Shown piece after piece: positions 1 through 32,000 of a stretch of DNA of 32,000 nt (position 1 is the stretch's first letter; every line of letters starts with the position of its first letter). The notes beneath the pieces were generated by a model. That model had not been told where the DNA came from, ran no database searches, and saw nothing but the letters and a program-made list of their open reading frames with translations. A program made the position numbers and the translations under genes. Origin of the DNA: Candidatus Methanoperedens sp. Lineage in GTDB: Archaea > Halobacteriota > Methanosarcinia > Methanosarcinales > Methanoperedenaceae. Location of the stretch: assembly GCA_027460535.1 (NCBI GenBank), contig JAPZAR010000035.1, positions 1 through 32,000 of the forward strand, given 5' to 3'.

Positions 1-500
1 GCGTATTCTATCGGAAAATGGACTCAGGAAACCTGCAAAGAAATGATCGAAAAACTCTTCTCAAGAGTGGAACTCCCATTCCCAAATAATAAAATCCAGA
101 TTTTTTCAGATGGAAACGATGATTATGTATTCACTCTTCCTGAATACTATGCTGACACTTGTATTGATTATGGACAAATTGTGAAAATTAGAGAAAACGG
201 AAGAGTAGTTGACAAAAGAAAAAGAACAATCTTCGGAAATCCTGATACGGAAGATATTGAAACCACCAATATTGAGAATTTCAATGGAATCATGAGTGAA
301 CGTGTATCGGAAGACTGGTTAGAAAAACAAAGTGCTATTCTAAAAAGAAATCACGGCTCAGAAATGCAACGGAACTCATTCAATTCCATTGGAACTTTAT
401 GGATACGATACACGATGATTCAACACCTGCCATGATTGAATTTCTCTCAGACCGTATTTGGAATTGGAATGATTTTCTTTCGTTCCATTATGCGGTATAA
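1..500 (+). mobile_element. IS1-family-like DDE transposase, 3' part only. It is cut by the window edge and frameshifted near nt 307-311, so it is probably a pseudogene.
   Basis: Frame 1 is open from nt 1 (AYSIGKWTQETCKEMIEKLF...) and reads ...IQIFSDGNDDY...IETTNIENFNGIMSERVS. From nt 309, frame 3 continues GRLVRKTKCYSKKKSRLRNATELIQFHWNF... to the TAA at 498-500. The pattern TNxIExxN...RLxRKTxxxSK is the C-terminal signature I associate with IS1-type transposases. Joining the two pieces needs a 1-nt frame change. Confidence 0.6.
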
Positions 501-1104
501 ATTAGACAATAGGTAAATTTATTTATAATTTAATTATTTTACTATGCATCATCTTTTTTTCCTCCTATTATGGTAATTTAATATCTATAAAACAGACATG
601 ATCTTTATTTCCTTTCACGTACTCCCTCATTGAAAGTAGTGTTTGCTTTGGAACTATATAAGATTTTCTTTGAAAATCAATTAACATTGAATTTTTGTAT
701 CTTGAAATTTAATTCAACTAACATTCCTGCCCCCAAAAAAAGTTTTTGAAATAATTGAAGATATAGAATTGAGATTCGACATAATATTTTAGACGTTGTG
801 TTGGTTGGTTGTTGTGGAAGCATCAGAACGGGTGCTTGTCGCAGTTATCCAAAACCCAGTGCAAGGCCCGTATATAGTGTTCATGTCTATGCTTGAATAG
901 AGTTAAAGATTTTTACATCATTAAGTCGCATTTCTGCGTGTCACTAATTTTAGTAGTTTGTTGTCTACTTGTTTTGTCCAGGATTTTTCACCCCCAATAA
1001 CGCGCGCGAATAATTTGTACTATCGGAGTTGAGTTTATTATTTTTCTTATTTCTTCAAATTAGATCACGTGGTTATTTTCCTTTCCCCTCAATGCTTCTG
1101 CACT

Positions 1105-1836
1105 TTATTTTCTCCCCACAGTTGCAATATATATTACAAATTGTTCCACTCCATCAAGCTCAAGCAGATCGTTCATATAATCATCTGAAAAGGCTGCAAT
1201 GGCGCATACACCGCAATCAACAGAGCCTGCACTTAGATACAGGTTCTGGCAGGCATGTCCCGCGTCAAGGTGAAGATACCTGTATCCTCTTTCCCCATAC
1301 CGCCATTTCATTCTATATGCATCTGCTATCCAGATGAAAGTCACAGCACTTTTTCTGACAAAATCCTGTCCTAAACAGCCTTCTGTCACCTTGTCAGCTA
1401 TGTCAGGATCCGTATTTATTTCCACCAGTTTGTGCTCAATAGCAAGAAATCTGTAAATGCCTTCTGGAACATCGCTGACATTATTGATAAGCAGATATGT
1501 TTCAAGTGCATGTCTTGCACCTGCAGAAGGCACATTTCTGAAAGTTGCACCAGGTGTAACGTGAACCACTCCCTGTGTAACCCACAGTAAATATGAAAGT
1601 TCTTCAATTGTCAATGGTTCCTGTGAATACTTGCGTATACTTCTTCGACCTTCAATTGCCTGTCTCAGGTCAAGGCTTCTTATTTTGATATTTTCATGCT
1701 TGGGAAGATCAATAACTGGTCTTGATGCATCATATTCCCGCTCTAATGGGGGCTGGGGCAAGTTACTGGATTGGTCAGACCTGTCAAGATACTGGAACTT
1801 CGTTTTTTCCATAAATTCTTTTCCGATGGTACTCAT
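1105..1836 (-). CDS. Nitroreductase-family protein, SagB-type dehydrogenase domain
   Basis: The 246-aa ORF contains RRSIRKY, PSAGARHALETYL and YRYLHLDAGHACQNLYL, typical of the SagB/ThcOx nitroreductase subfamily. The first ATG (1836) has GGGAG 9 nt upstream. The track start at 1845 is a TTG. Confidence 0.75.
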   Translation of the reverse strand: MSTIGKEFMEKTKFQYLDRSDQSSNLPQPPLEREYDASRPVIDLPKHENIKIRSLDLRQAIEGRRSIRKYSQEPLTIEELSYLLWVTQGVVHVTPGATFRNVPSAGARHALETYLLINNVSDVPEGIYRFLAIEHKLVEINTDPDIADKVTEGCLGQDFVRKSAVTFIWIADAYRMKWRYGERGYRYLHLDAGHACQNLYLSAGSVDCGVCAIAAFSDDYMNDLLELDGVEQFVIYIATVGRK

Positions 1837-1961
1837 CAATTTCAACTCCCTTTTATTATAGTGTAATGCTATATTTGTTTTTTGTGAGCCCGAAATATTG
1901 CTATCGAAAGATTAATATGATTTAAATATATCTTACCCTGAAATATAATACAGGAATCCTT

Positions 1962-2333
1962 ATGAGAACCCATGAAATTAACCCACCTGATGACCAGGAA
2001 ATAGCGGAAATACTCATTTCCTTAGGCATGAGCAGACCTGTTGCCAGAACCCTGACATATCTTCAAAAAGTGGATGCTGCTACATCTGTTGAGCTTGAGA
2101 GAGCTACGGGATTGCGCCAGCCTGAAGTCAGTATAGCCATGAAGGCGTTGAACCCACATGATTGGATAGGCGAGCGTGAAGAAAAGAAGCCGGGCAAAGG
2201 AAGACCGAATAAGGTATACTCTCTTAAAGTCGGGTTTAAGGACATAATCTCCCATCTTGAAAAACAGCAGAAAAAAGCTATTAATGATGCAATGATATCG
2301 ATCGAGCGGCTGAAAGAGCTGGGGAAAGAATGA
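1962..2333 (+). CDS. Winged-helix transcriptional regulator (ArsR/TrmB-like)
   Basis: The 123-aa ORF has an HTH-like segment ARTLTYLQKVDAATSVELERATGLRQPEVSIAMKAL followed by a wing (KGRPNKVYSL). It is divergent from the nitroreductase gene. A TATA-like tttaaatata lies about 30 nt upstream of the ATG. Confidence 0.6.
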   Translation: MRTHEINPPDDQEIAEILISLGMSRPVARTLTYLQKVDAATSVELERATGLRQPEVSIAMKALNPHDWIGEREEKKPGKGRPNKVYSLKVGFKDIISHLEKQQKKAINDAMISIERLKELGKE

Positions 2334-2379
2334 CCTTACAACTCAAGATCAGGATAGTACTTGCCTTATTCAAATAAAT

Positions 2380-3060
2380 ATGTATATCATACTACTCCAG
2401 GCAATTGTGCTCTATCTGATTTCGGGATATCTACATCGTTCCCTGTCGTCATCAACTTTGTACGTTGTTCTTATGCTGCCGGGAACGATAATACATGAGA
2501 TCAGTCACGCAATAGTGGCTTTGCTCATGGGTGCACACATAACAAAATTCAGCGTCATGCCGTCGGGGGACACTTTAGGGCATGTAGAACATACCGCTCC
2601 AAAGATACCATTCATTGGAAATGCTGCCATATCAGTCGCTCCGTTGATCGGATGTCCGGCAATACTGCTTCTTATAAGCAGCTACTTTGGAGTGCATTTT
2701 GATCTTCCGGCAGGTTCCTTTGACATAGTTGCAGAGACACGATTTTTGCTCGACGGAACTTTTTCTTTTATCACTGGCCTGGATTATTTGAGCTGGAAAA
2801 CATATGTTTTTCTTTACCTTGCACTGACGCTGGGAGCTGGTGCAGCACCCAGCAAAACAGACATAAAAAGCATGCTTCCGGGTCTAATTATTGTTGTGGC
2901 GGTGATCTTCGCATTGAACTACTTTGGTATCAACATTGTCTATCTGAACAATGTATTCTTCTGGTTAAGTGCAGCCCTTTCAGTTGCGATGATTCCTTTG
3001 CTGGCTGTAACTGTCATTGTTGCGATGCTAAAGTTGACAGCGGTTGTAAAATCGCCATGA
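2380..3060 (+). CDS. Polytopic membrane protein with an HExxH motif (M50/S2P-like putative zinc metalloprotease)
   Basis: The 226-aa ORF has several hydrophobic segments. IIHEISHAIVALLMGAHITKFSVMPSG resembles the first motif of site-2-protease-like enzymes. I could not see a clear second NxxPxxxLDG motif. Confidence 0.45.
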   Translation: MYIILLQAIVLYLISGYLHRSLSSSTLYVVLMLPGTIIHEISHAIVALLMGAHITKFSVMPSGDTLGHVEHTAPKIPFIGNAAISVAPLIGCPAILLLISSYFGVHFDLPAGSFDIVAETRFLLDGTFSFITGLDYLSWKTYVFLYLALTLGAGAAPSKTDIKSMLPGLIIVVAVIFALNYFGINIVYLNNVFFWLSAALSVAMIPLLAVTVIVAMLKLTAVVKSP

Positions 3061-3168
3061 TCTTATTCATGAAAAAAACAAGGACAACAAAGGGCATATC
3101 TTGAGTCGCGCCACAAGCGGCCCTTCGAAATCAGTTTTATACCCTGCCAGTGTATAGGGTGTTAACAT

Positions 3169-3684
3169 ATGGAAGTTAAGATCATCAGAAGCCCGGACAG
3201 AAAAAAGACCATTCAGGCAAAGATGGCCGGAGAGACTCTTTTATTATATCTCCCTCTTGGAATGCACCGTGAAGAGGAGAGAAAGCTCATAGAGAAAATG
3301 AAACAAAAAATGGAGAAAAAGAATCTTAAGACCAGGATCAATAAAGATGATCAACTTAAGAAAAGATTTGATGAGTTCAACAGTAAATATTTCCAGGGTA
3401 GGCTCAGGGTCAACTCCATCGAATTTGTTACAAACCAGAAAAAGAACAACGGAAGCTGCTCACCCAACAGAGGCACCATTAGAATATCTCACAGGCTCCT
3501 TGACATGCCAGGATGGGTCCTTGACTATGTGATCATGCATGAGATGACTCACCTTGTGTATCCGGATCATTCAAGAGCCTTCTGGGAAAAGGTTGGAGAA
3601 TATAAATATACAGAAAGGGCAAGAGGTTTCCTGATAGCTAAAGGCATGGAGGGGGAAGAGAATGGAAGCAATGGATGTGATTGA
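3169..3684 (+). CDS. DUF45 / YgjP-like (M48-related) metal-dependent hydrolase
   Basis: NGSCSPNRGTIRISHRLLDMPGWVLDYVIMHEMTHLVYPDHSRAFWEKV matches the WGSCs...dYVvvHElcHl..nHs..Fw pattern of DUF45. Confidence 0.75.
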   Translation: MEVKIIRSPDRKKTIQAKMAGETLLLYLPLGMHREEERKLIEKMKQKMEKKNLKTRINKDDQLKKRFDEFNSKYFQGRLRVNSIEFVTNQKKNNGSCSPNRGTIRISHRLLDMPGWVLDYVIMHEMTHLVYPDHSRAFWEKVGEYKYTERARGFLIAKGMEGEENGSNGCD

Positions 3685-3961
3685 AGGAATCATGGTGCGT
3701 GCGTGAGGATGGGTTCTCATGAACACAGATTGCCTGTATCTGCGCTTATCGGCGTCATGCCTATTGAGAAAGTCACATTTTCATGCATAGTTTTTGATCA
3801 AAACTTGTGAAATGTAATTTAGATATGCTGATTTTTAACAGGTGCGCCGGACTTTAATTAGCGTGATTAAATAAAATCAGAACGGCCCGTATAAAAGCAC
3901 CTCCAAGGTCAAAATAAGATGATTATATTTAGTTGAAAAACAAAGAAAAGATGCGTGTAAT

Positions 3962-4180
3962 ATGTCTGAAGCTGCCGCAGCAGAAACCCCAAAAATAATG
4001 GAGAAGGTATTCAACATACTGAAAAGGGAGCTCAGCGCAGAAGAGTATCTAATATATCTTCAGGCGATAACTCCGAGAATAGGAGACGCAACAGCTGAAC
4101 TCAGGGACATTACTAAAAAAATGAGTCTTGAAGATGTGCTTCGCAAGGCAAAGCGAATTGAAAAAACAATGAAAGTGTAG
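3962..4180 (+). CDS. Small hypothetical protein (72 aa)
   Basis: An ATG-initiated ORF with charged, helical-looking composition. I recognise no family. Confidence 0.35.
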   Translation: MSEAAAAETPKIMEKVFNILKRELSAEEYLIYLQAITPRIGDATAELRDITKKMSLEDVLRKAKRIEKTMKV

Positions 4181-4287
4181 AAATGGGTTAGTAGCAGAGG
4201 CAGACGCTCCACTGGTAGACAAATGGCGCGCCACCTGCGGTATCCTTCGGAACGATCCACCTCTCCCGCCAGTGCAGGTATTTTTGA

Positions 4288-5487
4288 CTAATACAACCGT
4301 CTGCGCCTGTTATGCTGCTGCTGCCCTCTTCTCACAATGGGCTTATTCATCCTTCTCTCAGGGTTCCTTATCACAGCCTTCTCAAGGACAGGCAATATCT
4401 CTTCCTTGATCTCCACATCATTTTCCTTCAATACCTGTGAAAAGTTATCATAATCCTTGCTTGAAAGAATATTTATGGCCTTTCCTTCTGCTCCTGCTCT
4501 TGCAGTCCTTCCGATCCTGTGGATGTACTGCTTGCTTTCACGTGGAATATCGTAATTGTAAACATGGGATACACCCTGGATATCAAGTCCCCTTGCAGCC
4601 ACATCAGTGCATACAAGGATACAGGATTTTCCGGAATGGAATCGATCCATCACATTGTTCCTTTTTCCCTGTGGCAATCCGCCATGAATGGCCATTGCAT
4701 CTATTTCTGCAAATCTCAAGTTTTTTGCAACTTTATCGGTATTTCGTTTCGTGTTGCAGAATACCATAACAAGGCGTGAGTTTTCATGCTTCAGCAGATG
4801 CACAAGCAATGAAAACTTTAGATCCTCGCCGACATCATAATAAGTCTGAATCAGTTTTTTGGGGTCGACATAGGAATCAACGGAAACCTGGAGCGGTTTT
4901 TTCATGTGCCTCTGGGCGAGCCTGACAACGTCTTTTGTGATGGTTGCCGAGAAAAGAAGGGTCTGCCTGTCCTGGGGGCATTTTCTGATTATTTTCTCCA
5001 CGTCATCCTTGAAGCCCATATCGAACATCCGGTCTGCTTCATCAAGAACAAGGGTTTTCACTTTGCCCAATCGAATAGAATTTCTTGCGATGTGATCAAG
5101 TATCCTGCCGGGTGTTCCCACCACAACATCTGCGGTCCGCAATCCCTGGATTTGCGGATTGATCCCCACACCTCCATAGACCGCAATGATCGCTAAAGGT
5201 TTGTACTTTGAGAATTTCGCCAGAGCCTTTGAAACCTGCTCGGCCAGTTCTCTTGTGGGAGTCAGGACCAGAGCCTGGATACCATTTCCCCTCTCGGAAC
5301 TTTTTATTATACCGGAAGCAAATGCAAGCGTCTTTCCGGAGCCTGTTGCAGACCCGGCTATAACGTCTTTCCCTGCAAGTATCAGAGGGATCGATTTTTC
5401 CTGTATTTCACTGGGATTCTCAAACTTCTCATCTTTTATTGATTTCAAAACGGGCTCACTTATGCCCAGATCTTTAAAACTTTCCAT
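4288..5487 (-). CDS. DEAD-box ATP-dependent RNA helicase
   Basis: Motifs present are a Q-motif region (F..PSEIQ), AGSATGSGKT (motif I), PTRELA, VLDEADRM (DEAD box), SAT, and HRIGRTARAG (motif VI). There is a basic R-rich C-terminal tail. The first ATG (MESFKDLGI...) is at 5487. The track start at 5553 is a TTG that adds 22 implausible residues. Confidence 0.9.
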   Translation of the reverse strand: MESFKDLGISEPVLKSIKDEKFENPSEIQEKSIPLILAGKDVIAGSATGSGKTLAFASGIIKSSERGNGIQALVLTPTRELAEQVSKALAKFSKYKPLAIIAVYGGVGINPQIQGLRTADVVVGTPGRILDHIARNSIRLGKVKTLVLDEADRMFDMGFKDDVEKIIRKCPQDRQTLLFSATITKDVVRLAQRHMKKPLQVSVDSYVDPKKLIQTYYDVGEDLKFSLLVHLLKHENSRLVMVFCNTKRNTDKVAKNLRFAEIDAMAIHGGLPQGKRNNVMDRFHSGKSCILVCTDVAARGLDIQGVSHVYNYDIPRESKQYIHRIGRTARAGAEGKAINILSSKDYDNFSQVLKENDVEIKEEILPVLEKAVIRNPERRMNKPIVRRGQQQHNRRRRLY

Positions 5488-5866
5488 ATTATTTTTTTGA
5501 AAAAGCGTGATGCTGTTTCTTATTAACCTCTTTAATTTATATATTAGGAACAATTAAGAGCTATAAGCACAACTTTATAAAAGTCTAGATTAATTTACTG
5601 CTTAAAAGTTTATTCACCTATTGCTAAACAACTATTATTTATAGTTTAGCAGGACTAATCATGAAACTCAATGTAGATAAAGACATTGTCTGTTTAACCT
5701 GGATATGTAGCCTTAAACCCAAGACCGCTGCAACGTATAGATATGGCATACATCGATTTTGTGAGTACATTTAAACAAACATAACATAGTTTCAATGGCG
5801 ACAGAGGAATACTTAGACCTTCCAACGATGAAACTCAAAGATATCCGCAAAGCCGTTAATATCTGA

Positions 5867-6502
5867 TTAAGAAACACTGGTAACGTAAATTATTTCGCAA
5901 GAACCGTCTCTCGTATCATATCTTGTTTGGCTTGTTTTCCACATCCATTTACCATCACCAACAATATATGTTTTGGTCACATCAACTAAGTAGCCCTTAA
6001 TAGTTACTACATCATTTGTTTTAATACTTTTAATTGCATTTGCGATAGAATCATTTGCTGGAATGATATGGTTATTTGACATATGGGATGTTATGTCATC
6101 CGATACCGTGCCAGTGTATCGATATGAGCATATTCTACCGCCCTGACTGTAAACAATATTGCTATCGTTTACTATTTTACCCCATACAACGCATAAATCC
6201 ACAGGCGATATTCCAAGTTTGTCATGGTTATAATTGGCTGTGCTTACTACCTTTGCGGATATTTCATAATTTGCTACTGGGATTATTGTGTATGCTTCAT
6301 AAATATCACTTATCGTAAACGTTTTTCCGCTATATGAAGTTTGGATAGGTTCTCCTCCTAAATTACCTGCATTGCCTGAATAAGTTCTTGTCTCTAAATT
6401 ATTGGCAAAAGCACCTTCCATGTAAAGAATTGCTGTTGATGATACAAGAATAAACGTAAAAATTATACCAAAGATTATTATCTTGAACCTTAGATTAGAC
6501 AT
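5867..6502 (-). CDS. Hypothetical N-terminally membrane-anchored or secreted protein, in an AT-rich region
   Basis: The ORF has an N-terminal hydrophobic helix (FKIIIFGIIFTFILVSSTAILY) followed by a soluble domain. I recognise no family. A single 60-nt line I counted in this gene is about 35% GC, against about 63% in a line of nrdJ. Confidence 0.5.
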   Translation of the reverse strand: MSNLRFKIIIFGIIFTFILVSSTAILYMEGAFANNLETRTYSGNAGNLGGEPIQTSYSGKTFTISDIYEAYTIIPVANYEISAKVVSTANYNHDKLGISPVDLCVVWGKIVNDSNIVYSQGGRICSYRYTGTVSDDITSHMSNNHIIPANDSIANAIKSIKTNDVVTIKGYLVDVTKTYIVGDGKWMWKTSQTRYDTRDGSCEIIYVTSVS

Positions 6503-6519
6503 TATAGTATCTACTACTA

Positions 6520-6687
6520 TCACTGAGGATATATATTGTCATCGTTATTACCATTGCCATTTGATAAAGCAGCATTAGACCACTTTCCACCTCTTCCATC
6601 TTTCATTCCGTTACCAGTTGAATTTCTTAGGTTGTAGGGTGAAGTGACAACAATATCAAGGCCAAAGTTTTTAATACACAATGACAT
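6520..6687 (-). CDS. Possible small N/G-rich ORF (55 aa), below the cut-off of the ORF track
   Basis: My own translation of the minus strand gives MSLCIKNFGLDIVVTSPYNLRNSTGNGMKDGRGGKWSNAALSNGNGNNDDNIYPQ*. It ends 18 nt before the ATG of the downstream gene. There is no other support. Confidence 0.2.
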   Translation of the reverse strand: MSLCIKNFGLDIVVTSPYNLRNSTGNGMKDGRGGKWSNAALSNGNGNNDDNIYPQ

Positions 6688-6704
6688 AAATTATTATATA
6701 TAAA

Positions 6705-8804
6705 TTGAAAGCAAATCATGCGTCTGCGTTTAAAACTAAATTCACAGAGGGGGCCAAAACCATAGTCAATAAAATCCGCAAAAGGGACGGAAGGATTGTA
6801 GAATTCGACAGATCAAAGATAGCAAATGCGGTTTTCAAGGCTTTCATCGCCACAAAAACCAAAGATGGGAAGAGAGCAGAGGACATAGCGAACCAGGTAG
6901 TGAAAATCCTTGAGGAAAGGATTCCGGGAATACCCGGGGTCGAGGATGTCCAGGACATAGTCGAAGAAATCTTGATCAAAAACGGCTACACCGGCGTCGC
7001 CAAGGCCTACATCCTGTACAGAGAGAAGCGCGCCCAGATAAGGAAAGCCAAGGAATTCCTCGGTGTCAGGGATGAGCTGAAATTGAGCATTAATGCAGTC
7101 AGGGTTCTCAAGAAGCGATACCTGTTAAAAGATGAGAACGGGAATGTAATGGAGACACCTCTGCAACTTTTCCGGCGTATCGCTAAGGCCATTGCCCTTG
7201 ACCCTGAATTGGAAGATGAATTCCTGAACATGCTGATAAATCTTGATTTTCTCCCCAATACACCCACGCTCATGAACGCTGGCACGGACCTGGGGCAGCT
7301 CTCTGCCTGCTTTGTCATTCCTGTTGAGGACTCGCTAGTGAGCATTTTTGATGCTGTTAAGAGCATGGCGCTCATCCAGCAATCAGGCGGCGGGACAGGT
7401 TTCTCGTTTTCACGGCTCCGGCCGGCCGGGGATATCGTGAAATCCACGAAAGGGGTGGCCTCAGGACCGGTTTCTTTCATGCGTGTTTTCGACACGACCA
7501 CGGATATAATAAAACAGGGAGGCAAAAGGCGCGGCGCCAATATGGGAATACTCAGGGCGGATCATCCTGATATCATCGAGTTCATAACAGCGAAAACGAG
7601 GGAAGGATTCCTTTCGAATTTCAATATATCTGTAGCCGTGGATGATAAGTTCATGAACGCTCTTGCGGAGGACGGCATGTATGAGTTAATAAACCCCAGG
7701 AACAGTGAGGTGGTAAAGAAAGTGAGAGCAAGGGAAATATGGAATCTGATAATTACAATGGCCTGGAGGACAGGCGATCCCGGTGTCGTTTTCATCGATG
7801 AGATAAATCGTCATAATCCCACGCCTCATATCGGGGAGATGGAGAGCACGAATCCTTGCGGTGAACAACCATTATTGCCCTATGAATCCTGCAATCTGGG
7901 GTCGATCAACCTTGCTAAAATGGTCAAGGATGGCGCCATCGACTGGGAAAAGCTTGAGAAGATCACGAATATCGCGGTAAAGTTCCTTGACAATGTGATA
8001 GACGTCAATAGATACCCGCTTCAGCAGACGGAAGAGATCACGCGGGCGAACAGGAAGATTGGCCTTGGCGTCATGGGTTTTGCCGATATGCTGGTGCAAC
8101 TCAGGATACCCTACGATTCTGAAGAGGCCCTGAAAACCGGGGAAGATGTAATGAGGTTCATCCATGAAAAATCCCATGCCGCTTCTGAAAGACTTGCGAA
8201 TGAGCGTGGTGCCTTTCCCAATTTCCCGGGCAGCATCTATAAGGAGGCCATTCGTAACTCTACAGTGACCACGATAGCGCCCACAGGTACTATTAGCATA
8301 ATCGCAGGCTGCTCAAGCGGCATCGAGCCTCTTTTTGCGGTTTCTTTTGTCCGGAATGTGATGGAAGGCACAAAACTCCTTGAAGTGAATCCTTATTTTG
8401 AAGCTGTGGCAAAGGAGAAGGGATTTTACAGCGAGGGGCTAATGATGAAGATAGCGAGAACAGGGACGCTTGCGGATATCAATGAAGTGCCAGGGGACGT
8501 GAAGCGCGTGTTCGTTACGGCTTTTGATATTGCGCCCGAGTGGCATGTCAGGATGCAGGCTGTTTTCCAGAAATATTCTGATAACGCCGTTTCCAAGACC
8601 ATAAATTTCCCGCATGACGTTGACATAAAGGAAGTGGAAAAAGCATACACCCTCGCTTATCAATTAAAGTGTAAGGGAATAACGGTTTACAGGTACGGCA
8701 GTAAGGAGCAGCAGGTGCTGTACCTTGGGGATTCTATTGACAAGTTCGTGTCCGCCGATGAAGAATATGCCGGTGGCTGTCCTGCACCTGTGTGCCCGGT
8801 ATAG
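6705..8804 (+). CDS. nrdJ: Class II (adenosylcobalamin-dependent) ribonucleotide reductase with an N-terminal ATP-cone
   Basis: ATP-cone-like N-terminus (RKRDGRIVEFDRSKIANAV). Active-site region TNPCGEQPLLPYESCNLGSINL. The C-terminal Cys pair (GGCPAPVCPV) and the 699-aa size fit NrdJ. The start is uncertain: TTG at 6705 is the only canonical in-frame start before the ATP-cone. Confidence 0.85.
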   Translation: MKANHASAFKTKFTEGAKTIVNKIRKRDGRIVEFDRSKIANAVFKAFIATKTKDGKRAEDIANQVVKILEERIPGIPGVEDVQDIVEEILIKNGYTGVAKAYILYREKRAQIRKAKEFLGVRDELKLSINAVRVLKKRYLLKDENGNVMETPLQLFRRIAKAIALDPELEDEFLNMLINLDFLPNTPTLMNAGTDLGQLSACFVIPVEDSLVSIFDAVKSMALIQQSGGGTGFSFSRLRPAGDIVKSTKGVASGPVSFMRVFDTTTDIIKQGGKRRGANMGILRADHPDIIEFITAKTREGFLSNFNISVAVDDKFMNALAEDGMYELINPRNSEVVKKVRAREIWNLIITMAWRTGDPGVVFIDEINRHNPTPHIGEMESTNPCGEQPLLPYESCNLGSINLAKMVKDGAIDWEKLEKITNIAVKFLDNVIDVNRYPLQQTEEITRANRKIGLGVMGFADMLVQLRIPYDSEEALKTGEDVMRFIHEKSHAASERLANERGAFPNFPGSIYKEAIRNSTVTTIAPTGTISIIAGCSSGIEPLFAVSFVRNVMEGTKLLEVNPYFEAVAKEKGFYSEGLMMKIARTGTLADINEVPGDVKRVFVTAFDIAPEWHVRMQAVFQKYSDNAVSKTINFPHDVDIKEVEKAYTLAYQLKCKGITVYRYGSKEQQVLYLGDSIDKFVSADEEYAGGCPAPVCPV

Positions 8805-8810
8805 GTGGCA

Positions 8811-9839
8811 TTAATAATTCTTGATCTTTACTTCATCTACAAGGAATGGCGGATAAAAAATGCCGTTCTCCGTGATAATGGCATTCACATTTTCCATGGG
8901 TGTGGCATCAAATGCCGGATTATAAACTTCCACATCCAGCGGCGCTATCTGGTGTGTTCCAAAATACCTTAACTCATCAGGTTTTCGAAGTTCGATCTCG
9001 ATCTCATCCTCAAGGTGCTCAAAATCGAACGTGGATACTGGTGCAGCAACATAAAACGGTATCCCGTGCTCTTTTGCGACGACGGAATGGGTATACGTTC
9101 CTATCTTATTGAACACAGCATCCTGGGTGATCCTGTCCGCGCCCACAATGACCTTGTCCACCATTCCTTTTCGCATCACATGGCCCGACATGCTGTCGGT
9201 GATAAGCGTGACAGGTATCTTATCTTCCATCAACTCCCACGTCGTGATGCGGCTGCCCTGGTTCAGGGGTCGCGTCTCGCATGAGATGACTCTGATATCT
9301 TTTCCCTGCTCGCGGGCCGATCTGATGACCCCGAGGGCAGTACCCCAGTCCACGCAGGCAAGCCTGCCCGCATTGCAGTGTGTCATTACAGTATCCCCGT
9401 CCTCAAGAAGAGAAGCTCCGTGTTCACCCATTTGCTTGTTCTTTTCCACATCCTCATCGGCTATTGCTTTTGCTTCATCAAGGGCGAACATTTTTGCCTC
9501 TTTAATATTCCTGGCATCCTCGACCGCCCTGATAACGCGTTTTACTCCCCAGGAGAGATTCACGGCAGTTGGTCTCGTTCCTGTGATAGTTTTTCCGGCA
9601 GCTTCGAGGTCATTCATTAATCCTTCCAATGAAGATGCGCTGCTTTTATGCGCAGCGAGCGCGATACCGAACCCACCTGCAGCTCCGAGAGCTGGAGCAC
9701 CTCTTATGCGCAGCTTGATAATTGCCTCGCATAAAGAATCGATACTATTGCATTCGATCACCAAGTACTCCGCAGGGAGAAGTGTCTGGTCAATCATGAC
9801 AATATTGCTTTTCTTATCATCCCAGTCTATTGTCCTCAT
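8811..9839 (-). CDS. mtnA: Methylthioribose-1-phosphate isomerase / aIF-2B-related isomerase family
   Basis: MRTIDWDD...IVMIDQTLLP...IRGAPALGAAG...CNAG...TALGVIR...ETRP.NQG...VGADRI are hallmarks of the MtnA/eIF-2B alpha-beta-delta family. The exact substrate cannot be told from sequence. Confidence 0.75.
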   Translation of the reverse strand: MRTIDWDDKKSNIVMIDQTLLPAEYLVIECNSIDSLCEAIIKLRIRGAPALGAAGGFGIALAAHKSSASSLEGLMNDLEAAGKTITGTRPTAVNLSWGVKRVIRAVEDARNIKEAKMFALDEAKAIADEDVEKNKQMGEHGASLLEDGDTVMTHCNAGRLACVDWGTALGVIRSAREQGKDIRVISCETRPLNQGSRITTWELMEDKIPVTLITDSMSGHVMRKGMVDKVIVGADRITQDAVFNKIGTYTHSVVAKEHGIPFYVAAPVSTFDFEHLEDEIEIELRKPDELRYFGTHQIAPLDVEVYNPAFDATPMENVNAIITENGIFYPPFLVDEVKIKNY

Positions 9840-9906
9840 TGAAATCGGGTTTATATCGAGCCGTCAGATATTTAAGTACTGCCATTATGTTTAACCTCAG
9901 AGGAGC

Positions 9907-12576
9907 ATGGTAAATAACGAAATTCGGATACTGAACGATCAACCGATAGACCATGAAACATTTTTTAATTTTGACGACTATTCGGATGCTCTGGCAGGAA
10001 TAATCCTCCATGAGGATACGAACACACCGCTCGTCATAGGTATATTTGGCGATTGGGGAAGCGGGAAAACAAGCCTGATGAAAACTTTGAAGAAGAAGAT
10101 CGAAAATGTGAAAGATGGCCACTCTGCCCAGACTATCTGGTTCAATGCATGGAAATATGATAAAGAGGATGTTATCTCGCGCGCTCTTCTGACTCGAATA
10201 CTGCAGGAACTAGAGACTAAGGGCGAAAAAAAGGACGAGAAAATCTTGAATCGAAGACTAAAGGATCTTCAGAGAAGTCTCTACAAGGACGTTTATCGCG
10301 AAGATCCCGGCTCTTTGACTTTTGATCTGGGCAAAGCTAGCAAAGGGGTTCTTAAGCTTGGCCTTTCAACGGTTCCCATCATAGGGGAAGGATTGGCGAA
10401 ATTATTTGAAAAAGGTGTTGATAAAGATGCAATTATAGAAATAGCAGAATCATTACATCATGAGAAAATCATCACAAATATAGAAAAAATTGGAGAGCTT
10501 GAGCAATTTCAGTCAACCTTCCGGGAGATAATCAGGGATCATTATATCCAACATAATAAGAGAGCAGTAGTATTTATTGATGACCTGGATCGATGTGTTC
10601 CTGATAAAGCAATAGAAGTTATGGAAGCCATCAAGCTGTTTCTGGATGTAGAGGGCTGTATCTTTATTTTAGGCATAGACAGGAATGTCATCCGCGAGGG
10701 AGTACGAATCAAATATAAAGATTTCACATTAGGAGGCATAAAAGTTCCGATCAATGGTGAAGAATATCTGGAAAAGATAATTCAACTGAGTTTTATGCTC
10801 CCGCCTATAATGGAAAATAAGTTAAAAGAATTTATAGATGATCTTGATCAGAAAAAATCGTATAAAGAGTATCACGATATGATTATAAATGGGATCGGAA
10901 GGAATCCGCGTAAGATCAAACGCTTTATCAATGCCATAAGATTCCAGCAAAACCTGGCTGAAATAATTCCTGAAATGAAGGATATTGTCAAAGAGGATAT
11001 CAAGCAAACATTTGATGCGCTGCTGATAGAATGGCAAATTATAAGCAGCAGCAGCAATTCTGATTTTGAAAATTTCAGAAAGGAGGTTATTAAAAATCCG
11101 GGTCTTCTGATCAAGAGCCATGATTATGTGGAGAGCCTGAAGTCCGGGAAAAAAGACGAACCTCCCAAAGAGCTAAACCCCTTTTGGAATGATTCAATTA
11201 AAGAATTGATATGGGTATTCCCATATCCAGGGACTCTAAAAGAAGGTGATACAGATATCATCAAAAAGGTAACTCATCTTAGCAATGTAACAGAAACAAA
11301 AACAACAATAGAAACAGGTGTGGAAGAAACCTGGACACTTGAGAAAGTTAAGGAAGCAATAAAGAAAGGTATGAGTTTGGAAGGGAAAGATTTAAGCGGG
11401 CTTTCCTTAAATAAAATGAATCTAAATGGGGCGAATCTTTCGGGTGCAAAACTTATTAAAACAGACCTTTCTGAAGCAAAATTGGTAGAAGCAAATATCG
11501 TGCATACAGATCTTTCAGGTGCGATACTTATTGGAACAGATCTTTCTAAAGCCAGTCTTGCATATGCGGTTCTTATCCGGGCAAATCTTTCAGAAGCGAT
11601 TCTGAAAAACGCAAAACTTCCAAATGCAGATTTCAGTTATGCTATCCTGAATGGAGCAAATCTCACTGAGGCGTACCTAAGCCTTTCTGATTTCTCTTAT
11701 TCAAATCTTTCAAAAGCTACACTCACTGGGACCCTCGGTGGTGAAAATAAATTCATAGGGGCTAATTTATCGGGTGCTGATCTTTCTAATGCAGACCTAA
11801 CAGACGCGAAACTTTCAGATGCAAACCTTTCTGGATTAGACCTCACTAATGTACCCCTCAGTGGAGCAGATCTTTCTAATGCAAACCTCATTAAAACTAA
11901 GCTCCCTGAAGACCTCACTCGTACAATCCTAACCGGAGCAGACCTCACGGGAGCCAAACTCTCCGGTTCAACACTCTATGGAGACCTTTCAAGAATAGTA
12001 CTTAACAATGCAGAGCTTAATGATATAAAATTCACTGAAATACAAACCCTTTCCGGAGCGAAAATTAAAGGAGCGAAAATAGGCAAATCTGATCTCTCTG
12101 GGTTGGATCTTTCAAATGTGGATTTCTCCAATACAGATCTAATTGAAACTAACCTGAATAAAACAAACCTCTCCAAAGCCATCCTGATAGACGCCAAACT
12201 ATTCAATGCAAAACTTCAACATGCAAACCTTTCAAATGCAAACCTTTCTAATGCGAAGCTCTCCGGATCAGACTTTTATTATGCAGATCTTTCCAATGCA
12301 TCTCTTATTGGTGCAGATATATCCGGAACAGACCTGTCGTATGCAACATTGATAAAAATAAAAACCACACGAATTAAAGTCAATGAAAATACAAATGCAA
12401 GAGATGTGATTTTGGTTATGGATGAAGATCCCCAGGATGAAGCCAAAATAAAGAGAGCTCTGGATGATATAGATAAGGGATTAAGGGATATAATTATCAA
12501 ACAAAATGAGCGTTACCGCAATATCTATTCTGGTTCAGAACCTGCCTCTGCCATTCCTGGTAAAGCAAAAAAATGA
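9907..12576 (+). CDS. KAP-family P-loop NTPase fused to a long C-terminal pentapeptide-repeat domain
   Basis: Walker A is IGIFGDWGSGKTS and Walker B is VVFIDDLDRC, both in the KAP-typical form. GAGGAG lies just upstream of the ATG. Residues about 495-815 are continuous A(D/N)LSx pentapeptides. The lines I counted are AT-rich (about 28% GC), against about 67% in a line of the adjacent mtnA. Confidence 0.8.
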   Translation: MVNNEIRILNDQPIDHETFFNFDDYSDALAGIILHEDTNTPLVIGIFGDWGSGKTSLMKTLKKKIENVKDGHSAQTIWFNAWKYDKEDVISRALLTRILQELETKGEKKDEKILNRRLKDLQRSLYKDVYREDPGSLTFDLGKASKGVLKLGLSTVPIIGEGLAKLFEKGVDKDAIIEIAESLHHEKIITNIEKIGELEQFQSTFREIIRDHYIQHNKRAVVFIDDLDRCVPDKAIEVMEAIKLFLDVEGCIFILGIDRNVIREGVRIKYKDFTLGGIKVPINGEEYLEKIIQLSFMLPPIMENKLKEFIDDLDQKKSYKEYHDMIINGIGRNPRKIKRFINAIRFQQNLAEIIPEMKDIVKEDIKQTFDALLIEWQIISSSSNSDFENFRKEVIKNPGLLIKSHDYVESLKSGKKDEPPKELNPFWNDSIKELIWVFPYPGTLKEGDTDIIKKVTHLSNVTETKTTIETGVEETWTLEKVKEAIKKGMSLEGKDLSGLSLNKMNLNGANLSGAKLIKTDLSEAKLVEANIVHTDLSGAILIGTDLSKASLAYAVLIRANLSEAILKNAKLPNADFSYAILNGANLTEAYLSLSDFSYSNLSKATLTGTLGGENKFIGANLSGADLSNADLTDAKLSDANLSGLDLTNVPLSGADLSNANLIKTKLPEDLTRTILTGADLTGAKLSGSTLYGDLSRIVLNNAELNDIKFTEIQTLSGAKIKGAKIGKSDLSGLDLSNVDFSNTDLIETNLNKTNLSKAILIDAKLFNAKLQHANLSNANLSNAKLSGSDFYYADLSNASLIGADISGTDLSYATLIKIKTTRIKVNENTNARDVILVMDEDPQDEAKIKRALDDIDKGLRDIIIKQNERYRNIYSGSEPASAIPGKAKK
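11389..12354 (+). repeat. Coding tandem repeat of about 64 pentapeptide units (15-nt periodicity) inside the KAP gene
   Basis: The translation reads DLSGLSLNKMNLNGANLSGAKLIKTDLSEAKL...ADLSNASLIGADISGTDLSYATL. Recurrent nt strings such as gcaaa(c/t)ctttc occur throughout. The repeat also creates spurious antisense ORFs rich in 'RSAP'. Confidence 0.9.
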
Positions 12577-13172
12577 TTGTCCTGAAACTCGGCGGAAGCC
12601 TTATGCACAGGGTAAAAGAACTCATAAAGGAGATAATAGATTATTCTAACGAAAGCAAGGATACGATATTGATAGTCCCTGGCGGCTCCATCTTCGCAGA
12701 TACAGTGAGAAGTGTGAAAGCCTCGCAGGAAGCTTCCCACTGGATGGCTGTCCTCGCTATGGAACAATATGGTTATTTCTTATCTGATGGAAACGATGCG
12801 AAACTCATTGATAACCTGGATATAGAAGGTTCAGGTACGTATATTCTTCTCCCCTACAACATTCTGAAAAAGATTGATGAACTCCGACATACTTGGGATG
12901 TCACATCAGACACGATCGCCGCCTGGGTCGCCCTTCAACTAAATGCAAGGTTCATAAAAGCCACGGATGTGGATGGGATATATCTCAATGGCATGCTGGT
13001 GAAGGAAATTTCCGCGCGTGAAATCACAGGGAAAGAAACCTGTGTGGATGCAGAGCTTCCTGTTTTTCTCATGAAGAATAAAATGAATTGCGAGATAATC
13101 AATGGTAACTGCCCCGGAAGACTGGGCAGGGCTTTTTCGGGTGATGCAGCAGGGACGATTATTAAAGGTTGA
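12573..13172 (+). CDS. Small amino-acid-kinase-fold protein (Asp/Glu/uridylate kinase superfamily), possibly MfnE-type
   Basis: MIVLKLGGSL..., ILIVPGGS..., TSDTIAAWVA and ATDVDGIY are the conserved kinase-fold motifs. At 199 aa it is too short for Asp, Glu or UMP kinases. The MfnE-like assignment is from memory and unverified. Its ATG overlaps the KAP gene's TGA (ATGA). Confidence 0.55.
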   Translation: MIVLKLGGSLMHRVKELIKEIIDYSNESKDTILIVPGGSIFADTVRSVKASQEASHWMAVLAMEQYGYFLSDGNDAKLIDNLDIEGSGTYILLPYNILKKIDELRHTWDVTSDTIAAWVALQLNARFIKATDVDGIYLNGMLVKEISAREITGKETCVDAELPVFLMKNKMNCEIINGNCPGRLGRAFSGDAAGTIIKG

Positions 13173-13178
13173 GAAGCT

Positions 13179-13448
13179 CTATTTACTCATTTCGATTTCA
13201 ATAGTGGAGACATTGGACTCTCCTCTTTCGGAAGCAATTTTTTCCGTGCCAATCCGGATGTCATTGACTTTAGCATCTGTTACGAATCTATTTCTTGCGA
13301 CCTCAGCAGCGTCTACAGCTCTTGATATTGCCCTACCTCTGGCTTTGATAGTGACTATCTTGGCGCCGTTATTGAACTCTGTGGCCACTGCGAGAACATA
13401 GTTCATCACTGGTTTATTTCCAACAAACACTACATTATCCTCTGACAT
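13179..13448 (-). CDS. albA: Alba (Sac10b) DNA/RNA-binding chromatin protein
   Basis: The 89-aa ORF has [17 protein letters not shown]...[17 protein letters not shown], the classic Alba signature. Confidence 0.9.
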
Positions 13449-13510
13449 ACTGCCTCCTCTCGATTTGCTAAAGAAGAATAACGATACCTGTACATAAACT
13501 TAACGAAAGT

Positions 13511-15103
13511 TCAATGCAGGAAATGCCTCATTCCGGTGAATACAAGTGAAACCCCAAGCCTGTTCGCGGTTGTGATCACTTCATTATCCCTTATCGACCC
13601 CCCAGGAGATACAATGTATCTGATATTGTTCTCAGCCGAAGAAATGATACTGTCGTCGAAAGGGAAAAAAGCATCGCTTGCCATGACACATTCGCCCATG
13701 ATATTCTTTATGAACTTTTCTTCGGATATCTCTGGTTTATCACGTTCATAAAAAATTTTCAGGTTCTCCACAGCCTTTGTGACGGCAAGTTTCTTTATCG
13801 CATCCACCCTGTTGGGCTGCCCTGCGCCTATGCTCAGTATCTGGTAAAACCCTTCTTCATACTCCCGTGCGATGACGACCGCGTTGGATTTTGTATGCTT
13901 GCAGGCGGTCAGTGCAAATTCTGCAAGCCCTCTTTTCTCATCCGGGAAAGGATGTTCTGTGACGACATCCCATTTTGCGTACAATCCCCGGTTCCTTGAC
14001 TGGACAAGCATTCCTCCCACGATATAGTGATACATGTCCGGGAGAGGGGTTCCGTCTTCCATGGAGAGTTCAAGTATCCTCATGTCTTTGCTTTTGTTTT
14101 TAAGGAAAAGGAGTGCATCATCTTCAAATCCAGGGGCAATGACCAGTTCCACGAACTTTCCTTTCAGGAATTCCACTGTCTCAAGATCGGGAACCCGGGT
14201 CATGCATATGATGCTGCCGAACGATGAGACAGGGTCCCCGTCCCATGCTCTTGAAAGAGCTTCAAGGAGCGTTCTCCCGGTCGCAAATCCGCAGGGGTTG
14301 GTGTGTTTTACCACAGATACGGCAATAAGGTCTTTGAATTCAAGCGCCACGTTCAGTGCGCTCTCGGCATCGACATAGTTATTGTAAGAGAGGGCTTTTC
14401 CATGAAGCTGTCTTGCATTCCCCACGGAGGGCTCGGTCATTCCAGGCTCTTTATAGAATTTTGCGCCCTGATGCCAGTTCTCGCCGTACCGGAGTGTCTT
14501 CCCCTCAACGAACTTGAGGCGGAGTATATCTTCACCGGTCAACTGCCGGCTCAGATATGTGTCGATGGCGCAATCGTAATCAGCTATCCGCCTGAAAGCC
14601 TTGACAGCAAGACGTTCTCTCGTCTTCAGGCTCAACTCCCCATTTTCAAGTTCTTTCAGGATTTCAGGATAATCTTCCGGGTCAGTTATTACAGCAACGT
14701 ACCTGCAATTTTTTGCGGCCGCCCTTACAAGGGCAGGTCCCCCGATATCTATGTTTTCAATGGCTTCCTCGAGGCTCACGTTTTCCTGTTCCACGGTCTT
14801 CTCAAAAGGATACAGGTTCACGGCCACGATATCGATGAAGCCAATGCCTTCATCTTCGGCTTCCTTCACATGAACTGGGTTATCCCGCAATGCAAGAATA
14901 GCCCCATGGATCTTTGGATGAAGCGTTTTCACCCTCCCGTCCATCATTTCCGGAAATCCGGTCACTTCAGATACATCTTTTACCTTTATTCTGGCATTTT
15001 TTAGAAATCGTGATGTTCCACCGGTGGAAATAATCTCAAAACCAAGCCCTGCAAGCCCTTTGGCAAATTCAACTATGCCTGTCTTATCGGAAACGCTGAT
15101 CAA
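13511..15103 (-). CDS. purH: Bifunctional AICAR formyltransferase / IMP cyclohydrolase
   Basis: ISVSDKTG, STGGT, DGRVKTLHP, VVVKH.NPCG and the C-terminal SPGGSIRD...MRHF.H are PurH hallmarks. The apparent start is a TTG, because a TGA lies 9 codons upstream. Confidence 0.9.
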   Translation of the reverse strand: MISVSDKTGIVEFAKGLAGLGFEIISTGGTSRFLKNARIKVKDVSEVTGFPEMMDGRVKTLHPKIHGAILALRDNPVHVKEAEDEGIGFIDIVAVNLYPFEKTVEQENVSLEEAIENIDIGGPALVRAAAKNCRYVAVITDPEDYPEILKELENGELSLKTRERLAVKAFRRIADYDCAIDTYLSRQLTGEDILRLKFVEGKTLRYGENWHQGAKFYKEPGMTEPSVGNARQLHGKALSYNNYVDAESALNVALEFKDLIAVSVVKHTNPCGFATGRTLLEALSRAWDGDPVSSFGSIICMTRVPDLETVEFLKGKFVELVIAPGFEDDALLFLKNKSKDMRILELSMEDGTPLPDMYHYIVGGMLVQSRNRGLYAKWDVVTEHPFPDEKRGLAEFALTACKHTKSNAVVIAREYEEGFYQILSIGAGQPNRVDAIKKLAVTKAVENLKIFYERDKPEISEEKFIKNIMGECVMASDAFFPFDDSIISSAENNIRYIVSPGGSIRDNEVITTANRLGVSLVFTGMRHFLH

Positions 15104-15343
15104 AGCTTTCTTTTCCAGAACACATCACCTTATGTGAATAGAAAAAGGAAGGTATAAGCTTTTCTAAAGTGTGCATAATTGTGGAAAAGCCCATAAATAC
15201 CATAATTGGAATTAGGTTACATCACTTAACCGGGGCCCGCCAGTGAAGGTAATGCTTTGCCTGCCTGAAGTATTCCGATTCATGCCTGATCGGAGCAAAC
15301 TGGCCGGTGATATCATTGAAATCGATGTGCTGAATCTGTAGAA

Positions 15344-16621
15344 TCAACCTTTTTTCATTTCCACAAGAGAAAACAGCCCGCCTAGCACGACAAGTATTAT
15401 CCCTGTTAGCAGGACTTTTAATTCAAGCTGTGAAATCATAAAGATACAGAATAGAATTCCGAAAAGGGGCAGCACAGGGAACTTTCCTATTGAAAGGGGA
15501 ACCATGAACGGTCTTCTTAAATCGGGTTCCTTGTACCTCAGTACTATCATGGCGGCATTGATCACAAAAAATGTAACGAACAGCGTGAAATTGTCCACAT
15601 TGGCGACGAAAGCGATGTCACCTGCAAAAATAAATAACAGCGATAATATCATCGTGATCAGTATTGCAACCCACGGGGTCCTGCGGGAAGGATGCACTCT
15701 GGCAAGTATGTTCGGGAGAGTGGAAGAATCTGCCATTCCATACATTATCCGGGATGAGCCAAGCAGCATCATGAGGACCGTATTGGCGGTTGCAAAAAGG
15801 GCGATCACGGATAAGAGAATAAATCCTTTGCTTCCAAAAACGGCATACGCCAGTTCCGCAAAGGGCGCCTGCGAGCTTGCAAGCTTTTCCCATCCCACAA
15901 CGCTGACAGCTGAAATTGCCACCAATACGTACAGGATGATACTGATAATTATTGACAAAATCAGGCCCTTCGGGATCGTTTTTTCAGGAGCTTTCGTTTC
16001 TTCCGAGAGCTTGGCAATACTCTCAAATCCTGTATAAGCAAAAAATACGAGCGCTGCTGCTTGAAATACCCCGGGAAGACCCAAAGGCATATCGAAATAA
16101 TCGACCTTTCCGAAATAAGGGAGACCTATAAAGATGACGATGAGAAGTCCTGCGGTCTCTATGAGTGTGGATATGATAGCGAACCATGCAGATTCTTTTA
16201 TTCCGTAGAACAGGAGGAAGGAAAGAGCGATTATAAGAAAAAATCCGGAAGTGGCAGATGAAACCTTAAAAAAGGCATTGAAGTAGCCGCCAAATCCAAG
16301 TGCCACCGTTGACGCACCAATTACGGCGCTCAGGATAATCAACCAGCCGATAATGAATGCGAGCTTCTTTCCAAAGGCATTCGAAGTGTATTCGTACTCC
16401 GCGCTTGCTTTCGGGAACATGGAGGAAAGCTCTGCATAGCTCAATCCGGTAAATACTGCCACCAATGCTGATATGGCGAACGAGAGCCACACGGAGTTCC
16501 CGGTGAGTCCTGCGGCTTTTCCTATGAGCGCGTATATGCCCGCGCCGAGGATTATGCCCACTCCCGCAAGGGTCACTTCGAGAAGCCCGAGTTCGCGTTT
16601 CAGTTCCACTTTCTGGGTCAT
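15344..16621 (-). CDS. APC-superfamily amino acid / polyamine permease
   Basis: The 425-aa ORF has about 12 hydrophobic segments. The N-terminus KRELGLLEVTLAGVGIILGAGIY is typical of APC transporters. Confidence 0.8.
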   Translation of the reverse strand: MTQKVELKRELGLLEVTLAGVGIILGAGIYALIGKAAGLTGNSVWLSFAISALVAVFTGLSYAELSSMFPKASAEYEYTSNAFGKKLAFIIGWLIILSAVIGASTVALGFGGYFNAFFKVSSATSGFFLIIALSFLLFYGIKESAWFAIISTLIETAGLLIVIFIGLPYFGKVDYFDMPLGLPGVFQAAALVFFAYTGFESIAKLSEETKAPEKTIPKGLILSIIISIILYVLVAISAVSVVGWEKLASSQAPFAELAYAVFGSKGFILLSVIALFATANTVLMMLLGSSRIMYGMADSSTLPNILARVHPSRRTPWVAILITMILSLLFIFAGDIAFVANVDNFTLFVTFFVINAAMIVLRYKEPDLRRPFMVPLSIGKFPVLPLFGILFCIFMISQLELKVLLTGIILVVLGGLFSLVEMKKG

Positions 16622-16659
16622 AGAGTCTTTAATCTTTCATTGTCATTTATTTATTGCTA

Positions 16660-16682
16660 CTCCCTGCATCGAGCGCAGGGAG
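16660..16682. other. Perfect 8-bp GC-rich hairpin (ctccctgc-N7-gcagggag) between the TA pair and the permease gene
   Basis: Read directly from the sequence. It lies about 40 nt upstream of the permease start codon on the minus strand. No U-tract follows it on either strand, so it is not an obvious terminator. Confidence 0.4.
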
Positions 16683-16800
16683 CCTGAAACGTGCCGTGAG
16701 AGGCCGCGGCTGGTATCTGGGCATGATCGTCAGATCGATCTTATTTGAATCGACCGTCGATTTTTTTCTTGAAACTACAATTGAGGACCGTCTTCCAGAT

Positions 16801-17025
16801 TTATGCAATTGCCTTATGCTTTGGCTTTTTTCCCTTGATTTCGTAGAGAAAAGCCTGCGGTTCGGAAATATTTTCAGATGCGTCAAGCATTTCTATTGCC
16901 ACAACTTTGTTATCTTCCCCATAATCCACGATAAGACCTTCTCTGACCTCATCGCTTTCTTTAACAGCTACTTCCCTTAAAATCAAAGTAAGTGAATCTG
17001 TTTGCGGGTCATATACTATCTTCAT
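16801..17025 (-). CDS. DUF2283-family protein (putative antitoxin partner of DUF4258)
   Basis: MKIVYDPQTDSLTLILRE...GLIVDYGEDNKVVAIEMLDASE matches the DUF2283 consensus (YD.e.D.l.i.l...ivD.d..G.vvgiEil.as). Confidence 0.8.
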   Translation of the reverse strand: MKIVYDPQTDSLTLILREVAVKESDEVREGLIVDYGEDNKVVAIEMLDASENISEPQAFLYEIKGKKPKHKAIA

Positions 17026-17291
17026 TTCAAATCCTCTTTCCAGTATTTTTCAATTTTTGATGTTTTATAAATAGTAATAACATGAAATGCATTTTTCAAC
17101 TTTTCACCGATTATTCGAAGTAACATTTCCTTTTTTTCGTTATTATCATAATATCTTCCCTGCATAATAATTCTATTCTTTTTGGAAGGTATTTTCTGCA
17201 AAGTATGTTTGATAATTCGCTCTACATCCTCTTTCTTGATTTTGCGGATTTCCATTTCAAAAAGTGCATGTTCGGAAAAAACAATTTTCAT
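17022..17291 (-). CDS. DUF4258-family protein (putative toxin)
   Basis: FSEHALFEMEIRKIKKEDVERII...HVITIYKT fits DUF4258. Its stop overlaps the DUF2283 start (ATGA). A line I counted here is very AT-rich (about 28% GC). Confidence 0.75.
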   Translation of the reverse strand: MKIVFSEHALFEMEIRKIKKEDVERIIKHTLQKIPSKKNRIIMQGRYYDNNEKKEMLLRIIGEKLKNAFHVITIYKTSKIEKYWKEDLK

Positions 17292-17556
17292 TTTTTCACC
17301 TGCATTGAGGCTATCACTTCAATAACTATGTATTATAATGTAATTATTTAATTATATATTCTTGAAATTAAGGATTTCAAATATTGTTTTCCTAGAGTTT
17401 CCCTTTAATTTTCTCCAGGGATATGTATTTTTTTGCATTGCAGACTGATAACAGATTATTAGACTATATTATTTTTGATTGAAATTTTAGCTGCAATACA
17501 TCTTATCTCAAAAAACTGTATTATTTATATGTGAAAAACAATAAAGTTTTATTAAA

Positions 17557-17808
17557 ATGTCCTCCGAGCTCCCACAGAATCCCGACTGGCAAATCCAGGA
17601 AGAACGCCTGCAGTACGGCGCCGAAAAGAAAAAGCAGCGCGACGCCGCGCGCCCCAAATGGGCGTCCAGGCCCAGGAAAGAGCCTTCGCCAAAGGATTTA
17701 GAGTTTCAGACGCAGAATATCTTTGAAGAACTGGAAGGAAGCGGATTACGAAGTCTGATCGACAAATGTGATGCGAATCTTGCTTTTTTGAAGATGAGAA
17801 AGGAATAA
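17557..17808 (+). CDS. Hypothetical charged small protein (83 aa)
   Basis: An ATG ORF directly upstream of the DUF366 gene. Its composition looks more protein-like than the overlapping minus-strand ORF. I recognise no family. Confidence 0.3.
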   Translation: MSSELPQNPDWQIQEERLQYGAEKKKQRDAARPKWASRPRKEPSPKDLEFQTQNIFEELEGSGLRSLIDKCDANLAFLKMRKE

Positions 17809-17821
17809 GGAGGCAATAATT

Positions 17822-18382
17822 ATGATCTTTAAAATTCTCACCGATACAATAGAATACGACGGCTCCCAGATAGCTCCGCTCTGGGCATACGGCATTGGGA
17901 TAAAAGGTGATTCCATCGTGTGCTTTCATGGCCCCATGGACGTGACGTTCGATAACATGAAAGACATTGAGGACAGGAAAGCCGGGAAAACGATCCAGGG
18001 AGATGATCTCATCCATATCATTGTGGAGAGATTCGACTCCCCGGCAAGCATGCGCCTTGCCTACTACATGCAGCGCCTTCTGGTTGTCTGCATCAGGGAT
18101 GTTCTGGAAAAGCATGGGATTGAAACAACGAGGAACGGCGATGACCTCTTCGTCAATGGAAAAAAACTTACCGTGAGCATAGCCAGTGCAGGCGTGGCGA
18201 GTGAAAAAATACATTGCGGGATAAACATCACCACAGAAGGAACACCTGCCGATGTAAAAACATCAGCCCTTCTGGATTTCGGGATTAAAGATTGGAAAAC
18301 AATTGCCCACGGGATAGCCGAAAAATTCGTCCATGAAATTGAGGATATTGAAGGAGATATTGCCAAAACGAAAAGCCTATGA
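17822..18382 (+). CDS. DUF366-family archaeal protein
   Basis: A 186-aa ORF with AGGAGG upstream of the ATG. The N-terminus (ILTDTIEYDGSQIAPLWAY) and overall size match my recollection of DUF366. The GDDLFVNGKKLTVSIA segment weakly recalls the GxKxxGxA lysine loop of BPL/LplA-fold enzymes, which is speculative. Confidence 0.5.
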   Translation: MIFKILTDTIEYDGSQIAPLWAYGIGIKGDSIVCFHGPMDVTFDNMKDIEDRKAGKTIQGDDLIHIIVERFDSPASMRLAYYMQRLLVVCIRDVLEKHGIETTRNGDDLFVNGKKLTVSIASAGVASEKIHCGINITTEGTPADVKTSALLDFGIKDWKTIAHGIAEKFVHEIEDIEGDIAKTKSL

Positions 18383-18597
18383 CAGATATAACCAGATTAG
18401 GGATTTCTCTGATACTTATCGGTTTTGTTCTGGTTTTCCTGGGGTCGGTATTTTCGGCCGGGAATACAGGTTTTGGCGGACTCATCATGATAGGCCCCAT
18501 ACCAATAGCCTTTGGCACATCGCCGGGGATGACGATTGTTGCGATGATCATCGGTTTGCTCCTGATGCTGGTTATGCTCCGGAGGAGAAATGCCTGA
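18379..18597 (+). CDS. DUF131 / TIGR00304-type small membrane protein, copy 1
   Basis: 72 aa and two TM helices, with the motif GGLIMIGPIPIAFGTSPG. Its start overlaps the DUF366 stop (ATGA). Confidence 0.65.
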   Translation: MTDITRLGISLILIGFVLVFLGSVFSAGNTGFGGLIMIGPIPIAFGTSPGMTIVAMIIGLLLMLVMLRRRNA

Positions 18598-18859
18598 CTG
18601 GACTTACCTTATTTCGATTGGTATTGCCTTGATACTACTGGGATTTTTGTTCGTTGCTTATGGTATCATGAGATCCTCGAGGGAAAGCGCAGGTACAGAG
18701 GGCAGGATTTCAGATCAAGGTTTCAAAGAAGAGAGGGTAAAAGGGGGTGGTGTGATATTGATCGGGCCGATACCCATTGTTTTCGGCTCAGACAGGCGAT
18801 ATGTTATAATTGCCATGATACTTGCGATAGTGCTGGTGGCGTTAGTGATAATGAAATAA
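18590..18859 (+). CDS. DUF131 / TIGR00304-type small membrane protein, copy 2
   Basis: 89 aa with the same architecture and the motif GGGVILIGPIPIVFGSDR. It overlaps copy 1 by 8 nt. Confidence 0.65.
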   Translation: MPDWTYLISIGIALILLGFLFVAYGIMRSSRESAGTEGRISDQGFKEERVKGGGVILIGPIPIVFGSDRRYVIIAMILAIVLVALVIMK

Positions 18860-18910
18860 CATGAATACATTAATGAGCAATAAAATCATTAGATGGTCGA
18901 GGTAATTTAA

Positions 18911-19828
18911 ATGGTGGAAGAAATTAAGAAAATCCTAAGCAATAGCATGGAAACCTATACAAAGAACCTCAACCTGATTATTCCGTTTATTCTTAATGCT
19001 GTTGTAACTGGCCTGTTGACTGTCATAATAATTATGGGTGGATTTTTTTACATCTTTGGTTCTTCATTATCCTCTCTTGAGAACGCCCACACCCCGGAAC
19101 AGCTCATTTTGATCATTCTACCACTGATAAGCCAGCACCTTTCTGATATCGTTTTATTGATAATTATCTATTTTTTGATAGCCACGTTTTTCCAGTCTTT
19201 TTTTACAGCAGGAGCTATCGGAATGGCACAGAAAGCCACTGAGGCCGGAAGGTCTGAGCTATCCACCATGATGGAAGCAGGAAAGAAGAACGTGGTGAAC
19301 CTGTATCTTGCCCAAATCCTGGTGGGGTTGCTTGCACTGGCAGGTATCGTTTTTATTGTTCCTGGGGCGATGAAAATTGACCTTAGTAATTTTTCATTAG
19401 AATCAAACACCGGGGCTGTCATGTTACTCAAGGCCGGGGTTCTCTTATGGGCACTTTATGCGATAATAATAAGTCTTGTCCTGGCCGTTTACAGCTATGC
19501 GCTGGTAATAGAAAATCTCGGGGCTGTTGAAGGCATAACCGCAGGATTTGGGTTTTTTACAAAGAACAAGTCTGATGTATTCCTGCTATGGCTGATCATA
19601 GGGATTATAGTAATTGTTCTCACTTTTATCGGAGAGGTAACGAGGGTCGTTCCTGTGATGAATGTAATATGGCAACTTATCAATGTTCTGCTGAGCGTTT
19701 TAGTCATCCCTCCCCTGACAACGCTGTGGTGGGTCCGCCTCTATATGTCCAGGACTGGCAAGAAGATATATTTCAACGAGCTTCTGGCGCACCCTAACGA
19801 TCTCGAAAAGTACAAAAGCGATCAATAA
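18911..19828 (+). CDS. Hypothetical polytopic membrane protein (305 aa)
   Basis: About 6-7 hydrophobic segments. It is on the same strand as, and downstream of, the DUF366/DUF131 genes. I recognise no family. Confidence 0.55.
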   Translation: MVEEIKKILSNSMETYTKNLNLIIPFILNAVVTGLLTVIIIMGGFFYIFGSSLSSLENAHTPEQLILIILPLISQHLSDIVLLIIIYFLIATFFQSFFTAGAIGMAQKATEAGRSELSTMMEAGKKNVVNLYLAQILVGLLALAGIVFIVPGAMKIDLSNFSLESNTGAVMLLKAGVLLWALYAIIISLVLAVYSYALVIENLGAVEGITAGFGFFTKNKSDVFLLWLIIGIIVIVLTFIGEVTRVVPVMNVIWQLINVLLSVLVIPPLTTLWWVRLYMSRTGKKIYFNELLAHPNDLEKYKSDQ

Positions 19829-19849
19829 ACCGCATGCTGCGTTCACGAA

Positions 19850-21064
19850 TTAAAGTCTTTCAAGGAAAGCTTCTATCCGGGAAAGCGCTTCTGCGAGATC
19901 CTCGCGAGACGTTGCATAAGAACACCTGAGATACCCGGCACCGCAATCTCCGAATACATCGCCCGGTACAACCGCGACTTTGTGCTCTTTTAAAAGCCTT
20001 CCTGCGAACTCTTCAGAAGAGAGACCCGTGCTTTTTATGCTTGGAAAAGCGTAGAACGCTCCTTTAGGCTCAAAGCATTCAAGCCCGAGCCTGTTCAGTC
20101 CACTTACTATCAGGCGGCGCCTCCTGTCGTACTCCCTCACCATCTTTTGCATTTCCGCGTTTCCGTTCTTAAGGGCTTCTATGGCTCCCATCTGGGCTGT
20201 TATTGGCGCGCAGAGCATAGCATATTGATGGATCTTGGTCATGGCGCCGATCAAATCCTCACTTCCTGCGGCAAAGCCCAGCCGCAATCCCGTCATGGCG
20301 TGCGATTTTGAGAAACCGTTCAGTACAATGGTTCTCTCTTTCATCCCCCCCAGCGAAGAGAAGCAGGTATGAGCGCCGTCATATGTCAATTTCCCGTACA
20401 CCTCGTCCGAGATCACCGCAAGATCATTTTCATTGACAACATCCGCGATTTCTTCGAGGTCGTTTTTCCGCATGACAGCACCTGTGGGATTATTGGGATA
20501 ACTTAAAACAAGAGCCTTGGTTTTTTTTGTGATGCTCTTTTCTATCTGCTCTGCCGTGACCCTGAACTCATTATCCTGATTGGTGGGGACGGGCACAGGT
20601 TTGCCGCCCGCAAGGGATACGCTGGGTTTATAGGAAACATAGCACGGTTCCGGGATTATGACCTCATCCCCGGGGTCGATTATCGCCCTGAATGCCAGGT
20701 CAGCCGCTTCGCTCACGCCTGTTGTGACAAGGATCTCGTTTCCCGGGTCATAGTCGATCTGATGTTCGGTCATGTAGCTTTTTGATATCAGCTCGCGCAA
20801 TTCAAGCAAACCATAATTTGAAGTATATGACGTAAACCCTTTCTCAAGCGAATAGATACACGCCTCCCTGATATGCCAGGGTGTGACAAAATCCGGTTCT
20901 CCCACTCCAAGTGATATGACTCCATCCATCTCAAGGACAAGGTCGAAGAATTTCCTTATCCCGGAAGGAGGTATGTTCCTTACCTTCTCGCAAACGAATT
21001 TTCCGGGCATGACATCACGGGGATACAGCAAGGCGTTCTGAGCGCTCTTTCTCGAATAAGACAT
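19850..21064 (-). CDS. Class I/II pyridoxal-phosphate aminotransferase (aspartate/aromatic type)
   Basis: PPSGIRKF near the N-terminus, NPTG, and the PLP-lysine motif NGFSKSHAMTGLRLG. The ATG at 21064 has GGAGGA 5 nt upstream. Alternative starts are 21010 (MPGKF...) and the track's 21094. Confidence 0.85.
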   Translation of the reverse strand: MSYSRKSAQNALLYPRDVMPGKFVCEKVRNIPPSGIRKFFDLVLEMDGVISLGVGEPDFVTPWHIREACIYSLEKGFTSYTSNYGLLELRELISKSYMTEHQIDYDPGNEILVTTGVSEAADLAFRAIIDPGDEVIIPEPCYVSYKPSVSLAGGKPVPVPTNQDNEFRVTAEQIEKSITKKTKALVLSYPNNPTGAVMRKNDLEEIADVVNENDLAVISDEVYGKLTYDGAHTCFSSLGGMKERTIVLNGFSKSHAMTGLRLGFAAGSEDLIGAMTKIHQYAMLCAPITAQMGAIEALKNGNAEMQKMVREYDRRRRLIVSGLNRLGLECFEPKGAFYAFPSIKSTGLSSEEFAGRLLKEHKVAVVPGDVFGDCGAGYLRCSYATSREDLAEALSRIEAFLERL

Positions 21065-21494
21065 CGCCGTCCTCCTTGTAAGTGCGCAGCACAAAATGCG
21101 TTACAGTCCCCTGCACCTGCTCAAGCGTGGCTATTTTTTCAGCCACAAAAAAAGCCACGTCTTTCATGGACTTTCCGCGGACTGTCAGGGATAGGTCGTG
21201 ATCCCCGGAAATAAGCCGTACCGACCTGACCTCCGGGAACTTGGCGATACGCTCGGCTATGGCGTCGTACCCGGTCCGTGATCGAAGGGCGACCTTTAGC
21301 TCAATAATGGCATACACGTATTCCTCGCCTGCCTTTTCCCAATCGATAACTGTCTTGTACTTCCTTATAATCCCCTTTTTTTCCATCTCTTTGATCTTTG
21401 AGGCCACGGCAGCTTCCGTAATTCCCGTCATGGTCGCGATTTCTTTATGTCCGATCCTCGGGTCGCTTTCCAGTATTTCCAGTATTTCTTTCAT
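21015..21494 (-). CDS. Lrp/AsnC-family transcriptional regulator
   Basis: N-terminal HTH (ILEILESDPRIGHKEIATMTGITEAAVASKIKEMEKKGII) followed by a RAM-like domain (YVYAIIELKV...SGDHDLSLTV). Confidence 0.85.
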   Translation of the reverse strand: MKEILEILESDPRIGHKEIATMTGITEAAVASKIKEMEKKGIIRKYKTVIDWEKAGEEYVYAIIELKVALRSRTGYDAIAERIAKFPEVRSVRLISGDHDLSLTVRGKSMKDVAFFVAEKIATLEQVQGTVTHFVLRTYKEDGDVLFEKERSERLAVSP

Positions 21495-21665
21495 AGTCGT
21501 GCCTCGCCTGTTTTCTATGCTTTAAGGGTTAATAGGCTTTGTGTTGTTTTTAACGATAGGAAATTATAAACGCAGGTGAACGCCTGGAGTTGCATCCGTT
21601 AGAAATCATAGACCTGCATCACAATTATGGAATTGAATACTGGCACAGGCGTGGCTTTAGGGGTT

Positions 21666-22025
21666 TCAAAATTTTGCTTTAAAAATATTTTTCATATGGA
21701 AATCAAAATACCCAGCCTGAATATGATCTATTTTTCCAAAAATTGTTTTATTGTGATATTCTTCCTCGATATCGCGATGAAGGCAAATTCGTTTTGAATA
21801 GTCTATAGCGATATTACCACACTCAAATTCTGTATGATGATTAGGACAAAGTGCTATTATATTATCATATTTATCATAATCTTTTTTATTTTTAAGAGGT
21901 CTGACGTGCGCGCCTTCAACTAATAAACGACCATTATAGTCCTTCTTATTCCATCCGCAAATAACGCAAGCATTTCCACATAAATTAATCCCTTTTTCAC
22001 TCTCCTGACTATTTCGGGATACCAT
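21666..22025 (-). CDS. HNH (HNH_2-like) endonuclease, small stand-alone protein
   Basis: CVICGW (CxxC) ... EGAHVRPLKN...YDNIIALCPNHHTEFECGNIAIDY fits the aHI.P...N.l.LcpnhH..FD.G.i.id pattern of His-Me finger nucleases. The first ATG (22025) overlaps the 3' end of the upstream gene by 17 nt. The track start at 22076 is a TTG. Confidence 0.75.
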   Translation of the reverse strand: MVSRNSQESEKGINLCGNACVICGWNKKDYNGRLLVEGAHVRPLKNKKDYDKYDNIIALCPNHHTEFECGNIAIDYSKRICLHRDIEEEYHNKTIFGKIDHIQAGYFDFHMKNIFKAKF

Positions 22026-23202
22026 ACATAATCCACTCACTGGTTTTAGGAGCGATGTTCCTATCAACAGTATCAAATAAAATTCTCCACAAATTCGGAT
22101 CTTTACTCATCTGGTTTATTTGATTATGGTGGTTCTTGTACGTCCTCGTTATTTCTTGAAGTAGTTGGTTTCCTATACGGTTAAAAATTTTTTCTGGTTT
22201 TTCATACCATCCAATCCTTTCACTCGCTTCATCGTATTTCACTACTCCTCGAAAGCTTGACAATAAGGGCAGCAGAAATTGTATTGGCAAATCCCAGATG
22301 ATATCTTTGCCCAAAAATATTGTTTTTCTTGGATTATCTTTTCGACTCGTTATTACACCGAGGTTTGTAAAACCTCGTGGCGCAGAGTCATGAAAAGTTG
22401 TGAGAATATGCTCTTCTAAATTAATAATATCATTAACTAATGGATACGTATGTAAAAATTCATTTTGATGCCCCAGCCAATAATTGAATGTTGCATTTTT
22501 GCTTGTTGCAGATTTATTTGGTTGTTCCGTCCCATCATGCCAATTACTTTGATAGGATTTAATATTAAATAGATTCAACCGTGCAATAAGGTCAACAGCG
22601 GTTAGTCCCCTATCATTAGGTACTTTTCGATTTTCAAACCAAATGATATGTTTTTCAAAATCAGCATTCATTGAAAGTTTTATCTTTGCAAAATATCCCC
22701 GTTTTTCAGCAACAGAATATGATTTTACGTTAGAAGCTGTATTCCTACTTGCAGCAATCATTGCAAGCTTTTCAGGTGAAAATTCCTGTTCAATAACATC
22801 CAAGCGTACAACAGCCTTCGAAATATCTTGTTCTTTCTTTGTGTCCAAAAGGGCTAGTTGTGTATGCCCTCCATTTACGATTCCTGTTCCAGGAGGAAAA
22901 TTTATTTTGACGGTCTTATTTTTTTTATTTACAGTCACCGTCACCTTAGTTGAGATTACATCAATTCCCCCGTTTTGTAGTAAAAAATCAATAGGGGCTG
23001 TCTTTAACGTTTTTATCATATCCTTATAAGGTTGTGATTTCTCCGATGGTTCTCTAACATTAGCATCCAACGGTAAATCTAAATAATCACTACCTTTTAT
23101 GAAAAAAGTGTACATTCGTGGATAACCTGGTACATCATACGTTTTATATTCTATAAAATCCATCTCGACTTCTGTTGGGGTAGACCTTGTACCTGATGGC
23201 AT
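22009..23202 (-). CDS. AIPR-like / ParB-Srx-like protein ('IVNGGHTQLALL' motif), candidate abortive-infection or restriction component
   Basis: The 397-aa ORF has AAGGGA upstream of the ATG. DANVREPSEKSQPYKDMIKTL...FLLQNGGIDVIS and GTGIVNGGHTQLALLD resemble, from memory, the N.R...I..TL...F...NNGITI and NG.QT blocks of the AIPR family. They also fit the (D/N)G(Q/G)(H/Q)(R/T) motif position of DGQHR/DUF262 ParB-fold proteins. This is not verified by any search. Confidence 0.5.
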   Translation of the reverse strand: MPSGTRSTPTEVEMDFIEYKTYDVPGYPRMYTFFIKGSDYLDLPLDANVREPSEKSQPYKDMIKTLKTAPIDFLLQNGGIDVISTKVTVTVNKKNKTVKINFPPGTGIVNGGHTQLALLDTKKEQDISKAVVRLDVIEQEFSPEKLAMIAASRNTASNVKSYSVAEKRGYFAKIKLSMNADFEKHIIWFENRKVPNDRGLTAVDLIARLNLFNIKSYQSNWHDGTEQPNKSATSKNATFNYWLGHQNEFLHTYPLVNDIINLEEHILTTFHDSAPRGFTNLGVITSRKDNPRKTIFLGKDIIWDLPIQFLLPLLSSFRGVVKYDEASERIGWYEKPEKIFNRIGNQLLQEITRTYKNHHNQINQMSKDPNLWRILFDTVDRNIAPKTSEWIMYGIPK

Positions 23203-23458
23203 TATATCCCTTCATTTATAATTATATTTTATATTAGGTCTTTGAATGTATTTTATTACTTTAATAAGTTTTGGTCATATAATATTTTTGTCATATTTTT
23301 TATAATGATTGTTCAAAAATAAAAATTAAGGCGATATGCGCCACCGATACGAAGCATCGGCCCATTTCCAAGTTGAAAGTGGTGTGTTTGCTGATTTGTT
23401 GTTTCTTGAAACCTGTTTCCAAAGCTTTTTATCGAAATAACCTGTCTCTTAGGGGGAT

Positions 23459-24103
23459 ATGAGGGCAGTCATCCCGTTCAAAAAAAACAATGCCAAATCA
23501 AGGTTATCCGCGATACTCTCCGAAAAAGAGCGCGAAGAGCTTGCGCTGGCAATGCTCTCCGACGTGACGGACGCCCTGCTGGGATCAGGATGTTTCGATA
23601 CAATTGACATCCTTTCGACTTCAATAATCGATTTTGAGAAAGCCAATATAGTATTGACCGAAAAAGGCCTGAACGAGGCATTGAACGAATACCTCGAAAA
23701 AATGTCCTCGCACTCGATGAACGAACCTGTCCTTATTATAATGGCAGACATTCCGCTTGTTTCAACAAATAACATCAAGGAAATTGCAGCATCCCCTGCC
23801 GATGTTGTGATCGTACCTGGGAGGATGGGGGGTACCAATGCCCTGTTTATCCGGGACCCATCAAGTTTCCATGTGGACTATTATGGCGCAAGTTTCTCCA
23901 AGCACAAGGAGATCGCAGCCCGAAGTGGCATTGAAATTGAGGTTTTTGACTCGTTTAACATGAGCACGGATATTGATGAAGTCGCTGATCTTACAGAGAT
24001 TCTACTTCATGGAACAGGACATGCGGCACGTTATCTCAAAAAGCTTGGATTCACAATCGCGGAAGAGGAAAATGGTGGCAGAGTTGGGGTAAAAAGGCTA
24101 TAA
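23459..24103 (+). CDS. cofC: 2-phospho-L-lactate guanylyltransferase (F420 biosynthesis)
   Basis: MRAVIPFK...AKSRLS..LS..EREELALAMLSDVTDAL...MADIPL...GGTNAL is the CofC pattern. AGGGGGA lies just upstream of the ATG. Confidence 0.8.
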   Translation: MRAVIPFKKNNAKSRLSAILSEKEREELALAMLSDVTDALLGSGCFDTIDILSTSIIDFEKANIVLTEKGLNEALNEYLEKMSSHSMNEPVLIIMADIPLVSTNNIKEIAASPADVVIVPGRMGGTNALFIRDPSSFHVDYYGASFSKHKEIAARSGIEIEVFDSFNMSTDIDEVADLTEILLHGTGHAARYLKKLGFTIAEEENGGRVGVKRL

Positions 24104-24159
24104 ATCGTTATTAATACCTAATCGATAACTATATTTGGAGTCTCTCCAAATTTAGAAAT

Positions 24160-24594
24160 GTGAAAGGTATAAATGGACTGGAACTATCCCCCAAAAAGAT
24201 AGACTACCTGAAATTCCTTAAGGAGAAGAAAAAGGCAAAGACTACCGAGATATCCGATGAGTTCAAAGTCGATCCTTCCACGACAACCAAGATATTGCTC
24301 GAACTCGCAAAAACAGATCTGGTAACCTATACGCCTTATCATGGCTGTTCTCTTACAGAAAAAGGTATCAAGTACGTAGAATTCTTAAACAGGCGGCATG
24401 GACTTATAGTATGCATGCTGGTAGGGATGGGAATGGATACAAAAACCGCATGCGAAGCTGCTGGAAGATTCGAATATTTTGTCACGAAAGATGTGGTGGA
24501 CACACTTTGCAAGAATTTCTCTCACCCAGACCTTAGTCCATGCGGAACCAGTATAAGTCGCGACACTTGCTGTTGCTGTCCGGGAGGTGGCTGA
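24160..24594 (+). CDS. DtxR/MntR-family metal-dependent transcriptional repressor with a poly-Cys C-terminal tail
   Basis: LSPKKIDYLKFL...TTEISDEFKVDPSTTTKILLELAK..LV...LTEKG...RRHGLIVCML...EAAGRFEYFV...HPDLSPCG follows the DtxR-family layout. It ends ...RDTCCCCPGGG. The start is a GTG. Confidence 0.75.
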   Translation: MKGINGLELSPKKIDYLKFLKEKKKAKTTEISDEFKVDPSTTTKILLELAKTDLVTYTPYHGCSLTEKGIKYVEFLNRRHGLIVCMLVGMGMDTKTACEAAGRFEYFVTKDVVDTLCKNFSHPDLSPCGTSISRDTCCCCPGGG

Positions 24595-24595
24595 G

Positions 24596-25501
24596 ATGAA
24601 CTCTGTAAAGTCTGCATTCACTCTTATTTTACTCATCGTATTGCTTGTGAGTCTCACGGGGTGCATCCAGCAGCCAAAATCAAGTGAAAAGATCAATGTC
24701 GTCACTTCCTTTTATCCTCTTTATGAATTTTCAAAGCGCATCGGGGGTGAAAAGGCCGAGGTATCGGTATTGGTTCCTGCAGGTGCAGAGCCACATGACT
24801 GGGAACCCGGCCCACAGGATATTATCAAAGTAGAATCCGCTCAGATTTTTGTTTATAATGGCGCTGGGCTTGAACCTTACATTGATAAAATTATAACAAA
24901 GACCGAATCCCAGAAATTGATTGTTGTTGATTCAAGCGAAGGGATTGAATTAATTAAAGAAGGAGGGACGCCTGATCCCCATATCTGGCTTGACCCGGTG
25001 CTGGCAAAACACCAGGCAGATGCCATAGAGAAAGCGTTTATTAAAGCCGACCCGAAAAATAGTGATTATTACACGGCCAATGCTCAGGCACTCAGGCAGG
25101 ATCTGGACGCGCTGGGTGCAAATATTTCAAAAGAATTAGCTCCTGCCAAAAAGAAGGTATTTATAACCGCTCACGCCGCATTTGGCTATTTTGCCAAGAG
25201 ATATGGTTTAACGCAAATCGCAATTGCAGGGCTGTCGCCTGACATAGAGCCCAGCCCTGCAAAAATTGTCGAGATTGTTAAACTCGCACAGGAGAATAAA
25301 GTGAAATACATTTTCTTTGAGACTTTAGTAAGCCCGAAGTTATCTGAAACTATTGCAAAAGAAGCGGGGGCGCAAACGCTGGCGCTTAACCCGATAGAGG
25401 GACTTTCCGAAGGTCAGATCAAGCAAGGGGAGAACTACTTTACTTTAATGCGGAAGAATGTGAAAAACCTCAAATTAGCGCTGGATGTAGAGAATGGATG
25501 A
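24596..25501 (+). CDS. Metal ABC transporter substrate-binding lipoprotein (ZnuA/TroA cluster A-I type)
   Basis: Signal peptide plus lipobox (LLVSLTGC). Metal-ligand regions are AEPHDWEP, DPHIWLDP and TAHAAFGYF. A His at the third ligand position, rather than Glu, leans toward the Zn type. The track's alternative GTG start is at 24587. Confidence 0.8.
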   Translation: MNSVKSAFTLILLIVLLVSLTGCIQQPKSSEKINVVTSFYPLYEFSKRIGGEKAEVSVLVPAGAEPHDWEPGPQDIIKVESAQIFVYNGAGLEPYIDKIITKTESQKLIVVDSSEGIELIKEGGTPDPHIWLDPVLAKHQADAIEKAFIKADPKNSDYYTANAQALRQDLDALGANISKELAPAKKKVFITAHAAFGYFAKRYGLTQIAIAGLSPDIEPSPAKIVEIVKLAQENKVKYIFFETLVSPKLSETIAKEAGAQTLALNPIEGLSEGQIKQGENYFTLMRKNVKNLKLALDVENG

Positions 25502-26231
25502 AAATATCATTGAAATAACGGGTGTAAGTTTTAAACAGGACACTTCGGGCATTCTTGAAGATATCAACCTGGTAATAAAGCGTGGAGAATTTTTAGGAAT
25601 CATAGGCCCCAACGGCGCTGGCAAGACCACACTTTTGAAACTAATCCTGGGTTTAATAAAGCCAAATGAGGGAACCATAAAGCTGTTTGGCGAGGATATC
25701 CATCGATTTAAAAAATGGTATAAAATAGGATATATTCCGCAGCATGCCCTGAATTTTGATTCAAATTTCCCCGTGAGCGTTTATGAAGTGGTATCCATGG
25801 GCAGGTTCTCATCAAAAGGTTTGTTCAGGAAGCTGGGGAAGGAAGATATGCAGGCGATAGATGACGCCCTGGAAATAGTAGGCATGAAGGATTATAAAAA
25901 CAGGAGGATAGGGGAACTTTCCGGAGGGCAGCAGCAGCGGGTATTCATAGCCAGGGCTCTTGCAAGCAAGCCGGAATTATTGATCCTGGATGAGCCAACG
26001 GTTGGAGTGGATATAACGGGACAAAAAGAATTCTATGACTTTTTGGAGAGATTGCATAATGAGAAAAAAATTACACTTGTGCTCGTAACCCATGATGTCA
26101 GCAACATATCTTCAAGGGTGAGGAAAATCGCATGCATCAATAAGCGGATGTTCACGGAATGCCATCCTGAGGAACTGTTCGGCTTTGGCCCCGAAGGAAT
26201 GAAGGTCGTGCATCACCTGCATGGAGAGTAA
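25494..26231 (+). CDS. Metal ABC transporter ATP-binding protein (ZnuC-like)
   Basis: Walker A GPNGAGKTT, signature LSGGQQQR, Walker B LLILDEP, H-loop VTHD. Its start overlaps the upstream stop. Confidence 0.9.
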   Translation: MDENIIEITGVSFKQDTSGILEDINLVIKRGEFLGIIGPNGAGKTTLLKLILGLIKPNEGTIKLFGEDIHRFKKWYKIGYIPQHALNFDSNFPVSVYEVVSMGRFSSKGLFRKLGKEDMQAIDDALEIVGMKDYKNRRIGELSGGQQQRVFIARALASKPELLILDEPTVGVDITGQKEFYDFLERLHNEKKITLVLVTHDVSNISSRVRKIACINKRMFTECHPEELFGFGPEGMKVVHHLHGE

Positions 26232-26232
26232 T

Positions 26233-27033
26233 ATGCTGGAAGTATTCCAATACGGTTTCATGCAGCGGGCACTGGTGGCCGGCATTATGATCGCCATAGT
26301 CTGCTCCGTTATCGGGACATTTATAGTTTTAAAAAGACTTTCGATGATCGGGGACGGGCTTTCGCATATCGCACTTGGGGGCGTCGCACTTGGAATGCTT
26401 TTGAATGTTTATCCGGTTTTCACAGCCCTGGTATTCTCAGTCCTTAGTGCTGTGGGCATAAATACGCTGAGACGGGCAAAGATTTATGGGGACGTGGCGA
26501 TAGCCATATTCTTTTCCGCGGGGCTTGCGGTGGCTGTGGTCCTGCTGAGCCTTGCAAAGGGGTTCAATACCGACCTCTTCACATATTTGTTCGGGAGCAT
26601 CCTTACAGTGAACGAGACAGACCTGATGGTGATGCTTGTGCTTGGAATATTTACTACTGGCGCAGTTATCATGTTCTATAAGGAGCTTTTCTATATTACA
26701 TTCGATGAAGCATCTGCAAAAGCCAGCGGTCTTCCCGTGGAAAAACTGAATACCCTGCTGGTTGTCTTGACTGCGATAACGGTAGTAGTGTCGCTAAAAA
26801 TTGTGGGGATCCTGCTGGTTTCTTCTCTACTTGTAGTCCCGGTGGCCACAAGCCTTCAGGTTTCAAGGAATTTCAGGGAGACGATATTTGGCTCGATGGT
26901 TTTTGCGATATTCTCGGTAATAGCGGGATTGACCGTCTCTTTTTATTTCAACCTTGCAGCGGGAGGCGCGATAGTCCTGACATCAGTGATAGTATTCTCA
27001 ATAGTTATGATTTATAAAAGTTATAGGCGATAA
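26233..27033 (+). CDS. Metal ABC transporter permease (ZnuB-like, ABC-3 family)
   Basis: MLEVFQYGFMQRALVAG... is a typical ABC-3 permease N-terminus, followed by about 8 TM segments. The ATG at 26233 directly follows the ZnuC-like stop. The track start at 26221 adds 4 aa. Confidence 0.85.
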   Translation: MLEVFQYGFMQRALVAGIMIAIVCSVIGTFIVLKRLSMIGDGLSHIALGGVALGMLLNVYPVFTALVFSVLSAVGINTLRRAKIYGDVAIAIFFSAGLAVAVVLLSLAKGFNTDLFTYLFGSILTVNETDLMVMLVLGIFTTGAVIMFYKELFYITFDEASAKASGLPVEKLNTLLVVLTAITVVVSLKIVGILLVSSLLVVPVATSLQVSRNFRETIFGSMVFAIFSVIAGLTVSFYFNLAAGGAIVLTSVIVFSIVMIYKSYRR

Positions 27034-27111
27034 GGCCCGGGAAAGAAGTATCCTAATATACTAATGGGCGTAAAGTATAATATCTCACATTATAAGGATG
27101 AATTACAATTT

Positions 27112-28005
27112 ATGGAGCTTGAAAACCTAAGACACGGGACGGAACTAATTAAAAGAGGATTTGCGGGAATGCAAAAAGGCGGGGTGATAATGGATGTCAC
27201 CAACCCCCAGGAAGCCAGGATAGCAGAGATGGCTGGAGCAGTGGCGGTGATGGCGCTCCATGCGGTCCCCGCGGATATCAGGAAAGCCGGCGGGGTTGCG
27301 AGAATGGCAGACCCGCAGGTCATATCAGAGATAATCGAGTCGGTCACCATACCTGTGATGGCCAAGGCGAGAATAGGTCATTTTGTGGAGGCTGAGATCC
27401 TTGAAGCCCTCGGTGTCGACATGGTGGATGAGTCAGAAGTGCTCACGCCCGCTGATGAGGCGTTCCATATAGACAAGATAAGGTTCACGATACCTTTCGT
27501 ATGCGGCGCCCGCGACCTTGGCGAAGCACTTCGGCGGATAAACGAAGGTGCTGCCATGATCAGGACAAAGGGTGAAGCGGGAACCGGCGATGTGAAAGAG
27601 GCAGTGAAGCATATGCGGGCGATAATGGGCATGATCCGGGAACTCAAAGGCAAGAGCTCAGGGGAACTCACTGTCGTGGCACGGAAAATAGAAGCCCCGA
27701 TCGAGCTTGTGAAAGAGACCGCAGAATTGCAGAGGCTTCCCGTAGTGAACTTTGCGGCCGGAGGCATAGCCACACCCGCGGATGCGGCATTGATGATGCG
27801 TCTGGGTGCGGATGGCGTTTTTGTGGGTTCCGGGATATTCAAATCCGAAAATCCCGAGAAGATGGCAAAGGCTATCGTAGAAGCGGTGAACAATTATGAT
27901 AATCCAGCCGTTCTTGCACAGATATCAAAGGGGGTCGGCGGGGCTATGAAAGGGATCGATATCAGGAGCCTGACAGAAAAGGAAGTGCTGCAGGCCAGAG
28001 GATAG
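27112..28005 (+). CDS. pdxS: Pyridoxal 5'-phosphate synthase, lyase subunit
   Basis: [14 protein letters not shown]...[28 protein letters not shown]...[10 protein letters not shown]...RTKGEAGTG...[32 protein letters not shown] is near-canonical PdxS. The start at MELENL... (27112) matches the normal N-terminal length. The track start at 27064 adds 16 aa. Confidence 0.92.
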
Positions 28006-28347
28006 TAAAGTTTACTTTCTATATTATTCATCGCTAAGTTCTGGAGGTTCAGCCCCCAGATTTTCCGGGCGCTGGATGATGGCTGTGAGTATTCCGATAC
28101 CTTTCGTATTTTTATTTAGAATATTCTCAGGTTTGGGTGGAACATTCTAAAACTGACTTATGCTTTCCTTCGCTGCCTTAAGTTCGCCGGTGGAAGGCTC
28201 AGAGAATTGATGCAGTTACGTGAGGTCAATCAGATTATCATGGCAATTCCTTAAATCATAAAAAAATTCGATGGAAAATCTTTCAAATTTAAAGCAAAAT
28301 AACTATCAATATAGACCATACATAAAAGATTCCAAAGGAGAATTAAA

Positions 28348-28533
28348 ATGGACTGCTGTGGATCAAGTAAACCGAAAGAAAAAGATGATGATATAAAAGA
28401 AGAACAATCGGGCATTAAAAAAAATTCCGTCGAAAAAGAGCAAGCCCACGGCGGCGGTTGCTCAGGGATGTGGTTTCACCTTTTGCTAATGATTATCGTA
28501 GTTTTATTAATATCGTATTTTACGAAGAGGTAA
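28348..28533 (+). CDS. Small Cys-containing tail-anchored protein (61 aa)
   Basis: AAAGGAG lies upstream of the ATG. The N-terminus is MDCCGSS, followed by an acidic/lysine-rich linker, HGGGCSG, a single C-terminal TM helix (MWFHLLLMIIVVLLISYF) and a terminal TKR. Confidence 0.55.
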   Translation: MDCCGSSKPKEKDDDIKEEQSGIKKNSVEKEQAHGGGCSGMWFHLLLMIIVVLLISYFTKR

Positions 28534-28552
28534 GAATATAAAAAAGAAGACT

Positions 28553-28939
28553 GTGTTAATAACTGGAATTGCCGGGTTGCTGCTTGTATTCGGTGCAGTA
28601 GTCGCGCTGGCGCAGAATACGAGCGAGAAAACGAAGGATGCGGAAAATCATGAATGCACTCCGGAGATGATGAAGGATATGTCAGGAAAATGTCCGGAGC
28701 ATATGATGCAATCCGGTGCCTGCGAAAATATGATGAAAGGATCAAAAGGCGGCAGTGAAATGATGGGCGGGAAGAATCTGACAAGCGCATCAGAATCTAA
28801 AGAGACCGGCCGTTGTGGAAGTAATTCTGGCATGGGTTCGATGATGAGTTCCAAGCGCATGAAGATGAAAAATATGAAACATGGCACTCAGAACCCGCAG
28901 AGTCGGATTGATGAAAATAAGAAAGAGGAGCTTACATGA
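28553..28939 (+). CDS. Secreted Met/Cys-rich protein (putative Cu(I)- or thiophilic-metal-binding)
   Basis: Hydrophobic signal-like N-terminus (ITGIAGLLLVFGAVVALA), then CTPEMMKDM, CPEHMMQ, CENMMK, SEMMG and MGSMMSSKRMKMKNMKH. I count 15 internal Met and 4 Cys. GTG is the only canonical start. The frame is open upstream (KNIKKKT), so the true start is uncertain. Confidence 0.6.
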   Translation: MLITGIAGLLLVFGAVVALAQNTSEKTKDAENHECTPEMMKDMSGKCPEHMMQSGACENMMKGSKGGSEMMGGKNLTSASESKETGRCGSNSGMGSMMSSKRMKMKNMKHGTQNPQSRIDENKKEELT

Positions 28940-29334
28940 GAATATTAGGAACAACAATAATAACCTTATTCGTATTGATGGCAGTCGCTATCAGCGGATG
29001 CTTATCAGGAGGGGAGAAACCTCCGACTGATTTATTGGAGCCGAGGGAGAATTCAGAAGCCGGAGTACAAATAACAGCAACTTATCTTCCTGATATCACC
29101 GACGCCACGGCTTTTGAAATTAAAGTCACTGCCCATATGGACTATAACGATGATTTTAAGAATAACTCTTACCTGCGTGATTCCAGCGGCAAAATATATC
29201 AACCTCTTTCTTATGAGGGTGCAGGCGGGCACCATGCCAGCGGAACACTTCGATTTCCTAAGATCGAGAGCAGGACATTTGAACTTGTGATCAAGGATGT
29301 CGCAGGGGTAAATGAACGAGTATTTAAGTGGTAA
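28936..29334 (+). CDS. Lipoprotein of unknown function with a 'GGHH' motif
   Basis: Signal peptide plus lipobox (AISGC). The mature part VQITATYL...FEIKVTAHMDYN...LRDSSGKIYQPLSYEGAGGHHASGTLRFP...ELVIKDVAGVNERVFKW looks beta-rich. Its ATG overlaps the upstream stop (ATGA). Confidence 0.65.
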   Translation: MRILGTTIITLFVLMAVAISGCLSGGEKPPTDLLEPRENSEAGVQITATYLPDITDATAFEIKVTAHMDYNDDFKNNSYLRDSSGKIYQPLSYEGAGGHHASGTLRFPKIESRTFELVIKDVAGVNERVFKW

Positions 29335-29338
29335 GCAT

Positions 29339-29824
29339 ATGCCAGGTATCAAAAGCCTTTTAAAAAATCCGTTTGTTTTCGGAGCTGGCATAGGAATATT
29401 TGTAATACTTTTCAATATCTCTATAGCTTCCTTAGGTGAAGGTTCATTTGAGAAAGGATACCAGGTATTCCTTACTAACGGGATATTTGTATACCTTATT
29501 CCCTTAGCAGTAGGTATTCAGATGGGGCTTTTCAGATACCACAGGAATCTGACTTCTGAGAACAAATTGTGCGGCTCTGAGAAGATGGGCATGGCAGGCT
29601 CAGCTACTTCATCACTGACGATGGTTGCATGCTGCCTGCATCATGTGAGTGATTTCTTACCTTCAGTTGGTTTCATTCTCGCAACATCGTCATTCTTTAT
29701 CCAATATAAAGACACCATAATAATCATCGGGCTCCTTGCCAATATAGCTGGAAGCGCCTACATTGCAAGAGCAATCCTAAAGGATAAATCGATTATTGCG
29801 GGAGCGAAAAAATCAACGGTCTAA
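29339..29824 (+). CDS. Four-TM membrane protein with an 'ACCLHH' motif
   Basis: The ATG at 29339 is 4 nt after the upstream stop. The hydrophobic segments include ...SATSSLTMVACCLHHVSDFLPSVGF..., which places Cys-Cys-x-His-His in a predicted TM helix. Confidence 0.6.
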   Translation: MPGIKSLLKNPFVFGAGIGIFVILFNISIASLGEGSFEKGYQVFLTNGIFVYLIPLAVGIQMGLFRYHRNLTSENKLCGSEKMGMAGSATSSLTMVACCLHHVSDFLPSVGFILATSSFFIQYKDTIIIIGLLANIAGSAYIARAILKDKSIIAGAKKSTV

Positions 29825-29867
29825 CTGGAGATTAGATGAAAAGAATTTTGGCACCTCAGGCAGTATC

Positions 29868-30671
29868 ATGACTGAAATACTCTGGATCTCACTCATACTT
29901 CTGGCTGTAGCATCAATCCTTCCGAGAGCCTATAATTCAAGGTTCATTTTTGGAGGGTTTGGCTGGGTATTCCTTTCCATATACTGGTCTTTGCAGCCGG
30001 GAACTTATATTGATATACAGGATTATGTTAATGCCTTTCTGGTAGTCGCCGCAGGAGGAGTTACCCTCTTTATAGCATATATTATGTTTAAGGCAAGGGA
30101 TACGAAAGACGGCGGCTACGACATGTTTATTTCATTATCCAGGGCTGCATCCGTAGGCGGTCTTTTGTATTTCTTGTTTGCAGAAGTAGGCTTCTTAAAT
30201 ACAAGGATAATTTCAACGGTCACTGACCAGGCAATCTGGGTAAGCGGGAAATTCGGGTTCCCAGTTGTACAGGTAGCATGGAACAAGCTTGCAGTCAACG
30301 GCATGGCAATTGAAATAATCCTTGCCTGCACTGCTATCGAGAGCATAGCCCTATTTTCAGGTATAATCTCCTCCGCAACAGGTGCACCTGCTGCACGGAA
30401 ATTCAAGGCGTTTATGATTTCAGTGCCAGTAATCTATATTCTCAATCTGCAAAGATTGGCTTTCACCGCCTCTGCTTATGGGTTTAGCTGGTTCGGAACG
30501 CCTGATGAGAGTTTCCATATTTCTGAGCATATTATCACCAAGGCAGGCTCCCTGCTGGCGCTCCTTATCATTTCATATTTGGTTCTTAAGATCCTTCCTG
30601 AGGTTTCGGATATGATAGACGGTGTAGTGAAAACCATGAGAATAGAATTCCACAGGTTGACGGTGAGATAA
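29868..30671 (+). CDS. Archaeosortase/exosortase-family membrane protein
   Basis: A polytopic protein with the family's three catalytic-type landmarks in order: Cys in IILACTAIESIALFSG (compare CSGixS), Arg in YILNLQRLAF, and His in FHISEHIITKAGS. The ATG at 29868 (MTEILWISL...) is preferred over the track's 29796. Confidence 0.65.
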   Translation: MTEILWISLILLAVASILPRAYNSRFIFGGFGWVFLSIYWSLQPGTYIDIQDYVNAFLVVAAGGVTLFIAYIMFKARDTKDGGYDMFISLSRAASVGGLLYFLFAEVGFLNTRIISTVTDQAIWVSGKFGFPVVQVAWNKLAVNGMAIEIILACTAIESIALFSGIISSATGAPAARKFKAFMISVPVIYILNLQRLAFTASAYGFSWFGTPDESFHISEHIITKAGSLLALLIISYLVLKILPEVSDMIDGVVKTMRIEFHRLTVR

Positions 30672-30673
30672 CA

Positions 30674-30967
30674 GTGAAAATAAAAGTGAATTATGATTTT
30701 TCCCAGCAGGAGGTTGTTGGCGAAACGGATGTTTTTGAAATTGCAGATGGAGCTAAACTTGGAGAACTGTTGCGGATAATCGACGCCAGGATTGTGGAAG
30801 CCGGAAAAAATAAGGGTATAGAGACCACTTATAAAACCACGTTGGCTGGCGGTCAGTTGAATGGATGTGTGGTTTTTATTAATGGTTCAGCACCGGAAAA
30901 TATGCTGGAACAATTGCTGCATGACCGTGATAACATTGAATTTGTTTATGGATTTTGTGGAGGATAA
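30674..30967 (+). CDS. MoaD/ThiS/SAMP-like beta-grasp protein ending in Gly-Gly
   Basis: 97 aa. The MKIKVNY... start, the ...VVFINGS... core and the C-terminus DNIEFVYGFCGG* parallel the MoaD/ThiS layout (...gDevaf.PPvsGG*). The GTG start is 2 nt after the archaeosortase stop. Confidence 0.6.
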   Translation: MKIKVNYDFSQQEVVGETDVFEIADGAKLGELLRIIDARIVEAGKNKGIETTYKTTLAGGQLNGCVVFINGSAPENMLEQLLHDRDNIEFVYGFCGG

Positions 30968-30969
30968 CA

Positions 30970-31809
30970 ATGAGCGGATTGATCGATTTTATATACAGGA
31001 ATTATATTGATGGGATAATCAACGATACAAGTTATAATCATTTTGACATGATCACATATATCATTATTCTTTTCGTGGGCGTATATGCTGCACTAAAATT
31101 ATTGAATAAATTGAAAATTAAAGTTGATGAGGAGTTTGTCATTGCTACAATTCCCTATATTTTCATGGGTTCAGTATTTCGGGTAATCGAGGATGCAAAT
31201 TTACTAAAGCCGCCCGTCAAATATTTTTTTATCACGCCGCTTATTTACTTCGTAATCTTTGCAATATGTTTTGGGTCTCTTCTCCTCACAAGATACCTTG
31301 AAAAGCTCAAGAAAATAAGAAATTATATTCGTGTATACGCAATTGCCGGGGTCACATTATCGTTAGTGGGAGTTGCTATCCTCGTTTATTATAGTTCTTT
31401 TAATTGGAATCTCGCTATTCTTGTATATAGTCTTGTGCCAGCTATAGGATTGACCGAATTGGTCAGAAGAATATCTCCGGCGATCGGTATGACTTATCTT
31501 CGAAGCAGGATGTATTCATTTGCAATATTTTCATTTCTGCTCGATTCGCTCACTACATATATTGGCGTAGATCTGCTGGGCTACACTAACAAACATCCTT
31601 TTAGTTCCTTCCTCACTTCCTTTTTTGGAACTGGAGCCATACTGGTTCCTCTGTCCCTGATTTTGGTACTTGTGATTGTCTTGTTGCTTGAAAAGGATTC
31701 CAAGGAAGATAAAAAACAGGATGAAAAGTATATGATGACATTGACCTTGATAGTTCTTGGTTTCTCCATGGGTGCAAGGAATTTGCTGGCAATGGTTTTC
31801 AGGGTTTAG
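30970..31809 (+). CDS. DUF63-family archaeal polytopic membrane protein
   Basis: About 280 aa with about 7 TM segments. GGAGGA lies 5 nt upstream of the ATG at 30970. The DUF63 assignment rests on size, topology and an N-terminus (LIDFIYRNYIDGI) that I recall for this archaeal family. It is unverified. Confidence 0.5.
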   Translation: MSGLIDFIYRNYIDGIINDTSYNHFDMITYIIILFVGVYAALKLLNKLKIKVDEEFVIATIPYIFMGSVFRVIEDANLLKPPVKYFFITPLIYFVIFAICFGSLLLTRYLEKLKKIRNYIRVYAIAGVTLSLVGVAILVYYSSFNWNLAILVYSLVPAIGLTELVRRISPAIGMTYLRSRMYSFAIFSFLLDSLTTYIGVDLLGYTNKHPFSSFLTSFFGTGAILVPLSLILVLVIVLLLEKDSKEDKKQDEKYMMTLTLIVLGFSMGARNLLAMVFRV

Positions 31810-31897
31810 CCGGAGGACACGGCGCGGGGCAGGCGGTGGGGGGCGGAGAGAGCGGAGTAAATGGTGATCGCTTCTTTTTTATGGTGGGAGTTCGAAG

Positions 31898-31988
31898 AAT
31901 AGAACGCGGATGACGCGGATTTAACGGATACGCACGGATAATTTTAATCCGTGTCAATCAGTGTTATCCGTGCGCTCCGTGTTCTATC
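31898..31988. repeat. Imperfect inverted-repeat region carrying 7 copies of CGGAT/ATCCG
   Basis: Direct copies: acgcggat at 31904-11 and 31913-20, acggat at 31924-29 and 31934-39. Inverted copies: atccgt at 31947-52 and 31966-71, ctccgt at 31975-80. The perfect 11-nt inverted pair is cgcacggataa (31931-41) and ttatccgtgcg (31964-74). The outer arms are aatagaacgcgga and tccgtgttctatc. Confidence 0.7.
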
Positions 31989-32000
31989 ACATCTTATATC

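Follow-up and report, generated by a model that had tools for sequence, protein, structure and literature searches.

A compact AIPR-HNH gene pair of foreign composition in Candidatus Methanoperedens, a candidate split restriction effector

The window, a 32,000-nucleotide stretch of DNA from Candidatus Methanoperedens sp. (contig JAPZAR010000035.1), carries two overlapping minus-strand genes flanked by an AsnC/Lrp regulator and an aminotransferase on one side and by CofC on the other. An earlier reading made from the letters alone (hereafter the sequence-only reading) had placed both genes, their 17-nt overlap and this housekeeping setting; the reading frames were verified, and annotation identified the same neighbors. 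The features of the locus are as follows.

22009..23202, minus strand: AIPR family gene, 397 aa, ATG start (open reading frame and Pfam)
21666..22025, minus strand: HNH_2 gene, predicted nuclease, 119 aa counted from ATG (open reading frame and Pfam)
22009..22025, minus strand: overlap of the AIPR stop codon and the HNH start codon, 17 nt
23203..23458, minus strand: AT-rich upstream spacer, 256 bp, GC 0.30, putative promoter region of the pair
21591..23412, no strand: variable segment, inserted or replaced (blastn against the related Methanoperedens contig L020)

The open frame of the HNH gene extends beyond its ATG to a TTG at 22076; homologues and gene callers choose the ATG. The 17-nt overlap suggests an operon with translational coupling; at 14 other loci the AIPR and HNH genes likewise share between 1 and 17 nt. 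Non-coding spacers of 171 bp (lrp side) and 256 bp (other side) bound the pair. Their sizes agree with the roughly 170 and 255 bp estimated earlier for two AT-rich spacers; the description as AT-rich suits the 256-bp spacer but not the lrp side, where GC is 0.43. About 96 bp of the lrp-side spacer is native lrp upstream sequence, common to one relative. The 256-bp spacer is presumed to be the promoter region of the pair, and by our reading of the sequence it contains a TATA-like TATAAAAT at 23226-23233, centered ~27 nt before the AIPR ATG.

The GC content of the island is 0.346 (AIPR gene 0.354, HNH gene 0.317) and the window mean is 0.429. The flanking genes were measured at 0.44-0.53 (lrp 0.506, cofC 0.459), so the earlier figure of 58-62% was overstated. 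The compositional contrast itself held, with GC3 values of 0.28 for AIPR and 0.23 for HNH against 0.44-0.59 in the neighboring genes. Because of its GC of 0.35 and this difference in GC3, the segment appears foreign, and its composition supports horizontal acquisition.

The sequence-only reading had proposed comparing strains at the lrp-cofC junction, and the pair proved not to be conserved there. A route through CofC orthologues, which worked for one relative, led to contig L020. Homology between the window and this contig is confined in blastn to 20901-21590 (82%) and 23413-24096 (75%), and the junction in L020 is filled by 851 bp of unrelated sequence that contains a 215-aa open reading frame. 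Since a close relative carries an unrelated gene at the same junction, this is a variable insertion site. M. nitroreducens shows no synteny in the lrp-cofC region, and a third contig found by the CofC route ended too early for the junction to be compared. A search for an empty site by way of exact Lrp matches led to nothing but identical copies from the same strain. The island boundaries showed no integrase, tRNA or convincing direct or inverted repeats, and no mobility genes marking the island were found. Searches of phages, plasmids and IMG/VR contigs revealed no close relatives; they gave either distant AIPR proteins with 28% identity or less, or no match at all.

The larger protein matches AIPR (PF10592) with 72.5 bits, where the cutoff is 25; the match spans residues 45-355 of the protein and positions 1-296 of the 308 in the model. 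Each of 25 aligned homologues matches the same Pfam family. By this score above the Pfam gathering threshold it is a member of the AIPR family, as the sequence-only reading had proposed; it is also 100% identical to an entry annotated "AIPR family protein [Candidatus Methanoperedens sp.]". The motifs quoted in that reading (DANVREP, MIKTL, FLLQNGGIDVIS and GTGIVNGGHTQLALLD in this protein, CxxC plus H-N-H in the smaller one) were all found. The protein has an N-terminal alpha/beta domain (~1-215) with D46-A-N-V-R50 and N110-G-G-H113-T-Q115, both invariant in an alignment of homologues, followed by a helical C-terminal domain (~230-397). The AF2 model has a pLDDT of 90.7.

To our knowledge, AIPR has served as a defense marker since 2008 and has no mechanism assigned. 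Its historical annotation is abortive infection, and association with restriction-modification (RM) systems is frequent (PMC3506569, PMC2292703). The literature also places AbiU1/AIPR among the domains of the ParB superfamily and links it to RM (PMC3632139, PMC3506569, PMC2292703). The long AIPR proteins have an N-terminal extension of HEPN/RNase type (PMC3506569). The protein at this locus does not have the long AbiU1-type architecture: its AIPR domain begins at residue 45, aligned with residue 244 of MzaE, and no HEPN match was obtained. The sequence-only reading had remarked on the shortness of a 397-aa AIPR protein; the short form of ~390 aa is a large family and not unusual. A Rosetta-stone search of the longer members among 147 family representatives revealed no AIPR-HNH fusion. 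The extra C-terminal regions of these longer proteins had no Pfam match except for one zf-dskA_traR and one DpnI_C, the latter in a relative fused to the DpnI C-terminal methyl-GATC-binding domain. Another AIPR relative is located in a Dam-MutH-MTase operon.

The smaller protein matches HNH_2 (PF13391) with 39 bits against a cutoff of 21, and PF01844 with 22 bits. Its residues C20 and C23 (CxxC), H40, D54-N55 and C59-P-N-H-H63 fit a zinc-finger His-Me catalytic core, and the protein is a predicted nuclease. The CxxC...H...N...CPNHH residues are kept in an alignment of 15 partner HNH proteins. Among solved structures, TagI (6ghs, E 3e-4) and McrA (6ghc) come closest with their HNH domains, found as sequence matches in the PDB. 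The earlier assignment to the HNH_2 His-Me fingers stands. The protein has no DNA-recognition domain of its own. Against the model for phosphorothioate (PT)-dependent restriction endonucleases (NF045808) it scored 40.4 bits, where 180 are needed, and aligned only to positions 174-252 of 284, the HNH part.

The sequence-only reading had also linked the AIPR protein to the ParB fold, and here the evidence is divided. When the N-domain model was compared with BFVD by Foldseek, it matched a DndB-like DNA-sulfur-modification protein (probability 1.00, TMq 0.46), ParB/Spo0J (0.97), a GmrSD N-terminal domain (0.82), ParB/Sulfiredoxin and others. These ParB-type matches, all to viral proteins, span probabilities of 0.6-1.0 and TMq values of 0.35-0.46. 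On the other hand, neither the full-length model nor the N-domain model had a significant Foldseek match in the PDB, where the ParB-like PadC came only at rank 27 (E 0.24), and no AIPR family member gave a cross-match to the ParBc, DUF262 or DndB Pfam families even at E<=10. Gyrases and topoisomerases were the top PDB matches and were rejected (TM<0.15). Searches of PDB sequences with the AIPR sequence and the family profile yielded only chance matches. In hhalign against DndB, the strand-helix unit with NGGHTQ falls in register with DGQHR (P=0.016); narrower AIPR profiles of 25 and 86 sequences aligned to DndB in the motif region alone, at a non-significant E of 0.15-0.25. Taken as a model-based assignment, a ParB/Srx-like fold of the N-domain is moderately supported. 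Motif II of AIPR is NGGHTQ, in which threonine replaces the arginine of DGQQR/DGQHR, so that the protein may not have kept the NTPase chemistry.

The two genes are adjacent in other genomes as well, which the sequence-only reading had made a point to check. Of 37 non-redundant lineages of archaea and bacteria, 32 have an HNH gene 3' of the AIPR gene, in most cases with an overlap. Among them are DPANN archaea, Methanomassiliicoccales, CPR bacteria, Firmicutes, Bacteroidota, Spirochaetota and Verrucomicrobiota. At all 12 full-length genome loci it is immediately downstream on the same strand. AIPR and HNH co-evolve: their identity matrices correlate with r=0.77 (Mantel p=1e-4). This strict co-evolution, together with the gene overlap, argues for a joint function. 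Solo AIPR genes exist, and the nearest AIPR subclade (64-69% identity) has no HNH gene. An alternative conserved partner in that subclade was rejected, as the downstream genes differ (MazG and unknown proteins of 130, 133 and ~450 aa).

In 14 of 21 lineages with enough flanking sequence the pair adjoins DNA-modification genes, namely Dam or N6_N4 methylases, DpnII-type operons or dndBCDE(A) clusters; the expected defense neighborhoods were thus found elsewhere, as RM and dnd loci. DpnII-type operons enclose the pair in two or more different gene orders (L007 and L010), L035 being a third locus of the DpnII type, and dndBCDE(A) adjoins the pair in four lineages (L009, L011, L029 and L057-59). 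In gut Firmicutes the genes upstream of the pair include a GHKL/MORC-like ATPase and an Mrr nuclease. The dnd locus L009 has its own dndB in addition to the pair, and AIPR as a replacement for DndB was rejected on this ground. In the window the pair stands alone, as it does in at least six other lineages. No methylase or dnd genes were found among the annotated neighbors and larger open reading frames within ~21 kb upstream and ~10 kb downstream, and the locus is accordingly neither a classical RM system nor, with dndBCDE(A) not adjacent, a Dnd-linked restriction module. GATC usage (observed/expected 0.81) was uninformative on whether the host has a system of the Dam/DpnII type.

We found no description of an AIPR-HNH pair in the literature. 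PADLOC did not call it and gave only weak matches to MzaE (E 7e-4) and mREase_IV (E 6e-4). The AIPR protein scored 20.9 bits against an MzaE cutoff of 1050, mzaABCD are absent nearby and the neighbors are housekeeping genes, so that the pair is not an MZA system. With the AbiU1/AIPR family it shares true PF10592 membership, linkage to RM and location in a variable island (PMC2292703, PMC3506569). It differs from the long AIPR proteins in having only ~44 residues before the domain, with no HEPN/RNase-type extension, and a separate, translationally coupled HNH (predicted DNase).

GmrSD and BrxU are type IV enzymes that combine a ParB-like with an HNH module, and the sequence-only reading had compared the pair to them in logic while assigning it different domains. 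The comparison holds in that form: the pair would share the combination of a ParB-like sensor with an HNH-type nuclease and, like these enzymes, can stand alone without a methylase, as in the window. It is not one of them by sequence, nor is it SspE or DndI. There is no DUF262 or DUF1524 match at E<=10, the AIPR and HNH_2 families are carried by two proteins, and the motif is NGGHTQ and not DGQQR; the embedding in modification operons in many lineages is also atypical for type IV. Because the neighborhoods elsewhere are RM and dnd loci, the analogy is strengthened and can be widened to DndI and SspE, the DUF262 + HNH effectors of PT systems in which an NTPase senses modification (PMC11662687, PMC13251355). 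Likenesses to these are the putative ParB-like module with a His-Me nuclease, NGGHTQ at the DGQQR position, and the place next to dndBCDE(A) in four lineages, where a restriction partner would be expected. DndI and SspE are, however, single polypeptides (DUF262 + DUF1524), while the pair is split, has threonine for the motif arginine and lies in a window without dnd or ssp genes. The C-terminal HNH of the modification-dependent HNH_2 nucleases (TagI, EcoKMcrA and PT-dependent restriction endonucleases of the ScoMcrA type) aligns with that of the pair (CxxC, AH, CPNHH/CPNDH), but these enzymes have their own N-terminal reader of modified DNA (SRA, SBD or similar). Since the HNH of the pair is a bare 119-aa domain, recognition would have to come from AIPR. 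By analogy, the pair is best read as a split counterpart of DndI, SspE, GmrSD and BrxU and not as a member of those families.

We interpret the segment as an acquired two-gene nuclease defense cassette, with a ParB-like sensor and an HNH restriction effector on separate proteins, and give this interpretation about an even chance of being right. The genomic context makes an anti-virus defense role of the pair most likely. AIPR would be the sensing and regulating subunit, its ParB/Srx-like N-domain carrying DANVR as motif I and NGGHTQ as motif II, the latter at the strand-to-helix junction that is occupied by DGQHR in DndB and by DGQQR in DUF262 proteins. The HNH_2 protein of 119 aa, a near-bare catalytic His-Me finger translationally coupled to AIPR, would be the DNA-cleaving effector. 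AIPR would read the state of the DNA (modified or unmodified, self or foreign), perhaps binding or hydrolyzing nucleotide, and would license its partner to nick or cut invading DNA. An AIPR-HNH interaction, NTP dependence, a sensed target and anti-viral activity are all elements that we infer. In most lineages the cassette is plugged into a DNA-modification system (Dam/N6_N4 methylases, DpnII-type RM or dnd phosphorothioation); its solitary state in this Methanoperedens implies that it would either act there as a type-IV-style nuclease or depend on modification genes at other places in the genome.

PrrC, an anticodon RNase with an unrelated fold, lies within the EcoprrI operon, and its placement offers another model for the pair: AIPR could monitor the RM or dnd machinery and hold the HNH toxin latent until a virus disables that machinery, whereupon HNH would degrade DNA and cause death or arrest. 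PrrC-EcoprrI and paraMORC-HNH resemble the pair in having a nuclease module nested in or beside an RM operon. In at least two arrangements of genes, complete DpnII-type operons have the pair nested between M and R, which implies that those RM systems are complete without it, and a larger gene followed by a small nuclease is the order of toxin-control modules. The annotation of AIPR as abortive infection, "frequently associated with RM" (PMC3506569, PMC2292703), agrees with such a guard, and the paraMORC1-HNH and AIPR neighborhoods described previously (PMC2292703) are echoed by the GHKL/MORC-like ATPase of the gut Firmicutes; neither a GHKL ATPase nor RM genes occur in the window. We consider a guard unlikely, however: the pair is solitary in the window and in at least six other lineages, so that nothing adjacent is there to guard, and the partners (methylases, dnd) are mechanistically unrelated, so that one sensor would need to read very different machines. 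We likewise think it improbable that the pair is a stand-alone modification-dependent type IV enzyme, in which AIPR recognizes a foreign modification such as hypermodified cytosines and directs HNH to it, the RM and dnd neighbors reflecting island clustering. The nearest characterized relatives of HNH are all modification-dependent (TagI, McrA, PT-dependent endonucleases, the mREase_IV of PADLOC), GmrSD and BrxU share the ParB-like + HNH build, the DpnI methyl-GATC reader domain occurs fused to an AIPR relative, and the solitary arrangement needs no cognate methylase. Yet many independent lineages have the pair on the same strand and tightly spaced within dnd and Dam/DpnII operons, which exceeds loose clustering, and an enzyme aimed at m6A-GATC or PT would be self-destructive.

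It is also conceivable, but very unlikely in our view, that the pair has no role in defense. It would then be a selfish HNH element of the addiction or homing type, or would serve in DNA repair or regulation, with AIPR as a DndB-like transcriptional regulator and HNH as incidental. HNH genes are common in mobile elements, and AIPR genes do occur without one. DndB, a ParB-like relative, regulates dnd (PMC12704722, PMC3632139), but a dnd locus with the pair already has a dndB. The locus shows no intein, intron, homing context, repeats or integrase, and the strict co-evolution and overlap favor a joint function.

A tentative extension of the split-effector interpretation, which we hold to be possible but doubtful, is that AIPR-HNH is a portable, modification-agnostic effector for phosphorothioation, Dam-type m6A and N6/N4 marks, with AIPR reading each of them, or else their guard, and that it moves freely among archaea (DPANN, ANME-2d) and bacteria (CPR). 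If true, this would give the long-uncharacterized AIPR "Abi" family a defined mechanism. If the pair is DndI/SspE-like, the design of a ParB-like sensor with an HNH nuclease would extend to a split form and a new protein family, and anaerobic methane-oxidizing archaea and the ultra-small DPANN and CPR lineages, whose virus defense is poorly known, would gain a further candidate system. The compact, conserved operon is a tractable two-protein system for probing the role of AIPR, and its natural Dam/DpnII and dnd pairings supply ready cognate modification modules.

The lrp-cofC interval contains a low-GC island with two minus-strand genes overlapping by 17 nt. Both ORFs, and all the peptide motifs quoted from them in the sequence-only reading, were recovered.

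21495-23458, island, GC 0.346
22009-23202, minus strand, AIPR gene, 397 aa, GC 0.354, GC3 0.28
21666-22025, minus strand, HNH gene, 119 aa counted from the ATG, GC 0.317, GC3 0.23

The HNH open frame extends upstream to a TTG at 22076; we took the ATG as the start because homologues align from it and public gene calls use it. Gene annotation bore out the proposed neighbours, with an AsnC/Lrp regulator gene and an overlapping aminotransferase gene on one flank and CofC on the other; the CofC side also has an Fe-dependent repressor and a ZnuABC-type transporter. The GC contrast between island and flanks is real (lrp, GC 0.506 and GC3 0.59; cofC, GC 0.459 and GC3 0.49; whole window, GC 0.429), although the earlier estimate of 58-62% for the flanks was about ten points too high. 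AT-rich spacers had been described on both sides: the 256 bp upstream of the AIPR gene fit this description (GC 0.30) but the 171 bp on the lrp side do not (GC 0.43).

Comparison of strains showed that the lrp-cofC junction in Methanoperedens is a variable site and not a conserved locus. Exact-match look-ups with Lrp led to five further metagenome contigs with an identical copy of the island (100% over 2,120 bp); all five are the same strain, repeatedly sampled. A search among CofC orthologues found a related Methanoperedens contig (L020, 79% identity) where lrp and cofC are still neighbours and an unrelated low-GC (0.35) ORF of 215 aa (987-1634, plus strand) lies between them; its product has a membrane helix at the N-terminus and matches nothing in Pfam. 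Nucleotide homology with this contig ends at window position 21590 and restarts at 23413, which delimits a replaced stretch of about 1.8 kb. At its borders we found neither tRNA nor integrase genes, nor any convincing repeats. Since L020 holds a different low-GC gene here, the junction appears to be a place where foreign genes land repeatedly. In M. nitroreducens (L021), cofC adjoins gyrA. An NTP_transf_2 nucleotidyltransferase and HEPN gene pair (1936-2479) is inserted there between gyrB and gyrA, beside cofC, with a PIN-domain gene and a transposase downstream.

By profile search, the two proteins belong to known families, as had been proposed. The 397-aa protein matches Pfam AIPR (PF10592) over residues 45-355 with 72.5 bits (cutoff 25); with PADLOC and NCBIfam its match is to MzaE, the AIPR protein of MZA, and is weak and partial. 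It falls within a large family of short AIPR proteins (~380-420 aa), with 95 close homologues in a 90%-clustered collection and 2,272 50%-cluster representatives at E<=1e-3. Among the invariant positions are D46-A-N-V-R50, N77/G79, G107 and N110-G-G-H113-x-Q115. Long AIPR proteins have been described with an N-terminal HEPN toxin domain (PMC3506569), which the short protein of the window does not have. The 119-aa protein matches HNH_2 (PF13391, 39 bits) and HNH. Among proteins of known structure, it is closest in sequence to the C-terminal HNH domains of TagI and McrA, both modification-dependent enzymes; the protein itself lacks a recognition domain.

Tests of the suggested ParB-fold relationship of the AIPR protein gave mixed results. 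An AlphaFold2 model from an alignment of 25 homologues was confident (pLDDT 90.7), yet neither the full-length model nor one of the N-terminal 215 residues had a significant Foldseek match in the PDB, where the ParB-like PadC gave the top TM-score at E 0.24; nor did AIPR proteins cross-hit ParB-type families in Pfam. Among predicted viral proteins (BFVD), the N-domain model matched an AIPR protein (E 1e-5) and, after it, several members of the ParB/Srx superfamily: a DNA-sulfur-modification-associated, DndB-like protein (prob 1.00, TMq 0.46), ParB/Spo0J (prob 0.97), the GmrSD N-terminal domain (prob 0.82), ParB/Sulfiredoxin, ParB-like nuclease and others. With a broadened N-domain profile, hhalign placed strand-NGGHTQ-helix-strand in register with the strand-DGQHR-helix-strand of DndB (P=0.016); narrower AIPR profiles gave no significant alignment. 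AbiU1/AIPR has been placed in the ParB superfamily with the DndB N-domain and COG1479/DUF262 (PMC3632139). A ParB/Srx-like N-domain has moderate support and is putative.

The co-occurrence of the two genes in other archaea and bacteria was confirmed. All 12 full-length loci from GTDB species genomes show the AIPR gene followed by a co-oriented HNH_2 gene; they come from Woesearchaeota (three loci), Methanomassiliicoccaceae, Kaiserbacteria, Saccharibacteria, Verrucomicrobiia, Bacilli, Selenomonas, Paludibacteraceae, Treponema and Faecousia. After adding Clostridium perfringens and a widespread gut Firmicutes lineage (look-ups) as well as 34 metagenome loci, and collapsing at 90% identity, the HNH gene was directly downstream in 32 of 37 lineages. 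Overlaps of 1-17 nt were seen in 14 other loci. Pairwise identities among the AIPR proteins correlate with those among their HNH partners (r=0.77, Mantel p=1e-4), which indicates that they are inherited and transferred together; the pair is widely exchanged between archaea and bacteria. No AIPR-HNH fusions were found, and phage, plasmid and IMG/VR collections held no close relatives. The AIPR subclade nearest the window protein (64-69% identity; L026, L031, L032/33 and two loci known from gene tables only) lacks the HNH gene or any conserved substitute.

In other genomes the pair often has RM or dnd genes nearby. Flanks of at least 3 kb were available for 21 HNH-bearing lineages, and in 14 of these the pair adjoins DNA-modification genes. 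D12-class (Dam-like) and/or N6_N4 methylases occur in L001, L003, L004, L006, L008, L039 and L045. In other lineages complete DpnII-type RM operons enclose the pair, between their M and R genes, in at least two gene orders, and four lineages carry it beside phosphorothioation (dnd) clusters.

L007, DpnII-type operon, M-M-[AIPR-HNH]-R
L010, DpnII-type operon, M-R-[AIPR-HNH]-M
L035, third DpnII-type locus
L009, dndB-C-D-E-A then AIPR-HNH, same strand
L057-59, dndC-D-E-A then AIPR-HNH
L011 and L029 (common gut lineage), Mrr then GHKL/MORC-like ATPase then AIPR-HNH, convergent with dndB-C-D-E

The arrangement of Mrr-type nuclease, GHKL/MORC-like ATPase, AIPR and HNH (L029/L030 1991-11182, L011, L051-L053) is widespread in gut Firmicutes (178 blocks of the collection) and could supply Dnd systems with restriction partners of an uncharacterised kind. 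In C. perfringens (L027 429-3259) the pair lies near a UvrD-like helicase and DUF2290 gene pair and a NUMOD3 homing-endonuclease-like gene, which suggests a defence or mobile island. More distant short AIPR proteins agree with this pattern: one occurs in an AIPR-Dam-MutH-methylase operon, and another (P0371, 593 aa, L023 5001-6782), solitary among housekeeping genes, carries a fused DpnI C-terminal winged-helix domain, the reader of methylated GATC. This natural single chain hints that AIPR proteins act on DNA that is methylated. Solitary lineages are a minority (7/21) and include the window, where neither the annotated neighbours nor the larger ORFs yielded a methylase or dnd gene.

Being a bare catalytic domain, the HNH effector must depend on another protein for its targeting or control, and AIPR would be that protein. 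The putative ParB/Srx-like domain of AIPR would be of the type with which DndI, SspE, GmrSD and BrxU sense the state of DNA in an NTP-dependent way. DndI and SspE, which carry out restriction in the dnd and ssp phosphorothioation systems, are single-chain DUF262 and HNH enzymes with an NTPase activity that reacts to the modification (PMC11662687, PMC13251355). Given the location beside dnd clusters and methylases, we put at about even the chance that AIPR-HNH is a split analogue of this design. A threonine replaces the arginine of DGQQR/DGQHR, which calls for caution in assuming NTPase activity. The pair may cut unmodified DNA and be held back by self-modification.

Cleavage of foreign-modified DNA in the manner of type IV restriction is another reading, which we regard as unlikely for the pair. 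A PrrC-like guard, set off by inhibition of the adjacent RM or dnd system, likewise seems improbable.

Under the split DndI/SspE-type reading, the pair is still not a member of the known systems with which it was compared. It has no matches to the DUF262/DUF1524 families and is two chains instead of one; it scores 20.9 bits against the MZA cutoff of 1050; its match to the NCBI PT-DNA restriction endonuclease model covers the HNH part only; and in the window it belongs to no classical RM or dnd system. That the pair is uncharacterised agrees with full-text literature searches, which found no paper describing or testing AIPR with HNH_2, and with PADLOC v2, which does not call it. What is new is an effector that is a separate HNH DNase and not a fused HEPN domain. 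Its function is putative, and it is a good testable candidate, though one extending a familiar design.

Other features of the window were observed. A second low-GC patch (GC about 0.28 at 17000-17600) contains DUF4258 (17022-17291, 89 aa) and DUF2283 (16801-17025, 74 aa) genes on the minus strand with a 4-nt overlap, which look like a toxin-antitoxin-type islet. At 9907-12576 (plus strand), 10 kb from the AIPR gene and flanked by an eIF-2B-family gene and an amino-acid kinase, an 889-aa protein carries a KAP-family P-loop NTPase domain at its N-terminus and, after it, about 12 stretches of pentapeptide repeats. Some candidate defence loci contain KAP NTPases. In E. coli hotspots a KAP_NTPase gene adjoins an AIPR gene (supplementary tables, PMC9122126). 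Across the whole window CTAG is strongly under-represented (7 observed versus about 32 expected, ratio 0.22) and GATC is just mildly depleted (ratio 0.81).

Follow-up and report, generated by a model that had tools for sequence, protein, structure and literature searches.

Organization of the three-gene unit

Why should an archaeosortase be encoded together with a small Gly-Gly-terminated protein and a DUF63 membrane protein, and do the three form one system? The genes lie near the end of the window, which is the whole 32,000-nt stretch of Candidatus Methanoperedens DNA that was analysed. All three are on the plus strand: the sortase gene artA2 (29868..30671, ATG start, TAA stop, 267 aa), the gene of a 97-aa ubiquitin-fold protein, here called Ubl (30674..30967, GTG start, TAA stop, C-terminus FVYGFCGG), and the DUF63 gene aliA (30970..31809, ATG start, TAG stop, 279 aa). 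The window sequence confirmed the three co-directional genes of the initial annotation, with gaps of 2 nt both between artA2 and the Ubl gene and between the Ubl gene and aliA. It also confirmed a GGAGGA element at 30959..30964 (plus strand) within the 3' end of the Ubl gene. This Shine-Dalgarno-like element for aliA coincides with the last two sense codons of the Ubl gene, both for Gly, and is spaced 5 nt from the aliA ATG. In related loci, the relatives' versions of the trio show 4-nt gene overlaps. Oligo-T tracts serve as archaeal transcription terminators, and a T6 run at 31875..31880 (plus strand), 66 nt 3' of the aliA stop, is the likely transcription stop of the operon. A promoter and terminator scan with bacterial-type models was uninformative, as the host is an archaeon.

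The sortase and the DUF63 protein

ArtA2 matched the NCBIfam archaeosortase A model TIGR04125 with 217.7 bits (cutoff 75), the alignment spanning residues 4-263 and model positions 1-269 of 271, and the exosortase/archaeosortase signature TIGR04178 with 50.6 bits (cutoff 23). These matches bear out the archaeosortase assignment of the first gene and place its product in the archaeosortase A class. Judged by identity class and gene partners, ArtA2 is a lineage-specific paralogue of archaeosortase A, other than the housekeeping ArtA. Cys154, in the motif ILACTAIES, and Arg196 were invariant throughout the ArtA2 alignment (A4), with an ArtA of 41% identity included, and we take them to be the equivalents of C173 and R214 of H. 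volcanii. Seven transmembrane (TM) helices were predicted, with the N-terminus out and the C-terminus in by the positive-inside rule. The catalytic-type Cys154 is predicted near the outer end of TM5, and Cys154, Arg196 and a His-containing loop are all predicted on the outer face. No ORF of the window carried a PGF-CTERM-type tail and no C-terminal sorting-signal substrate was found in the operon, in agreement with the earlier observation that PGF/PEF/VPXXXP-CTERM substrates are missing from the window. PGF-CTERM tails were present in the related loci L006 (13134-14024) and L028 (4143-4985).

The assignment of the third gene to DUF63 was verified by a full-length match to PF01889 (232.8 bits, cutoff 25), covering residues 5-279 and model positions 2-269 of 269. 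The family, which had been regarded as uncharacterised, now has a known function as lipoprotein archaeol transferase, and PF01889 is named AliA_AliB in newer Pfam. DUF63 corresponds to the AliA/AliB family, whose members put archaeol on lipobox cysteines (Nat Commun 2025; PMC12462473, PMC13631571) and are needed for its thioether linkage there (PMC12462473, PMC13631571). AliA substrates are lipobox proteins exported by Sec or Tat (PMC12462473), and AliA has conserved arginines while AliB has conserved histidines (PMC12462473, PMC13631571). Because AliB has been reported only in Halobacteria, the protein of the window is presumably of the AliA type. It has eight predicted TM helices, and its four cytoplasmic loops are strongly basic (K/R-rich). 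Two lipobox ORFs were found in the window, one in the same operon (28936-29334) and one encoding ZnuA (24587-25501). Since DUF63 is the AliA/AliB family, the unit joins both known archaeal protein-lipidation enzymes.

The Cys-Gly-Gly ubiquitin-fold protein

The Ubl is acidic (pI 4.6), has neither a signal peptide nor a TM segment, and is predicted to be cytoplasmic. Its match to Pfam ThiS (PF02597) was 22.5 bits, exactly equal to the gathering score; no NCBIfam model matched, and the PDB sequences yielded no significant profile match (CutA1, E 0.42; MoaD, E 0.46). The AlphaFold2 model had a pLDDT of 90.1 and a pTM of 0.82, with a flexible C-terminal tail (pLDDT 58). Foldseek matched the model to SAMP1 (3po0, E 8.8e-6), MoaD (6jc0), Urm1 (6yuc_G) and SAMP3 (2m19), and all 14 PDB matches at E<=1e-3 belonged to the SAMP, MoaD, Urm1 or CysO family, with TM-scores of about 0.7-0.78. 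The modelled fold can be confidently described as a β-grasp of the MoaD/SAMP1/Urm1 type. The earlier view of a MoaD/ThiS-like protein ending in Gly-Gly is upheld by the predicted structure, the ThiS match lying just at threshold.

Six residues (D8, D37, C65, C95, G96 and G97) were invariant among 64 sequences. The only two cysteines of the protein, Cys65 and Cys95, are both among them, and the β-grasp topology suggests that they may lie close to each other. The tail consensus is G-[F/Y]-C-G-G, and the tail and Cys65 were unchanged down to 34% identity. In 54 genes, solitary ones included, the tail codons varied synonymously only. The tail is conserved by protein-level constraint, and the Ubl is under strong purifying selection. 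The idea that the Gly-Gly invariance is a mere by-product of the Shine-Dalgarno element was rejected, because solitary genes were equally invariant with synonymous codon changes.

The family is tiny: 1.84 billion proteins contained no more than 21 representative clusters of it, and it was found in Methanoperedenaceae and ANME-2 only. One large "homologue" from the representative search (P0137) was discarded as a spurious repeat translation. The Ubl is a previously undescribed MoaD/SAMP/Urm1-like subfamily.

Conservation of the trio and a second ArtA

In the Ubl-centred synteny analysis, the complete trio was found in 15 of 26 species-level GTDB loci, and the Ubl adjoined AliA in 19 of 25 assessable loci. 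The sortase-centred metagenome set comprised 34 class-1 loci, 27 of which extend downstream of ArtA, and 46 class-2 loci. An intact Ubl was present in 20 of the 27 extending class-1 loci, and Ubl plus AliA in 19. Since the trio recurs in 15/26 species loci and in 19/27 sortase-centred loci, its adjacency is not due to chance. All three features on which the initial annotation had staked its reading, namely co-localisation in other genomes, a β-grasp fold and a sortase HMM match, were found. The arrangement holds down to 64% Ubl identity with the overlaps retained, and all three pairwise gene combinations recur.

The two ArtA classes differ in their partners. Class-1 ArtA (at least 61% identity to ArtA2) is flanked by an ICMT-type methyltransferase, the Ubl and AliA, and PssD or PssA occurred in none of its 34 loci. 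Class-2 ArtA (43-50% identity) is flanked by PssD-PssA; PssD was present in 41 of its 46 loci, and neither the Ubl nor AliA in any of them. Class 2, which belongs to Methanoperedens, shares synteny with the ANME-2 locus L032, where the PssD/PssA-linked ArtA is 41% identical to ArtA2. L032 comes from a Methanosarcinaceae MAG and has a Ubl 1.9 kb from the housekeeping ArtA. Sequence comparison showed that the Methanoperedens lineage has two ArtA paralogues with different partner sets, which were assigned across loci and not within one assembly; P0264 lies in CABMHZ01, an assembly outside those that yielded Ubl loci. Both ANME-2d genomes have been listed with two ArtA domains, and other Methanosarcinales with one (PMC5244752, Table 2).

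Several loci depart from the standard arrangement. In L006, ArtA2 and the Ubl form an in-frame fusion ORF, with the Ubl attached to the predicted cytoplasmic C-terminus of ArtA2, although this fusion was seen in one MAG, whose contig naming suggests a long-read assembly, and may reflect an indel error. The body of the Ubl gene was deleted on at least two occasions with ArtA2 and AliA remaining (L052, L056 and L062), which indicates that the Ubl is not essential to the ArtA2-AliA pair. These three loci retain the last 10-12 Ubl codons, including the GGAGGA element of aliA. The remnant mini-ORFs (MKIKVNYDF-IEFVYGFCGG) are less likely to encode tail peptides than to preserve the ribosome-binding region of aliA, because the remnant of L052 has no in-frame start. 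The Ubl also lies beside a TRASH-SDH serine protease in L027, L028 and L030 and is solitary in L025, L031, L034, L037 and L039, and its association with ArtA2 and AliA is therefore not exclusive. A second Ubl subfamily is fused to a domain of the TRASH/YHS-type zinc ribbon kind. Searches with the whole module against plasmids (blastn) and with the Ubl against phages (tblastn) gave no matches, and no mobile-element origin was found in these collections.

Upstream genes and metal-rich surroundings

A longer operon of modular build, confined to Methanoperedenaceae, has the trio as its core. A 132-aa lipobox lipoprotein is encoded upstream at 28936..29334 (plus strand), as identified by lipobox regular expression and hydrophobicity, with a signal peptide ending in AISG|C and a GGHH motif. 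The lipoprotein is probably a substrate of AliA, and its homologues start the conserved cluster in many loci. A single-sequence model of the mature lipoprotein (pLDDT 70) gave a generic Ig-like β-sandwich with no PDB match below E 1e-3, and the idea of metal binding gained nothing from it. The next gene (29312..29824, plus strand) is an ORF with TM segments, and its 170-aa product is a membrane protein in which a CCLHH motif is conserved; the gene shares 23 nt with the end of the lipoprotein gene, stops 43 nt 5' of artA2, and keeps its place directly after the lipoprotein gene in related loci. Its product had no significant family match.

Two small plus-strand genes at 28348..28939, recognised as ORFs and by composition, encode a 61-aa and then a 128-aa protein. 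The former is Cys-rich and predicted to be C-terminally anchored, and the latter is Met/Cys-rich and predicted to be secreted. Neither had a family match, and their composition makes them candidate metal binders. They may share the transcription unit of the operon; the equivalent position holds YHS and DUF2933 genes in related loci. In fuller operons, the genes before the trio encode an ICMT-type membrane methyltransferase, a lipobox lipoprotein, a membrane protein with CCxHH and as many as three Met/His-rich, N-anchored paralogues. The best PDB match of the ICMT-type neighbour was the M. acetivorans ICMT 4A2N (E 3e-9), and its gene directly overlaps the Ubl gene in L001. No ICMT gene is present in the window. 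In all annotated contexts the module lies among metal-related genes, including those for multicopper oxidase, YHS, HMA, PCYCGC, DsbD, CbtAB, Fe-dependent repressors and ZnuABC, and the proteins of the cluster are rich in Met, His and Cys.

Proposed function of the operon

The operon is a real, new variant of an archaeosortase system. With about even confidence, we propose that the trio is the core of a second, Methanoperedenaceae-specific archaeosortase operon, a dedicated anchoring module for envelope proteins in which the Ubl is an accessory or regulatory subunit. In this reading, Methanoperedens has retained the ancestral housekeeping operon ArtA-PssD-PssA-DHNA and possesses the paralogue ArtA2 in addition, whose operon carries the Ubl and an AliA-type archaeol-cysteine transferase in place of the lipid-supply pair PssD-PssA. 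The module would serve an accessory set of surface proteins that probably handle metals: AliA would supply their N-terminal archaeol thioethers, and their C-termini would be processed by ArtA2 on the outer side of the membrane. The Ubl would be made in step with ArtA2 and AliA through translational coupling and would work on the cytoplasmic face, at the C-terminal tail of ArtA2 and the basic loops of AliA. Its Gly-Gly tail together with Cys65 and Cys95 could provide a switch that is sensitive to thiols, redox state or metals or that can be activated by an E1. Complex formation, the substrates and all of these Ubl roles are putative.

By predicted topology, the Ubl is cytoplasmic and the active site of ArtA2 faces outwards, which favours a role of the Ubl as accessory or regulatory partner over one as substrate. 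The acidic Ubl facing strongly basic AliA loops, the fusion in L006, the tie between Ubl and ArtA in L032 and the lipobox proteins encoded in the operon are all consistent with the proposed module. By itself, an accessory role leaves the invariant Gly-Gly terminus unexplained.

That terminus, on its flexible low-pLDDT tail, is what a conventional sulfur carrier or SAMP-type modifier would have. An E1 of the UbaA/MoeB type encoded elsewhere would then adenylate it, leading to a thiocarboxylate or to lysine conjugation, possibly in the K-rich cytoplasmic loops of the operon neighbours. The structural matches to SAMP1, MoaD, Urm1, SAMP3 and CysO and the ThiS match at the gathering score agree with such an activity, and SAMPylation of proteins encoded next to Ubl genes has been noted for Haloferax SAMP (Makarova and Koonin, PMC2948915). 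However, the window contained no E1, MoaE, ThiG or JAMM gene, so the earlier statement that it encodes no E1, MoaE or ThiG-type partner holds; its sole ThiG-like match was PdxS (SOR_SNZ, 27064-28005). No ThiF/MoeB signature and no JAMM motif were detected in 879 kb covering the window and 127 related loci, and no sulfur-acceptor enzyme of the MoaE, ThiG, NcsA or CysM type was seen in any annotated context. Moreover, the profile similarity to solved MoaD/ThiS sequences was insignificant (E about 0.5), and the invariant Cys at position -3 and Cys65 are foreign to known carriers. We therefore regard this activity as possible but rather unlikely, and the membrane-associated Ubl system suggested in the initial annotation received no direct support in its E1-dependent sense.

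The two invariant cysteines could instead be ligands of a thiol-based metal (probably copper) chaperone or sensor in a metal-homeostasis island. ArtA2 and AliA would then merely anchor the surface metal binders of the island, and the trio would be a co-expression unit, not a pathway. The metal-rich neighbourhoods, the Met/His/Cys-rich cluster proteins and the zinc ribbon fused to the second Ubl subfamily all point in this direction. We nevertheless consider it unlikely, because metal binding does not explain the invariant Gly-Gly, the immediate overlap-coupled partners are not metal proteins, and no recognised metal-binding motif, such as CxxC, is present in the Ubl. That Cys65 and Cys95 lie close together is itself a prediction from the topology, and the match to CutA1 was weak and not significant.

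A CaaX- or Atg8-like lipidation, with the Ubl itself as the substrate, is decidedly doubtful. Once AliA had attached archaeol to Cys95, Gly-Gly would be cleaved off by ArtA2 or another protease and the new lipidated C-terminal cysteine methylated by the ICMT-type enzyme, giving a membrane-anchored ubiquitin-fold protein. The three neighbour enzymes are of families whose chemistry is cysteine lipidation, C-terminal cleavage or prenyl-cysteine carboxyl methylation, the Cys at position -3 of the Ubl is invariant, and both the similarity of the methyltransferase to 4A2N and its gene overlap with the Ubl in L001 fit this scheme. However, ICMT needs cytoplasmic SAM, the Ubl has no export signal, and the catalytic residues of ArtA2 are predicted outside, so the predicted topology does not give AliA, ArtA2 and ICMT access to the Ubl cysteine from the same side. 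The tail is also retained in lineages with none of the three enzymes adjacent, the window has no ICMT gene, the C-G-G spacing departs from the canonical C-a-a-X, and known AliA substrates are exported lipobox proteins (PMC12462473). More generally, there seems only a slight prospect that the Ubl C-terminus is covalently processed, by a lipid on Cys95 or activation of Gly97, and joined to a membrane lipid or the ArtA2/AliA/ICMT machinery. Finally, a small gene inserted by chance between two membrane-enzyme genes and inherited without functional meaning is highly improbable: although the trio is confined to one archaeal family and the Ubl was lost from its position in three loci, the overlap-coupled arrangement persists to 64% Ubl identity, the Ubl lies near ArtA again in a different family-level lineage (L032), all pairwise combinations recur, and selection on the Ubl is strong.

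Comparison with known systems

The Ubl shares the modelled fold and the flexible Gly-Gly tail with SAMP1/SAMP3, MoaD, Urm1 and CysO, but its sequence similarity to them is only at threshold level. It differs in the invariant Cys at -3 and in the invariant Cys65, where the pairing partner of the last strand begins, and it has no linked E1, JAMM or acceptor; its partners are instead membrane protein-lipidation enzymes.

Eukaryotic CaaX processing involves a prenyltransferase, Rce1/Ste24 and ICMT, and bacterial MYXO-CTERM/myxosortase signals carry an invariant Cys. The cysteine near the Ubl C-terminus resembles CaaX, Atg8 and MYXO-CTERM by analogy only, as does, for CaaX processing, the combination of a lipid transferase, a protease/transpeptidase and an ICMT-family methyltransferase in one operon. 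The operon enzymes are unrelated to prenyltransferase or Rce1, and the predicted topology parts the cytoplasmic Ubl from the outward-facing ArtA2 site. If the Ubl were covalently processed, it would represent a new type of prokaryotic ubiquitin-fold modification. Processing of its C-terminus would make it an archaeal Atg8-/CaaX-like membrane-anchored ubiquitin-fold protein and the first candidate substrate for archaeal ICMT orthologues, for which we know of no natural substrate identified so far.

C-terminal anchoring by ArtA was tied to PssA and PssD in 2020, and the identification of AliA and AliB followed in 2025; to our knowledge, parts of the archaeal lipidation pathway, such as the signal peptidase, are still missing. 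The operon is the first conserved genetic link that we found between both archaeal lipidation enzyme families and supplies two further lipidation candidates, the CGG-tailed Ubl and the ICMT-type methyltransferase. No description of an archaeosortase linked with DUF63, ThiS, MoaD, a ubiquitin-like protein or ICMT, or of such a linkage in Methanoperedens, was found in the literature searched, in accordance with the initial remark, which knew of no described link between an archaeosortase and a ubiquitin-like or sulfur-carrier protein. Methanoperedens are environmentally important nitrate- and metal-dependent methane oxidisers, which rely on such anchoring for the redox and metal-handling proteins exposed on their surface.

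Like AliA/AliB (arCOG02177/arCOG02178), the AliA of the window matches PF01889 over its full length and has lipobox proteins in the same operon. The conserved neighbours of AliA/AliB are GldA, inositol monophosphatase, a metal-binding protein, SpoIIM and DeoC (PMC12462473, PMC13631571), and these published neighbours include neither ArtA nor a β-grasp protein.

The ArtA-PssD-PssA system is the closest counterpart on the sortase side. PssA is the archaetidylserine synthase and PssD the decarboxylase, which together make the lipid for C-terminal anchoring. The functional link of ArtA to PssA/PssD was drawn from Methanosarcina synteny and Haloferax volcanii genetics (PMC7157517). ArtA2 resembles this ArtA in its full-length match, the conserved Cys and Arg, and the predicted 7-TM layout with an outward active site. 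Unlike it, the ArtA2 class never adjoins PssD/PssA, has the Ubl and AliA downstream instead, and is often preceded by an ICMT-type methyltransferase; the operon of the window encodes no PGF-CTERM substrate. The two ArtA systems with their different partners are a natural experiment on the choice of lipid donor and substrate by ArtA.

Organization of the three-gene unit

Three co-directional genes of the window, separated by two gaps of 2 nt each, encode ArtA2 (29868-30671; 267 aa, ATG start), the ubiquitin-fold protein Ubl (30674-30967; 97 aa, GTG start, C-terminus FVYGFCGG*) and an AliA-type protein (30970-31809; 279 aa). This reading of the sequence reproduced exactly the layout proposed in the initial annotation, including the coordinates, the gaps and the C-terminus of Ubl. 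The two Gly codons that end the Ubl gene form a GGAGGA (30959-30964) located 5 nt before the aliA ATG, and a run of six T was found downstream of the trio at 31875-31880. The operon of the window is a reduced form, consisting of the genes for a lipoprotein (28936-29334), a CCLHH protein (29312-29824), ArtA2, Ubl and AliA, and around it lie ordinary genes of the chromosome (those for ribonucleotide reductase, eIF-2B, PurH, CofC, PdxS and ZnuABC). By the names of its database matches, the window belongs to Candidatus Methanoperedens (ANME-2d). The module had no match on known plasmids or phages.

The first gene had been called as a member of the archaeosortase family, and it indeed matched the NCBIfam archaeosortase A model (TIGR04125) over its full length with 217.7 bits (cutoff 75), as well as the exosortase/archaeosortase signature. 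The third gene gave a full-length match to Pfam PF01889 (DUF63) with 232.8 bits. Hence, its assignment to this family held, but the label DUF63 is outdated, as PF01889 carries the name AliA_AliB in newer Pfam. AliA and AliB are the first archaeal lipoprotein-biogenesis enzymes identified, and Haloferax volcanii needs them for the archaeol that is thioether-linked to its lipobox cysteines (PMC12462473, PMC13631571). Since gene 3 belongs to this family, the former DUF63 membrane gene now has a function.

Conservation of the operon

Gene order around Ubl was compared in 26 loci from GTDB species representatives. The trio ArtA-Ubl-AliA was present in 15 of them, so the three genes are co-localized in other genomes. 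Four loci contained Ubl-AliA without ArtA, one contained ArtA-Ubl without AliA, and another one was ended by the contig edge. In the remaining five, neither ArtA nor AliA adjoined Ubl, and these Ubls were diverged copies with 34-64% identity. The 2-nt gaps and gene overlaps were kept throughout the loci of the Ubl family.

The full operon was observed in five related loci (L013, L016, L017, L020 and L021). Its first part encodes a lipobox lipoprotein, a CCLHH membrane protein and paralogous N-anchored proteins of 200 aa, 175 aa and sometimes 172 aa, the 200-aa paralogue having a Met/His-rich insert, and its last part encodes an ICMT-type methyltransferase, ArtA, Ubl and AliA, in that order. 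The ICMT-type protein scored above the Pfam ICMT and PEMT thresholds, and its best PDB match was the M. acetivorans ICMT (4A2N, E 3e-9). The three N-anchored paralogues (170-200 aa; L017:4755-6419; L001:1896-3034 and 4720-5238) could be assigned to no family and carry the motifs LGDM..L and YHY[FY]Y; in L001, the gene of a lipobox multicopper oxidase (3088-4686) interrupts their series. The module is present in two diverged copies in MAG nzgw24 (L013 and L017; Ubls 84% and 77% identical to that of the window) and in MAG SR-VP_26_10_2019_2_100cm (L009 and L023; 85% and 78%), reflecting a genuine duplication or else a mixture of strains.

Two classes of ArtA

Scanning metagenomes with an ArtA alignment gave 80 loci, which fell into two classes. 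The ArtAs of class 1 (34 loci) are 61-84% identical to that of the window, with ICMT upstream and Ubl-AliA downstream, and neither PssD nor PssA was found in any of the 34. Among the 27 class-1 loci extending downstream of ArtA, Ubl was intact in 20, and in 19 of those AliA was also present, so this sortase-centred check also showed co-localization of the trio. Three others had a Ubl remnant and AliA, one had AliA and Ubl as an inverted pair at a distance of about 3 kb, and three had neither gene. The ArtAs of class 2 (46 loci) are 43-50% identical to that of the window; ArtA-PssD-PssA was present in 41 of the 46, and Ubl and AliA in none. The class-2 proteins carry the annotation Ca. Methanoperedens, and the ArtAs closest to them after that (52-58% identity) are annotated as Methanosarcinales/Methanosarcinaceae. 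Class 2 shares its gene context, ArtA-PssD-PssA-DHNA, with L032, a locus from a Methanosarcinaceae, ANME-2-like MAG. Both classes were found in the same metagenomes.

In a published domain census (PMC5244752 Table 2), each of the two ANME-2d genomes has two ArtA domains, compared with one in other Methanosarcinales. On these grounds, the sortase of the window is a second paralogue, ArtA2. Synteny of artA-pssD-pssA has been described, and ArtA-dependent lipid anchoring requires PssA and PssD (PMC7157517). In the ArtA2 operon, the place of this lipid-supplying pair is occupied by Ubl and AliA, plus ICMT in the fuller versions. In two further loci (L075:11-1058 and L076:3707-5985), an ICMT-type gene lies directly upstream of an ArtA that scored better with the housekeeping, L032-like class, which may be an intermediate arrangement.

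Fold and conservation of Ubl

Ubl scored 22.5 bits against Pfam ThiS, exactly the gathering threshold, and had no NCBIfam match. A model from a 64-sequence alignment (pLDDT 90.1, pTM 0.82) showed a β-β-α-β-β order with a low-confidence tail. Foldseek matched it to SAMP1 (3po0, E 8.8e-6), mycobacterial MoaD, Urm1, SAMP3 and CysO, the TM-scores being about 0.7-0.78. The predicted structure confirmed the β-grasp fold, in line with the MoaD/ThiS-like layout proposed initially.

Only 21 Ubl clusters, several of them fragments, came out of an exhaustive HMMER search through 1.84 billion representatives; one of two large multi-stretch matches was discarded as a spurious repeat translation. Every named member is from Methanoperedens, or from ANME-2 or Methanosarcinaceae MAGs. 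D8, D37, C65, C95, G96 and G97 do not vary among the 64 sequences, the identity of which goes down to 32%, and the tail is G-[F/Y]-C-G-G without exception. Its residues were unchanged in 54 distinct genes with synonymously varying codons, including solitary genes with nothing downstream. The tail is therefore under protein-level constraint, and its conservation merely as the ribosome-binding site of aliA is ruled out. Several 97-aa Ubls (P0039, P0044 and P0081) are named "aspartokinase-like uncharacterized kinase" by JGI, a label that may go back to a known family of kinase-β-grasp fusions; amino-acid-kinase-family genes are located in the window (12573-13172, 199 aa) and in L005 (2525-3124), about 1 kb upstream of ArtA2-Ubl.

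Loss, possible fusion and other contexts of Ubl

The body of Ubl is deleted between ArtA2 and AliA in L052 (2340-2410), L056 (6790-6900) and L062 (850-940), showing that ArtA2-AliA can persist without Ubl. The last 10-12 codons (...IEFVYGFCGG*) are intact in all three. L056 and L062 also keep the start, with the first 5-9 codons fused in frame to give mini-ORFs of 17-19 aa (MKIKVNYDF-IEFVYGFCGG* in L056); the sister locus L055 has an intact Ubl gene. As the L052 remnant is without an in-frame start, it is most simply explained as preserving the ribosome-binding region of aliA and translational coupling. ArtA2 and Ubl form a single in-frame ORF in L006 (7194-8294; ...EFSKAGGEIT-VKIKVNYDF...), attaching Ubl to the predicted cytoplasmic C-terminus of ArtA2. 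This is possibly an indel error, since it is a single case and the MAG contig naming suggests long-read assembly.

A second Ubl subfamily of the M. nitroreducens type, made up of three of the diverged copies (L027, L028 and L030), has 46-49% identity and the same FCGG tail. After a gap of 2 nt comes the gene for a 286-aa protein (NF047768, 279.6 bits) in which a TRASH/YHS-type zinc ribbon is joined to a serine protease of the SDH type with a ClpP fold. In L028, where Ubl and this fusion occupy 8001-9154, genes for a MacB/FtsX-type ABC transporter and, at 4143-4985, for a PGF-CTERM protein precede them. MAG Kmv03 holds both subfamilies (L025 and L027). In L032 (1-10301), Ubl follows PCYCGC-DsbD-Fer4-thioredoxin-CcmF, a set of cytochrome c maturation and thiol-redox genes, and the housekeeping ArtA-PssD-PssA-DHNA cluster is located 1.9 kb downstream of it. 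The remaining distant members are solitary.

Proposed role of the operon

There is good support for a second archaeosortase operon that is conserved and lineage-specific, that links an ArtA paralogue with a lipoprotein lipid transferase of the AliA type and with a new β-grasp protein carrying a CGG tail, and that lies in neighbourhoods rich in metal-handling genes. Most likely, the operon would anchor a dedicated set of envelope proteins, and Ubl, we infer, would be an accessory or regulatory partner working from the cytoplasmic side. Proteins with a C-terminal sorting signal were not encoded inside the operon; several were found within a few kb of it in related loci.

The fold and tail of Ubl would also fit a conventional E1-dependent sulfur carrier or modifier. 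However, neither an E1 nor an acceptor enzyme was found linked to it: the window contains no E1, MoaE, ThiG or JAMM gene, as had been noted initially for the first three, and no ThiF/MoeB signature or JAMM motif was present in 879 kb (window plus 127 loci), and we consider this role unlikely. A thiol-based metal chaperone or sensor would be consistent with the context and with the cysteines, as the only two in Ubl are the invariant Cys65 and Cys95. Judging from β-grasp topology, Cys65 would open the strand antiparallel to the last strand, so that Cys95 on the flexible tail should reach it. Such a function leaves the Gly-Gly without explanation and seems quite doubtful. The enzyme set of the operon is striking in view of a third possibility, that Ubl is a lipidated CaaX- or Atg8-like substrate, but the predicted topology speaks against it and makes it improbable. 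Ubl is acidic (pI 4.6), with no signal peptide or TM segment. The positive-inside rule gives 7 TM helices for ArtA2, placing its N-terminus outside, its C-terminus inside, and Cys154, Arg196 and the His-containing loop toward the outer face, and for AliA it gives 8 TM helices and four K/R-rich cytoplasmic loops. Chance adjacency of ArtA2, Ubl and AliA is hardly credible for genes that recur together.

ArtA, AliA and MoaD-like β-grasp proteins are individually of known kinds; the novelty lies in a second archaeosortase system whose set of partners is new, and in the new subfamily of Ubls, and it bears on the fields of the archaeal cell envelope and of ubiquitin-like proteins. Our literature search found no published link between the archaeosortase, AliA/DUF63 and β-grasp families, in agreement with the initial annotation, which knew of none between an archaeosortase and a Ubl. 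Neither ArtA nor a β-grasp protein is among the neighbours in the published AliA neighbourhood analysis, and a 2010 survey of archaeal Ubls contained nothing comparable.

Additional features of the window

Just upstream of the operon are two small genes (28348-28939), neither with a family match. The first encodes a C-terminally anchored protein of 61 aa with the N-terminus MDCCGS and the stretch HGGGCSGMWFH, and the second a secreted, Met/Cys-rich protein of 128 aa; their composition suggests metal binding. Just past the operon, a G-rich tract (31812-31860) precedes a 41-nt imperfect inverted repeat (31899-31987; 71% complementary, arms 7 nt apart) made of repeated ACGGAT/ATCCGT units, the 11-nt core of which was missing from all 127 related loci. 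Candidate defence genes encode a KAP-family P-loop NTPase of 889 aa that is fused to long regions of pentapeptide repeats (9907-12576) and, on the minus strand, an HNH endonuclease paired with an AIPR protein of the abortive-infection type (21666-23202).
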